A stretch of DNA of 64,000 nt. Origin: an uncultured Enterobacteriaceae bacterium. Its GTDB lineage: Bacteria > Pseudomonadota > Gammaproteobacteria > Burkholderiales > SG8-39. A program made the translations under genes and the position numbers. Location: NCBI GenBank assembly GCA_964617355.1, contig CAZTXP010000119.1, positions 2,186 to 66,185 of the forward strand, written 5' to 3'. Positions 1 to 64,000 of this stretch are shown here, piece by piece. The notes beneath the pieces are model-generated. The model made no database searches. It worked only from the letters and a program-made list of their open reading frames with translations, and was not told the origin of the DNA. Positions within the stretch are counted from its first letter, which is position 1, and every line of letters starts with the position of its first letter.

Positions 1-244
1 AGTAGAGCTCGCCGGTCGAGGGGTCGTTGAGGAACAGCGACCCGCGCTCGGCGTCGAGCTCGGTGGTGGTCATCTCGACCAGCGCGTGCAGCACCTCGTC
101 GAGCGTCTCGTAGGCCGCCATGCGGCGCGAGACTTCCAGCAGCATCTCGACCAGCTTCAAGCGGCGCGCGCCCGTGCGCCGCACCGGCTTCTTGCGCTCG
201 GCGAGGCCCGGCAGGGCGCGGACGTTGCTCTTGGGCTCGCTCAT
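1..244 (-). CDS. GAF domain-containing signalling protein, N-terminal 81 codons only (gene continues past the window start)
   Basis: Hand translation from ATG 244-242: MSEPKSNVRALPGLAERKKPVRRTGARRLKLVEMLLEVSRRMAAYETLDEVLHALVEMTTTELDAERGSLFLNDPSTGELY. The ERGSLFL.D block is GAF-like. The start overlaps the upstream stop (ATGA). Not in the ORF track because it runs off the edge. Confidence 0.6.
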   Translation of the reverse strand, partial: MSEPKSNVRALPGLAERKKPVRRTGARRLKLVEMLLEVSRRMAAYETLDEVLHALVEMTTTELDAERGSLFLNDPSTGELY

Positions 245-771
245 TGCGGTGCCCCGGCTTCGACGCGCTCGCGCAGCGCGCGCACCGTGGATTGCAGCTG
301 GCCGATCTCGGCGCGGTCGTCGGTGCGCGCGCGGGTCACCGCGGCGTCGCGCTCGGCGCCGGCGCGCTCCAGCGACTCGCGCAGCGCGGCGGCGGTGGCG
401 CGCAGCTGGGCGATCTCGTCGTTCGCCGCCTTGACCGCGGACTGGATCGCGCGCTCGCGGTCGGCGCGCTCGATCTCGAGCTGCTCGCGCAGCGCGGCGG
501 CGGCGGCACGCAGCTGGCGGATCTCGTCCTGCGATTCGCTCTTCGCCTCGCGCAGCAGGTCTTCCTGCGCGCCGTGCACGCGCTCCAGCTCGTCGCGCAG
601 CGCCGCCGCGGCCGCGCGCAGCTGGGCGATCTCGGCCTTCGACTCGGAATTGGCGTGCAGCACCGCGACCTCGCGGTCGGCACGGGCGAGCTCGAGCTGC
701 TCGCGCATCGAGGCGATGGCGGCCTGGAGGTCGCGTACTTCGCGCTGCAGGGCGAGCGTTTCGTCGGCCAT
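241..771 (-). CDS. coiled-coil protein with four ~36-aa tandem repeats (function unknown)
   Basis: Last 176 codons of the 736-aa track ORF 241-2451, with ATG at 771-769. Ala/Glu/Arg/Leu-rich heptad-like sequence with recurring (A/D)EI(A/R/G)QLRAAAAALR(D/E). High GC3. Stop is coupled to the next gene by ATGA. Confidence 0.65.
   Translation of the reverse strand: MADETLALQREVRDLQAAIASMREQLELARADREVAVLHANSESKAEIAQLRAAAAALRDELERVHGAQEDLLREAKSESQDEIRQLRAAAAALREQLEIERADRERAIQSAVKAANDEIAQLRATAAALRESLERAGAERDAAVTRARTDDRAEIGQLQSTVRALRERVEAGAPQ
290..640. repeat. intragenic tandem repeat, period about 107 bp, four copies
   Basis: The core (revcomp of the AEIAQLRAAAAALR codons) recurs near 293, 400, 508 and 614, e.g. 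gcgcagctgggcgatctc / cgcagctggcggatctc. Confidence 0.6.
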
Positions 772-849
772 GGACCTGCAAGGATAGTCCGGCGCTCGCC
801 CCGGCGGAAGAGGATTTCGACCCGGCCAACGGCGTACCATCCGCCCGCC

Positions 850-1428
850 GTGAACTACCTCGCCCACCTGCTGCTCTCCCCGCCCGACGACGACGCGCTC
901 GTGGGCGCGATGCTGGGCGATTTCGTGAAGGGTCCGCTCGAGGGGCGCTACGAGGGCCGCGTCGGCGCCGCGATCGCGCTGCACCGGCGCATCGACAGCT
1001 ACACCGACGCGCATCCGGTGGTATTGGCGTCGAAGGCACGCATCGGCCCGCCGCGACGGCGCTACGCCGGCATCATGGTGGACCTGTTCTACGACCACTT
1101 CCTGGCCCGCAGCTGGCGCGAGCACCACGACGAGGCGCTCGAGGATTTCGCCGCGCGCGTGTATGCGCTGCTCGCGGCGCGGCGCGAGGAACTGCCGGCC
1201 GACCTGCAGTGGGTAGCCGCGCGCATGGCGGAACGCAACTGGCTGGTGAACTACGCCGAGCCGGCCTACGTGGGGCGCGCGCTCGAGGGCATCGGCCGGC
1301 GCCTGAAGCGCGGCAACGGCCTGCTCGGGTCGGGCGACGACCTGGCCGCAGCGTACGAGGGTTTCGAGGCGGATTTCCGCGTCTTCTTCCCGCAGGCGCG
1401 GCGCTTCGCCCTCGAGAGCGGACTCTGA
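850..1428 (+). CDS. acpH: acyl carrier protein phosphodiesterase
   Basis: GTG at 850 is in frame with track ORF 244-1428. VNYLAHLLLS..GDFVKG..HRRIDSYTD..DLFYDHFLA parallels the E. coli AcpH N-terminus (MNFLAHLHLA..ADFVRG..HRRIDVLTD..DVMWDHFLS). Confidence 0.85.
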   Translation: MNYLAHLLLSPPDDDALVGAMLGDFVKGPLEGRYEGRVGAAIALHRRIDSYTDAHPVVLASKARIGPPRRRYAGIMVDLFYDHFLARSWREHHDEALEDFAARVYALLAARREELPADLQWVAARMAERNWLVNYAEPAYVGRALEGIGRRLKRGNGLLGSGDDLAAAYEGFEADFRVFFPQARRFALESGL

Positions 1429-1467
1429 GCTAGAGTAGGCGCAGTGACCTTCTGAGGAGGAGGAAGC

Positions 1468-2427
1468 ATGGACCGTCTCGTTCGCGGCGTCGCGCTCGCC
1501 TGCGCGCTCGCCGTACCCGCATTCGCATTCGCCCAGTACCCGGCCAAGCCGATCCGGCTGATTGTGCCGTTCCCGCCCAGCGGCTCGGCTGAACTGGGCG
1601 CGCGCATCTTCGCGCAGCCGCTTGGGCAGCAGCTCGGGCAGCCCGTGGTGATCGAAACGCGCCCCGGCGCCGACGGCGCGATCGCCTCGGAAGCGGTGAA
1701 GTCCGCCGCGCCCGACGGCTACACGCTCTACTACGGCACCGCCACCGGCATGTCGTTCGTGCCGGCGGCGAAGAAGAAGCCGAGCTACGACCCGATCGCC
1801 GACTTCACGCCGGTGTCGCTGGTCGGGTACTTCGGATTCTTCGTGGTGTCGCACTCGAGCATGCCGGTGCACACCATCAACGACCTCGTGGCCTACGCGC
1901 GCGCGCACCCGGGCAAGATCAACTACGGCACCGGCAACGCCACCAGCATCCTCTCCACCGCGCAGTTCGCCATGCAGCAGAAGATGGACGTGGTGCACAT
2001 CCCGTACAAGGGCGACGGGCCGCTGACGGTCGACCTGCTCGCCGGCCGCGTGCAGTTCTCGATCCTCACGCCGGGCACGGCGACGCCGCACATCCGCGAG
2101 GGCAAGCTGCGCGCGCTCGCCACGCTGCTGCCCAACCGCAACGCGCTCCTGCCCGAGGCGCCGACGCTGCCCGAGGCCGGGCTGCCGATGGTGCCGATCA
2201 TCCCGTGGGGCGGGCTCTTCGGCCCGGCGAAGCTGCCGCAGGAGATCGTGGAGCGCCTGAACCGCGAGATGCGCATCCTGCTCGCCAAGCCCGAGGTCAA
2301 GGACGCCTTCGGCAAGCTCGCCTTCGAGGCGAAGAGCTCCTCGCCGCAGGAACTCTCTGCGGTGGTCGCCGAGCAGCTGGAGTCCTATCGCCGCGTGGCG
2401 AAGGCGGTGAATCTCTCGCTCGACTGA
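1468..2427 (+). CDS. Bug/TctC-family tripartite tricarboxylate transporter substrate-binding protein
   Basis: Signal peptide followed by QYPAKPIRLIVPFPPSG..RPGADG..APDGYTL, the family hallmark. GGAGGAGGAGG Shine-Dalgarno lies upstream. Confidence 0.9.
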   Translation: MDRLVRGVALACALAVPAFAFAQYPAKPIRLIVPFPPSGSAELGARIFAQPLGQQLGQPVVIETRPGADGAIASEAVKSAAPDGYTLYYGTATGMSFVPAAKKKPSYDPIADFTPVSLVGYFGFFVVSHSSMPVHTINDLVAYARAHPGKINYGTGNATSILSTAQFAMQQKMDVVHIPYKGDGPLTVDLLAGRVQFSILTPGTATPHIREGKLRALATLLPNRNALLPEAPTLPEAGLPMVPIIPWGGLFGPAKLPQEIVERLNREMRILLAKPEVKDAFGKLAFEAKSSSPQELSAVVAEQLESYRRVAKAVNLSLD

Positions 2428-2579
2428 GCGGGCACCGGGCCGTAGACCCACGCCGGCAGGCGCGGGTCGGGCCGCGCCTGCGGCTCGTCCCAGGAGAGGT
2501 GCGCGTGCTGCGCGGTGGCGTCCTGCTCCAGCGGGAAGTCGTCCAGGTCGGGTCCGTACACGTCGTCCAGGGTGCGCAT
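2385..2579 (-). CDS. small acidic hypothetical protein (64 aa), uncertain
   Basis: Track ORF 2385-2591. The second ATG (2579) has GGAG 8 nt upstream. Nearly every codon ends in G/C. It fills an otherwise empty 238-bp gap and overlaps the Bug gene's 3' end by 43 nt, convergently. Confidence 0.3.
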   Translation of the reverse strand: MRTLDDVYGPDLDDFPLEQDATAQHAHLSWDEPQARPDPRLPAWVYGPVPAQSSERFTAFATRR

Positions 2580-2665
2580 GGGCCGCTCCATTGCGAGGAG
2601 TCGCTGTCGTGGGTATCGGCCGTCGGGCGCGTATCCTTTAGCCTTTCGTCCGCACCGGGGGTTCC

Positions 2666-3022
2666 ATGGCGCTCGCCGCCAAGATCGTCGTAGGGCTGGT
2701 CGCGCTGCTGCACGTCTACATCCTCGTGCTGGAGATGTTCCTGTGGACCACGCCGCGCGGGCGCAAGGCCTTCGGCACCACGCCGGAATTCGCCGAGGCC
2801 TCGAAGGTGCTGGCCGCGAACCAGGGCCTATACAACGGCTTCCTTGCCGCGGGACTCTTCTGGGGCCTCGCGATCGGGCCCGAGGGCCGGGCCATCCAGA
2901 TCTTCTTCCTCGGTTGCGTGCTGGTCGCGGGCCTCTACGGCGCGGCGACGGCGTCCAAGCGCATTCTGTTCGTGCAGGCGGTGCCCGCGGCCATAGGACT
3001 CGCCTTGGTGCTGGCGAGTTGA
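2666..3022 (+). CDS. DUF1304-family membrane protein
   Basis: 118 aa. VGLVALLHVYILVLEMFLWTTPRGRKAFG..ANQGLYNGFLAAGL matches my recollection of DUF1304. Four hydrophobic segments. Confidence 0.8.
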   Translation: MALAAKIVVGLVALLHVYILVLEMFLWTTPRGRKAFGTTPEFAEASKVLAANQGLYNGFLAAGLFWGLAIGPEGRAIQIFFLGCVLVAGLYGAATASKRILFVQAVPAAIGLALVLAS

Positions 3023-3050
3023 AAGGCGGCCTCGCCCTGGTGCTGGCGCG

Positions 3051-3560
3051 CTAGCGCAACAGCTGCTCGCGCACCATCGTCGCCATGCGCTCCGGCGGCG
3101 TGCCGGGCGGGAAGAAGGCGACGTACTTTCCTTCGCGGTCGAGCAGGAACGTGAAGGCCGAGTGGTCGATGGTGTAGGTCTTGGTGCCGGGCAGCGGCAC
3201 CTTCTCGTAGAACACCTTGTACGAGGTGGCGACGCGCTTCACCTCGGCCTCCGTGCCGCCGAGCGCGACGAAGCGCGGGTGGAAGGCGGCCACGTACTCC
3301 TTCATGATCGCGGGCGTGTCGCGCTTCGGGTCGAGCGTCACGAAGATCGGCTGCACGTCGTCGCCCGCCGGGCCGAGCTGCCGCAGCGCCTCGCCGACGA
3401 TCGCGAGATCGGTAGGGCACACATCCGGGCAGCGCGCATAGCCGAAGTAGAGCAGCACGATGCGGCCCCTGAAGTCGGCGAGCGCGACGCGCTTGCCGTC
3501 GGCGCCCTTCAGCGTGAACGGGCCGCCGACCGGGTGCTTGCCGGACATCAGCTCGTTCAT
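3051..3560 (-). CDS. SCO1/SenC family copper chaperone / thiol-disulfide oxidoreductase (coordinates from first ATG; true start may be upstream, up to ~3653)
   Basis: LLYFGYARCPDVCP (CxxxC) and TIDHS motifs. An in-frame hydrophobic segment (LRRLIAVAALVAATVPGFA) upstream of the ATG has no ATG/GTG/TTG codon. Confidence 0.85.
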   Translation of the reverse strand: MNELMSGKHPVGGPFTLKGADGKRVALADFRGRIVLLYFGYARCPDVCPTDLAIVGEALRQLGPAGDDVQPIFVTLDPKRDTPAIMKEYVAAFHPRFVALGGTEAEVKRVATSYKVFYEKVPLPGTKTYTIDHSAFTFLLDREGKYVAFFPPGTPPERMATMVREQLLR

Positions 3561-3634
3561 CAGGCGAGCCGCATCCGCACGGCGTTCCTGTGCAAACCCA
3601 GGAACGGTCGCGGCGACCAGCGCCGCGACCGCGA

Positions 3635-4741
3635 TCAGGCGCCGAAGGTGAATTCGGTGCCCGTCGTCGAGGTCATGACGCGATCGGCGAGTTCCGTGCG
3701 CAGCAGCGCGACGATCGACGGCCCCGAGCAGTGCATCGGGATGATCACGTCCGGGTCGAGCCTGGTGAGCGCCTCGACGGTGGTGCGCACGTAGTCGTCC
3801 GTCGCCGGGAAGAGGTGGAAGCCGCCGAGCGCGGCGTGCACCTTCTTGATCCCGGTGACCTTGATCGCCTGCTGCACCGTGTTGACGATGCCGGCGTGGC
3901 CGCAGGACGAGATCACGACCAGTCCCCGGTCCTTGAGGTTGAAGCACGTGCCGTGCTCGTGGATGTGCTGGTCCTGCACCGCCTTGCCGCCGGCCTTGGC
4001 GTTGGCCGACGGGATGTCGCAGCCGAGGCCGTCCTTCTTGAAGTACTCGACCAGCGTGTTCGGCAGCACCTTCTCGAAGCTGGTGCGGTCGATGGTGCCG
4101 GTGGTAAAGGCATGGCCCATGACGACGGTGGGCTGCTCGCAGCTGACGATGCGGATGCGGTGCTTGTCGAGGTCGCGCCGGTCGAGCGTGCCCCAGTCGG
4201 CGAAGTGGCCGGGTGCGCCTACGGCGGTCTTGCGCGTGCAGAAGAGGTCCTCGCCGCCGATGTACATCTGCAGGTCCGCCGGGAGCTTGCCGCGGTGCTG
4301 CTCGAGGAAGCCGATCAACCCGCCGAAATGGTCGTAGTGGCCGTGGCTCGCCACCAGCGCATGGAAGCGGGCCGGGTCGATGCCGAGCACCTCGAGGTTG
4401 TTGTTGAGCGCGTTCGGCGTGTAGCCGAAGTCGAGCAGCAGGTGGCGCGTGTCCGCGCCGATCTTCGATTCCAGCGCGAGCGACAGGCCCCATTCGTTGT
4501 GCAGGGTCTTCCTCACGTTGGTCGGGGAGACCAGGCCAGCCCGCCGCGTCTTCACCCATTTCGACGATCCCGCGCGCGGCGTGTCGTAGCTGGAGTCGGT
4601 CAGCACGCGGATGGTCAGGCTGTCGACGGTCGGCACCGACAGCAGCTTCGGCGCTTGCGCGAGGACGTTTGGCGCAAACGGCGCGAGCGATGCGGCGGCG
4701 GCGCCGAGCACGATACGGCGGCGGCGAAGGTCTGCGGTCAT
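3635..4741 (-). CDS. Tat-exported MBL-fold metallo-hydrolase
   Basis: MTADLRRRRIVLGAAAASLAP twin-arginine signal and HGHYDHFGG metal motif. GGGAGGGG Shine-Dalgarno lies 7 nt before ATG 4741, which is preferred over the track start at 4756. Confidence 0.85.
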   Translation of the reverse strand: MTADLRRRRIVLGAAAASLAPFAPNVLAQAPKLLSVPTVDSLTIRVLTDSSYDTPRAGSSKWVKTRRAGLVSPTNVRKTLHNEWGLSLALESKIGADTRHLLLDFGYTPNALNNNLEVLGIDPARFHALVASHGHYDHFGGLIGFLEQHRGKLPADLQMYIGGEDLFCTRKTAVGAPGHFADWGTLDRRDLDKHRIRIVSCEQPTVVMGHAFTTGTIDRTSFEKVLPNTLVEYFKKDGLGCDIPSANAKAGGKAVQDQHIHEHGTCFNLKDRGLVVISSCGHAGIVNTVQQAIKVTGIKKVHAALGGFHLFPATDDYVRTTVEALTRLDPDVIIPMHCSGPSIVALLRTELADRVMTSTTGTEFTFGA

Positions 4742-4842
4742 GGAGTCCCCTCCCAAGGACGCGATGGAACCCCATTGTGGCGCGGCCGCATTGACAGCCG
4801 CAAGACCCTTTGAAACACTGGGCCGCTCAAGGGGGAGGGCCC

Positions 4843-6129
4843 ATGAAACTGCATCGCACCATCGTGGCGGCGTCGCTCGCCGTCGTCTCGGCCGCCGCGT
4901 TCGCGCAGGCCAAGGAAATCAAGGTCGGCGTGATCTACGACTACACCGGCGCGTTTGCCGCCGGCGGGTCGGAGGCCGCGGGCCTCGGCACCAAGATCGC
5001 CATCGACATGCTGAACGAGAAGGGTGGCGTCGAGGGCTACAAGATCGTGCCGATCTACGCCGACGCGCAGTCGAAGACCGAGGTCGCGATCAACGAGGCC
5101 ACGCGCCTCATGGACCAGGAGAAAGTGCACCTGCTGATGGGCGTGTTCTCCAGCGCGCACTGCGTGCCGATGGCGCAGCGCGTCGACTCGGCCAAGAAGT
5201 TCATGTGGGCCAACGTCTGCGTCGCCTCAAGCGTGTTCAAGGACAAGAAGCTCTCCTACGTCTTCCGCCCGCAGGTGCACTCCGACCAGTTCGGCGAGGC
5301 CTCGTGCACCTACGTGCACGAGAACGCGAAGGAGAAGCTCGGCACCGACCCGAAGAACGTCAAGATCGCGGTGATCTACGAGGACGGGCCCTACGGCGCC
5401 GGCGTCGCCGCCGGCAACGAGTCCAAGTGCAAGTCGCTCGGCATGAACGTGGTGCTGAAGGAGGGCTACGCGGCCACCGCGCCCGACCTCTCGAGCCTGG
5501 TCACCAAGCTGAAGCGCGCGCGTCCGGACATCATCCTGCACACCGGCTACAACCCGGACATCACGCTCTTCCTGCGCCAGTCGCGCGAGCAAGGCCTGAA
5601 GTTCAAGGGTCTGATCGGCCACGGCGCCGGCTACGGCCAGATCGGCAAGCTGATGGAGACCTTCGGCACCGACGTGAACTACTTCTTCAACGTCGACCCG
5701 GTGGCGGCGCAGCTGCTGGATCCCAAGACGCTGAAGCCCGGCATGGGCGACCTCACCAAGGAGATGGTGAAGCGCTACCAGGCCGCGAAGGGCCCGGCCG
5801 ACGTGCCGCCGCACGCCTCGATGGGCTTCAACCAGTCGTGGATCTTCTTCACCGACGTGCTGCCGCGCGCGATCAAGAAGCACGGCGGCATCGATCCCGA
5901 GGCGCTGAGGAAGGCGTCCCTCGAGACCGACATCCCGGTGGGCGGCACGATGCAGGGCTACGGCGTGAAGTTCTTCCCGCCGGGGCACGCGATGTCGGGG
6001 CAGAACGAGCGCTCCTCGCCGGTGGTGATGCAGTACGTCAACGGCCGCACCTACATCGCGTGGCCGAAGGCGATCCGCACCACGGACCCGATCTTCCCGC
6101 TTCCGAAGGGCCACCCGTACGCCCAGTAA
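4843..6129 (+). CDS. ABC transporter substrate-binding protein (LIV/amide type, type I periplasmic binding fold)
   Basis: MKLHRTIVAASLAVVSAAAFA signal followed by KEIKVGVIYDYTGAFAAGG. GGGGGAGGG precedes ATG 4843. First gene of a five-gene ABC operon. Confidence 0.85.
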   Translation: MKLHRTIVAASLAVVSAAAFAQAKEIKVGVIYDYTGAFAAGGSEAAGLGTKIAIDMLNEKGGVEGYKIVPIYADAQSKTEVAINEATRLMDQEKVHLLMGVFSSAHCVPMAQRVDSAKKFMWANVCVASSVFKDKKLSYVFRPQVHSDQFGEASCTYVHENAKEKLGTDPKNVKIAVIYEDGPYGAGVAAGNESKCKSLGMNVVLKEGYAATAPDLSSLVTKLKRARPDIILHTGYNPDITLFLRQSREQGLKFKGLIGHGAGYGQIGKLMETFGTDVNYFFNVDPVAAQLLDPKTLKPGMGDLTKEMVKRYQAAKGPADVPPHASMGFNQSWIFFTDVLPRAIKKHGGIDPEALRKASLETDIPVGGTMQGYGVKFFPPGHAMSGQNERSSPVVMQYVNGRTYIAWPKAIRTTDPIFPLPKGHPYAQ

Positions 6130-6139
6130 GAAGCTCGGC

Positions 6140-6937
6140 GTGCTGGAGGTTTCCCGGCTCACCAAGCGCTTCGGCGGGTTCACGGCGGTCTCGGAGGTCT
6201 CGTTCTCCCTCGCGGAGGGCGAGATCCTCGGGCTGATCGGGCCGAACGGCTCGGGCAAGAGCACCACGTTCAACCTGGTCGCGGGGCTGTATGCGCCCAC
6301 GAGCGGGTCGGTGCGCCTCGCCGGCGCCGAGATCGGCGGGCTCGCGCCGGCGGCGGTCTGCCGGCGCGGCATCGCGCGCACGTTCCAGATCCCGCGACCG
6401 TTCCGCAAGCTCTCGCTGGTCGAGAACGTCGCGCTCGCGGCCTACTACGGCCGCGCCGAGACGCCGACGCGCGAGGCGGCGTGGGCGGCGGCGAAGGACG
6501 CGCTGTCGCTCGTGCAGTTGCCGGTCTCCGAATCCGCGCGCGTCGACGGCCTTGGCGCCGCGGGGTTGAAGAAGCTCGAGCTCGCGCGCGCGCTTGCGAC
6601 GCAGCCGAAGATCCTGCTCGCCGACGAGTCGCTCGGCGGGCTGGACGAGTCCGAGATGGACCAGGCCGCCGACATGCTCGCGAGCATTCGCGAGAAGCGC
6701 GGCGTCACCATCATCTGGGTCGAGCACATCATGGGCGTGCTGATGCGCGTGGTGGACCGGTGCCTCGTGCTCGACCACGGCGAGGTGATCGCCGAGGGCA
6801 AGCCCGCCGAGGTGGCGCACGACCCGAAGGTGATCGAGGTCTACCTCGGCACCGACGCGGCCGAGGTGCAGCAGCAGGTGGCGAGCAAGGCAGCAGGGGG
6901 TGCTCCGCAGCCCCCCGCACCCCCCGGGGGCGCCTGA
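6140..6937 (+). CDS. ABC transporter ATP-binding protein (LivG-like)
   Basis: Walker A GPNGSGKST and the IARTFQIPRPF motif typical of LivG-type ATPases. GTG start. Confidence 0.9.
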   Translation: MLEVSRLTKRFGGFTAVSEVSFSLAEGEILGLIGPNGSGKSTTFNLVAGLYAPTSGSVRLAGAEIGGLAPAAVCRRGIARTFQIPRPFRKLSLVENVALAAYYGRAETPTREAAWAAAKDALSLVQLPVSESARVDGLGAAGLKKLELARALATQPKILLADESLGGLDESEMDQAADMLASIREKRGVTIIWVEHIMGVLMRVVDRCLVLDHGEVIAEGKPAEVAHDPKVIEVYLGTDAAEVQQQVASKAAGGAPQPPAPPGGA

Positions 6938-7641
6938 TGCTGTCCCTCGCCAACGTCTCGGCCGGCTACGGCAGCTTCCAGGCCCTGTTCGACGTCTCGC
7001 TCGAGGTGAAGGCCGGCGAGTCGGTGGCGGTGATCGGCCCCAACGGCGCCGGCAAGACGACGCTCCTGCGCGCGATCTCGAAGCTGATCCCGCTCAACGG
7101 CGGCCAGGTGTCGATGGAGGGCCGCTCGCTCGCCGAGGTGGCGCCGCACGAGGTGATCGCGCTCGGCATCTCGCAGGTGCCCGAGCATCGGCGCCTCTTC
7201 CCGCGCCTGACGGTGGAGGAGAACCTGAAGATGGGCGCCTACCTGCCGTCGGCGCGCGCTAGGTTCGACCAGCGCCTCGCGATGGTCTACGAGCTCTTCC
7301 CGCGCATGAAGGAACGGCGCGCGCAGCCCGCCGGCACCATGTCCGGCGGCGAGCAGCAGATGTGCGCCATTGGTCGCGCGCTGATGAGCGGTCCGAAGCT
7401 GCTGCTGCTGGACGAGCCCTCTGCGGGCCTCGCGCCGGTGATCGTGCAGTCGATCTTCGAGCTGGTGAGGAAGATCTCCTCGGAGGGCTACACGGTGCTG
7501 ATCGTCGAGCAGAACATCCGGCAGGTGCTGAAGGTGGTGGACCGCGCGTACCTGCTGGAGACCGGGCGCATCAAGTCGAGCGGTTCGTCGAAGGAGCTGC
7601 TGGCCTCCGACGAGATCCGCAAGGCCTACCTGGGGATTTGA
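6937..7641 (+). CDS. ABC transporter ATP-binding protein (LivF-like)
   Basis: ATG 6937 overlaps the upstream TGA (TGATG). GPNGAGKTT, MSGGEQQM and LLLLDEPS motifs. Confidence 0.9.
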   Translation: MLSLANVSAGYGSFQALFDVSLEVKAGESVAVIGPNGAGKTTLLRAISKLIPLNGGQVSMEGRSLAEVAPHEVIALGISQVPEHRRLFPRLTVEENLKMGAYLPSARARFDQRLAMVYELFPRMKERRAQPAGTMSGGEQQMCAIGRALMSGPKLLLLDEPSAGLAPVIVQSIFELVRKISSEGYTVLIVEQNIRQVLKVVDRAYLLETGRIKSSGSSKELLASDEIRKAYLGI

Positions 7642-7643
7642 AC

Positions 7644-8510
7644 ATGGAAGTGTTCGACATCTTCCTCCTCGAAGCCGTGCTGAACGGCATCCTGCTCGGC
7701 GGCCTGCTCGCGCTGCTGTCGCTCGGCCTGAACCTCGTGTTCGGCGTCATCGACGTGGTCTGGATCTGCTACGCCGAGATGATCATGATCGGCATGTACG
7801 CGGTCTGGGTGCTGCACGTGCAGTACCAGTGGCCGCTGCTCGCCGCGATGGCCTGCGGCGTCGCGCTGGTCGCGCTGCTCGGTGCGCTGCTGCACCGCTT
7901 CATCATCCGGCCGGTGCTGTCGGCCGAACCGATCAACCAGCTCCTTGTCACGGGCGGCGTGCTGTTCTTCCTGCAGGCTGCGGCGACGCTCGCCTTCGGC
8001 ATCGAGTTCCGCAACCTTGGCGTGAAGCTCGCGCCGGTGGCGCTGGGCGAGATGTCGTTCTCGATGCCGCGCATCATCGCCTTCGTGGTGGCGGTGGCCG
8101 GCGTCGCGGCGACGTGGCTGTTCCTGTCGCGCACCTACATCGGCACCGCGATCCGCGCGATCAGCCAGGACCGCGAGATCATGCCGCTGATGGGCGTGAA
8201 CCCGGACCGGGTGTTCACCGTGACCTCGGCGCTCGGCGGCGGGCTCGCGGGGCTGGGCGCCTGCCTGCTGGTGCTGCAGTACGACATCCACCCGGCGATC
8301 GGCCTGTCCTTCGGCCCGATCACCTTCCTGATCTGCGTGCTCGGCGGCCTCGGCAACATGCTGGGCGGGCTGGTGGCGGCGTTCATCTTCGCGCAGTTCA
8401 TCTCGGTCGGCGGCTTCTTCTTCGCCATCGAGTGGGGCTACGTGATCGCGTTCGTGTTCTTCATCGCGGTGATGTTCTGGCGCCCGCAGGGCATCCTCGG
8501 GGGCAAGTGA
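7644..8510 (+). CDS. branched-chain-type ABC transporter permease (LivH-like)
   Basis: ATG 7644 in frame with track ORF 7362-8510. Polytopic: MEVFDIFLLEAVLNGILLGGLLALLSLGLNLVFG. Confidence 0.9.
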   Translation: MEVFDIFLLEAVLNGILLGGLLALLSLGLNLVFGVIDVVWICYAEMIMIGMYAVWVLHVQYQWPLLAAMACGVALVALLGALLHRFIIRPVLSAEPINQLLVTGGVLFFLQAAATLAFGIEFRNLGVKLAPVALGEMSFSMPRIIAFVVAVAGVAATWLFLSRTYIGTAIRAISQDREIMPLMGVNPDRVFTVTSALGGGLAGLGACLLVLQYDIHPAIGLSFGPITFLICVLGGLGNMLGGLVAAFIFAQFISVGGFFFAIEWGYVIAFVFFIAVMFWRPQGILGGK

Positions 8511-8511
8511 G

Positions 8512-9486
8512 ATGAAGGCGCTGCCGTGGGTGCTGCTCGCCCTGCTCGCGGCCTTCCCGCTCGCGGGGCCGGGCAACTACCCGATGCACCTCGTGATCAT
8601 GTGCCTCTTGTGGGGCTACGTGTACACGAGCTGGTCGATCATGGGGCGCCTGGGCATGGTGAGCTTCGGCCACGGCGCCTTCCTCGGCATCGGCGCGTAC
8701 TCGGTGGTGATGCTGTGGAACCACTTCGGCGTGTCGCCGTGGATCGGGGCGCTGGCGGGCATCGTCACCTCGGCGGTGGTGGCGGTGGTGATCGGCCTGC
8801 CGTGCTTCCGCTTCAAGATCGTCGGCCACTACTTCGCGCTGGTGACGCTGGCGCTGTCGGAGGTCACGCGCCTGGTGATCGTCGCGCTGCGCGACCAGAC
8901 CGGCGGGTCGCTGGGCGCGACGCCGAAGTCGGCGCTGACCGAGGGCACCACCGTCGCGATCGGCGCGATGCAGTTCCAGTCGAAGGTGGTGTGGTTCTAC
9001 GCCATCCTCGCCGCGTGGCTGTTCGCGCTCTGGGTCTGGCGGCGGGTGGACCGCGGCATGAACCGCCTCGCGCTCGAGGCGATCAGCCAGGAGGAGGACG
9101 CCGCGGCGTCGATCGGCATCCACGTGACCCGCGCGAAGCTCTCGGTGACGCTGGTCTCGGCGGTGATGACGTCCCTGGGCGGCGTGCTCTACGCGCAGTA
9201 CCAGCTCTACATCAACCCGGAGACCGTGTCCGGCATCGGCATCAGCCTGCAGATGGTGTTCGGCGTGATCGCCGGCGGCATGTACGTAATGCTCGGGCCG
9301 ACGGTCGGCGCGGTGTTCACGCTGCTCCTGCAGGAGGGGCTGCGGCTCGCGCTCGGCGAGCACTTCAAGTCCTTCCCGGCGCTCGACCTCGCGATCTACG
9401 GCCTGATGCTGGTGCTCTTCATCATCTACATGCCCAAGGGCATCCTCGGCGCCGCCCTTGAACGCTGGAGTCGGAAGCCCGGCTAG
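8512..9486 (+). CDS. branched-chain-type ABC transporter permease (LivM-like)
   Basis: 324 aa, polytopic. GMVSFGHGAFLGIGAY motif. Starts 1 nt after the upstream stop. Confidence 0.9.
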   Translation: MKALPWVLLALLAAFPLAGPGNYPMHLVIMCLLWGYVYTSWSIMGRLGMVSFGHGAFLGIGAYSVVMLWNHFGVSPWIGALAGIVTSAVVAVVIGLPCFRFKIVGHYFALVTLALSEVTRLVIVALRDQTGGSLGATPKSALTEGTTVAIGAMQFQSKVVWFYAILAAWLFALWVWRRVDRGMNRLALEAISQEEDAAASIGIHVTRAKLSVTLVSAVMTSLGGVLYAQYQLYINPETVSGIGISLQMVFGVIAGGMYVMLGPTVGAVFTLLLQEGLRLALGEHFKSFPALDLAIYGLMLVLFIIYMPKGILGAALERWSRKPG

Positions 9487-10565
9487 CCTTGCGCGAGGAT
9501 CAGCGGCCCGACCTTGTGGGTCTCGCCCAGGATCACGCCGGCGAACTCCTCGAGCGCCGCCTCGGTGATCGCGTCCGGGTACAGCATGTACTCGGAGGCG
9601 CCCCAGCGCTCGACGTCGCGCAGCCGCAGCTTGATGCGGCCGGTCTCGAAGTCGCCCTCGAAGACCAGCAGCGCGGAGACGTCGCAGTCGATGGTGAAGG
9701 TGGTGTGCTTCACCGAGCCTCGCTCGTTCCGGGTCTCGGCCGCGTGGTAGCGGATGCGGTGGTCGTCGAGCGCGCGCTGCACGCGCTCGGTGGCCGGGCT
9801 CTCGCGCTGCACCTTGATCTTGCGGTCCGCGGACAGCAGGATGTTGAAGCTCACCTGCTCCCACACCTTCTTGTCCTTGTTGATCTCGCGCGTGCGGAAG
9901 TCGGCGCGACCGCTCTTCCAGGTGAGCCCGGTGAACTCCGGCAGGCCGACGATGGCGTAGCCCTTGGGGTACGGCGGGCGCACCACGTCGAGCTGCTCGG
10001 CGAGCGCCTTCAGGTATTCGTAGGCACGGAACAGGGCCGAGGTGATCTTCTCGTTGATCTCCTCCTGCGGGTCGACCTTCGCCGGCTCGGCGAGCTTGGC
10101 CTGCGCCATTTCCTTCAGGCGCGCTAGGCGGCTGGTCGGCGCCGGGCCCGCCGGCGCCGCGGCGGCGTGGACGGCGTCGGCGGCCACGCGCAGCAGGTCT
10201 TCCAGCGCGTCGAGGCCGTCGTCGGGCGCGCGCAGGAAGCGCAGGCCGTGGCGGTAGCCGTTCTTCTGCTTGGTCTCCACGCACGAGACGACCTCGGCGC
10301 GGACCTTCAGCATGCGCGCCGACGCGGCGCCGTCGCGCGGCGGCTGCGCGAGCAGCAGCGTCACGGTGGCGCCGGCGATGTCGCCGTGCTCGGTGACGAT
10401 GGCGGCGCCGCCGGTGGAAAGGTCCACGGTCTGGGTGTGCAGCGTCGGCTTGCCGTGCGGCTTCTCGAAGACCACGGCGGTCTTCCAGCGCACGGGGAAG
10501 CGCTTGTTCTTGCGGCGGTGTTCGTTGGCTTGCATGGTACGGATGGCGTTCGAAGGACCGAGCAT
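9483..10565 (-). CDS. PilZ domain protein with ~210-aa C-terminal domain of unknown function
   Basis: N-terminus HRRKNKRFPVRW...VDLSTGGAAI fits the PilZ RxxxR / (D/N)xSxxG c-di-GMP binding signature. The remainder has no motif I recognise. Alternative start at 10535. Confidence 0.75.
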   Translation of the reverse strand: MLGPSNAIRTMQANEHRRKNKRFPVRWKTAVVFEKPHGKPTLHTQTVDLSTGGAAIVTEHGDIAGATVTLLLAQPPRDGAASARMLKVRAEVVSCVETKQKNGYRHGLRFLRAPDDGLDALEDLLRVAADAVHAAAAPAGPAPTSRLARLKEMAQAKLAEPAKVDPQEEINEKITSALFRAYEYLKALAEQLDVVRPPYPKGYAIVGLPEFTGLTWKSGRADFRTREINKDKKVWEQVSFNILLSADRKIKVQRESPATERVQRALDDHRIRYHAAETRNERGSVKHTTFTIDCDVSALLVFEGDFETGRIKLRLRDVERWGASEYMLYPDAITEAALEEFAGVILGETHKVGPLILAQG

Positions 10566-10642
10566 CGTATCCGAGAGCGGCCCCGGCGAGGGGCCCGGGG
10601 TCGGTAAACTTGCGTTCGCGTTTCGAACCGGAACCCCCAGTC

Positions 10643-11920
10643 ATGGCACAGGATCTCTTCACGCGCTCGCTCTGGCACGCGACCGCCGTCGCGCCGCCGC
10701 CGACCGCGCCTCTCGAGGGCGAGGCGAAGGCCGATGTCGCGATCGTCGGCGCGGGCTACTCGGGCCTCGCGTGCGCGCTCGCGCTCGCCGAGGCGGGCGT
10801 CTCGGTCGCGGTGCTCGAGGCGAAGGAGATCGGCCATGGCGCCTCGGGGCGCAACAACGGCCAGGTCATCCCGACGCTGTCGCGCATGGAGCCCGAGGAC
10901 TTCGCGCGCCAGGCCTCGGAGCGCTTCCTGCAACTGGTCTGCGACAGTGCCTCGTTTACCTTCGACCTCATCCGGCGCCATCGCATGGACTGCGAGGCGG
11001 TGCAGAACGGCTGGATCCAGCCTGCGCACACGCCGGGCCGGGTGAAGCTCGCCGAACGCCGCGCGGCCGCCTGGGCGAAGCGCGGCGCGCCGGTCGAGGT
11101 GGTCGACCGCGCTGGCGCCGAACGCATCACCGGCTCGCGCTTCTGGCACGGCGGCTGGCTGAACCGAAGCGGCGGCAAGCTCAATGCGCTCGGCTATGCG
11201 CGCGAGCTCGGCCGCGCCGCGATCGGTGCCGGCGCGCGCGTGTTCACGCAGTCGCCGGCGACCAGGATCGAGAAGCGGGAAGGGCGCTGGCGCGTCGAGA
11301 CCCCGCGCGGCGCCGTGGTGGCCGAGCGCGTGTTCCTCGCGACGCACGCCTACAGCGACGGGCTGTGGCCGGGCCTGGCGAAGACGGTGTTCCCGGTGCG
11401 CAGCTACCAGATGGCGACGGCGCCGCAGCCGGAGGCGGTGCGCAAGGCCGTGCTGCCGCAGGACTTCGCCTGTTCCGACTCGCAGGGCGACCTGCATTTC
11501 TTCCGCTGGGACGCGAACGGGCGCCTCGTCACGGGCGGCGGCCTCGCGATCCCGTGGGGCTACGACTCGCGCATGCGCCGGCGCATCGGCGAGCGCGTGG
11601 CGAAGGTCTTCCCGCAACTGGGCTTCCCGGCCTTCGACTACCTGTGGCACGGCTACGTCGGCATCACGCTCGACAAGCGCCCGCACCTGCACGAGCTCGC
11701 GCCGGGGCTGCTGGCGTGGGTGGGCTGCAACGGGCGCGGCGTGGCGCTCGCCACCAGCCTCGGGTTCGAGTTCGCCCGGGCGCTGCGTGGCACGCCGGTC
11801 GCCGAGCTCGGCCTGCCGTTCACGCCGCTCGCGCCGGTGTTCGGCCACGGCATCGGCCGGCGCATCGCCACGCTCTGGCTGCTGGGCCATCGTCGGCGCG
11901 ACCGGATCGAGGTTTCCTAG
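10643..11920 (+). CDS. FAD-dependent oxidoreductase (DAO/PuuB-like)
   Basis: DVAIVGAGYSGLACALALAEAG dinucleotide-binding fold followed by GASGRNNG. ATG 10643 preferred over TTG 10610. Confidence 0.85.
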   Translation: MAQDLFTRSLWHATAVAPPPTAPLEGEAKADVAIVGAGYSGLACALALAEAGVSVAVLEAKEIGHGASGRNNGQVIPTLSRMEPEDFARQASERFLQLVCDSASFTFDLIRRHRMDCEAVQNGWIQPAHTPGRVKLAERRAAAWAKRGAPVEVVDRAGAERITGSRFWHGGWLNRSGGKLNALGYARELGRAAIGAGARVFTQSPATRIEKREGRWRVETPRGAVVAERVFLATHAYSDGLWPGLAKTVFPVRSYQMATAPQPEAVRKAVLPQDFACSDSQGDLHFFRWDANGRLVTGGGLAIPWGYDSRMRRRIGERVAKVFPQLGFPAFDYLWHGYVGITLDKRPHLHELAPGLLAWVGCNGRGVALATSLGFEFARALRGTPVAELGLPFTPLAPVFGHGIGRRIATLWLLGHRRRDRIEVS

Positions 11921-11954
11921 ACGCGGCGCAAGGTCTTTGCCCGGGCGCGCCGCC

Positions 11955-11960
11955 TATAAT
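11955..11960 (+). promoter_or_regulatory. perfect TATAAT -10 box, 10 nt upstream of the next ATG
   Basis: cgccTATAATccggcgcgccATG. No Shine-Dalgarno in between. Confidence 0.4.
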
Positions 11961-11970
11961 CCGGCGCGCC

Positions 11971-12279
11971 ATGTGGGAAGCCGCCGCCATCCTCGCCATC
12001 GGGTTCGCCGCGCTCGCGTGGTTCGACGGCATGCGCGCGCGCGAGCGGGCGCTCGATGCGGGCCGCCACGCCTGCGAGCGCTACGACCTGCAGTTCCTCG
12101 ACGACACGGTAGCCTTGGCGCGCCTGCGCCTCGCGCGCGACGAGGAGGGGCGCCTGCGCGTGCATCGCACCTATACCTTCGAGTTCTCGGACACCGGCAA
12201 CAACCGCCGGCAGGGCGCGGTGGTGACGCTCGGCCCGGACCTGCTCGACCTCCACTTCGAGCCGTACCGACTGCAATGA
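11971..12279 (+). CDS. DUF3301-family small membrane protein
   Basis: MWEAAAILAIGFAALAWFDGMRARERALDAGRHACERYDLQFLDDTVALARLRLARD..YTFEFSDTG resembles DUF3301 as I recall it. Confidence 0.75.
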   Translation: MWEAAAILAIGFAALAWFDGMRARERALDAGRHACERYDLQFLDDTVALARLRLARDEEGRLRVHRTYTFEFSDTGNNRRQGAVVTLGPDLLDLHFEPYRLQ

Positions 12280-13031
12280 GCGCTTGGGTCGAAGGAAGGG
12301 TGATCGAGAACCGGCACTGGACGCCGCACCTCTTCTCGCTGCGCGTCGAGGCGCCGCGGCTCGCGTTCGAGGCGGGGCAGTTCGTGCGCATCGGCCTCGA
12401 CATCGGCGCCGAGCGCGTCGCGCGCCCGTTCTCGTTCGTCAATGCGCCGGACGACCCGGTGCAGGAGTACTACGGCATCGTCGTGCCCGAGGGGCTGCTC
12501 TCGCCGCGCCTTGCCGAACTGCGCCCGGGCGACACGCTGTGGGTCGCGGACAACCCCTCGGGGTTCCTCGTGCTCTCGGAGGTGCCGGACGCCGAGGTGC
12601 TGTGGCTGGTCGCCACCGGCACGGGCCTCGCGCCCTTCCTGTCGATCCTGCGCAGCGAGGCTGCATGGCAACGCTTTTCGCGCGTGGTGCTCGTGCACGC
12701 CGCGCGCCATGCGAACGAACTGGTCTACGGCGAGATGCTCGAGCGCATCGCGGCCGAGCGCGGATCGCGCTTCGCGCGCGTCTCGATGCTGAGCCGGGAG
12801 GCGCAGGCCGGCGCGCTCGTGGGGGTGCTGGAGGGCCGCATCCCGGCGGCGATCGCCGACGGACGGCTGGAAGCCTCCGCGGGCGCCCCGATCGAGGCCG
12901 GGCGCGCGCAGGTGCTCCTCTGCGGCAACCCGGACATGGTGCGCGACACGATCGCCGTGCTCGCCGCGCGCGGCCTGAAGAAGCACCGGCGGCGTTCGCC
13001 CGGCCAGATCACGACGGAGGCCTTCTGGTGA
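12276..13031 (+). CDS. fpr: ferredoxin--NADP(+) reductase
   Basis: ATGA overlap with the upstream gene. Collinear with E. coli Fpr: WTPHLFSLRV..GQFVRIGL..RPFSFVN..LSPRLAELRPGD..LWLVATGTGLAPFLSIL..LCGNPDMVRD..EAFW. Confidence 0.9.
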   Translation: MSAWVEGRVIENRHWTPHLFSLRVEAPRLAFEAGQFVRIGLDIGAERVARPFSFVNAPDDPVQEYYGIVVPEGLLSPRLAELRPGDTLWVADNPSGFLVLSEVPDAEVLWLVATGTGLAPFLSILRSEAAWQRFSRVVLVHAARHANELVYGEMLERIAAERGSRFARVSMLSREAQAGALVGVLEGRIPAAIADGRLEASAGAPIEAGRAQVLLCGNPDMVRDTIAVLAARGLKKHRRRSPGQITTEAFW

Positions 13032-13873
13032 TCCTTCGACGCGTCTTCCTCGCCGTGCTGCTCGCGCTGCTGGCCGGCTGCAGCGCGATCCAGCTGGGCT
13101 ATCGCAACGCCGACACCTTCGCGCGCTGGCAGGCGAACTCGTACTTCGACTTCGAGGGCGCGGCCGCCGAGGAGCTCGACCGGCGCATCGCCGCATTCTT
13201 CGCGTGGCACCGCGCGAAGGCGCTGCCGCAGTACGCGCGCCTCGCCGACGAGGCCGCGACGCGCGGCGCGCGTCCGCTGTCGCGGGAGGACCTCGTTTGG
13301 GGGTACGATGCCATCAGGGGGCAGGTACGCGAAGGCCTGAGGGCCGCCGCCACGGAAGCCGCGCCGCTGCTTGACCGCCTGACGGCCGAGCAACTCGCGC
13401 ACCTGGAGCGTCGGCTCGCGGAAGAGAACCGCAAGTTCGCCAAGGACAATCTCGCCGGCTCCCCGGAGGACCGCCGCAAGCGGCGGCTGAAGCGCAACAT
13501 CGAGCGGCTGGAGGACTGGGTGGGCACGCTGTCGGACGCGCAGGTCGAGCGGGTGAGGCAGTACAACGACCGCGCGCCGTCGACCGAATCGCTGCGCGAC
13601 CGCGACCGCAAGCGCCGCCAGGGCGAGTTCGTCGCCATGCTGCGCGCGCGAGAGGCGACGCGCCGCTTGCCCGAGTGGGCCGCCGAGTGGGACGCCGGCC
13701 GCGAGGCCGCCTATGCCGAGGCCGCGAAGGCGCAGATCGCGCTGTATCTCGACATGCTGCTGGACATAGACAAGTCGCTCAGCCCGGCGCAGCGCGAGCA
13801 CTTCGTGCGTCACCTGAAGGGCTACGCGGAAGACTTCGCCGCGCTCGCGCGCGACGGCGGGCCCGCCAAGTGA
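13028..13873 (+). CDS. lipoprotein (DUF6279-like)
   Basis: GTG 13028 overlaps the fpr stop. VILRRVFLAVLLALLAGCS carries an LAGC lipobox. The rest is helical and Arg/Glu-rich. Confidence 0.7.
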   Translation: MILRRVFLAVLLALLAGCSAIQLGYRNADTFARWQANSYFDFEGAAAEELDRRIAAFFAWHRAKALPQYARLADEAATRGARPLSREDLVWGYDAIRGQVREGLRAAATEAAPLLDRLTAEQLAHLERRLAEENRKFAKDNLAGSPEDRRKRRLKRNIERLEDWVGTLSDAQVERVRQYNDRAPSTESLRDRDRKRRQGEFVAMLRAREATRRLPEWAAEWDAGREAAYAEAAKAQIALYLDMLLDIDKSLSPAQREHFVRHLKGYAEDFAALARDGGPAK

Positions 13874-13918
13874 CGCGCTCCCCGGGGTTCGCGCCGTGAC
13901 CCACGCGCCCGAGGCCGC

Positions 13919-16900
13919 TTGAGCGACCGCGCGCAGGATCCGGGCCCGTCCGCCGCCGGCTTCGCCGGCCGCACCAAGTACACGCTGCTCGAGTACGAGG
14001 CGGTGCTGGCGAACGCCTCGATCGGCATCGCCTTCACGCGCGAGCGCAAGTTCTCGCTGTGCAACCCGAAGTTCGCCGAGATGTTCGGCTACGCGGCGGA
14101 CGAGCTCGTCGGCCAGCCGGGCGAGGCGATCTACGCGTCGCCGGAGAGCTACGCGGCGCTCGGGCAGATCGCGGTGCCCACGCTCGCCGAGGGACGCCAG
14201 CTGGACATCGAGTGGGAGATGCGCCGGAAGGACGGCAGTACCTTCCTCGCGCGCGTCATCGCCAAGGCGATCAATCCGCGCGAGCCCGGGCAGGGCACGA
14301 TCTGGATCGCCGAGGACATCACCGAACGCAAGCGCCACGCCGACGACGTCGCGCGGCTCGCGCGCGAGCAGGAGGCGATCCTCGACACCGCGCCGGTCGG
14401 CATCTGCTTCGTGCGCGACCGCGTGTTCGTGCGCTGCAACCCGCGCTTCGAGGAAATGCACGGCTACGGCCCGGGCGAGATGATCGGCCAGCCGACCGAG
14501 GTCAGCTACGCCAACGAGGCGGACTATCGCGCGGTGGGCGAGGGCTACGCGCGGCTTGCGCACGGGCAGTCGTACACCGGCGCGAACCTTTCGCGGCGCA
14601 AGGACGGCAGCACGTTCTGGTCGCGCGTCACCGGCCGCGCGATGGATCCGGCCGATCCTGCCAAGGGCTCGGTCTGGCTGCTCGAGGACATCACCGAGCA
14701 GCGCCGCGCCGAGTCCGACCTCGCGCGCGTGCTCGCCGAGCAGCAGGCGCTGCTGAACAATGCGGTGGTCGGCATCGCCTTCGTGCGCGAGCGCGTCGTG
14801 CAGCGCGCCAACCGCCGCTTCGAGGAGCTGTTCGGCTACGCGCCCGGCGAGGCGAACGGCGCGTCGACGCGGCAGATCCACTTCACCGACGAGGAGTACG
14901 CGAAGTGGGCGCGCGCCGAGGAGGAACTCGCCGGCGGTCGCGTGCACGGCCGCGAGCAGTGGGTACGCCGCCGCGACGGCTCGGGCTTCTGGTGCCGGCT
15001 CTCGGGCCGCGCGATCGACCCGAACGACGCCGCCAAGGGCCACGTCTGGATCTTCGAGGACGTGAGCGAGCGCCGCCGCGCCGACGAGGCCGCGCAGCGC
15101 CTGGTGCGCGAGCAGAACGCGCTGCTCGACGGCGTCACCATCGGCATCGCCTTTTTGCGCGAAGGCAAGGTGGCGCGCTGCAACGCGCGCTTCGAGGAAG
15201 TATTCGGCTATGCGCAGGGCGAGCTGCTCGGCCAGCCGGTGCTGCCGCTCTACGCCTTCCCCGAGGACTACGAAGGCGGCGAGGCCCTGCACGAGGAGGT
15301 CTGGCGCGGCGAGACCGTGCGCCGCACCTGCCGCATGATCCGCAAGGACGGCTCGGCGATCTGGGTGCAGGTCTCGCGCCGGCCGATGCAGCCCGGAGAT
15401 CCGGAGCAGGGCTCGGTCTGGCTGTACGACGACGTGACGCTGGAGCGCCAGGCCGACGAGCGCGTGCGCCAGGCGTACCAGGAGCAGGAGCTGATCTTCG
15501 ACTTCGCGACGGTCGGCATCGCCTACCTGAAGGACCGCGCCATCCAGCGCTGCAACCCGCAGATGGCGGCGATGTTCGGCTACGCGCCCGAGGAAATGCT
15601 CGACCAGAGCGTGGCGATGCTGTATCCGGACGCCGCGGCCTACGAGAAGGCGGGCGAGGAGTCCTACTCGCGCCTGTCGGACGGCAGCGCCTTCATCGCC
15701 GAGCGCGAGCTGCGCCGGCGCGACGGCAGCGCGTTCTGGTGCAAGGTGGTCGGCAAGGCGATCGACCCGGCGCACGCCGCCGAGGGCACGATCTGGATCT
15801 TCGACGACATCAGCGCCGAGCGCGAGGCGCGGGAGTCGCTCGTCGCCGCGCGCCAGCAACTGCAGGAGTCGCACGCCAAGCTCGCCGCCTCGCACGGCGA
15901 GCTGGAGCGCGCGGTAGCCGAGCGCACCGCCGAGCTGAAGGCGACCAACGACCGTTTGCAGCAGGAGATCGGCGAAAGGAAGCAGGCCGAACACCGCGCG
16001 CAGCACCTCGCCGACCATGACGCGTTGACGGGTCTTCCGAACCGGCGCCTGCTGGAAGACCGCCTCACGCAGGCGCTCGCGCTCTCGTACCGCAACCGCA
16101 AGCTGACCGCGGTGATGTTCGTCGACCTCGATCGCTTCAAGACCGTGAACGACTCGCTCGGCCACGCCGCGGGCGACGAGCTGCTGAAGGAAGTGGCGAC
16201 GCGCCTGGGCAAGCAGCTGCGCGTCGGCGATACCATCTGCCGCATCGGCGGCGACGAGTTCGTCATCGTGCTGCCGGAGATCAAGCGTTCGTCGGACGCC
16301 GCGGGCGTGGCGCAGAAGGTGATCGAGGGCCTGTCGATCCCCGTGCTGGTGGCCGATCGCGAGGTCACCGTGACGCCGTCGATCGGCATCAGCGTGTTCC
16401 CCGACGACGGCCGCGACGCCGAGGCGCTGATCCGCAACGCCGACGCGGCGATGTACCACGCCAAGGAAACCGGGCGCTGCAACTACCAGTTCTTCACCGA
16501 CCAGATGAACCTCGCGGCGTCGCGGCGGCTGGCGCTCGAGAACGACCTGCGGCGCGCGCTCGCCAAGGGCGAGCTGGAGGTCTACTTCCAGCCCTTCAGC
16601 GAGCTGAAGACCGGCGGCTTCGTCGTCGGCCACGAGGCGCTGGTGCGCTGGAAGCACCCGACCAAGGGGCTGGTGTCGCCCGTGGACTTCATCCAGCTCG
16701 CCGAGGACACGGGGCTGATCCTGCCGATCGGCGAGTGGGTGCTGGAGCAGGCCTGCCGCTGGGCGACCTTCATCGGCGCCGAGCGCGGCCTGAAGATCGC
16801 GGTCAACCTGTCGGCGCGGCAGTTCACCGACCCGAAGCTGGTCGACATGGTGGCGCGCGTGCTGCGCGAGACCGGGCTGCCCGCGAAGCTGCTGGAGCTC

Positions 16901-17281
16901 GAGATCACCGAGTCCACGGTGATGCACAACATCGAGGTCACGCAGGCCACGCTCGTGAAGCTGAAGGCGCTCGGCCTGTCGATCGCGATCGACGACTTCG
17001 GCACCGGCTACTCGAGCCTGGCGTACCTGAAGCGCTTCCCGGTGGACAAGCTGAAGATCGACAAGTCCTTCATCGCCGACGTGCCGGCGAGCAAGGACGA
17101 CAGCGCGATCGTCGCCGCCATCCTCGGCCTCGCGCGCGCGCTTGAACTCGTGGTGGTCGCCGAGGGCGTCGAGACCGAGGCGCAGATGGAGTTCCTGCAG
17201 CAGCAGCGCTGCGACTTCATCCAGGGCTACCTCGTCGGCAAGCCCGCCGACCGCGACACCGCCGCCAAGGAATATCTCTAG
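13919..17281 (+). CDS. c-di-GMP signalling protein: five PAS modules - coiled coil - GGDEF - EAL
   Basis: TTG start with GAGG upstream. Five ~125-aa PAS units each end in (I/V)W(I/L)xED(I/V)(T/S)E(R/Q)(K/R)R-like blocks. RIGGDEFVIVL (GGDEF), HEALVRW (EAL) and DDFGTGYSSL are present. Confidence 0.9.
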   Translation: MSDRAQDPGPSAAGFAGRTKYTLLEYEAVLANASIGIAFTRERKFSLCNPKFAEMFGYAADELVGQPGEAIYASPESYAALGQIAVPTLAEGRQLDIEWEMRRKDGSTFLARVIAKAINPREPGQGTIWIAEDITERKRHADDVARLAREQEAILDTAPVGICFVRDRVFVRCNPRFEEMHGYGPGEMIGQPTEVSYANEADYRAVGEGYARLAHGQSYTGANLSRRKDGSTFWSRVTGRAMDPADPAKGSVWLLEDITEQRRAESDLARVLAEQQALLNNAVVGIAFVRERVVQRANRRFEELFGYAPGEANGASTRQIHFTDEEYAKWARAEEELAGGRVHGREQWVRRRDGSGFWCRLSGRAIDPNDAAKGHVWIFEDVSERRRADEAAQRLVREQNALLDGVTIGIAFLREGKVARCNARFEEVFGYAQGELLGQPVLPLYAFPEDYEGGEALHEEVWRGETVRRTCRMIRKDGSAIWVQVSRRPMQPGDPEQGSVWLYDDVTLERQADERVRQAYQEQELIFDFATVGIAYLKDRAIQRCNPQMAAMFGYAPEEMLDQSVAMLYPDAAAYEKAGEESYSRLSDGSAFIAERELRRRDGSAFWCKVVGKAIDPAHAAEGTIWIFDDISAEREARESLVAARQQLQESHAKLAASHGELERAVAERTAELKATNDRLQQEIGERKQAEHRAQHLADHDALTGLPNRRLLEDRLTQALALSYRNRKLTAVMFVDLDRFKTVNDSLGHAAGDELLKEVATRLGKQLRVGDTICRIGGDEFVIVLPEIKRSSDAAGVAQKVIEGLSIPVLVADREVTVTPSIGISVFPDDGRDAEALIRNADAAMYHAKETGRCNYQFFTDQMNLAASRRLALENDLRRALAKGELEVYFQPFSELKTGGFVVGHEALVRWKHPTKGLVSPVDFIQLAEDTGLILPIGEWVLEQACRWATFIGAERGLKIAVNLSARQFTDPKLVDMVARVLRETGLPAKLLELEITESTVMHNIEVTQATLVKLKALGLSIAIDDFGTGYSSLAYLKRFPVDKLKIDKSFIADVPASKDDSAIVAAILGLARALELVVVAEGVETEAQMEFLQQQRCDFIQGYLVGKPADRDTAAKEYL

Positions 17282-18327
17282 AGGCGGCGCAGCACGCGCG
17301 TCTCGCCGTGCTTGAGCAGGAAGAAATCGTCGTCCTTCAGTCCCGCCTTCGCGCGCTCGCGCGCAAGTACCTCCGGCGGCTCGGTCAGCGTTTCGTCGGT
17401 GAGGTCGTCGAAGGTGCCCCAGTGGATGCCCAGCGACTGGCGCGCGCGCACGTCGCGGTGGATGCGGACCGCCTCGCCCGGGTCGACGTGCATGATGGAC
17501 ATGAACCAGCGCGGCGCGTAGGCGCCGACGGGGATCGCCGCGAGGTCGAAGCCGCCGAATTTCTCGCCAAGGTCGGCGAAGTCCTTCGAGTAACCGGTGT
17601 CGCCGGCGAAGAAGAACGAGAACGACGGGTGCCGCAGCACCCAGCCGCCCCACAGCCGCCGGTTGGCGTCCCACAGCGAGCGCTTCGACCAGTGCTGCAC
17701 CGGCACGAAGGTGAACTGCACGCCCTTGTAGTCCACCGACTCCCACCAGTCGAGCTCGTCGACGCTCTCGATGCCCAACTGCGCGAACCACTGCTTCGTG
17801 CCGAGGCCGGCGAAGAAGCGCGGCGGGCCGCCGGGCTGCGCGGCGAGGCGCGTCACGGTGGCGATGTCGAGGTGGTCGTAGTGGTCGTGCGAGATCACCA
17901 CCGCGTCGATATGGGGCAGCTGGTCGATCGTCGGCACCGGCGGCACCACACGCTTCGGGCCGGCGAAGGACACCGGCGAGGCGCGCTCCGAGAACTGGGG
18001 GTCGGTGAGCACGTTCAGGCCGCCGATCTGCACCAGCACCGTGGCGTGGCCGACCCAGGTCACGGTGGCGTCGCGGCGGTTGGCGCGCAGCTGCTCGAGC
18101 GAGGGGCGCGCGGTCTCGAAGCGGTAGCCGCCCTCGGGCTTCTTCGGCAGGCCGAGGCGCCACTGCTCGCGCTTCCAGTCCCAGAAGCCGGCCTTCTCGG
18201 GATGCGGGTAGCGGTTGCGGAAGCCTTCCTCGGTGTGGTGCGGCTTGGTCGCGTCGCGGTACGGGCTGACGTAGGCGCAGGCGGCGAGCATCGTCGCCAC
18301 GACGATGTACGGTGCGACGCGCTGCAT
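17278..18327 (-). CDS. MBL-fold metallo-hydrolase (NAPE-PLD-like)
   Basis: MQRVAPYIVVATMLAACAY anchor and ISHDHYDHLD metal motif. ATG 18327-18325 overlaps the upstream TGA by 1 nt. Confidence 0.85.
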   Translation of the reverse strand: MQRVAPYIVVATMLAACAYVSPYRDATKPHHTEEGFRNRYPHPEKAGFWDWKREQWRLGLPKKPEGGYRFETARPSLEQLRANRRDATVTWVGHATVLVQIGGLNVLTDPQFSERASPVSFAGPKRVVPPVPTIDQLPHIDAVVISHDHYDHLDIATVTRLAAQPGGPPRFFAGLGTKQWFAQLGIESVDELDWWESVDYKGVQFTFVPVQHWSKRSLWDANRRLWGGWVLRHPSFSFFFAGDTGYSKDFADLGEKFGGFDLAAIPVGAYAPRWFMSIMHVDPGEAVRIHRDVRARQSLGIHWGTFDDLTDETLTEPPEVLARERAKAGLKDDDFFLLKHGETRVLRRL

Positions 18328-18968
18328 CAGGTGCTGGACCCGCGCCGCTCGCGCAGCAGCGCCTCCACGCCTTCGATGTTCGCTTCCACCCCCGGCATGT
18401 TCGGGTTCACCTCGAGCGCGCGCTTCCACGCGTCGCGCGCCTTCTCGTATTCGTCGAGCGCGAACCAGTTCTGGCCGATGCCCGAGAGCGCGCCGAAGTG
18501 GCCGGGGTTGCGCTTCAGCACCTCGTCGCAGTCGGCGAGCGAGCGGCGGTAGTCGCGCGCGAAGAAGAGCGCCGTGGCGCGCTTGTTCCAGCCCTCGGCG
18601 AATGCCGGCTTGCGGCGGATCACCTCGCTGAAGGTGGCGATCGCGCGCCGGTGGTCGCCCGACTGCATCTGGCCGATGCCGCGCTCGAGGAGCTTGTCGA
18701 CCGCGGCGTCACCCGAGCGGCTCCAGACGATCCACAGCGCGCGCTCGGCGAGCACGCGCACCTGAGGGTGCTCGTCGCGCAGGCGCGGGTGCAGCAGCTC
18801 GGCGTCCTTCATCGCGCCGTGCGTCGCGATCCACGCCACCGCCTCGGCGCGGCGCTCGGCGTCGGCGTGCGCGAGCCAGGTCGTCGCCTCGGCCCGGCCG
18901 GAGGGCAGCTCCGCGTGCGCGAGCGTCGCGACGAGCAGGATGAGGAGGGCGGCGGCGAGGCGGCGCAT
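18327..18968 (-). CDS. secreted TPR-repeat protein
   Basis: MRRLAAALLILLVATLAHA signal. TPR-like A..F..A(L/I)..(N/K)P repeats (FSEVIRRKPAFAEGWNKRA, CDEVLKRNPGHFGAL, WKRALEVNPNMPG). Confidence 0.75.
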   Translation of the reverse strand: MRRLAAALLILLVATLAHAELPSGRAEATTWLAHADAERRAEAVAWIATHGAMKDAELLHPRLRDEHPQVRVLAERALWIVWSRSGDAAVDKLLERGIGQMQSGDHRRAIATFSEVIRRKPAFAEGWNKRATALFFARDYRRSLADCDEVLKRNPGHFGALSGIGQNWFALDEYEKARDAWKRALEVNPNMPGVEANIEGVEALLRERRGSST

Positions 18969-19092
18969 GGCGCCGGGAGTATAGGGGCTCATGCCGCGGC
19001 GAACAGCGCCGGCGCGGCTTCGTTCCATGCCCTCGCGCAAGGCGTGGGCATGGGCGCCGCTGCTATGATCCGCGCTCTCGAGGAGGTGCGAT

Positions 19093-20448
19093 GTGCCGCA
19101 GGGCAGCGACATGAAACGGCCGAACTTCGTCTTCATCATGGCCGACGATCTCGGCCACGCGGACCTCGGCTGTTATGGTGGGCGCGCCATCGCAAGCGAC
19201 GGCGCGGGCGGGCGCTCCTCCTGCTCCCCGGAGCTCGATCGCCTCGCCGCCGAGGGCCTGCGCTTCACCGATGGCTACGCGAATTCGCCGGTCTGCTCGC
19301 CGACGCGCTTCGGCCTGATCACCGGGCGCTACCACTACCGGCTGCGCGGCAGCCACGACGAGCCGATCGCCACGCGTACGCGCGGCAATCCGGTGCTGGG
19401 CTTGCCGCCCTCGCATCCGACCTTTCCGTCGCTGCTGCGCGATGCGGGCTATCGCACCGCGCTGTCGGGCAAGTGGCATCTCGGCTTCCCGCCGCACTTC
19501 GGGCCCTTGAAGAGCGGCTACGAGGAATTCTTCGGCCCGCTTGCCGGCGGCGTGGACTACTTCTCCTACCAGGACAGCGCCGGCGTGCGCGACCTCTGGG
19601 AAGGCGAGGCCGAATCGAAGCGCACTGGCTACCTGACGGACCTCATCTCGGACGCGGCGGTGGACTTCATCGGCCGGCAGAAGGGCGCGAAGGCGCCGTT
19701 CCTGCTGTCGGTGCACTACACCGCGCCGCACTGGCCGTGGGAGACGCGGGACGACGAAGCTGAGTCGCAACGCATCGGGGCGAAGATCATCCACACCGAT
19801 GGCGGCTCGGTGAAGACCTACCAGACCATGATCCGCCACATGGACGAGGGCATCGGGCGCATCGCCGCCGCACTGAAGGCCGCGGGCGCCGACGAGGACA
19901 CGCTGCTCGTCTTCACCAGCGACAACGGCGGCGAGCGTTTCTCGGATACCTGGCCCCTGGTCGGCAAGAAGATGGACCTGCTCGAAGGCGGCATCCGCGT
20001 GCCGTACATCGTGCGCTGGCCGGCGCGCGTGAAGCCCGGCGGCACCACCGCGCAGACCGCGATCACGATGGACTGGGCGGCGACCTTCCTCGACGCGGCC
20101 GGCGTGAAGCCGAATCCGGACTACCCGATGGACGGCACCAGCCTGCTGCCGACGCTCGACGCGCCCGGCAAGGTCGTCGATCGCGCGTTGTACTGGCGCA
20201 TGCTCTTCAGGAACCAGAAGGCGCTGCGCGAGGGCGCGTGGAAGTGGCTGGTGCTGGAGGGCGACGAATTCCTCTTCGACCTGTCGAAGGATTCGCGCGA
20301 GCGCGCGAACCTCGTGAAGCGCTACCCCGAGCGCGCGTCGGCGATGCGCGAAAAATACGAGGCTTGGACGAAGACGATGCCGGCGATCGCGCCGGACGCG
20401 AAGTTCTCGATTCCCTACACCAAGGCCGACCTCGCTCAGCCCGGATGA
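19093..20448 (+). CDS. sulfatase (formylglycine-dependent arylsulfatase family), no signal peptide
   Basis: FIMADDLG and CSPTRFGLITGR (C-x-P-x-R). GGAGG lies 6 nt before GTG 19093. Confidence 0.9.
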   Translation: MPQGSDMKRPNFVFIMADDLGHADLGCYGGRAIASDGAGGRSSCSPELDRLAAEGLRFTDGYANSPVCSPTRFGLITGRYHYRLRGSHDEPIATRTRGNPVLGLPPSHPTFPSLLRDAGYRTALSGKWHLGFPPHFGPLKSGYEEFFGPLAGGVDYFSYQDSAGVRDLWEGEAESKRTGYLTDLISDAAVDFIGRQKGAKAPFLLSVHYTAPHWPWETRDDEAESQRIGAKIIHTDGGSVKTYQTMIRHMDEGIGRIAAALKAAGADEDTLLVFTSDNGGERFSDTWPLVGKKMDLLEGGIRVPYIVRWPARVKPGGTTAQTAITMDWAATFLDAAGVKPNPDYPMDGTSLLPTLDAPGKVVDRALYWRMLFRNQKALREGAWKWLVLEGDEFLFDLSKDSRERANLVKRYPERASAMREKYEAWTKTMPAIAPDAKFSIPYTKADLAQPG

Positions 20449-20497
20449 ACGAGGGGATGCTGCGCTTCCCCTCGTGCTCCCCTAGCAAGAAGAATCT
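20449..20497. repeat. 49-bp element, copy A (contains 8-bp-stem hairpin CGAGGGGA/TCCCCTCG); inverted partner at 22507-22553
   Basis: acgaggggatgctgcgcttcccctcgtgctcccctagcaagaagaatct. Its reverse complement matches 22507-22553 at about 44 positions. Confidence 0.8.
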
Positions 20498-20509
20498 CCT
20501 GCGAACGGC

Positions 20510-20734
20510 TCAAGGATGGCGCCGGCGAAGTTCTTCGCGCAGGCCGCCGAACACCTCGCCGAGCGTCAGCTCCGCATTCCGTAGGATTCGCTTCGCCATC
20601 CGGGTCTCGGGCGGCGCGAGCGGATCGTCGTCGTCGAAGTCCAGCGGACGCCCTTCGCCGGGCAGTCCCTGCAGTTCGCCGCGCGCGACGGCTTCCGCGA
20701 TGCGGTTCTCGCCAATGATCATCAACGCATGCAC
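20510..20734 (-). CDS. DUF1992 (DnaJC28-like) domain protein
   Basis: ENRIAEAVARGELQGLPGEGRPLDFDDD..ETRMAKRILRNAE matches the DUF1992 signature as I recall it. Alternative start at 20722. Confidence 0.7.
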   Translation of the reverse strand: MHALMIIGENRIAEAVARGELQGLPGEGRPLDFDDDDPLAPPETRMAKRILRNAELTLGEVFGGLREELRRRHP

Positions 20735-20736
20735 CG

Positions 20737-20742
20737 TAGAAT
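20737..20742 (+). promoter_or_regulatory. TAGAAT -10-like box, 9 nt upstream of the GGT-family ATG (possible leaderless transcript)
   Basis: gcaccgTAGAATtgtaagcctATG. No Shine-Dalgarno. Only 17 bp separate the two divergent start codons. Confidence 0.35.
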
Positions 20743-20751
20743 TGTAAGCCT

Positions 20752-22491
20752 ATGAGCCGCCGCGCCTATCGCATCCTGCCGACCGAATCGACCACCTTCC
20801 ACCCGCGCCTGATGGGCACGCGCGGCGCGGTGGCCTCCAACAGCAACCTGTCCGCGAATGCGGGCGCCGACATCCTGAAGGCGGGCGGAAACGCGTTCGA
20901 CGCCGCGGTGGCGGCGACCTTCGTCGAGGGCCTCGTCAATCCGCAGATGCACACGCTCGGCGGCGAGTGCCCGATCCTCGTGCGTCCTGCGAGCGAGAAC
21001 CGCGTCTATGCGGTGAACGGCAACATGACGGCGCCGGCGCGCGCGACGCCCGAGGCCTACCTGTCGCGAGGTCTCAAGGACGTGCCCGACTCGGGCATCC
21101 TTGCTGCGGGCGTGCCGGCGGCGTTCGGCGCGCTGATGACGGTGCTCACGCGCTGGGGCTCGATGCCGCTGAAGGACGTGGTCGCGCCGGCGCTGGAACT
21201 CGCGAGGAACGGCTTCCCGGTGTCCGAGGGCCTGCGCAACCAGCACAAGTACGGCATCGCCGACATGCAGCCGCGCTTCGAGAAGGAGTGGCCGGGCAGC
21301 GCGAAGCTCTACCTGCCGGGCGGCAAGCCGCCGGCCGTCGGTTCGGTGTTCCGCAATGCCGCGCTCGCGAAGACGCTCGACTACCTCGCGAACGCGAAGG
21401 ATCCGCTCGCCACGTTCTACAAGGGCGACGTCGCGGCCGAGATCGTGAAGTTCTCGAAGGCGCGCGACGGCCTGCTGGAAATGGAGGACTTCGCCGCGTT
21501 CGAGACCAAGGTCGAGGCGCCGGCGTCGATGAAGCTCGGCGACACCGAGCTCTTCAAGACCGGCTTCTGGTCGCAGGGGCCGGCGGAGCTGCAGACGCTC
21601 GCGATCATGTGGCAGTTCGACCTCGCGAAGATCGGCTTCGGCACGCCGGACTACTGCCACCTGCTGGTCGAGGCGATGAAGCTCGCGTATGCGGATCGCG
21701 ACCAGTGGTACGGCGACCCGGACAAGGTGATGGTGCCGGCCGACACGCTGCTGTCGCACGAGTACGCGGCGGCGCGCGCGAAGCTGATCGACATGCGCAA
21801 GGCCAACCGGCAGCTGCGCCCCGGCGATGCGCGCCGCAACGCCGCGCTGCTGCCGGAAGACGAGATGCTCACGCCGCAGTACTGGGGGCCGGGCACCGTG
21901 CACGTGGACGCGGCCGACCCGAAGGGCAACCTCGCCTCGTTCACGCCGAGCGGTGCCTGGATCTCGTCGGCCGAGGTGATCGAGTCGCTGGGATTCCCGC
22001 TCTCGGTGCGCATGATGACCTTCTACCTGCAGCCGGCGCACCACCCGAACGTGGTGGCGCCCGGCAAGCGCCCGCGCACCACGCTCACGCCGTCGATGGC
22101 GTTCAGGAACGGCAAGCCCTGGATGGCCTTCGGCACCATGGGCGGCGACAACCAGGGCCAGTGGCTGTTGCAGTACTACCTCTGCCGTGCCGCCTTCGGC
22201 ATGAGCATCCCCGAGGCGATCGAGGCGCCGCGGCTGTCTTCGGAACACACCCCGGGATTCTTCGCGCCGCACGCCTCGGAGCCGAACCGCGTGCGCATCG
22301 AGCCGCGCTTCGGCACGAAGGTGCTGGAGGACCTGCGCCGCCGCGGCCACGATCTCGACCTCGCGCCGGACTGGACCGAGGGCTTTGTCTCCTGCACGGA
22401 GTGGGATCCAGACACCGGCCTGCTCGAGGCCGGGTGCGACCCACGCGGGTCGAAGGCGGTGTGCTTCCCCGCGTTCGCGACCGCGTGGTGA
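20752..22491 (+). CDS. gamma-glutamyltransferase family protein (cytoplasmic type, no signal peptide)
   Basis: GAVASNSNLSANAGADILKAGGNAFDAAVA..GGDNQGQ and the autoprocessing site PRTTLTPSMAF. Confidence 0.9.
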   Translation: MSRRAYRILPTESTTFHPRLMGTRGAVASNSNLSANAGADILKAGGNAFDAAVAATFVEGLVNPQMHTLGGECPILVRPASENRVYAVNGNMTAPARATPEAYLSRGLKDVPDSGILAAGVPAAFGALMTVLTRWGSMPLKDVVAPALELARNGFPVSEGLRNQHKYGIADMQPRFEKEWPGSAKLYLPGGKPPAVGSVFRNAALAKTLDYLANAKDPLATFYKGDVAAEIVKFSKARDGLLEMEDFAAFETKVEAPASMKLGDTELFKTGFWSQGPAELQTLAIMWQFDLAKIGFGTPDYCHLLVEAMKLAYADRDQWYGDPDKVMVPADTLLSHEYAAARAKLIDMRKANRQLRPGDARRNAALLPEDEMLTPQYWGPGTVHVDAADPKGNLASFTPSGAWISSAEVIESLGFPLSVRMMTFYLQPAHHPNVVAPGKRPRTTLTPSMAFRNGKPWMAFGTMGGDNQGQWLLQYYLCRAAFGMSIPEAIEAPRLSSEHTPGFFAPHASEPNRVRIEPRFGTKVLEDLRRRGHDLDLAPDWTEGFVSCTEWDPDTGLLEAGCDPRGSKAVCFPAFATAW

Positions 22492-22506
22492 GGCGCGGCC
22501 TGGCTT

Positions 22507-22553
22507 AGATTCTTCTTGCCAGGGGAGCACGAGGGGAGCGCAGGGCCCCTCGT
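22507..22553. repeat. 47-bp element, copy B (hairpin CGAGGGG/CCCCTCG), inverted relative to copy A
   Basis: agattcttcttgccaggggagcacgaggggagcgcagggcccctcgt. Lies between the GGT stop and the convergent Bug stop. Confidence 0.8.
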
Positions 22554-22556
22554 ACC

Positions 22557-23528
22557 TCAGTCCACCTTGAGGTTCGCGCGCCGCACGATTTCGCCCCACT
22601 TGGCGATCTCGGCGGCGACGAAGGCGCCGAACTCCTGCGCGTTGCGCGCATCGGGGATCGCACCGCGCTCGATGATGCGGTCGCGCATCGCCGGCTCGCC
22701 GAGCGCGCGGCGCACGTCGGCGCCGAGCTTGTCGAGTACCGGCTGCGGCGTGCCCTTCGGCGCGACGAGGCCGGCCCAGCCGGCGCCGTCGAAGCCGGGC
22801 CAGCCGAGTTCGGCCACCGTCGGCACGTCCGGCAGTTGCGGTACGCGCTGCGCGACGGTCATCGCGAGCGGGCGGATCTTGCCCGAGCGGATCTGCGGCA
22901 GCGCCGAGGCGAGGCTGTCGACCGCGAGCGGCACCTGGCCCCCGAGCAGGTCGGTCATCATCGGGCCGCTGCCCTTGTAGGGGACGCCCGTGATGTCCAC
23001 GCCGAGGCGCGCCTTGAAGAGCTCGCCGGTGAGGTGCTGCGAAGTGCCGGTGCCCGGGATGCCCCAGTTCAGCTTGCCGGGCTCGCGCTTCGCCGCGTCG
23101 ACGAGGTCCTTCAGCGCTGCGTAGGGCGCGGAGGGGTGCGCGACGATCATCAGCGGCACGATGAACACGCCATTGACCATCGCGAAGTCCCTGAGCGGGT
23201 CGTACGGCAGGTTCGCGTACAGGCTCGGGTTGACGCCGATGGTGCCGCTGGTGCCGAACGTGATGGTGTAGCCGTCGGCCGGGGCGTCGCGGCCGGCGAT
23301 CATGCCGGGAACCCCGCCGCCGCCGCCGCGGTTGTCGATCACTACCTGCTGGCTCCACGAGCGCGACAGCGAGTCGGCCAGCAGGCGCGCGACGATGTCG
23401 GTCGCCTGCCCCGGCGGGAACGGCACGATCATCCGTACCGGCTTGGCAGGGTAAGGGGCCTGCGCCTGCGCGGCGCCGAACGGCAGCGCGCAGGCGAGCA
23501 GGGCGGCGAATGCGAGGGCGCGGCGCAT
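22557..23528 (-). CDS. Bug/TctC-family substrate-binding protein
   Basis: MRRALAFAALLACALPFGAAQA signal followed by PYPAKPVRMIVPFPPGQATD..DGYTITFG. Confidence 0.9.
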   Translation of the reverse strand: MRRALAFAALLACALPFGAAQAQAPYPAKPVRMIVPFPPGQATDIVARLLADSLSRSWSQQVVIDNRGGGGGVPGMIAGRDAPADGYTITFGTSGTIGVNPSLYANLPYDPLRDFAMVNGVFIVPLMIVAHPSAPYAALKDLVDAAKREPGKLNWGIPGTGTSQHLTGELFKARLGVDITGVPYKGSGPMMTDLLGGQVPLAVDSLASALPQIRSGKIRPLAMTVAQRVPQLPDVPTVAELGWPGFDGAGWAGLVAPKGTPQPVLDKLGADVRRALGEPAMRDRIIERGAIPDARNAQEFGAFVAAEIAKWGEIVRRANLKVD

Positions 23529-23542
23529 CGCGGGCCGCGCGC

Positions 23543-24349
23543 TCAGTTGCGCGTCGCCTTCCACTTGCCGCCGGCGCTCGTCGTGCCTTCCATCCCCGCG
23601 GCGGACACGGTGCCGGTGTAGGTCGCGCCGCCCGCGGTGAAGACGATCTCCGTGCCGCGCATCTTCGCGTTCGAGATCGCGTTGCCACGCAGCGTGCCGG
23701 TGAGCTTCTGGAACTCCTGCTTCAGCTCCAGCTTGCCGCCCTCGAGCATCCAGTTGCCGCCGACCTTGGCCGGCACCAGCCAGTAGTACGCGGTGCAGTA
23801 GTTCGGGCAATCCTTGGTGGCCGACACTTCCTGGTCCGGCTCCCAGTCGCCCATGCGGAAGGTGTTCGAGACGATGCGCGTGCCGGGCTTCAGGTCGAGG
23901 ATCTTCGGCCGCAGCTTCATGTTGATGTCGTTCAGGAGGAACATCGTGATCACGGTGGCCTTCGAGAGGTCGGTCTCGAAGAGGTCGGCCTTCATGAACG
24001 TGGCCTTGCCCTCGACGCCGGCGGCCTTCGCGGCCTTCTGCGCCACTGCCACCATGTTCGGGTTGTACTCGATGCCCACCGCGGTGGCGCCGCGCTTCGC
24101 GGCGGTGATCACGGTGCGGCCGTCGCCCGAGCCGAGGTCCATGACAAAGTCTTTCGCGGTGACCTTCGCGGTGTCGAGCATCAGGTCGACCAGGGACTGC
24201 GGGGTCGGCACCCAGACCACGTCCTTGCCGGCCTGCCCGACCTCGGGCTTGAACTCGCCCTTGGCGGCATCCTGCGCGAAGGCGGCTTGGAAGGAGACGG
24301 CAAGCGTGGCGGCGAGCGCGGCACGCAGGGCGAGGCGGGCGGTCTTCAT
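23543..24349 (-). CDS. signal-peptide-bearing class I SAM-dependent methyltransferase-like protein
   Basis: MKTARLALRAALAATLAVSFQAAFA signal. Motif I VMDLGSGDGR. C-terminal ~90 aa is Gly/Thr-rich and beta-type. Confidence 0.75.
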   Translation of the reverse strand: MKTARLALRAALAATLAVSFQAAFAQDAAKGEFKPEVGQAGKDVVWVPTPQSLVDLMLDTAKVTAKDFVMDLGSGDGRTVITAAKRGATAVGIEYNPNMVAVAQKAAKAAGVEGKATFMKADLFETDLSKATVITMFLLNDINMKLRPKILDLKPGTRIVSNTFRMGDWEPDQEVSATKDCPNYCTAYYWLVPAKVGGNWMLEGGKLELKQEFQKLTGTLRGNAISNAKMRGTEIVFTAGGATYTGTVSAAGMEGTTSAGGKWKATRN

Positions 24350-24467
24350 GGCGGAACTCCTGTGAGGGGAGCGCGGATTATCGCGGGTTTTCAGGCGTTG
24401 CTTCGGCGCCACGGTCGTCCGGTGCGCCCTGATAGAATCCCTGGTTCGAAAAATCCCTGCGCATCAG

Positions 24468-25658
24468 ATGCTTCGCTCCATTCTCGCCGCCGTACTCGCG
24501 CTGCCGCTCGTCGCGGCCGCGCAACTCAAGGCCGACTTCGACCTCGGCTCGCAGTGGAAGGTCAATTCCACCGCACGCCTGATGTCGGGGCTTACGCCGA
24601 TGCACCCGGCGCACGTCGAGTTCTCGCATACCGACGCCTGGCAGCAGCACAGCGCGACCATGACCAGTTCGTGGAGCCGGCTGCGCGACAGCCGCATCGC
24701 GGCGATGACCGCGTGGCGCGACGAAGCCGTGTCGAAGTCCTGCCCGGTGGGCAAGACGCTGCTCTACCCGTTCAGCGGCCCGGACTTCTTCAACGCCTAC
24801 TGGATGTTCCCGGAGTGCGAAACCTTCGTCATGTTCGGCCTCGAGCCGCCGGGCGACGCGCCGGAGCTCGAGCGCCTGACCGAGAAGCAGATGCAGCGCC
24901 TGATCGACGACGTGCGCATCGCCACCTCCGACCTGTTCCAGCGCAACTACTTCATCACCGAGCGCATGGCGCGCCAGCTGCACACCGCGCACCTGCGCGG
25001 CGTGGTGCCGCTGGTGATGATCTCGATGGCGCTGTCGGGCATCGACATCCTGCGCGTAGCGCCGTACGACATCGGGCAGCCGCGCCGCGAGCCCCCTGCG
25101 GGCGCGACCGGCAAGCCGATGCGCAACCTGAAGGGCGTGACGGTCGAGTTCCGCGTGCCGGGCTCGCCGACCGTGCGCCGCATGATCTACTTCTCGGTGG
25201 ACGCGACCGACCACGGCCTCGCGCACTACCCCGAATTCGTCGACTGGCTGAAGACGCTCGGCCCGACCACCACGTTCGTGAAGTCGGCCTCCTACCTGCT
25301 CCACGGCAGCAACTTCAGCCTGATGCGAAAGACCGTGCTGGAGGTCTCCGGCTTCATCGTGCAGGACGACTCGGGCGTGCCGTTCTGGGCCTTCGCGCGC
25401 GACTGGGAAGTGCGCGTCTACGGCCGCTACGGCGTGCCGATCCCGCCGTTCAAGGGCGCGTTCCAGCCGGCGCTGGACAAGGTCTGGAAGGTGCAGAACC
25501 CGCAGCCCCTGCCGTTCACGTTCGGCTACCAGTACAACGACCGGCGCGACGAGCGCTCGCACGTGATCGTCGCGCGCCGCGTGCCCGGCGCGATGATCGC
25601 GATGGACGACACCCGCAAGCGCATCACCGCGGCGCGCCGCACGAGCGCGCACCCCTGA
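24468..25658 (+). CDS. secreted hypothetical protein (396 aa)
   Basis: MLRSILAAVLALPLVAAA signal. High GC3 coding signal. Conserved-looking LYPFSGPDFFNAYWMFPECE block. No family recognised. Confidence 0.7.
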   Translation: MLRSILAAVLALPLVAAAQLKADFDLGSQWKVNSTARLMSGLTPMHPAHVEFSHTDAWQQHSATMTSSWSRLRDSRIAAMTAWRDEAVSKSCPVGKTLLYPFSGPDFFNAYWMFPECETFVMFGLEPPGDAPELERLTEKQMQRLIDDVRIATSDLFQRNYFITERMARQLHTAHLRGVVPLVMISMALSGIDILRVAPYDIGQPRREPPAGATGKPMRNLKGVTVEFRVPGSPTVRRMIYFSVDATDHGLAHYPEFVDWLKTLGPTTTFVKSASYLLHGSNFSLMRKTVLEVSGFIVQDDSGVPFWAFARDWEVRVYGRYGVPIPPFKGAFQPALDKVWKVQNPQPLPFTFGYQYNDRRDERSHVIVARRVPGAMIAMDDTRKRITAARRTSAHP

Positions 25659-25660
25659 CG

Positions 25661-26542
25661 GTGCGCAGGCTCCTTGCCGTCGCGCTGGCGCTCCAGGTAA
25701 CCACGGGGACCACCATCGCGACGAGTGCGGAGCCGGTGCGCACCACCTTCCTGACTTCCGACAAGGTCCGCCTCAGCGTGCTCGAGGCGGGGCCGGCTCG
25801 CACCTCGGGGTCGACGCAAGCTTCGCCGGGGCCGGTGATCGCCTTCGTGCCCGGCTGGTCGATGCCGGGCGAGATCTTCCGCCCGCAGGTCGAGGCGCTG
25901 TCCGAGGCGCATCGCGTCGCGGTGCTCGACCCGCGCGGGCAGGGCGAGTCGCCGATCCCCAAGGGCGGATATTCCATCTCGCGCCGCGCGAAGGACGTCG
26001 CGGAATTCGTCGCGCGTTATCCGCGCGCGGTGCTGGTCGGCTGGTCGCTCGGCGGGCTCGAGGCGCTCGAGGCGGTGCATGCGCACGCGCCGAAGTCGAT
26101 CGCCGCGCTGGTGCTGGTCGACAACTCGGTGGGCGAGGGCTCGCCGCCCAAGCGCCGCGCCGGCTCGTTCGGCGAAGACCTGATCCGCGACCGCGAGGGC
26201 ACGCTGGACCGCTTCATCCGCGCGATGTACCGCACGACGCGGCCCGAGGACGAGATCGAGCGCGTGAAGCAGGCGGCGCTGCGCATGCCGCTACAGGCAA
26301 GCCTGTCGATCTTCCCGTCGAAGGTGCCGCGCAGCCACTGGCGCGAGATCTCGCAGGGCTTCGACAAGCCGCTCCTGTACGCGATCACGCCGCAGTACGC
26401 CGAGCAGGGCCGCGCCCTGAAGGCGGCGCGCCCGCAGACCCGCGTCGAGCTCTTCGCCGATGCCGGCCACGCGCTCTTCGTCGACGAGCCGGAGCGCTTC
26501 AACCGGCTGCTGGGGGACTTTGTCGCGTCCATCCCGCGCTGA
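25661..26542 (+). CDS. alpha/beta hydrolase with N-terminal signal-like segment
   Basis: GTG 25661 lies 2 nt after the upstream stop. GWSLGG nucleophile elbow. C-terminal DAGHALFVDEP. Confidence 0.85.
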   Translation: MRRLLAVALALQVTTGTTIATSAEPVRTTFLTSDKVRLSVLEAGPARTSGSTQASPGPVIAFVPGWSMPGEIFRPQVEALSEAHRVAVLDPRGQGESPIPKGGYSISRRAKDVAEFVARYPRAVLVGWSLGGLEALEAVHAHAPKSIAALVLVDNSVGEGSPPKRRAGSFGEDLIRDREGTLDRFIRAMYRTTRPEDEIERVKQAALRMPLQASLSIFPSKVPRSHWREISQGFDKPLLYAITPQYAEQGRALKAARPQTRVELFADAGHALFVDEPERFNRLLGDFVASIPR

Positions 26543-26582
26543 GGGCGCGCCGGCCGCGGTCGACCACTCGGCCGATGCGCGC

Positions 26583-26978
26583 GTGCACGGCTCGCGCGCT
26601 GTGCGCGCCTTCTTCCTGGTGCTCGGTACCCTGTTCGTCGGCTTGGGTATCGCCGGGGTGGTGCTGCCGGTGCTGCCGACGACGCCTTTCCTGCTCGTCG
26701 CGGCCGCCTGCTATGCGCGTGGCTCGGCGCGCTTCTACAGCTGGTTGCTCAACCACCGCGTGTTCGGCCCGACCATCGTCGAGTGGCGCCGGCACCGCAG
26801 CATCCCGTGGCGTACCAAGCTGGTCGCGATCGCGATGATGGCGACCACGCTTGGTATCTCCGTGGCGTTCTTCGTCCCTGGCGCGTGGCTGAAGGTGGCC
26901 TTGGCCGCGCTCGGGGTGCTGCTCGCAGCGTGGATGTACCGGATTCCTTCGCGCGACCGGCCGAAGCATCAGGGTTAA
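26583..26978 (+). CDS. YbaN/DUF454-family inner membrane protein
   Basis: LGIAGVVLPVLPTTPFLLVAAACYARGS..WRRHRSIPWRTK. No ATG present. GTG at 26583 or 26601. Confidence 0.8.
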   Translation: MHGSRAVRAFFLVLGTLFVGLGIAGVVLPVLPTTPFLLVAAACYARGSARFYSWLLNHRVFGPTIVEWRRHRSIPWRTKLVAIAMMATTLGISVAFFVPGAWLKVALAALGVLLAAWMYRIPSRDRPKHQG

Positions 26979-27046
26979 AGTTTCGTCTTGGGATCAATGA
27001 GTTGCAAATTCACCGTTGCGGAGCTTCGGTAGCTGCGATGGAATGG

Positions 27047-27074
27047 TGGACAACTGTATAGGCATACATATAAT
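27047..27074 (+). promoter_or_regulatory. sigma70-like promoter of the methyltransferase gene
   Basis: TGGACA (27047-27052), 16 nt spacer, TATAAT (27069-27074). A GTTCGG/CCGAAC hairpin at 27087-27107 follows, then AGGAGAAG. Confidence 0.5.
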
Positions 27075-27122
27075 CCGACGATGGCTGTTCGGGCTTGAGA
27101 ACCGAACTAGGAGAAGAAGAAT

Positions 27123-28322
27123 ATGCGCGTTGCCGGCCTTTTCGCAGGAATCGGTGGGTTTGAGTTGGGACTAAGGCAAGCCGGGCACCACGCGCACTTC
27201 TTCTGCGAAATTCTTCCTGCGGCACGTGCCGTTCTGGCAGCGCGATTTCCGGATGTCCCGATTCATCCCGATATCGAAGAGTTGTCCGCACTTCCGCAAG
27301 ATACGGATCTGGTGTGTGCCGGATTCCCTTGCCAAGATCTAAGCCAAGCCGGACAAACGCGCGGTCTTGCGGGCGAACGGTCCGGATTAATTGAACGCGT
27401 ATTCGACTTGATCGAAGGCCGGGATGGCCGCGGGACGATACCGTGGCTAGTTATCGAGAATGTGCCGTTCATGCTCCAGTTGCATGGAGGTGCAGCAATG
27501 CGTCGCATCGTTGATCGTTTGGAGTCGCTCGGATATCGGTGGGCGTATCGGGTCGTTGATAGTTACTCATTTGGATTGCCGCAAAGGCGCGAACGCGTAT
27601 TCATCGTCGCAAGCCTCGCCGCGGATCCCGCCAACGTCGTGTTTGCAGATGACAACCCGTTGCAACGTCCCAAGACCGACTTAGCAAGCCTTGCGCATGG
27701 CTTCTATTGGACCGAGGGCCGTGGCGGATTGGGCTGGGCCGTCGATTCCGTACCCACATTGAAGAATGGAAGCACTATCGGCATTCCTTCGCCGCCGGCA
27801 ATCTTGCTTTCGGATGGACGAGTAATTAAGCCGTCGCTTGTCGATGCCGAACGTTTGCAGGGATTTGAACCAATTGATGGGGAGCCTTGGACTTTACCGG
27901 CCGAGCGAGTCGCTAAGACTGCCGCGCGTTGGGGTCTGGTTGGCAGTGCGGTAAGTGTTCCGGTTTCGAAATGGATCGGGGGTCGAATTCTGAAACCCGC
28001 GGCATATGACGTTGTTCGTGACCGGACTTTTCCAGAAGTTGGAAAACTTCCGCGTGCGGCGAGATTCGACGGTAGTCAACGATATGGCGTTGAGATCGGT
28101 ACCGATCCACTTGGAATTCGGCCGCCGCACCTGGCTGAATTCCTCAAGTACGACGGAGCCCCCTTGTCTGCAAAAGCGACGGCTGGTTTCTTGGCGCGGA
28201 CAAGGCTTGCCAAGCTAAGGTTTGAGCCCGGCTTTCTTGCGGCTGTCGAGCAGCATCTGACCCGCCGCATCGATGCCGAGGGCGTCGATTTGCGTCGACA
28301 GGAACGGTTGCTTGTAGCCTAG
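27123..28322 (+). CDS. DNA (cytosine-5)-methyltransferase
   Basis: Motif I FAGIGGF, motif IV GFPCQDLS, motif VI ENV, motif VIII QRRERVF, motif X GSAVSVPV. About 109 extra residues follow motif X. Confidence 0.95.
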   Translation: MRVAGLFAGIGGFELGLRQAGHHAHFFCEILPAARAVLAARFPDVPIHPDIEELSALPQDTDLVCAGFPCQDLSQAGQTRGLAGERSGLIERVFDLIEGRDGRGTIPWLVIENVPFMLQLHGGAAMRRIVDRLESLGYRWAYRVVDSYSFGLPQRRERVFIVASLAADPANVVFADDNPLQRPKTDLASLAHGFYWTEGRGGLGWAVDSVPTLKNGSTIGIPSPPAILLSDGRVIKPSLVDAERLQGFEPIDGEPWTLPAERVAKTAARWGLVGSAVSVPVSKWIGGRILKPAAYDVVRDRTFPEVGKLPRAARFDGSQRYGVEIGTDPLGIRPPHLAEFLKYDGAPLSAKATAGFLARTRLAKLRFEPGFLAAVEQHLTRRIDAEGVDLRRQERLLVA

Positions 28323-29212
28323 ATCCCGGCGAATCGGGATGCGTACAGGTGGGAAAGGCGATTTACGAATCGTTCGTAGTCGAAGTCGTCTGTTCGCGTC
28401 GGGGCGGGTGGGTGCGAGGTAACAACTTCGACGGGCGACATGCCGTCATTCCTGCATCGAATAACGATCACCCCCACTGCGTCGAAGCCGACATCCTCTA
28501 CGCGTGCGCGTCGCTGCAGATTTCGCAAGCCTTGGATAATTAGCTCTGCGTCACGCGGTTGAGAGTGCTTGGAGATCTCGGCAGGACGCGTCGCCAAGTC
28601 CCATTTGTTGATGTCTGTCGAAATGAATTCTTCGGCAGAATTTACGATGACCAGTCCGGCCGCAATCGCGTGATTCGTGTCGCCGTGAATCGTTTGGTGG
28701 CTCGATGTAAGCTCATCATGGAGGCGAGGGCGCGCCTTAGCGTACGCTGTCATCGCAGCCTTGGCTTCCGCAGCGACAAGCACATTGCTGACGCCGGCAA
28801 TCGGTAGATCTGGCAATGAGTCCAACGCGTGACGCTCCGCTGGCGTGAGATCGATTTGGTAGCTCGATACCAATCCGCCGAATGTTCTTGCACCCTTCGC
28901 GCCAGATTTCGAACCGCCCGCTATCGCATTTTGCGTGGATTGGCACAGAACCAAGTCCAGATTCTTTTTCTTGTTGTTTCGAAAATCGCGGAGCTCATGA
29001 TTGATTCCAAGGGAAACTTTACCCGCAGCTACATGTGCCTGAAGTAGGCTGCAAATTCGCAAGAGATCAAAGGTCAATCCCCAGCACGCAACTTTCGAAT
29101 GTCTATCGCTACGGGAATGGTACTGCCAGCGATTCCCGTACTTAAACGGCTTCGAGCCGGACCCGGTGGTGGGTACGGTCATTGTTCTTGCCAAGATTTC
29201 TGGTCCGAACAT
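28319..29212 (-). CDS. putative type II restriction endonuclease (PD-(D/E)xK-like)
   Basis: Convergent with the MTase; the stops share CTAG. SLPDLPIAGVSNVLVAAEAK gives PD-x12-E-x-K. Same low-GC composition as the MTase. No family recognised. Confidence 0.6.
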   Translation of the reverse strand: MFGPEILARTMTVPTTGSGSKPFKYGNRWQYHSRSDRHSKVACWGLTFDLLRICSLLQAHVAAGKVSLGINHELRDFRNNKKKNLDLVLCQSTQNAIAGGSKSGAKGARTFGGLVSSYQIDLTPAERHALDSLPDLPIAGVSNVLVAAEAKAAMTAYAKARPRLHDELTSSHQTIHGDTNHAIAAGLVIVNSAEEFISTDINKWDLATRPAEISKHSQPRDAELIIQGLRNLQRRARVEDVGFDAVGVIVIRCRNDGMSPVEVVTSHPPAPTRTDDFDYERFVNRLSHLYASRFAGI

Positions 29213-29249
29213 TTGGGTAGGATCCTGTCAGGTGAGTCTACCTGAGGAG

Positions 29250-29681
29250 ATGCCAGTGGACCCATTGTCGAAGGCGCGACGAAGCGCGCTTATGGCGAGG
29301 GTGCGCCAGCGAGGCACTGCACCGGAAATTGTGGTTCGCGATCTGGTTCATCGATTGAAGCTTCGGGCGAGATCAAATGACTCCTCTCTGCCGGGTTCGC
29401 CCGATTTGGCAATCTACAGTCACCGTATCGCGATTTTCGTCAACGGCTGCTATTGGCATGGACATAGCTGCCGTGCTGGGCGTCTTCCGTCGACAAATGT
29501 CGAGTTCTGGAAGAAGAAGATTGAAGCAAATCGGCGCCGTGATCGTCGAAAAGCGGCCGCGTTGCGGGGGCTTGGGTGGTCCGTACTTAACGTGTGGGAG
29601 TGTTCGATAAGGAATCGCGAACATTCGCGGATCGCGGCGCGAATATTGCGAGTTACCGGCCGCGAGGATCGAATTTCCTAA
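29250..29681 (+). CDS. vsr: very short patch repair endonuclease
   Basis: RRSALMARVRQRGTAPE..LPGSPDLAI..IAIFVNGCYWHGHSC..FWKKKIEANRRRDR..LGWSVLNVWEC is collinear with E. coli Vsr. GTG 29256 is an alternative start with better spacing from GGAG. Confidence 0.9.
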   Translation: MPVDPLSKARRSALMARVRQRGTAPEIVVRDLVHRLKLRARSNDSSLPGSPDLAIYSHRIAIFVNGCYWHGHSCRAGRLPSTNVEFWKKKIEANRRRDRRKAAALRGLGWSVLNVWECSIRNREHSRIAARILRVTGREDRIS

Positions 29682-29705
29682 GGTCTGCTTACTACGCTTA
29701 AGTGT

Positions 29706-30659
29706 CTACTGCGGCTTGATGCCCGCCGCGGGGATCACGCGGCGCCACTTCGCGATGTCGTCGGCGAGGAACCTGGCGAAGGCCTCCGGCGTGCCGCCCA
29801 CCGGCTCGGAGCCGGCCTGCGCGATCTTCTCGCGCACGTCGGCCTGCTGCAGGATGCGGTCGGATTCGGCGTTCAGCCGCTGCACGATCGCCGCCGGCGT
29901 GCCGGCCGGCGCGAAGAGCGCGAACCACGCCACCACCTCGAAGCCGGGGATGGTCTCCGATACCGCCGGCGTGTCGGGGAAGGCCGGCGAGCGCTTCAGG
30001 CTCGTCACCGCGAGCAGGCGCAGCTTCCCGGCCCTCACCTGCGGCGCGGCGCCCGGCAGGTTCTCGAACATCATCGGGATCTGCCCGCCGAGGAGGTCCA
30101 CCATCGCCTGCGACGAGCCCTTGTACGGCACGTGCGTGAGCTTCGTGCCGGTCTCCAGCGCGAAGAGTTCTCCGGTGAGGTGCGTGGTGGCGCCGGTGCC
30201 GGCCGAGCCGAACGCGACTTCGCCGGGCCTGCCCTTCGCGTAGGCGATCAGTTCCGGCACCGACTTCACCGGCATCGACGGGTGTACCACCACCGAGTTC
30301 GGCACGTTGGCGACGTGCACGATCGGCGCGAAGTCCTTCACCGGGTCGAAGCCGAGCTTCGCGTAGAGGCTCGCCGCCGTCGAGTGCGAGCCGGGCGCGC
30401 CCATCACGATGGTGTAGCCGTCGGGCGCGGACTTCGCCGCGGCCTCGGCGCCGATGGTGCCGCCCGCGCCGGGCCGGTACTCGATCACGAACGGCTGCCC
30501 CAGCGCCTGCCCGAGGCGCTCGGACATGATGCGCGCGAGCACGTCGGTGGTGCCGCCGGCCGCGTACGGCACGATCATGCGCACCGGCTTCGCCGGCCAC
30601 GATTGCGCGTGCGCCGCGAGCGACGCGGCGGCGAGCAGCAGGAACATCGGCAGGCGCAT
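29706..30659 (-). CDS. Bug/TctC-family substrate-binding protein
   Basis: Signal peptide followed by SWPAKPVRMIVPYAAGGTTD..PGAGG..APDGYTIVMG. Confidence 0.9.
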   Translation of the reverse strand: MRLPMFLLLAAASLAAHAQSWPAKPVRMIVPYAAGGTTDVLARIMSERLGQALGQPFVIEYRPGAGGTIGAEAAAKSAPDGYTIVMGAPGSHSTAASLYAKLGFDPVKDFAPIVHVANVPNSVVVHPSMPVKSVPELIAYAKGRPGEVAFGSAGTGATTHLTGELFALETGTKLTHVPYKGSSQAMVDLLGGQIPMMFENLPGAAPQVRAGKLRLLAVTSLKRSPAFPDTPAVSETIPGFEVVAWFALFAPAGTPAAIVQRLNAESDRILQQADVREKIAQAGSEPVGGTPEAFARFLADDIAKWRRVIPAAGIKPQ

Positions 30660-30742
30660 GGCGGTCTCCGGGCGAAATGGCGATGGACGCAGCGTAGTCC
30701 TTTTCCTATAGTGCGACGAGGCCTTCCTTCCCCGAGGTTCGC

Positions 30743-31735
30743 ATGTCTTCCATCGTGGTGCGCTCCGCAGTTCGCTCCATGGCCCGGCTCGCCGGCGCGG
30801 CGCTCCTTTGCAGTGCGGCCTTCGGCGCGCACGCGCAGGCCTGGCCGTCGAAGCCGATCCGCATCATCGTGCCCTTCGCGCCGGGCGGCACCGCCGACGT
30901 CATGGGGCGGCTCGTCGCACAGCGCCTCGGACCGCTCTATCCGCAGCAGTTCGTGGTCGAGACGCGGCCCGGCTCGGGCGGGCACATCGGCGCGGAAGCG
31001 ACCGCGAAGGCCGCGCCCGACGGCCACACCATCGTCATCGGCACCATCGGTATCCACGCTGCGTACGGCGTGTACTCGAAGCTGAACTACGACCCGGCGA
31101 AGGACCTGCAGCCGGTGATCCTGCTGGGCGAACTGCCCTGCGTGCTGGTCGTGAACCCGAACGTGCCGGTGCGCACCGTCGGCGAGTTCCTCGCGCTGGC
31201 GAAGGCGAAGCCGGGGGAGATCAACTTCGGCTCTGCCGGCACGGGGACCTCGACGCACATGACCGGCGCCCTGTTCGCGCTCGCCGCGGGCGTGGACCTG
31301 ACGCACGTGCCGTACAAGGGCTCGTCGCAGGCGTTGACGGATCTTCTCGGCGGGCAGATCCAGGCCATGTTCGAGAACTTGCCGACGCTGCCGCCGCACA
31401 TCGCGGCCGGCAAGCTGCGCGCGCTCGGCGTCACCAGCAAGACGCGCGCGGCCGCGCTGCCCGACGTGCCGACAGTGGCCGAGTCCGGCGTGCCCGGATA
31501 CGAGTCCACCGCGTGGTTCACCGTGGCGGCGCCCGCGAAGGTGCCCGCCGAGATCATCCGCAAGCTGAATGCCGACATCAACGCATTCATCCACGCGCCG
31601 GACCTGCAGCCGCGCCTGAAGGAGATCGGCGTCACGCCGGTGGGCGGCACGCCCGAGCAGGCGGCGAAGTACTTCGCCGCCGAGACCGAGAAGTGGAACG
31701 GCGTGATCCGCGCGGCGCGCATCAAGGCCGACTGA
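30743..31735 (+). CDS. Bug/TctC-family substrate-binding protein
   Basis: AWPSKPIRIIVPFAPGGTAD..PGSGG..APDGHTIVIG. TATAGT at 30707-30712 and GAGG upstream. Confidence 0.9.
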   Translation: MSSIVVRSAVRSMARLAGAALLCSAAFGAHAQAWPSKPIRIIVPFAPGGTADVMGRLVAQRLGPLYPQQFVVETRPGSGGHIGAEATAKAAPDGHTIVIGTIGIHAAYGVYSKLNYDPAKDLQPVILLGELPCVLVVNPNVPVRTVGEFLALAKAKPGEINFGSAGTGTSTHMTGALFALAAGVDLTHVPYKGSSQALTDLLGGQIQAMFENLPTLPPHIAAGKLRALGVTSKTRAAALPDVPTVAESGVPGYESTAWFTVAAPAKVPAEIIRKLNADINAFIHAPDLQPRLKEIGVTPVGGTPEQAAKYFAAETEKWNGVIRAARIKAD

Positions 31736-31743
31736 AGACCGCC

Positions 31744-33348
31744 ATGGCCGACGCCTTCAACGCCATCACGCTGCAGATGCTGTGGACGCGCCTCGTGTCG
31801 ATCGCCGACGAGGCGGCGGCGACGCTGCAGCGCACCTCGTTCTCGACCATCGTGCGCGAGTCGAACGACTTCGCCTGCGTGCTCACCGACTCGCGCGGCC
31901 GCTCGATGGCGCAGGCCACCGACAGCGTGCCCTCGTTCATGGGCACCATGCCGCGCACCATCCGGCATTTCCTAGAGGAGTACCCCGCCGAGACGCTGGA
32001 GCCCGGCGACATCCTGATCACCAACGACATCTGGATGGGCACCGGCCACCTGCCGGACATCTCGGTGGCCAAGCCCGTGTTCCTCGACGGGCGGCTGGTG
32101 GGCTTCGCGGGATCGGTCGCGCACTCGCCCGACATCGGCGGCAAGCTGCGTTCGGCGGACGCGAAGGAGGTCTTCGAGGAAGGCCTGCAGATCCCGGTGA
32201 TGAAGGTGGTGCGCGGCGGCAAGGTCGATCCCACCTTCGAAAGGATCCTCCGCAAGAACGTGCGCGTGCCCGACCAGGTGATGGGCGACCTCTACGCGCA
32301 GTTCACCTGCCTGCACCTGATGGAAGAGCGCGTGCTGGGGCTGATGCGCGAGCAGGGCCTCACGGTGCTCGAGCCGCTCGCGGACGAGATCCACGCGCGG
32401 TCCGAGGCCGCGATGCGCGCCGCGATCCGCGCGCTGCCCGACGGCACCTACGACTACACCGCCGTGATGGACGGCGTCGCCGAGCCGATCGAGCTGAAGA
32501 TGAAGATGACGGTCGCCGGCGACGAGCTGAAGATCGACTTCGCCGGCTCCGCGCCGCAGGTGCTGCGCGGCATCAACGTCTGCATGGCGTACACGATCTC
32601 GTACACCGCGTTCGGCGTGAAGGCGGTGCTCGCGCCCGAGATCCCGAACAACGACGGCGTGATGCGCCCGGTGACCATCGTCGCGCCCGAGGGCTGCATC
32701 CTGAATTCGCGCCCGCCCGCGGCCGGCGGCGCGCGCGCGCTCACCGGGCACTTCCTGCCGATGATGGTGATCAGCGCGCTCGCGAAGGCGATCCCCGAGC
32801 GCGTGATCGCCACCGTCGGCTCGCCGCTGTGGTGCCTGAACCTCTCGGGCGTGAACGGCGAAGGGCGCTCGTACGCGAACCTCTTCTTCATAAACGGCGG
32901 CTATGGCGCCGCGCACGACCGCGACGGCGCGAACGTGCTCTCGTGGCCGAGCAACATCTCGTCGACCCCGGTCGAGATGATCGAGCAGCTCGCACCGGTA
33001 AAGGTGAAGTACCGTCGTCTGCGGCGCGGCACCGGTGGCGCGGGGCGGCACCGCGGCGGCAACGGGCAGGAGATCTTCTTCCAGCTCACCTCGCCCAACC
33101 CGACCATGGTCAGCTTCCTCGCCGAGCGCACGCGCGTCGAGGCGGCGCCTTCCGGCGTCGCGGGTGGCGAGGCCGGCGCGCCGGGGGCCGTGCTGATCGA
33201 CGGACAGCCGGCGGATCCGAAGACGCAGCACGTGGTGCGGCCCGGGGGCACGGTGGAGCTGCGCACGCCCGGCGGCGGCGGCTACGGCCCCGCGCGCGAG
33301 CGCGCCGCGGCAGCGATCGACGCCGATCGCGCCGACGGCTACCTCTAG
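31744..33348 (+). CDS. hydantoinase B / oxoprolinase family protein
   Basis: ATG 31744 in frame with track ORF 30808-33348. ITLQMLWTRLVSIADEAAATLQRTSFSTIVRESNDFACVL..NDIWMGTGHLPD. Confidence 0.9.
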   Translation: MADAFNAITLQMLWTRLVSIADEAAATLQRTSFSTIVRESNDFACVLTDSRGRSMAQATDSVPSFMGTMPRTIRHFLEEYPAETLEPGDILITNDIWMGTGHLPDISVAKPVFLDGRLVGFAGSVAHSPDIGGKLRSADAKEVFEEGLQIPVMKVVRGGKVDPTFERILRKNVRVPDQVMGDLYAQFTCLHLMEERVLGLMREQGLTVLEPLADEIHARSEAAMRAAIRALPDGTYDYTAVMDGVAEPIELKMKMTVAGDELKIDFAGSAPQVLRGINVCMAYTISYTAFGVKAVLAPEIPNNDGVMRPVTIVAPEGCILNSRPPAAGGARALTGHFLPMMVISALAKAIPERVIATVGSPLWCLNLSGVNGEGRSYANLFFINGGYGAAHDRDGANVLSWPSNISSTPVEMIEQLAPVKVKYRRLRRGTGGAGRHRGGNGQEIFFQLTSPNPTMVSFLAERTRVEAAPSGVAGGEAGAPGAVLIDGQPADPKTQHVVRPGGTVELRTPGGGGYGPARERAAAAIDADRADGYL

Positions 33349-33369
33349 AACGCATCCCCAAGGAATCCC

Positions 33370-35460
33370 GTGGCACGGCTTTCGCTCGGCATCGACATCG
33401 GCGGCACCTTCACCGACCTCGTGGTCTACGACCCGGAGCGTCGCGTGTCGGCCTCGCACAAGGAACTCACCACCCCGGGCGCGCCCGAGGTCGGCACGAT
33501 CCGCGGCATCCGCAAGCTCTTCGAGGCGCAAGGCTTCGCCTATGGCGACGTCGCGCGCGTGGTGCACGCGACCACGCTCTTCACCAACGCGCTGATCGAG
33601 AGGAAGGGCGCGGTCACGGGCCTGATCACCACCGAGGGATTCCGCGACACCCTCGAAATGAGCCGCGAGCACAAGTACGAGCTCTACGACCTCTTCATCG
33701 AGCTGCCGCGGCCGCTGGTGCGCCGCAGCCTGAGGAAGGAAGTGCGCGAGCGCGTCGACGCGAAGGGCGCCGTCGAGGTGCCGCTCGACGTCGCCGGCGC
33801 GGTCGCCGCCGCAGGCGAACTGAAGGCGGCCGGCGTGACCTCGATCGCGATCGTGTTCCTGCACGCCTACGCGAATGCGGCGCACGAGCGCGCCGCGCGC
33901 GACGCGATCCTGGCGAAGTTCCCGGAGCTCTTCGTGTCGATCTCGTCGGAGGTCGCGCCGCAGATCCGCGAGTACGAGCGCAGCTCGACCACGGCGGCGA
34001 ACGCCTACGTGAAGCCGCTCGCCGACAAGTACCTCGCGCTGATGAGCCGCGAGATCGCGGGCCTCGGCATCCGCGCGCCCCTGTTCCTCATGCTTTCCTC
34101 GGGCGGCCTGACGCACGTCGACGAGGCCAAGCGCGTGCCGATCCAGCTGCTGGAGTCCGGCCCCGCCGCGGGCGCGCTCGCCGGCAGCTACTTCGGCGTG
34201 CGCGCCGACGCGCCGGACGTGCTCGCCTTCGACATGGGCGGCACCACCGCGAAGCTGGCCATGGTCGAGCAGGGCGAGCCGCTGATCGCACACCGCTTCG
34301 AGGCCAGCCGCGAGAAGCGCTTCGCCGAGGGCAGCGGCCTGCCGATCAATATCTCGACCATCGAGCTGATCGAGATCGGGGCGGGCGGCGGCAGCATCGC
34401 GAAGATCGATTCGATGGCGCTGCTCAAGGTCGGGCCGGAGAGCGCGGCGGCCGATCCGGGCCCCGCCTGCTACGGGCGAGGCGGCGCGTACGCGACCGTC
34501 ACCGACGCGAACCTGGTGCTCGGCTACCTCGACGCGGCGACCTTCGCCGGCGGCACCATCGCGATCGACCGCGCGAAGTCCGAGGCCGTGATCGCGCCGC
34601 TCGCCGAGCGGGCGAAGCTGCCGGCGGCGGAACTCGCGTGGGGCGTGCACTCGGTGGTGAACGAGAACATGGCGGCCGCGGCACGCGTGCACATGGCCGA
34701 GCGTGGCGCCGATGCGTCGCGCTTCTCGCTGCTCGTCACCGGTGGCGGCGGGCCGCTGCATGGCTGCGAGGTCGCGCGCCGCCTCGGCATCCGGCGCCTC
34801 GTCTGCCCCCCGAGCGCGGGCGTGGCCTCGGCGCTGGGCCTCTTGATGGCGCCGGCGCGCGTGGATCGCGTCGCCACCATCGCGCAGCGCCTGTCGCGCA
34901 TGGACTGGGCGGCGCTCGAGTCCGCGTACGCGGCGCTGGAGCGCGAGGGTCGCGCGGTGATTGCGGCGACGCTGACCGGCGATCCCGCGGTGAGCGTGGA
35001 GCGCGCCGCCGACCTGCGCTTCGTCGGCCAGGGCTTCGAGGTCGTCACCGTGCTGCCTGCGGGACCGTACGCTGCGGCGAGCGCCGCGCCGATCCGCGAG
35101 GCTTTCGAGGCGGCGTACCAGCGCATCTTCCGCTTCGTGCCGCCGGGGCTGGAGGTCGAGGTGATCAATATCCGCGTCGCGCTTACCGCCGCGGCGGCGG
35201 CGAGCGAGCTCGACGTGCCTGTCGGCGATGCTGCGGGTGCCGCGAAGCCGAAGGCGCGACGCGAAGCGTGGAGCGGCGACGACGGCCGTTACGTCGAGAT
35301 GCCGGTCTACGATCGCTACGCGCTCGGGCGCGGCGCGCGCGTCGCCGGCCCGGCGATCGTCGAGGAGGCGTCCAGCACCCTGATCCTGCCACGCGGCGCG
35401 AGCGCGACGGTGCACGCCTCGGGCAGCCTCGTCGTCGACCTGCCCGCCTCGGGAGGCTGA
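33370..35460 (+). CDS. hydantoinase A / oxoprolinase family protein
   Basis: LGIDIGGTFTDLVV N-terminal ASKHA motif and FDMGGTTAKL. 696 aa. Confidence 0.9.
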   Translation: MARLSLGIDIGGTFTDLVVYDPERRVSASHKELTTPGAPEVGTIRGIRKLFEAQGFAYGDVARVVHATTLFTNALIERKGAVTGLITTEGFRDTLEMSREHKYELYDLFIELPRPLVRRSLRKEVRERVDAKGAVEVPLDVAGAVAAAGELKAAGVTSIAIVFLHAYANAAHERAARDAILAKFPELFVSISSEVAPQIREYERSSTTAANAYVKPLADKYLALMSREIAGLGIRAPLFLMLSSGGLTHVDEAKRVPIQLLESGPAAGALAGSYFGVRADAPDVLAFDMGGTTAKLAMVEQGEPLIAHRFEASREKRFAEGSGLPINISTIELIEIGAGGGSIAKIDSMALLKVGPESAAADPGPACYGRGGAYATVTDANLVLGYLDAATFAGGTIAIDRAKSEAVIAPLAERAKLPAAELAWGVHSVVNENMAAAARVHMAERGADASRFSLLVTGGGGPLHGCEVARRLGIRRLVCPPSAGVASALGLLMAPARVDRVATIAQRLSRMDWAALESAYAALEREGRAVIAATLTGDPAVSVERAADLRFVGQGFEVVTVLPAGPYAAASAAPIREAFEAAYQRIFRFVPPGLEVEVINIRVALTAAAAASELDVPVGDAAGAAKPKARREAWSGDDGRYVEMPVYDRYALGRGARVAGPAIVEEASSTLILPRGASATVHASGSLVVDLPASGG

Positions 35461-35461
35461 G

Positions 35462-36250
35462 GTGGCGACCGAGCAGCTCGTCTCTTCGGTCGAGGGCGCG
35501 GTCGGCTGGGTCGTCTTCAGGAACGTCGAGAAGCACAACGCGATCTCGATGGCGATGGCCGAGCACATGCCCGGCGTAGTCGCGGCGCTCGAGCGCGACG
35601 AGCGCGTGCGCGTGATCGTGGTCACCGGCGCCGGCGAGAAGGCCTTCGCGGCGGGCTCGGACATCTCGGGCTTCGGCGAATCGCGCGCCGACCCGGAAGC
35701 GAACAGGCGCTACGACGACACGCACGAGCGCGCCTACGACGCGATCTACCGCGCATCCAAGCCCACGATCGCGATGATCCGCGGCTACTGCATCGGCGGA
35801 GGGCTCGACTTCGCAGCGAGCTGCGACCTGCGCATCGCCGCGGACGACGCGAGTTTCTCCGCGCCTGCCGGCAAGCTCGGGCTCGGCTACGGCTACCGCA
35901 GCGTGGTGCGCCTGCGCCGCGTGATCGGCGGGCCGGCGGCACGGGAGTTCCTGCTGTCGGCGAACCGCATCGGCGCCGCGGAGGCGCTGCGTCTCCGGCT
36001 GGTGCATCGCGTAGTGCCGGCGCTGTCGTTGCGTGAGGAAGTGCTCGCCTACGCCGCGACGCTGGCCGCGAACGCACCGCTTACGCTACGCGCGCTGAAG
36101 GCCTCGCTTGTCGACCTCGATTCCGATCCCGCGGACCGCGACCGCGAGGGCGTGCAGCGGCTGATCGACGCCTGCTTCTCGAGCGAGGACTACCAGGAGG
36201 GCCGCAGCGCCTTCGCGGCCAAGCGCAAGCCGGAGTTCCGCGGGCGGTAA
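35462..36250 (+). CDS. enoyl-CoA hydratase/isomerase (crotonase) family protein
   Basis: VIVVTGAGEKAFAAGSDI..IAMIRGYCIGGGLDFAASCDLRIA oxyanion-hole motifs. Starts 1 nt after the upstream stop. Confidence 0.9.
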   Translation: MATEQLVSSVEGAVGWVVFRNVEKHNAISMAMAEHMPGVVAALERDERVRVIVVTGAGEKAFAAGSDISGFGESRADPEANRRYDDTHERAYDAIYRASKPTIAMIRGYCIGGGLDFAASCDLRIAADDASFSAPAGKLGLGYGYRSVVRLRRVIGGPAAREFLLSANRIGAAEALRLRLVHRVVPALSLREEVLAYAATLAANAPLTLRALKASLVDLDSDPADRDREGVQRLIDACFSSEDYQEGRSAFAAKRKPEFRGR

Positions 36251-36281
36251 GATCCGGGGAACCTTCCCGGAGGCTTCACCG

Positions 36282-37237
36282 ATGACCCGATTCGCGTTCG
36301 TGCTCTTCCTGCTCGCGTGCAGTACGGCGCAGGCCCAGCCTTTCCCGTCGCGCCCGGTGCGCATGGTGGTGCCCTATGCGGCCGGCGGCCCGACCGACCA
36401 GCTCGCGCGCATCGTCGCCGGCGGCATGTCGCAGTCGCTCGGCGTGCCGGTGGTGGTCGAGAACAAGCCCGGCGCGAACACGCAGATCGGCACGGCGGAG
36501 GTGGCAAAGTCCCCGGGCGACGGCCACACCATCCTGATCGGCGGCATCACGCCGTTCGTGTTCAACCCGTTGATGTACTCGAAGCTGCCCTACGACCCCA
36601 GGGACCTCGCCGGCGTGGCGATGCTCGCGCGCTCGCAGCTGGTGCTGGTCGCGCTCCGTCGGTGCCGGCGAACAGCGTGCGCGAGCTCGTCGACCTGATG
36701 AAGTCCAGCCCCGGCAAGCTGAACTACGCGTCCGCCGGCAACGGGAACGTGCTGCACCTTGCGGCGGAACTCTTCCTGCGCACCTCGGGCACCACGGCGA
36801 CGCACGTGCCGTTCTCGGGCAGCGCGCCGGCGCTCACGAGCCTTCTCGGCGGCAACCTGCAGTTCATGTTCGACGTCATCATCACCTCGCTGCCGCACCT
36901 GAAGGCCGGCAAGCTGAAGGGCCTCGCCGCGACCGGGCAGAAGCGCTCGCCGCTGCTGCCCGACCTGCCTACGGTGGCCGAGTCCGGCTACCCGGCCTAC
37001 GAGGCCGCGACGTGGTTCGCGCTGTCGGCGCCGAAGTCGATTGCGCCGGACGTGTCCCGGCGGCTGAACGCGGCCGCGGCTGCGGCGCTGCGCGACCCCG
37101 CGGCGCACGCGAAGCTCGAGGCGCTGGCAATGGAGCCGCCGGCGGACGTGACTACCGACGACGTCGGCGCTCAGACCGAGCGCGACCTGAAGCGCTGGGG
37201 CGGGTTGATCCGGGAGTTGAACATCAAGCTGGACTGA
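36282..37237 (+). pseudogene. Bug/TctC-family gene interrupted by a 1-nt frameshift near 36651-36656
   Basis: The N-terminal half reads in the frame of ORF 36282-36698 (..RSQLVLVA). The family-conserved continuation PSVPANSVRELVDLMKSSPGKLNYASAGNG.. lies in the frame of ORF 36317-37237. Confidence 0.65.
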
Positions 37238-37247
37238 GCCGCATCGC

Positions 37248-38132
37248 TCAGCCGCCGCCGGCCGTGATCGCGCGGTGCATCCACGCCGCGGCCTGCGAGA
37301 CGCCGCCGAAGCTGAAGAGGTGCACGCCGACCACGTTGCAGGCGCCGTGCGTGGCGCAATAGCGTGCGATCGGCACCAGCTGCTCGGACGGGTCAGTGTG
37401 CGTGAAGAGCTTCACCGCGCCGAAGCCTTGCGAGCGCAGCGCGCGCAGCGAGGCGCTGACGCCGCAGCGCTGCGCGTAGCGCAGCAGCTTCATCGGGTCG
37501 GTCGGGCCGGCGAGGCCGACGTAGACCGGGATGCTCGGCGCGGTGCGCGCGAGGCCGGTGCAGTACTCGACCACGCGCGTCGGCGAGAACGAGAACTGGG
37601 TGAGCACGTGCGCGCCCAGCTTCTGCTCGCGCGCGATCGCGAGCTTCTCCGCGAGCGAGCGCTCCAGCACTGCCTTCGGGATCGACGGGTGCCCCTCCGG
37701 GTAGCCGGCCAGTCCGATCTCGCGGATGCCGCACTCGGCGAGCAGGCCGTCCCGCAGCATGGCTGCCGCGTCGCCGTAGGGTCCAGCAGGCTCGGGCGTG
37801 TCGCCGCCGATCACGAGGGCCTTGGCCACGCCCGCGTCCGCCACCGCGCGCACGAGGTAGGCCTGCAGCGCAAGGCGCGACTCGACCCGCCTCGCCGCGA
37901 TGTGCGGCACCGGCTCGAGGCCGGCCTCGCGCAGCGCGACCAGGGCGCTCAGCGACTGCGCCAGGCTGTGGCGCGGCAGGTGGTTGACGTAGACCTTGGT
38001 GCCGACCGGCAGTTCGGCTGCGATCGCGCGCGCGTCGCCGGCGCGGTCGGCGTTCATCTCGAGGGACCCGCAGGCGACGAGGTCCGCCATGGTGCGGGCG
38101 CGGGGTTCCGTTCGGGGGGCGGCGAGGGCCAT
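37248..38132 (-). CDS. methylenetetrahydrofolate reductase (MTHFR/MetF) family protein
   Basis: ALVIGGD..LAGYPEGHPSIP..VLTQFSFSP parallels E. coli MetF VALRGD..AAYPEVHPEA..ITQFFFD. ATG lies 2 nt after the upstream stop. Confidence 0.8.
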   Translation of the reverse strand: MALAAPRTEPRARTMADLVACGSLEMNADRAGDARAIAAELPVGTKVYVNHLPRHSLAQSLSALVALREAGLEPVPHIAARRVESRLALQAYLVRAVADAGVAKALVIGGDTPEPAGPYGDAAAMLRDGLLAECGIREIGLAGYPEGHPSIPKAVLERSLAEKLAIAREQKLGAHVLTQFSFSPTRVVEYCTGLARTAPSIPVYVGLAGPTDPMKLLRYAQRCGVSASLRALRSQGFGAVKLFTHTDPSEQLVPIARYCATHGACNVVGVHLFSFGGVSQAAAWMHRAITAGGG

Positions 38133-38134
38133 GT

Positions 38135-39550
38135 TCAGTTCCTCTTGCGGGAGACTACGTAGGATTCGTCCAGGAACCACAGGCCGCCGTGGGCCTGCAG
38201 CACGTCGCGCGTGGCGTCGAGGTAGCTTCGCTCGCCGACCACCTGCGCGAGCCGTTCGTCGTCGATCTGCGCGACGTAGACCGCCGCGTTCCAGGCCGCA
38301 AACAGCGTCGAAGTGCCGATGCTGTCGGCGATCTCGGTGGGCAGCGTGTGCATGTCGTAGCGGAACACCGCGCGCGGTTCGGAATAGGCGTTGAAGTTGA
38401 AGCGGCGCGACTCGCGGCCGAGGTCGGCGCGCACCGCGCGCAGCAGGTCGTGCCGGTCGGTGCGGAACGGCTCCTCGTCCGGCCAGATGCGGCGCACGAT
38501 CTCCATGCCCGGGTCGCCGCCCTTGGAGTGGATGCCGAGCAGGCGTCCGCCCGGGCCGAGGGCGCGCGCGAGCGGCGCGATCACGCGCGAGGCCTTGAAC
38601 TCGGCGGGCACGCGCGCGCGATACGGCTGCGACGCGATGACGAGGTCGTAGTCCGCGCGCACCTTGCCCCGCTTCGGGATGACGTCGTCGAGCAGGAAGC
38701 GGAAGTCTTCGCGATACAGCACCAGCGCCACCGGCCGCTCGTAGATCGGATTGCCGGTGCGCGGGCTGTGGCGCGCCTGCCAGTTCCTGGCCAGGAAGGG
38801 TTCCAGCGCGCCGATCTGCTCGCTGAACTCGTGCGCCGTGGTGCCGGTGAGCGCCACTTCCTTCCATTCGAGCGTCGACGCCGCCGACAGCGACTTCGGC
38901 GACAGCCACGGCGCCTCGGTGTAGTACATGTTGGTGACCACGAGCACCGTGGCCGGGTGCTCGAAGAAACGGTCGGCCATCTTGTCGAGCGATAGGCGCA
39001 CGTCCTCGAGGCTGATCTCCTTGCCGACGAAGTAGAACGGCATTGTGGCGAAGCGCCGGTGCATCTCGCGCATCACGCGCGTCAGCACGGTGCCGTCGCC
39101 CATGCCGGCGTCGAACACGCGCACCGCGGGCGGCGAGGGATGCAGGTGCGCGAGTTCCATGCCGATGCGGTGCGCGATGACTTCCTTCTCGCTGCACGTA
39201 TTGACGAAGAGCAGGTACTTCTGGCGGTTGTCGAAGAAGCGGAACTGGCGCGACGGCGGCTGCAGTTCCGGCGACGGCGCGGAGGCCGGCGCGGCGCTGG
39301 GGCGGACCAGCGCGCGCAATTCCGGCGGCGCGGCAGGGGTCGCCATGCCGTGGCGGTGCAGGTAGTCGCTGACGCGTTCCAGGGTCTCGGGCGTGATGCG
39401 CGCGCCGTCGCGCAGCCGCGCGACGAACTTGCCGTCGTTCACCGCGCGGCGCCCGAAGGTGGACTCCGCCACGCCGTGCGAACGGCAGAAGTCGGCGATG
39501 CTGTCGAGCAGCGATCCGCCCTGTGGTGCGCGCAGTGTTCCCGGCTCCAT
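38135..39550 (-). CDS. hypothetical protein: N-terminal HTH-like segment + Rossmann (class I methyltransferase-like) core
   Basis: ATG 39550 is preceded by GGGAGGG. VFDAGMGDGTVL resembles SAM-MTase motif I, and a later GPGGRLLG resembles the post-motif II/III region. No family recognised. Confidence 0.7.
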   Translation of the reverse strand: MEPGTLRAPQGGSLLDSIADFCRSHGVAESTFGRRAVNDGKFVARLRDGARITPETLERVSDYLHRHGMATPAAPPELRALVRPSAAPASAPSPELQPPSRQFRFFDNRQKYLLFVNTCSEKEVIAHRIGMELAHLHPSPPAVRVFDAGMGDGTVLTRVMREMHRRFATMPFYFVGKEISLEDVRLSLDKMADRFFEHPATVLVVTNMYYTEAPWLSPKSLSAASTLEWKEVALTGTTAHEFSEQIGALEPFLARNWQARHSPRTGNPIYERPVALVLYREDFRFLLDDVIPKRGKVRADYDLVIASQPYRARVPAEFKASRVIAPLARALGPGGRLLGIHSKGGDPGMEIVRRIWPDEEPFRTDRHDLLRAVRADLGRESRRFNFNAYSEPRAVFRYDMHTLPTEIADSIGTSTLFAAWNAAVYVAQIDDERLAQVVGERSYLDATRDVLQAHGGLWFLDESYVVSRKRN

Positions 39551-39650
39551 GAACCCTCCCACCCGCACCGTACCCAGCGGTGGGATGGGAGCGCAACCCC
39601 GTCTCGAATTCCCGTTGGTGGGATGCTGCCCACCAATAAGAATCAATGAC
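39551..39650 (-). promoter_or_regulatory. structured intercistronic leader (four complementary GGUGGG/CCCACC blocks, the last one inside the Shine-Dalgarno)
   Basis: Plus-strand CCCACC 39558-63, GGTGGGATG 39579-87, GGTGGGATG 39617-25, CCCACC 39629-34. See findings. Confidence 0.45.
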
Positions 39651-40550
39651 TTACTTCTGGTCGAAATCCTCGACCGGCTCGCGCCGGCGCTGGTCGCCGA
39701 TCAGGGCCTCGCGCAGCGTCTTGGACAGCCAGTCGATCAGGTACACCGCGACGATCACCATCAGGATGATCAGGCAGGCCTCGCGCAGCTCGTAGGCGCG
39801 CAGGCGATCCGCGAGCAGGAAGCCGATGCCGCCCGCGCCGACGATGCCGAGGATCGAGGCCGAGCGCACGTTGTGCTCGAACATGTACAGGGTGTTGGAG
39901 AGCATCATGGGCAGCACCTGCGGCAGCACGCCGAAGCGGATCTGCTCGATGCCGTTGCCGCCCGCGGCCTTGATGCCGTCCACCTGCTTGCGGTCGAGGT
40001 TCTCGATCGCCTCGGAATACAGCTTGATGAAGGTGCCCGTCTCGACGATCGCGATCGCCATGATGCCGGCGAGCGGCCCCAGGCCGATCGCGCGCACGAA
40101 GATCAGCGCCCAGATGAGGTAGTCGAAGGAACGCAGCAGGTCCGCGAAGCGGCGCGTGCCGAACTGCACCGGCCGCGCCGGCATCATGTTCTTCGACGCG
40201 AAGAACGACAGGGGGAACGCGAACACCGCGCCCATCAGCGTGCCGACCAGCGCCATGGCGATGGTCTCGCCCATCACCTTGAGGAACTCCGGAAGGTTGG
40301 CCCAGCCCGAGGGCGGGAAGAGCTGCGCGACCACGACGGAGGCGAACTTCGCCGCGCCGTGCAGGAACGCGGTCGACAGGAACCCGAAGTGCCAGAGGCA
40401 GTAGAGGGTCAGCGCGCCGCCCGCGCCCCAGAAGACCGTGCGTCGCGCGCGCTCGCCCTGCGCCGGCGCGAACAGCGCCGGGTGGCGGCCGCGGTCCTCG
40501 GCGATCGCGGCCGCGGTGAGGCCTTCGCTGGAGATGCGCGGCTTCGTCAT
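39651..40550 (-). CDS. phnE: phosphonate-type ABC transporter permease
   Basis: GETIAMALVGTLMGA..LIFVRAIGLGPLAGIMAIAI.TGTF.KLYSEAIENLD..GIKAAGGN..IRFGVLPQV are PhnE hallmarks. ATGA overlap with the upstream phnE. Confidence 0.85.
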   Translation of the reverse strand: MTKPRISSEGLTAAAIAEDRGRHPALFAPAQGERARRTVFWGAGGALTLYCLWHFGFLSTAFLHGAAKFASVVVAQLFPPSGWANLPEFLKVMGETIAMALVGTLMGAVFAFPLSFFASKNMMPARPVQFGTRRFADLLRSFDYLIWALIFVRAIGLGPLAGIMAIAIVETGTFIKLYSEAIENLDRKQVDGIKAAGGNGIEQIRFGVLPQVLPMMLSNTLYMFEHNVRSASILGIVGAGGIGFLLADRLRAYELREACLIILMVIVAVYLIDWLSKTLREALIGDQRRREPVEDFDQK

Positions 40551-41431
40551 TTCGCGAAGGTCGCCTTGCCGATGGCGCTGTGGCGGAACCACTCCGAGGC
40601 GACGTCGATCAGCATGATGGTCGCGACGATGATCAGCAGGATCGCGCCGGCGTCGGCGAAGTAGAGCAGCTGCACCGAGGTGAAGAGGTCATGGCCGATG
40701 CCGCCCGCGCCGACGAAGCCGACGATGGTGGCGCTCCTCACGTTAAGTTCCAGCCGCCAGAAGGTGTAGGACATGTAGTTCGGCACCACCTGTGGCAATA
40801 CGCCGAAGCGCAGCTCGTGGAACAGCGAGCCGCCGGAGGCGCGGATGCCGTCGATCGGCAGCGGGCTGATGTTCTCGTTCACCTCGGCAAAGAGCTTGCC
40901 CTGCGCGCCGATGGTGTGCACCGTGATCGCGAGGATGCCCGCGAGCGGCCCGATGCCGAAGGCGATGATGAACATCAGCGCCCAGACGATGTCCGGCACG
41001 GTGCGCGCCACTTCCAGCAGGCGGCGCGTGGCCCAGTAGATCGCGTAGTGCCGCGCGAGGTTGCGAGCGGCGAAGAAGCTGGCGAAGCCGCCGAGGGTGG
41101 TGCCGAGCACCGTGGCCGTCCAGGCCATCAGCAGAGTGTTCAGCAGGCTCTCCATCCACTTGCCGATGTCCCAGTACCACTCCTTCACGTCCGCGGCGAA
41201 CGTGGCCGCGCCGATCGGCGGCACCAGCTTGGAGAGGAAATCGGTGGTGCGCGGCAGTCCCTCGACGAGCTTGGCGACGTCGAACTTCGCCACCACGCCC
41301 GCGAGCACGACGCAGGCGACGAAGACGGCGCCGAAGAGGATCGTCGCCGCCCTGCGCTTCCTGCGGTGCGCGGCGTATTCGACGGCGAAGCGCGCAGCGG
41401 CGCCGGCCGGGGATCCCTGCAGTTCCGCCAC
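40547..41431 (-). CDS. phnE: phosphonate-type ABC transporter permease (second copy)
   Basis: LLMAWTATVLGTTLG..MFIIAFGIGPLAGILAITVHTIGAQGKLFAEVNENI..GIRASGGS..LRFGVLPQV. GTG start. Confidence 0.85.
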   Translation of the reverse strand: MAELQGSPAGAAARFAVEYAAHRRKRRAATILFGAVFVACVVLAGVVAKFDVAKLVEGLPRTTDFLSKLVPPIGAATFAADVKEWYWDIGKWMESLLNTLLMAWTATVLGTTLGGFASFFAARNLARHYAIYWATRRLLEVARTVPDIVWALMFIIAFGIGPLAGILAITVHTIGAQGKLFAEVNENISPLPIDGIRASGGSLFHELRFGVLPQVVPNYMSYTFWRLELNVRSATIVGFVGAGGIGHDLFTSVQLLYFADAGAILLIIVATIMLIDVASEWFRHSAIGKATFAK

Positions 41432-41440
41432 CCGGCAGCT

Positions 41441-42352
41441 CTACTTCGCGCGCCGGCGGCGCGACTCGCGCTCGTCCGCCGCGGCCTGGCACATCAGGCC
41501 GTAGTCCTTGTGCTGCACTGGGACGATGCCGGTGGTCTTGCCCTGCGCCACGGCTTCGGCGAGGTGCATGTCCACGTCCTTCAGGCCGGTGAAGAGCTTC
41601 AGCATGTCGGCGCGCATGTCCGCCGGGATGTCCTTGCGGATCACCACCGGCGGCGAGGGCAGCGGGTCGGAGGTCCAGATGATGCGGATGTCCTCGCGCT
41701 TGAGCAGACCCTGGTTCATCATCTGGCGGATATTGCCGAAGCCGTCGCCCTTCGAGGTCCACGTGAACGCGGCGTCGTAGGTGCCCTTCAGCACGCCGAG
41801 CACGCTCTGCACGTGGCCACCGGAGAGCGGGCTCTTGAAGTACTCGTCCACCGGCTTGCCCATCGCGCGGAACGCGGCGGTCGGGATCAGGTAGCCCGAA
41901 CCCGACAGCGGGTCGGTGCGCGCGACGATCTTGCCCTTCAGGTCGTCGATGGTCTTGTACGGGCTGTCGGACTTCACGACGACGACGGCGTTGTAGCCCA
42001 TCGAGCCGTCGACCGCGGCCGCGGCGACCAGCGGCTCGACGCCGCCCTTGGAGTCGGCGAAGGTCTGGCAGTAGCTGAAGCCCGAGAGCCAAGCAAGGTT
42101 GATCTGCCCGGCAATCAGCGCGTTCATCACGCCCGAGTAGTCGGTGGCCTGGTAGAGCTCCCACTTCGCGCCTGTGACCTTCTCGGCGTGCTTCAGGAAC
42201 GCGTCCATGGTCTTGGTGGTCGAGGTCTGCGTCTCCACGGGGATGACGCCGTACTTCACCACCGGGTACTTCTTCTGCCACTGGGCGTGGGCAGCCGACA
42301 GCGGGAGCAGGGCGGCGGACAGGGCGGCGACGGCGAGCGTGCGGATCTTCAT
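41441..42352 (-). CDS. phnD: phosphate/phosphite/phosphonate ABC transporter substrate-binding protein
   Basis: Signal peptide. VKYGVIP.E..ATDYSGVMNALIAGQINLAWLSGFSY..DPLSGSGYLIP is PhnD-family-like. Confidence 0.85.
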   Translation of the reverse strand: MKIRTLAVAALSAALLPLSAAHAQWQKKYPVVKYGVIPVETQTSTTKTMDAFLKHAEKVTGAKWELYQATDYSGVMNALIAGQINLAWLSGFSYCQTFADSKGGVEPLVAAAAVDGSMGYNAVVVVKSDSPYKTIDDLKGKIVARTDPLSGSGYLIPTAAFRAMGKPVDEYFKSPLSGGHVQSVLGVLKGTYDAAFTWTSKGDGFGNIRQMMNQGLLKREDIRIIWTSDPLPSPPVVIRKDIPADMRADMLKLFTGLKDVDMHLAEAVAQGKTTGIVPVQHKDYGLMCQAAADERESRRRRAK

Positions 42353-42365
42353 GGGGGACTCCTCC

Positions 42366-43169
42366 TCAGTGCGCGGTCGAGGTCGCGGTGAGCGCGAGCT
42401 CGACCTCCTCTTCGTTGGCGGCGCCGCTGCCGTAGAGCTCGCGGGCGAGCGACTCCGAAAGCTCGGACGGCTTGCCGTCGAACACGACGGCGCCCTTCCT
42501 CATGCCGATGATGCGGTCACAGTAGTCGCGCGCGGTCTGCAGCAGGTGCAGGTTCGAGATCACGGTGATGCCATCCTCGCGGTTGATGCGCCGCAGGGAA
42601 TCCATCACGATGGTCGCGTTTCGCAGGTCGAGCGACGCGATCGGCTCGTCGGCCAGCAGGATCTTCGGCTCCTGCACCAGCGCGCGGGCGATGGCGACGC
42701 GCTGCTGCTGGCCGCCGGAGAGTTCGTCCGCGCGATGCAGGCCGTGCGACACCATGTCGAGGCGCTCCAACGCGCGCACGGCGAGGGCGCGGTCGGCGTC
42801 CGAGAACATCATCAGCAGCGTCGTCAGCGTCGGGTGGTAGCTGATGCGGCCCATCAGCACGTTGGTCATCACCGACAGTCGCGGCACGAGGTTGAATTGC
42901 TGGAACACCATCGCGCAGCGGGCCCGCCACTCGCGCAACTCCCGACCGCGCAGGGCGCAGACGTCGACTTCGCGCCCGGACACGTCGTCGCAGACGATGC
43001 GGCCCGAGGTGGCGTCGGTGAGCCGGTTGAGCATGCGCAGCAGCGTCGACTTGCCGGCCCCGGAACGCCCGATGATGCCGACCATCTGCCCCGTCGGCAC
43101 CTCGAACGACACGTTGTCGACCGCGACCAGCGACCCGAACTGGCGGGTCAGCTTCTCGACCTTCAGCAT
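42366..43169 (-). CDS. phnC: phosphonate-type ABC transporter ATP-binding protein
   Basis: [66 protein letters not shown] Shine-Dalgarno upstream. Confidence 0.9.
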
Positions 43170-43197
43170 CCTTCCTCCTGAACCGTAGTTGGCCGAC

Positions 43198-43223
43198 CTG
43201 TCATAAAAATGTCAAGATTGACA
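43198..43223. promoter_or_regulatory. Pho-box-like direct repeat (CTGTCAT-AAAA-ATGTCAA) overlapping the palindrome TGTCAAGATTGACA
   Basis: Compare the E. coli PhoB box consensus CTGTCATA(A/T)A(T/A)CTGTCA(C/T). Sits in the 57-bp AT-rich divergent intergenic region. Confidence 0.5.
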
Positions 43224-43226
43224 GTT

Positions 43227-43979
43227 ATGCGAGCCATCATCATCGGCGCCGGCCGCGGCCGCCGCCTCATGCCGACGACCGAGAACGCCCCCAAGTGCTT
43301 CGCCGAGATCCAGGGCAAGCGCATCCTCGACTGGACCGTGGAGGCGCTGAAGGCGGGCGGCGCCACCGAGATCTGCTTCATCGGCGGGTACCGGATCGAG
43401 TCCGTACAACGGGAATACCCGGAGTTCACCTTCCGGCACAACCCGGAATGGGAGAACAACAACATCCTCGTGTCGCTGATGTATGCCGAGGACCTGATGG
43501 ACCAGCCGTTCCTCACCACGTACTCGGACATCCTCTTCACCGGCGACGTGGTGTCGGGCCTGGTGCAATCGAAGGCCGACCTCGCGCTCGGCATCGACAC
43601 CGACTGGAAGACGCATTACGCGCCGCGCACCCAGCACCCGCCGCACGATGCCGAGAAGGTGATCACCGCCAACGGCCGCGTGCAGCGCGTCTACCGCACC
43701 ATCCCGTACGACGACGCGACGGGCGAGTTCATCGGCGTGGCGAAGTTCTCCGCCGAAGGGGCGAAGCTGCTGCGCGAGCACTACCATCGCCGGCGCCGGG
43801 AATTCTGGGACAAACCCTATCGCGAGGCCGCGCAGTTCCAGAAAGCCTATTTGATCCACCTGTTCCAGGACATGATCGAGCAGGGCGTGGCATTCGGCCA
43901 CGCGGACACGCACGGCAACTACCGCGAGATCGACACCCAGGAAGACATGGACCTCGCGCAGAATGGCTGGCTGAAATGA
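43227..43979 (+). CDS. nucleotidyltransferase (LicC/PntC-like NTP-transferase fold)
   Basis: MRAIIIGAGRGRRLMP (G-x-G-x-R-L loop)..KCFAEIQGKRILDW. ATG 43227 preferred over 43209 by the family N-terminus. Confidence 0.8.
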   Translation: MRAIIIGAGRGRRLMPTTENAPKCFAEIQGKRILDWTVEALKAGGATEICFIGGYRIESVQREYPEFTFRHNPEWENNNILVSLMYAEDLMDQPFLTTYSDILFTGDVVSGLVQSKADLALGIDTDWKTHYAPRTQHPPHDAEKVITANGRVQRVYRTIPYDDATGEFIGVAKFSAEGAKLLREHYHRRRREFWDKPYREAAQFQKAYLIHLFQDMIEQGVAFGHADTHGNYREIDTQEDMDLAQNGWLK

Positions 43980-45034
43980 AGCGGCTCCCGCTCTTCCCGT
44001 CGTCGGTGGTGGGCTCGCTGCCGCGCCCGCAGCACGTACGCGAACTGATCGAGCGCCCGAGCTGGAACGAGGTCGAGTCGCGCGCCATGGACGCGGCGGT
44101 GCGCTACGCGGTGGCGATGCAGGAGATGGCGGGCCTCGATGTCGTCACCGACGGCGAGTGGCGCCGGCGCTCGTACATCGGCGTGATCGCCGAACTCGCG
44201 CACGGCTTCGCACTCGAGATCAACGTCGCCGACGGGCGGCCGTGGACCGTGGTCACCGAGAAGCTCTCGCCGAAGGAGCCCGGCTTCATCGCCGCCGAGG
44301 CGAAGTTCCTCAAGAGCGTGGCGACCGTCGGCACCAAGATCACGCTGCCGGCGCCGGGCCTGCTCGGCGAGCGCCTCTGGCACCCGGTGCGTTCGCGCAA
44401 GGCCTATCCGAAGCGCGAGGACTTCGTGCGCGACTGCGTCGAGCCGCTGCGCCGCGAGATCGCGCTGATCCGCGACCTCGGCGTCGACATCGTGCAGATC
44501 GACGATCCGCACCTGTGCCTGTTCGTCGATCCGGATGTGAGGAAGGCCTACGACGACCCCGATGCGGCGGCGCACTTCGCCGCCGACATGGTGAACGCGG
44601 TGGTGGACGGCTTCACCGGCATCAAGTTCGCGGTGCACCTCTGCCGCCGGGCTGGCGCGCGCGTGCGCGGCGAGAAACACCACGCCGGCACCTACGGCCC
44701 GATCCTCGAGCAGCTGAACAAGCTGAAGGTCCAGCACCTGACGATGGAGTTCACCGCCGCGGGCGCCGACGACCTCGAGAGCCTCGCGCGCCTGCGCGAG
44801 GACTTCGAGCTCGGCCTCGGCGTGGTCGACGTCACGCCCGGCGAGAAGCAGGACCCGAAGACCATCGTCGCGCGCGTCGAGCGGGCACTGACGCGAGTGG
44901 ACGCGAAGCGCATCACCCTGAACCCGGATTGCGGCTTCGCGCCGGGCTCGGCGGCGAAGGTGGACCTCGACGAGGTCTACGGCAAGCTCTGCGCGCAGTC
45001 GGAGGCGGCGAAACTCCTGCGCGAGCGTCGCTAG
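43976..45034 (+). CDS. half-size (single-barrel) MetE-like Zn-dependent methyltransferase
   Basis: ATGA overlap with the upstream gene. SSVVGSLPRP..DVVTDGEWRR..AVHLCRR (H-x-C)..TMEF..NPDCGF retains the MetE zinc ligands. 352 aa versus about 750 aa for full MetE. Confidence 0.8.
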   Translation: MKRLPLFPSSVVGSLPRPQHVRELIERPSWNEVESRAMDAAVRYAVAMQEMAGLDVVTDGEWRRRSYIGVIAELAHGFALEINVADGRPWTVVTEKLSPKEPGFIAAEAKFLKSVATVGTKITLPAPGLLGERLWHPVRSRKAYPKREDFVRDCVEPLRREIALIRDLGVDIVQIDDPHLCLFVDPDVRKAYDDPDAAAHFAADMVNAVVDGFTGIKFAVHLCRRAGARVRGEKHHAGTYGPILEQLNKLKVQHLTMEFTAAGADDLESLARLREDFELGLGVVDVTPGEKQDPKTIVARVERALTRVDAKRITLNPDCGFAPGSAAKVDLDEVYGKLCAQSEAAKLLRERR

Positions 45035-45041
45035 TCGCGCC

Positions 45042-46334
45042 TCAGGCGTGCACGATGCGCTCGTCCGCGAGCGCGAGGCGGTCGACCAGCGTGTGCATCA
45101 GCGCCAGCGACAGGTGCAGCTGGCAGTCCTTGCCCAGCTTCTGGATCGAGCCCGGCTCGAACTCGGCGATCAGCACGTCGCTCACCGCTTCCACGGTGGC
45201 CTGGCGCACCATGTCGCCGCCCTTCACGTAGGCCATCTCGCCGAAGTACTCGCCGGTGCGAAGCAGGTTCAGCAGGCGCCCCTGCTTGGTCACCTTCAGC
45301 TCGCCGCGGGCGAGGAACATCAGGCTGCCGCCGGTATCGCCCTCGCGCACGATCACTTCCTGCGAGGGCACGCGGCGCCACTGGCTGGCGTGCACGATCT
45401 CCCAGACGTCGGCGTCGCTCAGCCCGCCAAGGTGCGGGAAGGCGCGCAGCGAGCTGAACTTCTCGCGGTCGGTGATCGCCTGCTTGAAGCGGCTCAGCCG
45501 GCCGATGCCGGCGAGGTCGAGCGCGAGCTCGGCCCAGTCCGGATAGCGGTTGGCGGCCGACTTCTGCAGCATGCGCATCAGGATGCGGTCGAGCTCGGGG
45601 TCGAGCTCCGCGCGATGCGTGCTCGGCGGCGCGGGCTCGGCGTTCACCACCGCGTCGAACACCGCGTTCAGGCCCTTGCGCGCGAACGGGCGCACGCCGG
45701 TCAGCAGCTCGTAGAGCACCACGCCGAGCGAGAACTGGTCGCTCTGGTGGTTCAGCTCGCGGCTGCGCACCTGTTCCGGCGACATGTACAGCGGCGTGCC
45801 GATGTCGGCGATCTGCGTGTTCTCGGCGCGGCGCAGCAGCGCGGCGCCGAAGTCGGCGACCTTGACCATGGTGCCGCCGGCGAGCATCAGGTTCGCGGGC
45901 TTCACGTCGCGGTGGATCACGCCTTCGCGGAACGCGTAGTCGAGCGCGCCGCAGCACTTGAACGCGATCTCGATCACGTCCTCGATCGGCAGCAGGCGGC
46001 CCGGCTCGGTGTAGGGCGTGAGCGTGCCGCCGGGCACGTACTCGATGGCGATGTAGCCCGAGGCGTCCTCCAGCGACGCCTCGATGATGCCGGCGATGTG
46101 CGGGTGCTGCAGCTTGCCGGCGAGCGAGGCCTCGTTCATGAACTGGCGGCGGTTGCTCTGGCCGAAGTCCGGATTGGTCATCAGCGTCGTGTCGAGCACC
46201 TTCAGCGCGACCTCGGCGCCGGAGAAGGTGTCGAGCGCGCGGTAGACCGTGCCGCAGGCGCCCTTGCCGAGCAGCTCGAGCAGCTCGAACTTGCCGACGC
46301 GCTGGCGCGGCACCTCGACGGTCCGGGATTTCAT
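45042..46334 (-). CDS. Hanks-type Ser/Thr protein kinase fused to a C-terminal cyclic-nucleotide-binding domain
   Basis: GKGACGTVY..ALK (VAIK-like), HRDVKPANLM, VADFG, YMSPEQ. C-terminus GDTGGSLMFLARGELKV..GEYFGEMAY is CAP-effector-domain-like. Confidence 0.85.
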   Translation of the reverse strand: MKSRTVEVPRQRVGKFELLELLGKGACGTVYRALDTFSGAEVALKVLDTTLMTNPDFGQSNRRQFMNEASLAGKLQHPHIAGIIEASLEDASGYIAIEYVPGGTLTPYTEPGRLLPIEDVIEIAFKCCGALDYAFREGVIHRDVKPANLMLAGGTMVKVADFGAALLRRAENTQIADIGTPLYMSPEQVRSRELNHQSDQFSLGVVLYELLTGVRPFARKGLNAVFDAVVNAEPAPPSTHRAELDPELDRILMRMLQKSAANRYPDWAELALDLAGIGRLSRFKQAITDREKFSSLRAFPHLGGLSDADVWEIVHASQWRRVPSQEVIVREGDTGGSLMFLARGELKVTKQGRLLNLLRTGEYFGEMAYVKGGDMVRQATVEAVSDVLIAEFEPGSIQKLGKDCQLHLSLALMHTLVDRLALADERIVHA

Positions 46335-46347
46335 CGTCGCGCGCCCG

Positions 46348-47367
46348 CTAGCGATGGCGCCGGCTGGCGAGCGCGGCGCCGGCGGCCAGCGCACGCAGCT
46401 TCGCGGCCGCGATCTCGCGGTCCATCGGCGCCATGCCGCAGTTGGTGCACGCCACCAGGTGCTTCCTCGGCACGTACTTCAGCGCGCGGCCGATGGTCGC
46501 CGCGACCTCGGCGGGCGTCTCGACGCGGTCCGACGCGACGTCGATCACGCCGACCATGACGTCCTTGCCCTTCAGGAGCGCCATCAGCTCCGGCGGCACC
46601 TTCGAGTGGATGCACTCCAGCGACACCTGGTCGATCGACGAGCGCGCGAGCGCCGGGAAGACCTTCTCGTACTGGCGCCACTGCGCGCCGAGCGTCTGCT
46701 TCCAGTCCGTGTTGGCCTTGATGCCGTAGCCGTAGCAGATGTGCACGGCGGTCGTGCACTTCAGGCCTTTCGCCGCCCTTTCCAAGGCCTGGATGCCCCA
46801 GCGGTTGACGTCGTCCATGTAGACGTTGAACGCCGGCTCGTCGAACTGCACGATGTCGATGCCGTCGCGCTCCAGTCCCTTCGCCTCGCGGTTGAGCAGC
46901 CCCGCGAACGCCATCGCCAGCTTCACCTTGTCGCCGTAGTGGCGGTCGGCGAGCGTGTCGACGATGGTCATCGGGCCGGGCAGCGTGAACTTGATCTTCT
47001 TCTTCGTATGCGCGCGCATCAGGCGCGCCTCGGCGGCGTGCACGCGGCCCTTGAGCCTGAGCGGACCGACCACGACCGGCACCATCGCGTCGTAGCGGTT
47101 GTCGCGGATGCCCATCTTCACCTTGTGCTCGAAGTCGATGCCCTCGATCTGCTCGAGGAACCCGTGCACGAAGTGCTGCCGCGACTGCTCGCCGTCGGTG
47201 ACGATGTCGACGCCGGCGTCCTCCTGCTCCTTCAGCCACAGCAGCGTCGCGTCGGCCTTGGCGCGGGTGAGTTCCGCGCCGCTCGCGCGCCACTCGGGCC
47301 AGAGCTTCTTCGTCTCGGCGAGCCAGCCGGGCTTGGGCAGGCTGCCGGCGATCGTGGTCTTGAACAT
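46348..47367 (-). CDS. half-size (single-barrel) MetE-like methionine-synthase-family protein
   Basis: TTIAGSLPKPGWL..DIVTDGEQSRQHFV..AVHICYGYG (H-x-C)..SLECIH..ACTNCGMAP. GGAGGAGG Shine-Dalgarno. Kinase gene follows 13 nt downstream. Confidence 0.85.
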   Translation of the reverse strand: MFKTTIAGSLPKPGWLAETKKLWPEWRASGAELTRAKADATLLWLKEQEDAGVDIVTDGEQSRQHFVHGFLEQIEGIDFEHKVKMGIRDNRYDAMVPVVVGPLRLKGRVHAAEARLMRAHTKKKIKFTLPGPMTIVDTLADRHYGDKVKLAMAFAGLLNREAKGLERDGIDIVQFDEPAFNVYMDDVNRWGIQALERAAKGLKCTTAVHICYGYGIKANTDWKQTLGAQWRQYEKVFPALARSSIDQVSLECIHSKVPPELMALLKGKDVMVGVIDVASDRVETPAEVAATIGRALKYVPRKHLVACTNCGMAPMDREIAAAKLRALAAGAALASRRHR

Positions 47368-47441
47368 GGTCCTCCTCCAGGAAGTCGCGAGTGTACTGCG
47401 GGGCGCCTAAAGCGGGACGCTTCCGGGTCGTTAACAGGGGA

Positions 47442-47765
47442 ATGCGCCGCCTCATCCTCCTTGCGTTCGCCCTCGCCGCCGCATTGCCGGCCTCGGGGCG
47501 CACGCTCGAGTGCCGGTACGTCGGCGGCGCCGACAACCTGCTGCACCTCGCCTGCGAGGACCTCGAGGCCGAGGACGATCCCGCACTCGCCGACCCTCGG
47601 CGCCCGCGCTGGTGGCGCATCCCGCTGTGGTCCGCCGCGCCGTACCGCGACAGCGACCCGCTGCGGCTGGCGCGCGCGGTGCTGTGCCGGCGCGGCGAGG
47701 CTTGCGACGTCCGCATGGCGGGCTTTCAGGCGCCGTCGCGCGCGCTCGCCGCCAGCCGCGACTAG
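47442..47765 (+). CDS. small secreted Cys-containing hypothetical protein (107 aa)
   Basis: MRRLILLAFALAAALPASG signal. Four Cys. GC3-rich codons. The 3' end overlaps the convergent MFS gene by 4 nt. Confidence 0.45.
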   Translation: MRRLILLAFALAAALPASGRTLECRYVGGADNLLHLACEDLEAEDDPALADPRRPRWWRIPLWSAAPYRDSDPLRLARAVLCRRGEACDVRMAGFQAPSRALAASRD

Positions 47766-49006
47766 GGGCGGTAGGTCTCGGGCTCGCGCCGGAGCGTGAC
47801 GAGCCACAGCCACGCGAGCAGCTGCACAGCCACCAGGATGCCGAACGCGATTGCGTAGCCGCGCGGGTCGTAGCGCCCGGCCTCGGCCGGGAACTGGCGC
47901 AGGATCGCGCCCACGCCCCATTGCGCGGAGAACGAGGACACGAACATCACGATGTTGAGCGAGGTGTTCACGCGCCCGGTCATGTCGGGCGGGTAGTGGC
48001 GCGTGAGGAGCACGTAGGACAGGGCCGGCGCGACCGCCGAGGCGCCGTAGGCCACCACCAGCGCGAACTTGCCCTGCGCCGGCGCCCAGGCGAGGCCCGC
48101 GAGCGCGACGATGGCGACGAAGGTCCCGGTCTTGAAGATCGCCAGCCGCGAGATGCCGCGCGCGGCGAGCTGGTCGGCCGCGACGCCGATGGCGAACGAG
48201 GAGATCGTGTAGCCGAGCGCGGCCGCGAAGAGCCACTGCGCCGCGGTGCCGCGCTCCAGGCCGGCGACGTCCATCGCCCAGGGCGCCAGCCACAGGCCGA
48301 TCAACGACTGGTAATTCGCGTGCACCGTCATCAGCGGAAGGCCGACGCGCCAGAAGAGCGGCTGCCGGAAGATCGCGCCCATGCGCCGGAACGCCTCGCC
48401 CCAGGCCTCGCGCGCGGCGGCGAGCGGCTTCTCCGGCACGACCGTGGCGATGTAGGCGGCGCAGGCGACGCACAGCGCGGCGAGCAGCCAGAACATCGCG
48501 CGCCAGCCCCAGGCGCCGGCGCCGGCCTCGATCGGCATCGTGGCGGCGAGGCCGCCGAGACCGCCGGCCGCGATCGCCATGCCGTTCAGCGTCGCCATGC
48601 GCTCCAGCGGGAACCACATCGAGAACGCCTTCATCGAGCCCATCAGGCACGACGAGACGCCGATGCCGATCAGGGCGCGCGACAGCGCGAGCGTGCCGAA
48701 GCCCTCGGCCATCGCGAACGAGGCGGAGCCGGCCGCCGCGAGCAGCAGCAGGCCCGCGGTCACGCGCCGGGGCCCGTAGCGGTCGAGGAACACGCCTACC
48801 GGCACCTGCATCGTGGCGAACGAGAGGAAGTACGCGCTCGTCAGCAGCCCGAGTTCGGCGGGCGACAGCGAGAACTCGATCGCGAGGTCCTTGGCGATCA
48901 CCGCCGTGACGTTGCGGAAGAGGAAACTCAGGAAGAAGCCCGCGGCGAACGGGCAGAAGACGACGAGGACCAGCCGCGCCGGGAGCGGGGCGCTCCCGGC
49001 GTTCAC
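47762..49006 (-). CDS. MFS transporter
   Basis: Twelve hydrophobic segments. GVFLDRYGPRRV (MFS motif A-like). GTG start shares GTGA with the upstream permease stop. Confidence 0.85.
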   Translation of the reverse strand: MNAGSAPLPARLVLVVFCPFAAGFFLSFLFRNVTAVIAKDLAIEFSLSPAELGLLTSAYFLSFATMQVPVGVFLDRYGPRRVTAGLLLLAAAGSASFAMAEGFGTLALSRALIGIGVSSCLMGSMKAFSMWFPLERMATLNGMAIAAGGLGGLAATMPIEAGAGAWGWRAMFWLLAALCVACAAYIATVVPEKPLAAAREAWGEAFRRMGAIFRQPLFWRVGLPLMTVHANYQSLIGLWLAPWAMDVAGLERGTAAQWLFAAALGYTISSFAIGVAADQLAARGISRLAIFKTGTFVAIVALAGLAWAPAQGKFALVVAYGASAVAPALSYVLLTRHYPPDMTGRVNTSLNIVMFVSSFSAQWGVGAILRQFPAEAGRYDPRGYAIAFGILVAVQLLAWLWLVTLRREPETYRP

Positions 49007-49788
49007 TCGGCGGCGGCCGGCTCGGTGGCCGAGCCCCGGTCCCAGAACACGATTCTCTGGTGCAGGAAGCGGACCAGCTGGCTGCCGGCGATGCCGAGGA
49101 CCGCGAGACTTGCCAGAGCGGCGAACATCACGTTGGTCTCGAGGTTGACCGCGGAGGCGTTGATCAGGTGGCCGAGGCCGCGCGTGGACGAGACGAACTC
49201 CGCCACCACCGCGCCGATCAGGCCGAGCACGATCGCGATCTGCAGGCCGGCGAAGATGTGCCCCGCGGCGGAGGGGATCTTGATGCGCACGAGGATGTTC
49301 CAGCGCGAGGCCGAGAAGGCATGCATGAGATCCAGCAGCGCGGGATTTACCTGCTTCAGGCCGACCACGGTGTTGATGAACATCGGGAAGAAGCACACCA
49401 GCGCCACCATCACGACCTTGGAGGCCATGTCGAAGCCGAACCAGACGATGATCAGCGGCGCGAGCGCCACCTTCGGCATGGACTGCAGCGACACCACGAA
49501 CGGGTGCAGCACGCGCTCCACCGCGCGCGACTCGGCGAACACGCAGCCGAGCACGAACGCGGCGCTGCAGCCGAGCGCGTAGCCCGACACCATCGATGTG
49601 AGGGTGAAGAAGAAGTGCTTCCAGAACTCGCCCTCGACGTAGCCGCGCTTCATCGCGGCGAGCACGCCTTCCGGGGTCGGCAGGATGAAGTTCGGGATCT
49701 TGAACACCCGGATCGCGACATCCCACAGCACAACCACGATGACGAACGCGATCAGCGGGTGGACGATCGATTTCAGGCGTTCGTTCAT
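49003..49788 (-). CDS. ABC transporter permease (NitT/TauT family)
   Basis: LQSMPKVALAPLIIVWFGFD..ASRWNILVRIKIPSAAGHIFAGLQIA (EAA-like loop). ATGA overlap with the ATPase gene. Confidence 0.9.
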   Translation of the reverse strand: MNERLKSIVHPLIAFVIVVVLWDVAIRVFKIPNFILPTPEGVLAAMKRGYVEGEFWKHFFFTLTSMVSGYALGCSAAFVLGCVFAESRAVERVLHPFVVSLQSMPKVALAPLIIVWFGFDMASKVVMVALVCFFPMFINTVVGLKQVNPALLDLMHAFSASRWNILVRIKIPSAAGHIFAGLQIAIVLGLIGAVVAEFVSSTRGLGHLINASAVNLETNVMFAALASLAVLGIAGSQLVRFLHQRIVFWDRGSATEPAAAE

Positions 49789-50570
49789 TCGAAGGTGACC
49801 AGTTCGGTGAACAGTGCGCGCAGTTCGTTGGAGATCGCCACGAACTTCGGGTCGGCCATGGTGGCCAGCGTCCGTGGGCGCGGCAGGTCGATCTCGACCT
49901 CGCGGATCGTGCGGCCGGGGCGGGAGGAGAGCACCACGATGCGGTCGGACAGGAACACCGCTTCCGGGATCGAGTGCGTGATGAACACGACACTCTTTCC
50001 AGCGCCCATCCAGATGCGCTGCAGCTCCACCATCATGTGCTCGCGCGTCATTGCGTCGAGCGCGGCGAAGGGCTCGTCCATCAGCAGCAGCGCCGGGTCG
50101 TGCACCAGGCCGCGCGCGATGCCGACGCGCTGCTGCATGCCGCCGGAGAGCTCGCCGGGATAGTGCGATGCGAACTTCTCCAGGCCGACGAGCTTGAGCA
50201 GCGCCATCGCCTTCGCGCGGCCGGCGGCCGGGTCGAGGCCGAGCGTGCGCACCGGCAGCAGCACGTTGTCGAGCGCGGTCTGCCAGGGCAGCAGCGTCGG
50301 CTGCTGGAAGACGATGCCGACGTCGCGGCGCGGGCCGTCGATCTCGCGCCCGGCGAGCGTGACGCGCCCGCCCGAGGGCCGGAGCAATCCTGCGACGATC
50401 TTCAGCAGCGTCGACTTGCCGCAGCCCGACGGGCCGAGCACCGAGAGGAATTCGCCCGGGCGCAGCGTCGCGTCGAGGCCTTCCAGCGCCTTTACGGGCC
50501 CGCGCGCCGACGCATAGGTGACCGCGAGCTTCTCCGCCCTCAGCAGCACGTCGGGGGCGGTCGCGCTCAT
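49785..50570 (-). CDS. ABC transporter ATP-binding protein (NitT/TauT family)
   Basis: GPSGCGKSTLLK, LSGGMQQRVGIARGL and LLLMDEPFAALD motifs. Confidence 0.9.
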   Translation of the reverse strand: MSATAPDVLLRAEKLAVTYASARGPVKALEGLDATLRPGEFLSVLGPSGCGKSTLLKIVAGLLRPSGGRVTLAGREIDGPRRDVGIVFQQPTLLPWQTALDNVLLPVRTLGLDPAAGRAKAMALLKLVGLEKFASHYPGELSGGMQQRVGIARGLVHDPALLLMDEPFAALDAMTREHMMVELQRIWMGAGKSVVFITHSIPEAVFLSDRIVVLSSRPGRTIREVEIDLPRPRTLATMADPKFVAISNELRALFTELVTFE

Positions 50571-50572
50571 CG

Positions 50573-51535
50573 TTACTTCGGCGCGACGCCGAGGCGTTCG
50601 GCGAGCGCGCGGAAGCGCTCGATGTCGGAGCGGATCTGCGCCGCGAAGCGCTCGGGGGTCTCGCCGGAAGGCTCGAGGCTGAACTTCTGGAAGTCGGCCT
50701 GTCCCGCCGGACTCTGCAGGTACTTCGCGGCCTCGGCATGGATGCGATCCACCACCGGCTTCGGCGTACCGGCTGGCGCCACGAGGCCGTACCAGAACGC
50801 GGAGTCGAAGCCCGGCAGGCCGGCGTCGGAGAACTGGGGCACGGAGGGCATCGACGGCGTCGGCCTCGTCACGCCGTAGCCGCGCAGCTTGCCGGAATTG
50901 ACGAGCGAGGTGGACGCGCCGGGGTTGTCGAGGAACACCGAGACCTGCCCGTTCATCAGGTCAGGGTAGATCTGCGACGAGCCCTTGTAGGTGATGTCGG
51001 CCATCTCGGTGCCGGTCAGCGCCTTCCAGTGCAGCGAGAGGAGATATCCGAGTGTCGAGGTCCCCACGTTGGCGAAATTGAGCTTGCCGGGGTTGGCCTT
51101 CGCGTAGGCGACGAGTTCCTTCAGGTCCTTCGCCGGCAGCGCCGGGTTCGCCACCAGCACGTAGGAGGTCACGGCGACCATCGTCACCGGTTCGAAGCTC
51201 TTCAGGGGGTCGTAGGGCACGCCCTTCTGCAGCACCACCGAGGCAGGGTGCGTGCTCGAGGTGGCGATGCCGAGCGTGTAGCCGTCGGGTGCAGCCTTCG
51301 CGACCGCGTCCGCGCCGATGGTGCCGCCGGCGCCGGGACGGTTCTCGACGACCACCGGCTGGCCGAGGCCGTCGGCAAGCTTGGCGGCGATCGCGCGGCC
51401 GACGAGGTCGGTGCCGCCGCCGGCCGGGAAGGGCACGACCATGCGCAGGGGACGGGCGGGCCAGGCCTGCGCCGATGCGAGGGCAGGGAGCAGGGAAGCC
51501 GCCGCGAGGGCAGCGGCGAGGAGGCGGTGCTTCAT
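50573..51535 (-). CDS. Bug/TctC-family substrate-binding protein
   Basis: MKHRLLAAALAAASLLPALASA signal followed by AWPARPLRMVVPFPAGGGTD..APDGYTLGIA. ATGA overlap with the upstream aldolase gene. Confidence 0.9.
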   Translation of the reverse strand: MKHRLLAAALAAASLLPALASAQAWPARPLRMVVPFPAGGGTDLVGRAIAAKLADGLGQPVVVENRPGAGGTIGADAVAKAAPDGYTLGIATSSTHPASVVLQKGVPYDPLKSFEPVTMVAVTSYVLVANPALPAKDLKELVAYAKANPGKLNFANVGTSTLGYLLSLHWKALTGTEMADITYKGSSQIYPDLMNGQVSVFLDNPGASTSLVNSGKLRGYGVTRPTPSMPSVPQFSDAGLPGFDSAFWYGLVAPAGTPKPVVDRIHAEAAKYLQSPAGQADFQKFSLEPSGETPERFAAQIRSDIERFRALAERLGVAPK

Positions 51536-52275
51536 CGCTTCACCTGCGGGTACATCACGGCATCTCCGTGGCGATACATCCATTCCATTTCCTCCTGCGT
51601 CAGGGTCTCGTGCTTCACGCCGCGCGCCGCGCCGATGAGTTCCGCGAGGATGATGCGCTTCACTTCCGCGGCGAGGATGCACACGCGGTGGTAGCACTCC
51701 GACACCGTGCGCCCGAGCACCGTGAAGCCGTGGCGCTTCATCAGCACGCAGTTCGTGTCCTGGATGAAGGTCTTGATCGGCGCCACGTCGTTCTCGACGT
51801 TGATGTGCGCCGGCAGGAAGTGCGGCGGCTTCTGCATCAGGTAGGGAAACGTCAGGCCGAGGGGCTTGATCTCCTCGACGCCGGTCGAGAGCAGGGCCAC
51901 CGTCTCGTCGTGGTGCAGGTGGATCACGCAGTGGATGTCCGGCCTGAGGCGCAGCATCTCGCGGTTCATCTGGTGGCCGACCGTGGTGCCGCGGTCGCCG
52001 TGCAGCAGGCGTCCGGTGGGCACGTCGGTGATCACGAGGTCGTCGATCTCGATCTCCTCGAGCGACACGCCGTTGGGCTTCACGTAGCAGACGCCGTCGG
52101 GGTACTTCGGGTGCGGCGCGCGGATCGCCATGTTGCCCAGCGAGCTCTGGATGAAGCCGCGCCCGGCGAGCATGTGCGAGTACTTCACGTACTGCTCGCC
52201 GACCTTGCGGTCGAACGAGACGTCGGGGTCGGGCGTGACCTGGTTGACCTCGTACGTCATGCTGGCAACGGTCAT
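51532..52275 (-). CDS. class II aldolase/adducin-family protein
   Basis: GNMAIR..CVIHLHHDETVAL (metal His cluster)..MKRHGFTVLG. AAGGAG lies 7 nt before ATG 52275. Confidence 0.85.
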   Translation of the reverse strand: MTVASMTYEVNQVTPDPDVSFDRKVGEQYVKYSHMLAGRGFIQSSLGNMAIRAPHPKYPDGVCYVKPNGVSLEEIEIDDLVITDVPTGRLLHGDRGTTVGHQMNREMLRLRPDIHCVIHLHHDETVALLSTGVEEIKPLGLTFPYLMQKPPHFLPAHINVENDVAPIKTFIQDTNCVLMKRHGFTVLGRTVSECYHRVCILAAEVKRIILAELIGAARGVKHETLTQEEMEWMYRHGDAVMYPQVKR

Positions 52276-52324
52276 TTCCACACTCCTTGCGAGGGGGCGC
52301 GGGGGACGGCGGAACGTCCCACGC

Positions 52325-53386
52325 TCACTTTTGCTGGGCCGCCTTGATCACTTCCGCCGGGTCGAAGTTGTTCATCGCCGGCACCAGCGCGTTGGTGTAG
52401 AGCGCCGAGACGTCGATGTCCTTGGTCTGGATCTGGCCGCCGTCGAGCATGGCCTGCGCCATGTTCTCCCACGAGCCCTTCGGGAAGCTGCCCCAGCGCG
52501 GCAGCTCGCCGCGCGGGAACGCGAGGTACTTGTCGAAGCGGGCGGCGAGGATCCGCACGTTGTCGGCGAGGAGCTTCGCCTCGTCGCCGGGCGGCTTGGT
52601 GGACGGGTTGTGCTTCCAGAAGGCCTTCACGCACGCCGGGCGGTTGACGTTGCAGGCGACGATGCCCTTCGCCCAGGCGCGGCCGAACGCAGCGAGCGGG
52701 CCGGGCTTCGACTTCAGCGCGTCGGCGTGCGCCACCAGGCCGTTGGAGAAGAGATCCAGGTACTTCGGCGGCATCTTCAGGCGCCGGATCGGCGTGCCCT
52801 GCACCTCTAGCGTCTCGTGCAGGGTGTCGAAGAGGTTCAGCGCGTCGACGCGGCGCTCGCGCAGCGCGAGGAAGGCCGGGGCGCCGAGGCCCGTGGGCAC
52901 CAGCTCCAGGTCCCGGCCGACCTCTACGCCGAGTTCCTTGAACATCGCGCGCGTCAGCGGGATGTTGCCGAAAGTCAGCGCGCCGACGCCGAGCTTCCTG
53001 CCCTTCAGGTCGGCGAGCGTCTTCGCAGGGTGGTCGGCGAGGACCGCGAACTCCCAGACGTTCTCGCGGATCAGGTTGAAGTAGAACGCGAGCGGCAGCG
53101 GGTCCTTGCCCGGCTGGCGCGAGATGATCAGCGGGTCCGGGTTGGGGAAGCCGACGTGCACGCGCCCGTTCACGAGTTGCGGCAGCAGCACCGCGGTGCC
53201 GCCCTGGAACACCACCACCTCGACGTCGAGCTTTTCTTCTGCCCAGTAGCCGAGCTCCTTCGCCATGTAGAGCGGCGCGTGCGCGACCGCGATGCTCGAC
53301 ACGAGGCCGAAGACGAGCTTTTGCTGCGCCGCGGCCGGTGCGGCGAGCCCGAGCGCGAGGAGGACTCCCGCCAGTGCGCGACGCAT
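52325..53386 (-). CDS. ABC transporter substrate-binding protein (NMT1/SsuA-like), paralog 2
   Basis: MRRALAGVLLALGLAAPAAA signal. Collinear with the upstream paralog (QQKLVFG..GFPNPDPLI.SRQPGKDPLP..GVGALTFGN.P.TRAMFKELGV). TGATG overlap. Confidence 0.85.
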   Translation of the reverse strand: MRRALAGVLLALGLAAPAAAQQKLVFGLVSSIAVAHAPLYMAKELGYWAEEKLDVEVVVFQGGTAVLLPQLVNGRVHVGFPNPDPLIISRQPGKDPLPLAFYFNLIRENVWEFAVLADHPAKTLADLKGRKLGVGALTFGNIPLTRAMFKELGVEVGRDLELVPTGLGAPAFLALRERRVDALNLFDTLHETLEVQGTPIRRLKMPPKYLDLFSNGLVAHADALKSKPGPLAAFGRAWAKGIVACNVNRPACVKAFWKHNPSTKPPGDEAKLLADNVRILAARFDKYLAFPRGELPRWGSFPKGSWENMAQAMLDGGQIQTKDIDVSALYTNALVPAMNNFDPAEVIKAAQQK

Positions 53387-54438
53387 CAGTTCGTCGCTTT
53401 CGCGCGCGCGACGACCGCTGCGGCGTCGAAGCGGCTCATCTCGGGCACCAGCGCATTGGTGTAGCAGGTCTCGACCGGCACGTCCTTGGTCGCCAGTTGC
53501 CCGCCCTCGAACAGCGTGACCGCGAAGTCCTTCCACGCCTGCGCCGGGAACTCGCCCCAGCGGCGCTCCTTCGCGCCGTCGAAATCAAGGTACTTGTCGA
53601 AGCGCGCGGCCATGATCTTGACGCCGTCGGCGACGGCCTTCGCCTCGTCCACGCCGGTCGGCTTCTGGTTCGGGTAGGCGGCCCAGAATGCGCGCACGCA
53701 CGCGGCGCGGTTCGCCTCGCAGAACACCGAGGTCTTCGCGATCGCGCGGCCGAAGCCGACCAGCGCCTTCGGGTTGTCGCGGATCGTGTCCTCGTGGGCG
53801 ACGAAGCCATTCGAAAACAAGGACTGGTACTTCTTCGGCATGCCGAGGCGCCGGATCGCGGTGCCCTGCACCTCGAGGGTGGCGTGCTGCGAGTCGAAGA
53901 GGTTGAGGCCATCCACCTTCTTCTCGCGGAAGGCGAGGAAGGCGGGAGCGCCGACGCCGACCGGCACCAGCTCGACGTTCACGCCCAGTTCCTTGAACAT
54001 CGCGCGCGTGATCGGCACGTTGCCGAAGGTGAGTGCGCCGATGCCGAGCTTCTTGCCGTTCAGGTCCTTCAAGTCCTTGATCGGCGAGTCGGCGGGCACG
54101 ACGAACTCCCAGGCCGACTCGCGGGTCGCGTTGTAGAAGTACTTGATCGGCAGCGGGTCCTTGCCGGGCTGGCGCGACAGGATCAGCACGTCCGGGTTCG
54201 GGTAGCCGACGTGCACGCGCTTGGCGGTCATCTGCGGCAGCAGCGTGGCCGTGCCGTTGAACTCGACGATGTCGACGTCCAGCCCCTCCTCCTTGAAGTA
54301 GCCCAGCTGCTTCGCGGCGACGATGATGCCGAGGGACAGCGTCACCGTGGTCACGGTGCCGAACACCAGCTTCTGCTGCGCGTGGGCGGGGGCCGCCGCG
54401 AACGCGGCGGCGAGGAGGACGGGGGCGAGACGTTTCAT
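53386..54438 (-). CDS. ABC transporter substrate-binding protein (NMT1/SsuA-like), paralog 1
   Basis: MKRLAPVLLAAAFAAAPAHA signal. 350 aa. Tandem duplicate of the next gene. Confidence 0.85.
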   Translation of the reverse strand: MKRLAPVLLAAAFAAAPAHAQQKLVFGTVTTVTLSLGIIVAAKQLGYFKEEGLDVDIVEFNGTATLLPQMTAKRVHVGYPNPDVLILSRQPGKDPLPIKYFYNATRESAWEFVVPADSPIKDLKDLNGKKLGIGALTFGNVPITRAMFKELGVNVELVPVGVGAPAFLAFREKKVDGLNLFDSQHATLEVQGTAIRRLGMPKKYQSLFSNGFVAHEDTIRDNPKALVGFGRAIAKTSVFCEANRAACVRAFWAAYPNQKPTGVDEAKAVADGVKIMAARFDKYLDFDGAKERRWGEFPAQAWKDFAVTLFEGGQLATKDVPVETCYTNALVPEMSRFDAAAVVARAKATN

Positions 54439-54445
54439 GGCGGGT

Positions 54446-54877
54446 TCAGCCTTTCTGGCCGGCGTAGGTGCCGCGGCCGATGGCGACGAGCCGATCCTGC
54501 TCGTCGAACACGTCGATGTCGATGATCGCCACCGTCTTGCCGGCGCGGCGCACGCGCGCCGTGCCCTTCAGCATCGGGCCGGTGGCCGGGCGCAGGTAGT
54601 CGATGCGCAGGTTCATCGTCGGCACGCCGCCGCCGACCATCATGCCGATGGCGAAGTCGCCGACGACGTCGATGAACGAGGCGAGCGGGCCGCCGTGGAA
54701 CTGCTGCGTGCCCTTCCGGCGCTCGACTTCCGGGCGCAGCGGCATGGTCGCCGAGAACTCCATCTTCTCGTAGTCGACCGCGGTGCCGCGCATGCCGAGG
54801 AAGGCGATGAACGGCGAGACCGAGAAAATCTCGTTGATCTTCTCGAGCGTGAGGCGTTCCGGTTGCGCGTCGCTCAT
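54446..54877 (-). CDS. PaaI-family (hotdog) thioesterase
   Basis: 143 aa. QQFHGGPLASFIDVVGDFAIG..ARVRRAGKTVAIIDIDVFDE is a typical PaaI/4HBT-II pattern. Confidence 0.85.
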   Translation of the reverse strand: MSDAQPERLTLEKINEIFSVSPFIAFLGMRGTAVDYEKMEFSATMPLRPEVERRKGTQQFHGGPLASFIDVVGDFAIGMMVGGGVPTMNLRIDYLRPATGPMLKGTARVRRAGKTVAIIDIDVFDEQDRLVAIGRGTYAGQKG

Positions 54878-55887
54878 GGCTTCACCACCACTTTGCCGAA
54901 CACTTCACGGTCTTCCAGCAGCCGGAAAGCCTCGTTCGCCTCCTCCAGCCCGAAGGTCCGGTCGATCACGGGCTTGAGGCGCCCGGCCTGGATCAGCTCG
55001 ATCAGCGTGATCAGGTCCTCGCGCATCCAGCCGTTGGAGCCCAGCACGCGCAGCTCGAAGGTCCAGATGAAGCGGATGTCCTCGACCGGGTCGAAGCCCG
55101 CGGTCGCGCCGCAGGTGAGCAGGCGCCCCTGGCGGTGCAGCGCCTTCATCGACTTCACCCACGTGTCGCCGCCGGTGAAGTTGACCACCACGTCGACGCC
55201 GCCGGTGAAGCGGCGGCGGTGGGGCTTCTCGTACTTGGCGTAGACCCACTTCACGAAGTCTTCCTTCGTGTAGTCGATCAGGTGGTCGGCGCCGAGCTGC
55301 TTCAGGCGCTCAAGCTTCGCGGGCGTCGACGCGCAGGCGATCACTTCCGCGTCGACCAGCTTGGCGAGCTGCACGCAGCAGGTGCCGACACCGCCGGAGG
55401 CGCCGAGGATCAGCACCTTCTCGCCCTTCTTCACCTCGCCGATGGTGTACATCATGCGCAGCGCCGTGCCGTAGGCCACCGGCAGGCAGGCCGCGGCCTC
55501 GTAGGACACGTCGTCGGGCAGCTTGACGAGGTTCTGGTCCGGCACCGCGCAGTATTCGGCGAGGCCGCCCGGGCGCAGTTCGCCGATCAGGCCGCCGGAG
55601 GGCAGGTGGCGGATCACCGGGTCGATCATCACTCGATCGCCCTTGTGCCAGCCCTTCACGTCCTTGCCGAGCTCGACGATCTCGCCGGCGAAGTCGAGGC
55701 CCGCGATGCACGGCATCGGCACCTTGATGCCGGGCATGCCCTTGCGCGTGAAGATGTCGTGGTAGTTCAGCGTCGCGGCGCCGACCTTGACGATGACCTC
55801 GTCGTCGAGCGGCTTCGGATCCGGCCAGTTGGTCTCGTACTTGATGCATCCGGGACCGCCGTGTTCGTGGATGACGGCTGCTCTCAT
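54874..55887 (-). CDS. medium-chain dehydrogenase/reductase (zinc-type ADH / quinone oxidoreductase family)
   Basis: GAATLNYHD..GLDFAGEIVELG..VLILGASGGVGTCCVQLAK (GxGxxG). ATGA overlap with the thioesterase gene. Confidence 0.9.
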   Translation of the reverse strand: MRAAVIHEHGGPGCIKYETNWPDPKPLDDEVIVKVGAATLNYHDIFTRKGMPGIKVPMPCIAGLDFAGEIVELGKDVKGWHKGDRVMIDPVIRHLPSGGLIGELRPGGLAEYCAVPDQNLVKLPDDVSYEAAACLPVAYGTALRMMYTIGEVKKGEKVLILGASGGVGTCCVQLAKLVDAEVIACASTPAKLERLKQLGADHLIDYTKEDFVKWVYAKYEKPHRRRFTGGVDVVVNFTGGDTWVKSMKALHRQGRLLTCGATAGFDPVEDIRFIWTFELRVLGSNGWMREDLITLIELIQAGRLKPVIDRTFGLEEANEAFRLLEDREVFGKVVVKP

Positions 55888-55890
55888 GAA

Positions 55891-56730
55891 TCAGTTCCTC
55901 TCGAAGAAGCGGATGGCCGAACCGCAGGCATGGTCCGGGGACACCCAGACCGCGCCCTGGTCCTCGACCACGGGGATGCCCTGCGACGCGAGATGCGCGC
56001 GGGTGCGGGACAGCGAATTTACCCGAACGCCGAAGGCGACCGGGGACGGCAAGGGCGGCAGCGGCCGGAACGGCCACTCGCCGGGCGCGACGACGCGAAA
56101 GCGCCCGCGCACGGGGGAGGGGAATACCGGCTCGAGGCGCGCGCGCGTCGCGGCGGCGTCCTCGGAGCAGAACCACGCTTCCTCCATGGCGACCGCGCCA
56201 TTCGCGTGCTCGAGCAGGTGCGGCTGCCAGATCACGTCGCGCGTCAGGTGCTGGATGTAGAGGAATCGCGCCTCGGTGTACTTCTCGCGATCGAGGTAGC
56301 AGTTGCGGAATTTCGCGCGGCGGACTTCCTCGTCCCTGGGGCCGAAAGTCGCGTCTCGTTCGAGGGACCGTGGCGCCTCGACCGGGACGCCTTTCGCGAG
56401 CAGTTCCTCTCGCACGGCGTCGACGGTGACGTTCGTTCCCGGAGGCGACACACCGATGGCGACGATGTGCAGGCCCTCGTAGCGCTCCACCATCGGCTTC
56501 ACCGAGCTGTAGGTGTCCGGGTCGGTCAGGCCGATGATCTCGAGGTAGCCCTCGCGGAACATCGCGCAGTGGTTGCCCGAGCCCCAGACCTCGACCGGCC
56601 CGCCGGGCACGCGCGAGCCGGAGTGGATGCTGCGCGCGGCGAGCGTGAAGCCGAGCTTCGAGTACGCGTCGCGGCCGCGGTCGAGGCTCCTGACCGCGAC
56701 GCCGACGTGGTCCAGTTCAAGCGTGAGCAT
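55891..56730 (-). CDS. two-domain VOC (glyoxalase/dioxygenase) family protein, paralog B
   Basis: LDHVGVAVRSLDRGRDAYSKLGFTL..NHCAMFREGYLEIIG. Collinear with the upstream paralog. Confidence 0.8.
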   Translation of the reverse strand: MLTLELDHVGVAVRSLDRGRDAYSKLGFTLAARSIHSGSRVPGGPVEVWGSGNHCAMFREGYLEIIGLTDPDTYSSVKPMVERYEGLHIVAIGVSPPGTNVTVDAVREELLAKGVPVEAPRSLERDATFGPRDEEVRRAKFRNCYLDREKYTEARFLYIQHLTRDVIWQPHLLEHANGAVAMEEAWFCSEDAAATRARLEPVFPSPVRGRFRVVAPGEWPFRPLPPLPSPVAFGVRVNSLSRTRAHLASQGIPVVEDQGAVWVSPDHACGSAIRFFERN

Positions 56731-57517
56731 GGGGCACCATCCTGAGGACGAATCCGTTGGTGCTCGCCGGGCCGACCCAGAGGTCGGCGCCGTTGCGATG
56801 CACCTCGATGCCCCGAGTTTCCATCAATCGCGCCGCCGCCTCCAAGTCGGAGAACGAAACGGTCACCGCAGCGAATGCGGGCGCCGCCGGCGCCCAGCCG
56901 TAGCGCCCGGCGAACGCGGCGGGCGAGGCGGCCTGCGCGATGCCCTCGAGCGCCGAGATGCGCGCCATGACGGCGGGGTCGTCGGTCACCACGGTGACGT
57001 CCTCCAGCGCGCGCGCGCCGTTCTCGTGCCTGGTCAGCGCAGGCTGCCAGAGGTATTCCGGCGTCTGGTGCTCGATCACGATCCATCGGCCCTCGGGGCA
57101 GGCATCGTCGCGCGAGAAGATGTTGCGGAAGCGCATGACGCGCGGCGCGCCGTCGACCAGCAGCGGCCGCTCGCGCGCCACCGGCGGGGACAGGAACGGC
57201 GCCTTCGGCGCGAGCAGCTCCCATGCGTCGTCGGCGTGCGCGCAGCGCAGCGCGAGCAGGTGCATGCCCTCGAAGCGGGCGAGGAACTTCGCCCACGGGT
57301 TGTGCGCGGCGGGGTCGACCAGGCCGATCAGTTCAAGGTAGCCGCGTTCGAAGATCGCGCAACGGTTCGCGCTCGCCCACGGCTGCATGCCCTCCTGCCC
57401 CGGCACCGCGCCGCGCTGGCGCGACACCGGCGACAGCGTGAAGCCGAGCGCCTCCCAGCGCGCGGCGCCGGCGGCGAGGTCGCGGACGATCGTCCCGGTG
57501 TGGTCTAGCGACAGCAT
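56717..57517 (-). CDS. two-domain VOC (glyoxalase/dioxygenase) family protein, paralog A
   Basis: LDHTGTIVRDLAAGAARWEALGFTL..NRCAIFERGYLELIG. The 3' end overlaps the next gene by 14 nt. Confidence 0.8.
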   Translation of the reverse strand: MLSLDHTGTIVRDLAAGAARWEALGFTLSPVSRQRGAVPGQEGMQPWASANRCAIFERGYLELIGLVDPAAHNPWAKFLARFEGMHLLALRCAHADDAWELLAPKAPFLSPPVARERPLLVDGAPRVMRFRNIFSRDDACPEGRWIVIEHQTPEYLWQPALTRHENGARALEDVTVVTDDPAVMARISALEGIAQAASPAAFAGRYGWAPAAPAFAAVTVSFSDLEAAARLMETRGIEVHRNGADLWVGPASTNGFVLRMVPHAHA

Positions 57518-57524
57518 CGGCGGC

Positions 57525-59018
57525 TCAGGCGGTGGCCGCGAGCTGTTCCAGCGCGATAGCCTTCAGCGCCTTGCGATCCACCTTGTTGGTGCCCGCGAGC
57601 GGCAGCTCCTTCATGAAGGTCACGCGGCGCGGGTGCTGGTAGGGCGGCGCGTTCGCGAGCGCGTACTGCTTGACCGCGTCTTCGGTGAGCGAGGCGCCGG
57701 CCTTCAGCACGATGAACGCCACCGGCTTCTCGCCCTTCAGTTCGTCGGGTACCGGCACGACGCACGATTGCAGGACGTCCGGGTGGCGCTCGAGCATCTG
57801 CTCGACCTCGCCCGGATAGATGTTCTCGCCGCCGCAGTTGAACATGTCGTCGTCGCGGCCGACGAAGGTGTAGGCGCCCGAGGCGTCGCGCCGGAAGACG
57901 TCGCCGGAGATGTACCAGCCATCCGGCGTCAGTACCTCGCGCGTCTTTTCCGGAAGGTTCAGGTAGCCCTTCATGGTCGCGGGCGTGCGCTGCCAGAGGA
58001 CGCCCTCGTCGGTGTCCTTGCCGTCCTTGTCGACGAGGCGCACGTCGACACCGGGCAGCGGCCAGCCGAGCGCCATGTCGGGCTTCGACTTGCCGGGCGC
58101 CGGGCCGAACACCACGGGGCCCGCCTCGGTGGTGCCATAGGCGTTCGACACCACGGCATTGGGGAAATACGAGCGGATGTCGTCGATCAGCTTCTGGCTG
58201 GTGGGCGCCGAGCCCATGCGCACGTAGTGCACCCTCGAGAGGTCGGTGCGCGCGAGCGTTTCCTTCTCGCGCACCACCATCGCCAGCATCGTCGGCACCG
58301 AGGTGAGCCACGTGACGCCGAATCGGCCGATCGCCTCGACGTAGCGCTTCGCGTCGAACTGCGGCATCAGCACCATCGAGGCCTGCGCCGCGAAGATGAA
58401 CTTCGAGGTGCCGAGCGCGTTCATGTGGAAGAGCGGCGCGGCGACGATCAGGCGCTCGTCCTGCAAGGACTGGCCGCCGCGCAGCCGGGACTCGACCGCC
58501 CAGAGGTGGCCCTGGTGCGACAGCGGCACGCCCTTGGGACGCCCGGTGGAGCCGGAGGTGTAGAGGATCATCGCGACCTCGTCGGGCACCGGCTGCACGG
58601 TGGCGAAGTCGCCGCGATCGAGGAACGCTTCCCAGTCGGGTCCGTATTCCACCGCCGGCATCCCGGCGGGCAGCAGGCCGCGGCGCTCGTGGTCGCAGAA
58701 GGCGAGCTTCGTCGCCGAGTCCTCGAGCACGAAGGCGATGGTGTCGCGCGGGAACTTGTGGTTCACCGGCACCGCCACCATGCCGGCGCGCATGATGCCG
58801 AAGTAGGCGGCGAGGAACTCGGCGCGGTTCGCCGAGAGGATCGCCACCGCATCGCCGCGCTTCAGGCCGCGGCGCACGAGGCCGCGGGCGACCGCCTTCG
58901 CCAGGCGGTCCATCTCGCCGTGCGTGACGGTGCGCGGCAGGGTCCAGTCGAGGCAGTCGATGACCGCCGTGGTGTCCTCCGCTTCGGGGCGGAAGTAGTC
59001 GCCGAGGTTCGTGAACAT
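57525..59018 (-). CDS. AMP-dependent acyl-CoA synthetase/ligase
   Basis: ATG 59018 (M81 of the track ORF). LYTSGSTGRPKG, YGTTE, GWYISGDV..GRDDDMFNCGGENIYP. Confidence 0.9.
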   Translation of the reverse strand: MFTNLGDYFRPEAEDTTAVIDCLDWTLPRTVTHGEMDRLAKAVARGLVRRGLKRGDAVAILSANRAEFLAAYFGIMRAGMVAVPVNHKFPRDTIAFVLEDSATKLAFCDHERRGLLPAGMPAVEYGPDWEAFLDRGDFATVQPVPDEVAMILYTSGSTGRPKGVPLSHQGHLWAVESRLRGGQSLQDERLIVAAPLFHMNALGTSKFIFAAQASMVLMPQFDAKRYVEAIGRFGVTWLTSVPTMLAMVVREKETLARTDLSRVHYVRMGSAPTSQKLIDDIRSYFPNAVVSNAYGTTEAGPVVFGPAPGKSKPDMALGWPLPGVDVRLVDKDGKDTDEGVLWQRTPATMKGYLNLPEKTREVLTPDGWYISGDVFRRDASGAYTFVGRDDDMFNCGGENIYPGEVEQMLERHPDVLQSCVVPVPDELKGEKPVAFIVLKAGASLTEDAVKQYALANAPPYQHPRRVTFMKELPLAGTNKVDRKALKAIALEQLAATA

Positions 59019-59070
59019 GAAGAGCGAAAGGGTAGCCGAATTCCGCGTCGGATGTTGTACGCTCCGCCGC

Positions 59071-59691
59071 ATGAAGAAACCTGTTTCACGCCGAGGCCGA
59101 TCGAAACGGCTGATCGTCGGCATTTCCGGCGCCACGGGTGCCGTCTTCGGCGTGCGCCTGCTCCAAGCGATTTCCGCCGAGCCCGGCTGGGAAGCGCACC
59201 TCGTGCTCACCGACGCCGGCGTGCTGAACGCGCACCAGGAGCTCGGCATGACCCGCAAGGCGGTCGAGGGCCTCGCCGAGGTGCACTACCACCCGAAGGA
59301 CATCGGCGCCGCGATCGCCAGCGGCTCCTTCCTCACCGAGGGCATGATCATCGCGCCCTGCTCGATGAAGACGCTGGCGGCGGTGGCGCACGCGCATGCC
59401 GACGACCTCATCTCCCGCGCCGCCGACGTGGTGCTGAAGGAGCGCCGGCGCCTGGTCATCCTGCCGCGCGAGGCGCCGTTCAACCTTGCGCACCTGCGCA
59501 ACATGGTGGCGGTGGCCGAGATGGGCGGCATCGTGTTCCCGCCGGTGGGCGCGTTCTACTCCAAGCCGAAGACGATCGCGCAGCTGGTGGACCACACGGT
59601 ACACCGCGTGCTCGACCTCTTCGGCATCCACTCCCCCACGCTCGCGCGCTGGCGCGGCATGGGCAAGCCCGTGACGCGAGACGACGAATGA
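59071..59691 (+). CDS. ubiX: flavin prenyltransferase UbiX
   Basis: KRLIVGISGATGAVFGVRLLQ..ASGSF..MIIAPCSMKTLAAVAHA..DLISRAADVVLKERR.LV is collinear with E. coli UbiX. Confidence 0.9.
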   Translation: MKKPVSRRGRSKRLIVGISGATGAVFGVRLLQAISAEPGWEAHLVLTDAGVLNAHQELGMTRKAVEGLAEVHYHPKDIGAAIASGSFLTEGMIIAPCSMKTLAAVAHAHADDLISRAADVVLKERRRLVILPREAPFNLAHLRNMVAVAEMGGIVFPPVGAFYSKPKTIAQLVDHTVHRVLDLFGIHSPTLARWRGMGKPVTRDDE

Positions 59692-60779
59692 GCGAGCTGG
59701 CCGTGTTTTCCCGGACCTACCCCGAGGCGCGCGCGAAGTTCGTGGACGCGGTGCGCGCCGCCGGCGGCACGGTGACGAGCTACCGCCACGACACGCAGAA
59801 GGGCCCCGCGGGAGAAGACCTGTACCTCGACGTCGGCGTGGTCGGCCCGAAGGACGCGTCGCGCCGGATGGTGGCCGCCTGCGGCACGCACGGCATCGAA
59901 GGCTTCTCCGGTTCGGCCGCGCAGGTGGCATGGCTCGCGGGAGGCGGCGCGAAGCGGCTGCCTGCCGATACGTCGGTGGTGTTCCTGCACGCGATGAATC
60001 CCTGGGGCTTTGCGCACCAGACGCGCTGCACCGAGGAAAACGTCGACCTCAATCGCAACTTCGTCGCCTTCGATGCGCCGCGGCCGGCGAACCCCGGCTA
60101 CCACGAGGTGCACCCGAACATCACGCCCGCCGACTGGGACGACGCCACCGTCGCCGGCATCTTCCGCTGGCTGGACGAGTTCCGCGCGCGCGTCGGCGAG
60201 CAGGCCTTCTCGGATGCGTACAACGGCGGCCAGTACTCGCACGCGGACGGCATCTTCTTCGGCGGCGAGCGCGTGCAGTGGGCGACGCGGACTTTCCTGC
60301 AGGCGGTGGATGCGCACCTCGCCGGCGCGAAGCAGCTGTCGTTCATCGACCTGCATACCGGCATCGGGCCGTACCTCGACCACATCTACATCTGTTTCCA
60401 CAAACCGGGTACCGCCGCATGGGAACGCGCGCGGCACTGGTGGGGCGAACGCGCGGTGAACCGGCAGGGCGTGACGCACAAGGCGCTCGCCGACTACAAG
60501 GGCATCCTGATCAACGCGCTGTCGGAGCGCCTGCCGTCGACCGACATCACCACCGTGGTGATCGAGTTCGGCACGCGCGAGCGCCGCGACATGCAGCGCG
60601 CGGGCATGGCGGGGCGTTGGCTGCACTTCGAGGGCCACAAGGATCCCGCGAAGGCGAAGCGCGTGAAGGCCGAGTACGTGGAGGCGTTCTACCCGTCGGC
60701 GCCCGAGTGGAAGAAGGCGGTCCTCGAGCAGTCGCGGGATTTCCTCGACCGGGCGCTGAAGGGCGTTTCGGGGGCCTGA
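59688..60779 (+). CDS. DUF2817 / M14-like (succinylglutamate desuccinylase-aspartoacylase superfamily) protein
   Basis: ATGA overlap with ubiX. CGTHGIEGFSGSA..FLHAMNPWGF..ENVDLNRNF..IDLHTG carries the zinc-carboxypeptidase-like H-x-x-E...H pattern. Confidence 0.75.
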   Translation: MSELAVFSRTYPEARAKFVDAVRAAGGTVTSYRHDTQKGPAGEDLYLDVGVVGPKDASRRMVAACGTHGIEGFSGSAAQVAWLAGGGAKRLPADTSVVFLHAMNPWGFAHQTRCTEENVDLNRNFVAFDAPRPANPGYHEVHPNITPADWDDATVAGIFRWLDEFRARVGEQAFSDAYNGGQYSHADGIFFGGERVQWATRTFLQAVDAHLAGAKQLSFIDLHTGIGPYLDHIYICFHKPGTAAWERARHWWGERAVNRQGVTHKALADYKGILINALSERLPSTDITTVVIEFGTRERRDMQRAGMAGRWLHFEGHKDPAKAKRVKAEYVEAFYPSAPEWKKAVLEQSRDFLDRALKGVSGA

Positions 60780-60866
60780 GCGGCCGGCAACGCGCCGTTT
60801 CTTGATCCCCGTCAGATTGGCGGGGCGCCAGCGGCGAATGATGGCGGGCAGAGGAGGGAGCCCCCC

Positions 60867-62516
60867 ATGGCCGTTCGCCGCACTTCATCCAAGGGCAAGC
60901 TTGCCCGCCAACCCCGCGGCGTCGCGCTGCTGCGCGACCCGCTCGCCAACAAAGGCACCGCGTTCACCGAGGCCGAGCGCGACGCGCTCGGCTTGCGCGG
61001 CCTGCTGCCGGGCCACCGCCACACGCAGGACGAGCAGGCGGCGCGGTTCCTGAAGCACCTGCGCGCGCTGCCGAGCGACCTCGAGAAGTACATCGACCTG
61101 AACGCGCTGCACGATCGCAACGAGCGCCTGTTCTTCCGCGTGGTCGGCGACCATCCGGACGAGATCATGCCGCTGATCTACACGCCGACGGTCGGCCTCG
61201 CGTGCCAGCGCTTCGGCCACATCTTCCAGCGGCCGCGCGGGCTGTTCATCACGGCGCGCGACCGGGGCCGCATCGCGAAGGTGCTGCGCAACTGGCCGCA
61301 CCGCGACGTCGGCATCATCGTGGTTACCGATGGAGAGCGCATCCTCGGCCTCGGCGACCTCGGCGCCAACGGCATGGGCATCCCGGTCGGCAAGCTGTCG
61401 CTCTACACCGGCTGCGCGGGCGTGCCGCCGGAGCGCTGCCTGCCCGTGATGCTCGACGCGGGCACCGACAACGAGGCGCTGAGGAACGACCCGTTCTACG
61501 TCGGCCTCGCGCGGCCGCGGCTGCGCGGCAAGGCCTACGACGCATTCGTCGACGAGTTCGTGCAGGCGGTGCAGGAGGTCTTCCCTCGCGCGCTGATCCA
61601 GTTCGAGGACTTCGCGAACGCCAACGCCTTCCGGCTGCTGGAGAAGTACCGCGAGCGCATCTGCACCTTCAACGACGACATCCAGGGCACCGCGGCGGTG
61701 GCGCTGGCGGGCTTCCTGTCGGCGTTGCGCATCACCGGCGGCAAGCTCGGGGAGCAGAAGATCCTGTGCCTCGGCGCGGGCGAGGCCGCGGCCGGCATCT
61801 GCGACCTCGTGGTCGCGGCGATGCGCGAGGAAGGCCTGCACGGCGCGGACGCGCGCCAGCGCTGCTGGCTGTTCGATTCGCAGGGCCTGGTCACCGCAGG
61901 ACGCGGCGGACTCGCGCACCACAAGCAGCCGTACGCGCACGAGCACCCGCAGGTGAAGACCTTCATCGAGGCGATCGAGGCGCTGCGGCCCACCGCCATC
62001 GTCGGCGTCGCGGCGGTTGGCGGGACGTTCACGCCGGAGGTCCTGGCGGCGATGGCGCGCATCAACGCGCGGCCGATCGTGTTCGCGCTGTCGAACCCGA
62101 CCTCGAAGGCGGAGTGCACGGCCGAAGAGGCCTACCGCGGCACGGCGGGTCGAGCGGTGTTCGCCTGCGGCAGCCCGTTCGATCCAGTGACGCTGGAGGG
62201 CCGCGTGTTCGTGCCGCGACAGGGCAACAATTCCTACATCTTCCCGGGCGTGGGGCTGGGCGCGATCGCCTGCGGCGCGACGCGCGTCACCGACGAGATG
62301 TTCCTCGCCGCGGCGCGGACGCTCGCCTCGCAAGTGACGGAAGCCGACCTCGCGCAGGGCAGCATCTACCCGGCGCTGTCGCGCATTCGCGAGGTGTCGG
62401 CGAAGATCGGCGCGGCGGTCGCGAAGGTGGCCTACGACCAGGGGCACGCGCGCGGCAAGCGCCCGCGCAACCTGCTCGCGCAGGTGCGCGCGACGATGTT
62501 CGATCCGCGCTATTAG
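60867..62516 (+). CDS. maeA: NAD-dependent malic enzyme
   Basis: LRDPLANKGTAFTEAER..IYTPTVG.AC..VTDGERILGLGDLGANGMGIPVGKL.LYT..FEDFAN.NAF..FNDDIQGTAAV is collinear with E. coli MaeA. Confidence 0.9.
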   Translation: MAVRRTSSKGKLARQPRGVALLRDPLANKGTAFTEAERDALGLRGLLPGHRHTQDEQAARFLKHLRALPSDLEKYIDLNALHDRNERLFFRVVGDHPDEIMPLIYTPTVGLACQRFGHIFQRPRGLFITARDRGRIAKVLRNWPHRDVGIIVVTDGERILGLGDLGANGMGIPVGKLSLYTGCAGVPPERCLPVMLDAGTDNEALRNDPFYVGLARPRLRGKAYDAFVDEFVQAVQEVFPRALIQFEDFANANAFRLLEKYRERICTFNDDIQGTAAVALAGFLSALRITGGKLGEQKILCLGAGEAAAGICDLVVAAMREEGLHGADARQRCWLFDSQGLVTAGRGGLAHHKQPYAHEHPQVKTFIEAIEALRPTAIVGVAAVGGTFTPEVLAAMARINARPIVFALSNPTSKAECTAEEAYRGTAGRAVFACGSPFDPVTLEGRVFVPRQGNNSYIFPGVGLGAIACGATRVTDEMFLAAARTLASQVTEADLAQGSIYPALSRIREVSAKIGAAVAKVAYDQGHARGKRPRNLLAQVRATMFDPRY

Positions 62517-62524
62517 GCCCGCTA

Positions 62525-63310
62525 CTAGGCCGAAAGGACCTTCTGCATCGCCGCGGTGAACGCCGCGGGCTGCTCCACGTTCGCGATGTGCGCCGCGTTC
62601 GGGATGACGACCAGCGTCGAGCCCGGCGCGTTGTCGTGGATCTCCTTCGCCATCGACGGCGGCGTGCCCATGTCCTGCTCGCCGACGATGACGAGGATCG
62701 GGCAGCGGATTTCCTTCAGGCGATCGGTGACGTTGATCTTCGGGATCGCCTGGCAGCAGCCGGCGTAGCCCGCGACCGGCGTGGTGCGGATGAGGTTGGC
62801 GATGTCGGCGAGGCGCTGCGGTTTTTTCTGCCGGTAGGGCTCGGTGAACCAGCGCTGCAGCGTCGGCTCGACGAGCGGCTCCATGCCCTTCTCCGCGGCG
62901 AGCTTGATGCGGTCGGCCCAGACGCCCGCGGCCTCGGCCGGGTAGCGGCTGGTGGTGTCGGCGAGGGTCAGCGTCTGCAGCACGCCCGGGTACTTGAGCG
63001 CGAAGACCTGCCCGATCATGCCGCCCATCGACAGGCCGGCCCAGTGGCAGCGGGTGATGCCTTCCTTGTCGAGCACGGCCTTGGCGTCGTCGGCCAGCAT
63101 TTCCAGCGTGTAGGCGCCGGCGGGTGCGTCGCTCGAGCCGTGGCCGCGCGTGTCGAAGGCGAGCACGCGGTGCGTGCCCTTGAAGGCCTCGATCTGCTCG
63201 TCCCACATGCGCACGCTGCAAGCGAGCGAATGGCTGAGGACGAGCCAGGGCGCGCCGGCCTTGCCGTGGATCTCGTAGTAGATGTTCGTGCCGTTGACGT
63301 CGAGCTTCAT
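62525..63310 (-). CDS. alpha/beta hydrolase (3-oxoadipate enol-lactonase-like)
   Basis: LVLSHSLACSVRMWDEQ..FDTRGHGSS..GLSMGGMIG (G-x-S-x-G)..GEQD..AAHIANVEQP. ATGA overlap with the upstream gene. Confidence 0.85.
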   Translation of the reverse strand: MKLDVNGTNIYYEIHGKAGAPWLVLSHSLACSVRMWDEQIEAFKGTHRVLAFDTRGHGSSDAPAGAYTLEMLADDAKAVLDKEGITRCHWAGLSMGGMIGQVFALKYPGVLQTLTLADTTSRYPAEAAGVWADRIKLAAEKGMEPLVEPTLQRWFTEPYRQKKPQRLADIANLIRTTPVAGYAGCCQAIPKINVTDRLKEIRCPILVIVGEQDMGTPPSMAKEIHDNAPGSTLVVIPNAAHIANVEQPAAFTAAMQKVLSA

Positions 63311-64000
63311 GCGGTGGCCACCAGTAGGGGAATGTTCATCTCGTCGGCGCTCGTGCCGCCGTGGTTGCCAATATGGAGGAAGCGCGGCTCGCCCGCAACC
63401 CAGTCCTTGATCGTGTTTCGACCGCGCATCACGAGCGCGACGTCGCCGACGCGCTCGGCGAGACGCGGGTGCGGATCGCCGGGGCCGAGCCAGCCGTCCT
63501 CGAGCATCGTGCGCGACGGCACGACGTCGGCGCGCTCGCCCAACCAGTCGCGCGCGCGGGCCGCGAACTCGTCCACGCGACCCGGCTGCACGTGGCACCA
63601 CGCGATGCGCCGTTCGCCGCAGAGCGGATAGGCGAGGAGCGGCGACAGCCCCGGCGCGTCCTCGATGGAGAGCCATTCATCGGGCGAACTGTCGAGGAAG
63701 CCGTGGTCGGCGCTGGCGACGATCACGGTGTCGGTGCCGGAGAGCCGCGCGCGCAGCTTCGCGAACGCGGCGTCGACGAGTTCGTACTGCACGCGCGCCT
63801 CGGTCGAGCCGACGCCATGGCGGTGCGAAAGGTAGTCGTATTGCCACCAGTAGGCGTAGACGAACTTGCGGCCGTCGCCGGACTTCACCACGCGCTCGAC
63901 GCCGTCGACGAGGCCGTCGAGGTTCGAGTACGCGAGGCGCTTCGCGCCGCCGCAGTGGTAGCGGTTGTAGTCGGATTCGAGGATCGCGTCCCACGACACC
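63307..64000 (-). CDS. alkaline-phosphatase superfamily protein (type I phosphodiesterase/nucleotide pyrophosphatase-like), C-terminal part; 5' end beyond the window
   Basis: YAYWWQYDYLSHRHG..VIVASADHGF..LHIGNHGGTSADEMNIPL. The ORF is open to the window edge. Confidence 0.75.
   Translation of the reverse strand, partial: VSWDAILESDYNRYHCGGAKRLAYSNLDGLVDGVERVVKSGDGRKFVYAYWWQYDYLSHRHGVGSTEARVQYELVDAAFAKLRARLSGTDTVIVASADHGFLDSSPDEWLSIEDAPGLSPLLAYPLCGERRIAWCHVQPGRVDEFAARARDWLGERADVVPSRTMLEDGWLGPGDPHPRLAERVGDVALVMRGRNTIKDWVAGEPRFLHIGNHGGTSADEMNIPLLVATA

Follow-up and report, generated by a model that had tools for sequence, protein, structure and literature searches.

A tightly packed operon of twelve genes occupies the minus strand at positions 47762-59018 of a 64,000-nucleotide stretch of DNA (the window) from an uncultured Burkholderiales bacterium. 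The locus is a mosaic, in which a conserved enzyme core (an AMP-forming CoA ligase, two paralogous Glyoxalase_3 VOC proteins, a zinc-free MDR reductase and a PaaI-type thioesterase) is joined to its own ABC importer, an inserted pair of genes for an aldolase-like protein and a TctC receptor, and an MFS carrier. We tentatively propose, with a probability of roughly 0.45, that the operon encodes a catabolic or salvage route for a small polar carboxylic acid that is handled as its CoA thioester.

Operon organization

The twelve co-directional ORFs have the families, order and junctions described in an earlier, sequence-only reading, as confirmed by ORF coordinates, translations and family profiles. 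The first gene, for an AMP-forming acyl-CoA ligase (57525-59018; PF00501, 260 bits, and PF13193), is followed after 7 nt by that of VOC paralog A (56717-57517; PF13468, 80 bits), which overlaps by 14 nt the gene of VOC paralog B (55891-56730; PF13468, 86 bits); both are two-domain Glyoxalase_3 proteins. A 3-nt gap leads to a zinc-free MDR reductase of the enoyl-thioester/quinone-oxidoreductase type (54874-55887; ADH_N and ADH_zinc_N), and a 4-nt ATGA overlap to a PaaI/THEM2-type 4HBT hotdog thioesterase (54446-54877; PF03061, and TIGR00369 at 71 bits, above cut-off). After another 7 nt come tandem paralogs for NMT1/SsuA-like periplasmic binding proteins a (53386-54438; PF09084, 89 bits) and b (52325-53386; PF09084, 75 bits), which share 1 nt in a TGATG overlap. 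The spacer before the next gene, encoding an accessory class II aldolase/adducin-fold, decarboxylase-like protein (51532-52281; Aldolase_II, PF00596, 79 bits), measures 43 nt with a GTG start and 49 nt with an ATG start. An ATGA overlap then joins it to the gene for an accessory TctC/Bug-family binding protein (50573-51535; PF03401, 188 bits). Two nucleotides further on begins a NitT/TauT-type ABC ATPase gene (49785-50570; PF00005), linked by ATGA to its permease (49003-49788; BPD_transp_1, PF00528) and, through a final GTGA overlap, to the MFS transporter gene (47762-49006; PF07690, 123 bits).

These junction sizes, taken from ORF coordinates and translations, agree with a single compact unit, as first suggested, since genes overlap or nearly abut along the whole string. 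No sigma-70-like promoter was found in the operon region, and weak terminator-like sites there number two, compared with 6.5 expected by chance. GC content is uniform with that of the flanks.

Divergently upstream, as had been claimed, lies ubiX (prFMN synthase; 59071-59691, plus strand; PF02441, 129 bits), across a 52-bp spacer. It is the only copy in the genome, which holds five UbiD genes elsewhere. Its membership of the cluster is uncertain: the same position is occupied only within the genus (L020), and in one other locus (L082) ubiX is near the cluster. The ligase does not mark the edge of the cluster, as the sequence-only reading had it, because the conserved set reaches past it to a gene behind ubiX for a DUF2817 protein, an M14-like zinc hydrolase (59688-60779, plus strand; PF10994, 384 bits). 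This gene is present in 20 of the 43 core loci and single-copy in the genome. The fold of its product matches M14 carboxypeptidases and AstE/AspA-family proteins, and H68, E71, H223, E293 and an NRN motif are invariant.

At the other end lies a gene for a half-size MetE-like methionine synthase (46348-47367, minus strand; PF01717, 118 bits; NF006589, 577 bits, above cut-off). It is a separate unit here, cut off from the MFS gene by a plus-strand ORF (47391-47765), unlike in three relatives (L013, L014 and L017), where it follows the MFS gene directly, after about 30 nt. The window contains no regulator gene in or beside the cluster, so the earlier remark to that effect is literally true; it reflects local loss, however, as an Lrp/AsnC regulator gene is conserved with the cluster in 19 related loci.

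The conserved enzyme core

A survey of neighbourhood conservation, which had been proposed as a check, covered 80 related loci from separate species-level genomes. In 37 of these, the genes for ligase, VOC, MDR and thioesterase all occur, and loci with this set are found in Burkholderiales, Alphaproteobacteria, a Sodalis relative and Acidobacteriota. Such recurrence puts the arrangement far beyond chance. About 20 loci across classes hold the core jointly with an NMT1-type ABC importer, and the subsets of accessory genes kept differ from relative to relative. The locus is better described as an enzyme core with its own importer, an inserted aldolase-like/TctC pair and an MFS gene than, as before, three uptake systems mixed with enzymes.

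All activities are assigned at family level, since no enzyme of the cluster passes an NCBIfam equivalog cut-off. Our literature search found no described pathway that matches the cluster, and no match for DUF2817 or the gene combination, in line with the original impression that the cluster fits no known pathway. The CoA-dependent chemistry suggested at the same time is supported.

Ligase orthologues (55-84% identity) adjoin VOC genes in 45 of the 80 loci, and the ligase itself reaches no NCBIfam equivalog. A natural ligase::VOC (Glyoxalase_3) fusion, P0011, with MDR and 4HBT genes behind it, occurs on three independent metagenome contigs. VOC::VOC fusions also exist (P0004 and P0005).

VOC B represents the type found in all single-VOC clusters, and its family has 1213 representatives in a library of 1.8 billion proteins. 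Its AF2 model (pLDDT 96.6) matches 3p8a along the whole chain (Z 20.6), with further whole-chain similarity to HPPD, hydroxymandelate synthase (HMS) and extradiol dioxygenases (Z 15-18). For the N-terminal half, methylmalonyl-CoA epimerases (MMCE) are the closest structural match (6wf6, Z 11.3, rmsd 2.3, 22% identity; also 6qh4, Z 10.7), although in NCBIfam profile searches these VOC proteins did not match the MMCE model. The nearly invariant residues (H8, E64, H88, H161 and others) all lie within positions 1-180; beyond residue 177 of VOC B, conservation reaches 90% of sequences at P228, G270 and F275 only, none of which is His or Glu. VOC A has no sequence relative in the PDB; all its orthologues share H6 and E62, and at least 90% of them have H86, E142, E149 and H150. 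On this evidence, the VOC proteins look more like enolising enzymes of the methylmalonyl-CoA epimerase type than extradiol dioxygenases. The sequence-only reading had named ring-cleaving dioxygenases or isomerases, of which the second option is strengthened and the first is less favoured.

The MDR sequence has no Cys/His zinc ligands and carries the nucleotide motif GASGGVG. Its best NCBIfam matches, all below cut-off, are PIG3 (205 bits), crotonyl-CoA reductase (150) and acryloyl-CoA reductase (147). The thioesterase keeps the HGG-x6-D catalytic motif and is closest in the PDB to 3e29 (Bordetella) and PaaI.

Transport genes and the inserted pair

The NitT/TauT-type ABC importer is the usual importer of the core, with its binding protein duplicated here. 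Proteins a and b are 59% identical; protein a has an orthologue in 27 of the 43 core loci and the pair is retained in 15. The ATPase scores 226 bits against the TauB model (cut-off 357) and the permease 130 bits against SsuC (cut-off 347). Sec signal peptides are present on all three binding proteins and, together with the importer genes, argue for uptake.

The aldolase-like gene always directly precedes tctC (12 loci), TctC orthologues (64-73% identity) hold the same position in 11 loci, and the placement of the pair between binding proteins and ATPase is kept in 11-12. Nearest PDB entries for the aldolase-like protein include the NovR decarboxylase and Mlr6791. The contig has no TctA gene. 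A TctC without this partner, first considered unusual, is ordinary here: the genome encodes TctC at least 150 times, in genes spread roughly one to every 33 kb, and TctA about four times. The MFS gene comes after the permease in nine related loci.

Proposed function and alternatives

In the order of steps that we infer, the two NMT1-type receptors and the TctC receptor, the NitT/TauT-type permease and ATPase and the MFS carrier would import an acid or its dicarboxylate precursor, and the class-II-aldolase-like protein may decarboxylate the latter. The AMP-forming ligase would convert the acid to its acyl-CoA. The VOC paralogs, using the MMCE/glyoxalase-I-like His/Glu/His/Glu metal site predicted in their N-terminal half, could take the alpha-proton of the thioester and then isomerise, epimerise or beta-eliminate a substituent to give an alpha,beta-enoyl-CoA. 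The zinc-free MDR enzyme would reduce this double bond with NAD(P)H, and the PaaI-type thioesterase would free the saturated acid and recycle CoA. The probable role of the M14-like DUF2817 hydrolase is to cleave an amide conjugate, liberating either this acid or an amino acid.

Candidate substrates are an alpha,beta-unsaturated acid and acids derived from (hetero)aromatic compounds or sulfur amino acids. The add-on genes of relatives are consistent with unsaturated or aromatic acids and with conjugates of these: they comprise UbiD (six loci), a ring hydroxylase and cupin (four loci plus L104), an Asp_Glu_race-family gene, an amidase, a thiol-dioxygenase-like cupin (12 loci) and PLP enzymes of the C-S-lyase type. 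No single substrate explains the accessory genes because these differ so much between lineages. Several further points run against this proposal: the activities are assigned at family level, a carbon-catabolic route would waste energy by hydrolysing its product CoA ester, the modelled whole-chain likeness of the VOC proteins to HPPD and extradiol dioxygenases leaves room for oxygenase chemistry, and distant VOC family members, as well as fusion P0004, are found without any CoA ligase.

That whole-chain likeness also favours an unlikely alternative, in which a hydroxy-aromatic or heteroaromatic carboxylate is processed as its CoA ester by VOC proteins acting as Fe(II) ring-cleaving (hydroquinone- or extradiol-type) dioxygenases. 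The MDR enzyme would then reduce a quinone or a maleyl-type compound, and the thioesterase would release the product after cleavage or hydroxylation, much as the salicylyl-CoA/gentisyl-CoA route does. The MDR match to the PIG3 quinone-oxidoreductase family, the resemblance of the aldolase-like protein to NovR and pyridine-dicarboxylate decarboxylases, and the adjoining ubiX are consistent with such a pathway. So are add-ons elsewhere: immediately upstream of the cluster, the closest full relative (G012/L032) has genes for UbiD, an HgmA-like cupin, an alpha/beta hydrolase and an FAD ring hydroxylase with Rng_hyd_C, and a ring hydroxylase of that kind is also present in L104. However, conserved His or Glu is lacking in the C-terminal VOC domain, the iron-binding domain of extradiol dioxygenases and HPPD, and the N-domain has four candidate protein ligands, an isomerase-like set rather than a 2-His-1-carboxylate triad. 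Moreover, the window has none of the aromatic genes, and most core loci lack them too.

We consider doubtful a second alternative, in which a thiol, sulfinate, sulfonate or thioether acid (3-mercaptopropionate-like, or the product of a cysteine S-conjugate) is CoA-activated, the VOC enzyme eliminates the sulfur group for assimilation and the MDR enzyme removes an acryloyl-type CoA ester. The importer is of the Ssu/Tau type, and sulfur-related genes recur among relatives: a thiol-dioxygenase-like cupin adjoins the ligase in 12 of the 43 core loci, a Cys_Met_Meta_PP lyase gene (a PLP C-S-lyase type) immediately precedes the VOC gene in five, SufS-like and alanine dehydrogenase genes are inside the operon within the same genus, MetE-like and MetY-like genes are nearby, and a distant VOC relative in Sagittula adjoins a 2-aminothiazoline-4-carboxylate hydrolase and a class V enzyme. 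The operon in the window, however, contains no such sulfur enzyme. The cupin, whose nearest PDB entry is a 3-mercaptopropionate dioxygenase (64 bits), has Arg where characterised enzymes of that activity carry Gln, and the MetY synteny, confined to close relatives, may be inherited gene order. Proteins of sulfate starvation are usually depleted in Cys and Met, but the cluster's enzymes are not (32nd to 95th genome percentile).

Finally, a chance juxtaposition of enzyme cassette, ABC importer, Bug receptor and MFS gene without common function is very improbable, for although relatives differ in their accessory parts (aldolase-like/TctC, MFS, second binding protein) and TctC genes are scattered through this genome, the tight junctions, the shared placement of the inserted pair and the recurrence of core with importer across classes all speak against it.

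Comparison with known systems

The route proposed here, through a CoA thioester, recalls 4-chlorobenzoate dehalogenation by the FcbA ligase, FcbB dehalogenase and FcbC hotdog thioesterase. There too a compact operon turns an acid into a CoA ester, which is modified and then hydrolysed by a 4HBT/PaaI-type hotdog enzyme. Our cluster differs in having two VOC proteins and an MDR enzyme for the modification instead of a crotonase-family dehalogenase, and in the added importer and DUF2817.

Conversion of 3-hydroxypropionate to propionyl-CoA is carried out by propionyl-CoA synthase in Chloroflexus and by 3-hydroxypropionyl-CoA synthetase, dehydratase and acryloyl-CoA reductase in Metallosphaera. In common with the proposed route it has a CoA ligase, an enzyme that forms an enoyl-CoA by elimination, and an enoyl-CoA reductase of the MDR family; the 147-bit match noted above, below cut-off, is to the archaeal reductase model. 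Its lyase is a crotonase rather than a VOC protein, and it has neither thioesterase nor importer. The pairing of crotonyl-CoA carboxylase/reductase (Ccr) with ethylmalonyl-/methylmalonyl-CoA epimerase likewise joins an MDR enoyl-CoA reductase to a VOC-fold enzyme whose target is the alpha-carbon of a CoA thioester. However, MMCE is a single domain of about 140 residues, compared with 266-279 for the two-domain Glyoxalase_3 proteins here, and our MDR enzyme is about 100 residues shorter than Ccr.

Catabolism of 3-mercaptopropionate and dithiodipropionate in Advenella and Variovorax, of the same host order, uses the Mdo thiol dioxygenase, CoA activation and 3-sulfinopropionyl-CoA desulfinase. 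The parallel is the cupin beside a CoA-activating enzyme in 12 related loci; the differences are that the cupin is of the Arg and not the Gln type and is absent from the window, and that an acyl-CoA-dehydrogenase-type desulfinase is missing. The importer, in turn, shares its three-component architecture and Pfam families with SsuABC and TauABC, its ATPase being closest to TauB and its permease to SsuC, whereas all three parts fall far below the equivalog cut-offs, no SsuD/TauD-type oxygenase accompanies them and the binding protein is duplicated.

Operon layout and flanking genes

Twelve co-directional genes occupy the minus strand between positions 47762 and 59018. ORF listing and Pfam scans agree with the families and order assigned in an earlier sequence-only reading: CoA ligase, VOC A, VOC B, MDR reductase, thioesterase, two NMT1 binding proteins, an aldolase-like protein, TctC, ABC ATPase, ABC permease and an MFS carrier. 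The eleven junctions, derived from ORF coordinates and translations, are in gene order 7 nt, a 14-nt overlap, 3 nt, ATGA, 7 nt, a 1-nt TGATG overlap, 43-49 nt, ATGA, 2 nt, ATGA and GTGA. In a consensus scan the operon region yielded no sigma-70-like promoter, and its weak terminator-like sites number just two, compared with 6.5 expected. The base composition of the operon resembles that of its flanks.

On the opposite strand, ubiX (59071-59691) starts 52 bp upstream of the operon, and its stop codon overlaps the start of a gene for a DUF2817 protein (59688-60779). At the other end the last gene of the unit encodes the MFS carrier, and the next minus-strand gene encodes a half-size MetE-like methionine synthase. 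Between these two lies a plus-strand ORF (47391-47765) that is convergent with the MFS gene and has high GC3; its 124-residue product matches no Pfam family and carries a clear signal peptide. Because this ORF intervenes, we rejected the MetE-like gene as a thirteenth member of the operon in the window.

Two other genes in the vicinity were recorded. A minus-strand gene at 45042-46334, downstream of the operon, encodes a Ser/Thr kinase that also has a cNMP-binding domain; about 13 paralogous matches to it are spread over 10 contigs of the genome, and relatives do not keep it near their clusters. About 1.5 kb past the window end, at 67651-68883 of the same contig, is a MetY-like Cys_Met_Meta_PP gene. 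It is 87% identical to one that nine related Burkholderiales loci carry at a distance of a few kb from their clusters, which may reflect either inherited gene order or a sulfur link.

Distribution and recurring architectures

The window belongs to a Burkholderiales MAG. With an alignment of VOC proteins as query, the survey covered 41 related genomes, then a single genome for each GTDB species, and yielded 80 loci that were compared with all window proteins by tblastn. Many contigs end early, and the resulting counts are therefore lower bounds. VOC, MDR and thioesterase genes occur together at 43 of the 80 loci, 37 of which also carry the ligase, and both VOC paralogs are present at 24. Further companions among the 43 loci are an NMT1 binding protein (27), the ABC ATPase (20), DUF2817 (20), the permease (19), an Lrp/AsnC regulator (19), an amidase (13), the aldolase-like protein (12) with its paired TctC (11), and the MFS carrier (9).

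Four architectures of the cluster recur. In Burkholderiales MAGs, DUF2817 and AsnC genes are divergent from a long string that begins with a thiol-dioxygenase-like cupin, ligase, VOC A, VOC B, MDR, thioesterase and amidase, and continues with two NMT1 genes, the aldolase-like gene, TctC, two ABC genes and MFS. Cultured Achromobacter, Orrella, Chitinasiproducens and Bordetella sp. BOR01 have the order single VOC, MDR, thioesterase, NMT1, ABC, ABC, DUF2817, ligase, cupin and AsnC. Representatives from Xanthobacteraceae, Bradyrhizobiaceae and Herminiimonas place AsnC and a Cys_Met_Meta_PP enzyme before the same core, while in marine Alphaproteobacteria an HcnABC/opine-oxidase-like trio precedes ligase, VOC, MDR and thioesterase.

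Within the genus of the window, the interval between ligase and VOC A holds genes for a SufS-like class V enzyme and alanine dehydrogenase, and an MmgE/PrpD gene is sometimes also present. In one same-genus genome (G002, locus L013, region 3491-4063) the orthologous ligase is detectable only as a 61-residue fragment upstream of the class V, ald and VOC genes, and may be disrupted. The closest full relative, genome G012, has additional upstream genes for UbiD, an FAD ring hydroxylase, an HgmA-like cupin and an alpha/beta hydrolase, and a UbiD related to this one accompanies ligase-VOC A pairs in five more loci. These counts and architectures lead us to conclude that the window cluster is a mosaic in which lineage-specific add-ons accompany a conserved core and the importer usual for that core. 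Regulator, cupin and amidase have been lost from the cluster; the best AsnC match in the same genome is 37% identical and lies on another contig.

A search of the plasmid collection recovered only distant VOC relatives of at most 31% identity. Two of these, from plasmids of Sagittula sp. P11 (L098) and Erwinia sp. E602 (L099), are two-domain proteins of 25-31% identity. Genes around the Sagittula representative encode an Lrp/AsnC protein, an ABC importer of the peptide type, a class V enzyme and a 2-aminothiazoline-4-carboxylate hydrolase. The Erwinia representative is preceded by genes for a TIGR04028-type importer, a luciferase-like monooxygenase and a protein with an alkylhydroperoxidase domain.

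Importer genes and neighbouring proteins

All three binding proteins carry Sec signal peptides. By Pfam, the operon combines an NMT1-type binding protein with a BPD_transp_1 permease and an ABC ATPase, the set that defines a NitT/TauT importer. The importer parts do not reach the TauB, SsuC or SsuA equivalog cut-offs, and thus we leave its substrate unassigned. A PDB sequence search with the first NMT1 protein matched only uncharacterised binding proteins.

TctC (50573-51535; 188 bits in Pfam) is not accompanied by TctA and TctB as in a TTT system, and the four TctA matches of the genome are on other contigs (C150, C40, C115 and C68). An orphan receptor of this kind inside a NitT/TauT ABC operon that already has two binding proteins and an MFS carrier had initially been considered unusual. 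However, the genome has at least 150 TctC/Bug-family receptor genes versus about four TctA matches, and this extreme Bug expansion makes orphan receptors the rule here. The informative feature of TctC is instead its fixed pairing with the aldolase-like gene, whose product resembles non-sugar members of its family such as NovR and Mlr6791.

DUF2817 proteins have invariant residues H68, E71, H223 and E293 and an invariant N122-R123-N124 triplet. These form an HxxE...H...E pattern of zinc ligands and catalytic Glu, with the NRN motif that binds carboxylate in M14 enzymes. Foldseek comparisons with AstE/AspA-family proteins and carboxypeptidases give E values of 1e-5 to 1e-7, but TM scores of only 0.35-0.48. 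DUF2817 is predicted to adopt the fold of M14 and AstE-AspA enzymes, whose zinc-ligand pattern and motif it carries. A PDB sequence search found no relative. The adjacent ubiX, a candidate dedicated member of the cluster, is the sole copy in a genome with five UbiD-family genes, all located on other contigs (C82, C210, C68, C38 and C143), and adjoins the cluster only in the genus of the window and in one Bradyrhizobiaceae MAG.

Enzymes of the conserved core

The MDR protein lacks zinc ligands, with Asn in place of Cys46, no GHE histidine and no Cys-rich lobe, and carries the NAD(P)H Rossmann motif GASGGVG. It thereby shows the features that define the enoyl-thioester reductase branch (AcuI, Ccr and acryloyl-CoA reductase). 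Its best named relatives, all sub-cut-off, are PIG3-type quinone oxidoreductases and crotonyl- or acryloyl-CoA reductases, and scores remain below the curated equivalog cut-offs for Ccr (150 vs 379), acryloyl-CoA reductase (147 vs 500) and AcuI (89 vs 440). The thioesterase scores 71.4 bits against TIGR00369 (cut-off 36.6) and has the HGG-x6-D motif. It is not PaaI itself, because the equivalog TIGR02286 gives only 32.9 versus a cut-off of 118.9.

The VOC proteins (266 and 279 residues) have a second VOC domain and belong to the Pfam family Glyoxalase_3. A search of 1.8 billion proteins at E 1e-3 recovered 1213 representatives of the family. No relative was found by PDB sequence search, and no NCBIfam family, including curated epimerase models, matched at E 1e-5. 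VOC A has invariant H6 and E62, and at least 90% of its orthologues retain H86, E142, E149 and H150. In VOC B, D7, H8, N53, C55, Y62, E64, H88, R125, H161, T163, H175 and N177 are nearly invariant across 112 sequences, and all twelve fall within the first 180 residues.

An AF2 model of VOC B shows a two-domain VOC protein (pLDDT 96.6). Its whole chain matches 3p8a, an uncharacterised S. aureus protein (Z 20.6), and the N-terminal half is closest to methylmalonyl-CoA epimerases (6wf6, Z 11.3, 22% identity; 6qh4, Z 10.7) and glyoxalase I. The metal site of methylmalonyl-CoA epimerase, with His on beta1, Gln/Glu on beta4, His on beta5 and Glu on beta8 of one four-module domain, has a counterpart in the VOC proteins. 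Placed on the strands of the predicted model, the putative VOC ligands (His/Glu/His/Glu-His on beta1/beta4/beta5/beta8) have the epimerase/glyoxalase arrangement. However, methylmalonyl-CoA epimerase is a single domain of about 140 residues that matches curated models, and the VOC proteins of the window differ on these points.

Natural fusion proteins tie VOC to the product of the ligase and both VOC paralogs to each other. The ligase::Glyoxalase_3 fusion P0011 is encoded on three independent metagenome contigs; an Asp_Glu_race-family gene lies before it, and MDR and 4HBT genes come after. On one JGI metagenome contig (L104, 199-4749) this series is followed by an IclR regulator and an FAD ring hydroxylase. 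The VOC paralogs are joined in two fusions (P0004 and P0005), one of which stands without any ligase.

Proposed pathway and alternatives

The scheme best supported by these data, to which we assign a probability of about 0.45, begins with uptake of a small acid that would be activated as its CoA thioester. The VOC pair would then perform enolisation chemistry (isomerisation, epimerisation or beta-elimination), MDR would saturate the enoyl-CoA with NAD(P)H, and CoA would be released. The add-ons of other loci suggest acids that are alpha,beta-unsaturated or (hetero)aromatic, together with sulfur or amide conjugates. These add-ons include UbiD with ubiX, a ring hydroxylase, cupins and an Asp_Glu_race-family gene, as well as the amidase, DUF2817 and enzymes of thiol-dioxygenase-like and C-S-lyase type. 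They cannot all be explained by one substrate.

Aromatic ring cleavage by the VOC proteins is an unlikely alternative. The whole chain of VOC B does resemble HPPD, hydroxymandelate synthase and extradiol dioxygenases (Z 15-18), but this is fold similarity alone: the 2-His-1-carboxylate iron site that type I extradiol dioxygenases and HPPD have in the C-terminal domain is absent. The positions of the conserved residues weaken this reading, as only P228, G270 and F275 are nearly invariant past residue 180 among the 112 sequences.

A route for organosulfur acids is less probable still, since sulfur enzymes are absent from the operon in the window and the cluster enzymes are not sulfur-poor. Their Cys+Met content shows no depletion relative to 3497 predicted proteins of the genome, and for this reason a scavenging operon of the sulfate-starvation type was dropped as the leading reading. 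We consider it similarly improbable that the two-domain Glyoxalase_3 proteins are a new class of acyl-CoA lyase or isomerase, working with ligase, MDR and thioesterase as a shunt driven by ATP and NADPH that strips a beta-substituent or shifts a double bond and returns a saturated free acid. The substituent would be, for example, a thiol, sulfonate or amine adduct on a carboxylic acid. If true, the VOC family and DUF2817 would each gain a first function, and the shunt would be a widespread means of detoxifying or salvaging Michael-acceptor acids and their conjugates. Chance juxtaposition of independent units is contradicted by the conservation of the cluster and is very improbable.

Dozens of proteobacterial species from soil, freshwater and marine habitats keep the five core enzymes together, yet no reaction has been assigned to any of them. 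Working out what the core does would assign a first function to DUF2817 and to the two-domain Glyoxalase_3 VOC family, which comprises about 1200 representative clusters. It would also reveal the purpose of an activate-modify-reduce-release route and account for its recurrent association with genes for thiol dioxygenases, C-S lyases, UbiD and ring hydroxylases. Carriers of the core include the cultured strains Achromobacter aloeverae AVA-1, Orrella sp. JC864, Chitinasiproducens palmae JS23 and Bordetella sp. BOR01, which makes the core directly testable.

Comparison with known systems

Literature searches on DUF2817, on the gene combination and on PDB entry 5k1s, putatively the dimethylacryloyl-CoA reductase AibC, returned nothing usable. 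No description of the gene combination was found, in keeping with the initial impression that it matches no known pathway. Three characterised systems follow a like logic: the 4-chlorobenzoate pathway (ligase, modifier and hotdog thioesterase), the module converting 3-hydroxypropionate to propionyl-CoA (ligase, lyase and MDR reductase) and the Ccr/epimerase pair. However, the 4-chlorobenzoate operon has a crotonase-family 4-chlorobenzoyl-CoA dehalogenase between ligase and thioesterase, whereas the window operon has none, and Pfam detects no ECH (crotonase) family match in any of its twelve products. Because the defining enzymes of each system are either missing or below cut-off, the cluster is a member of none of the three.
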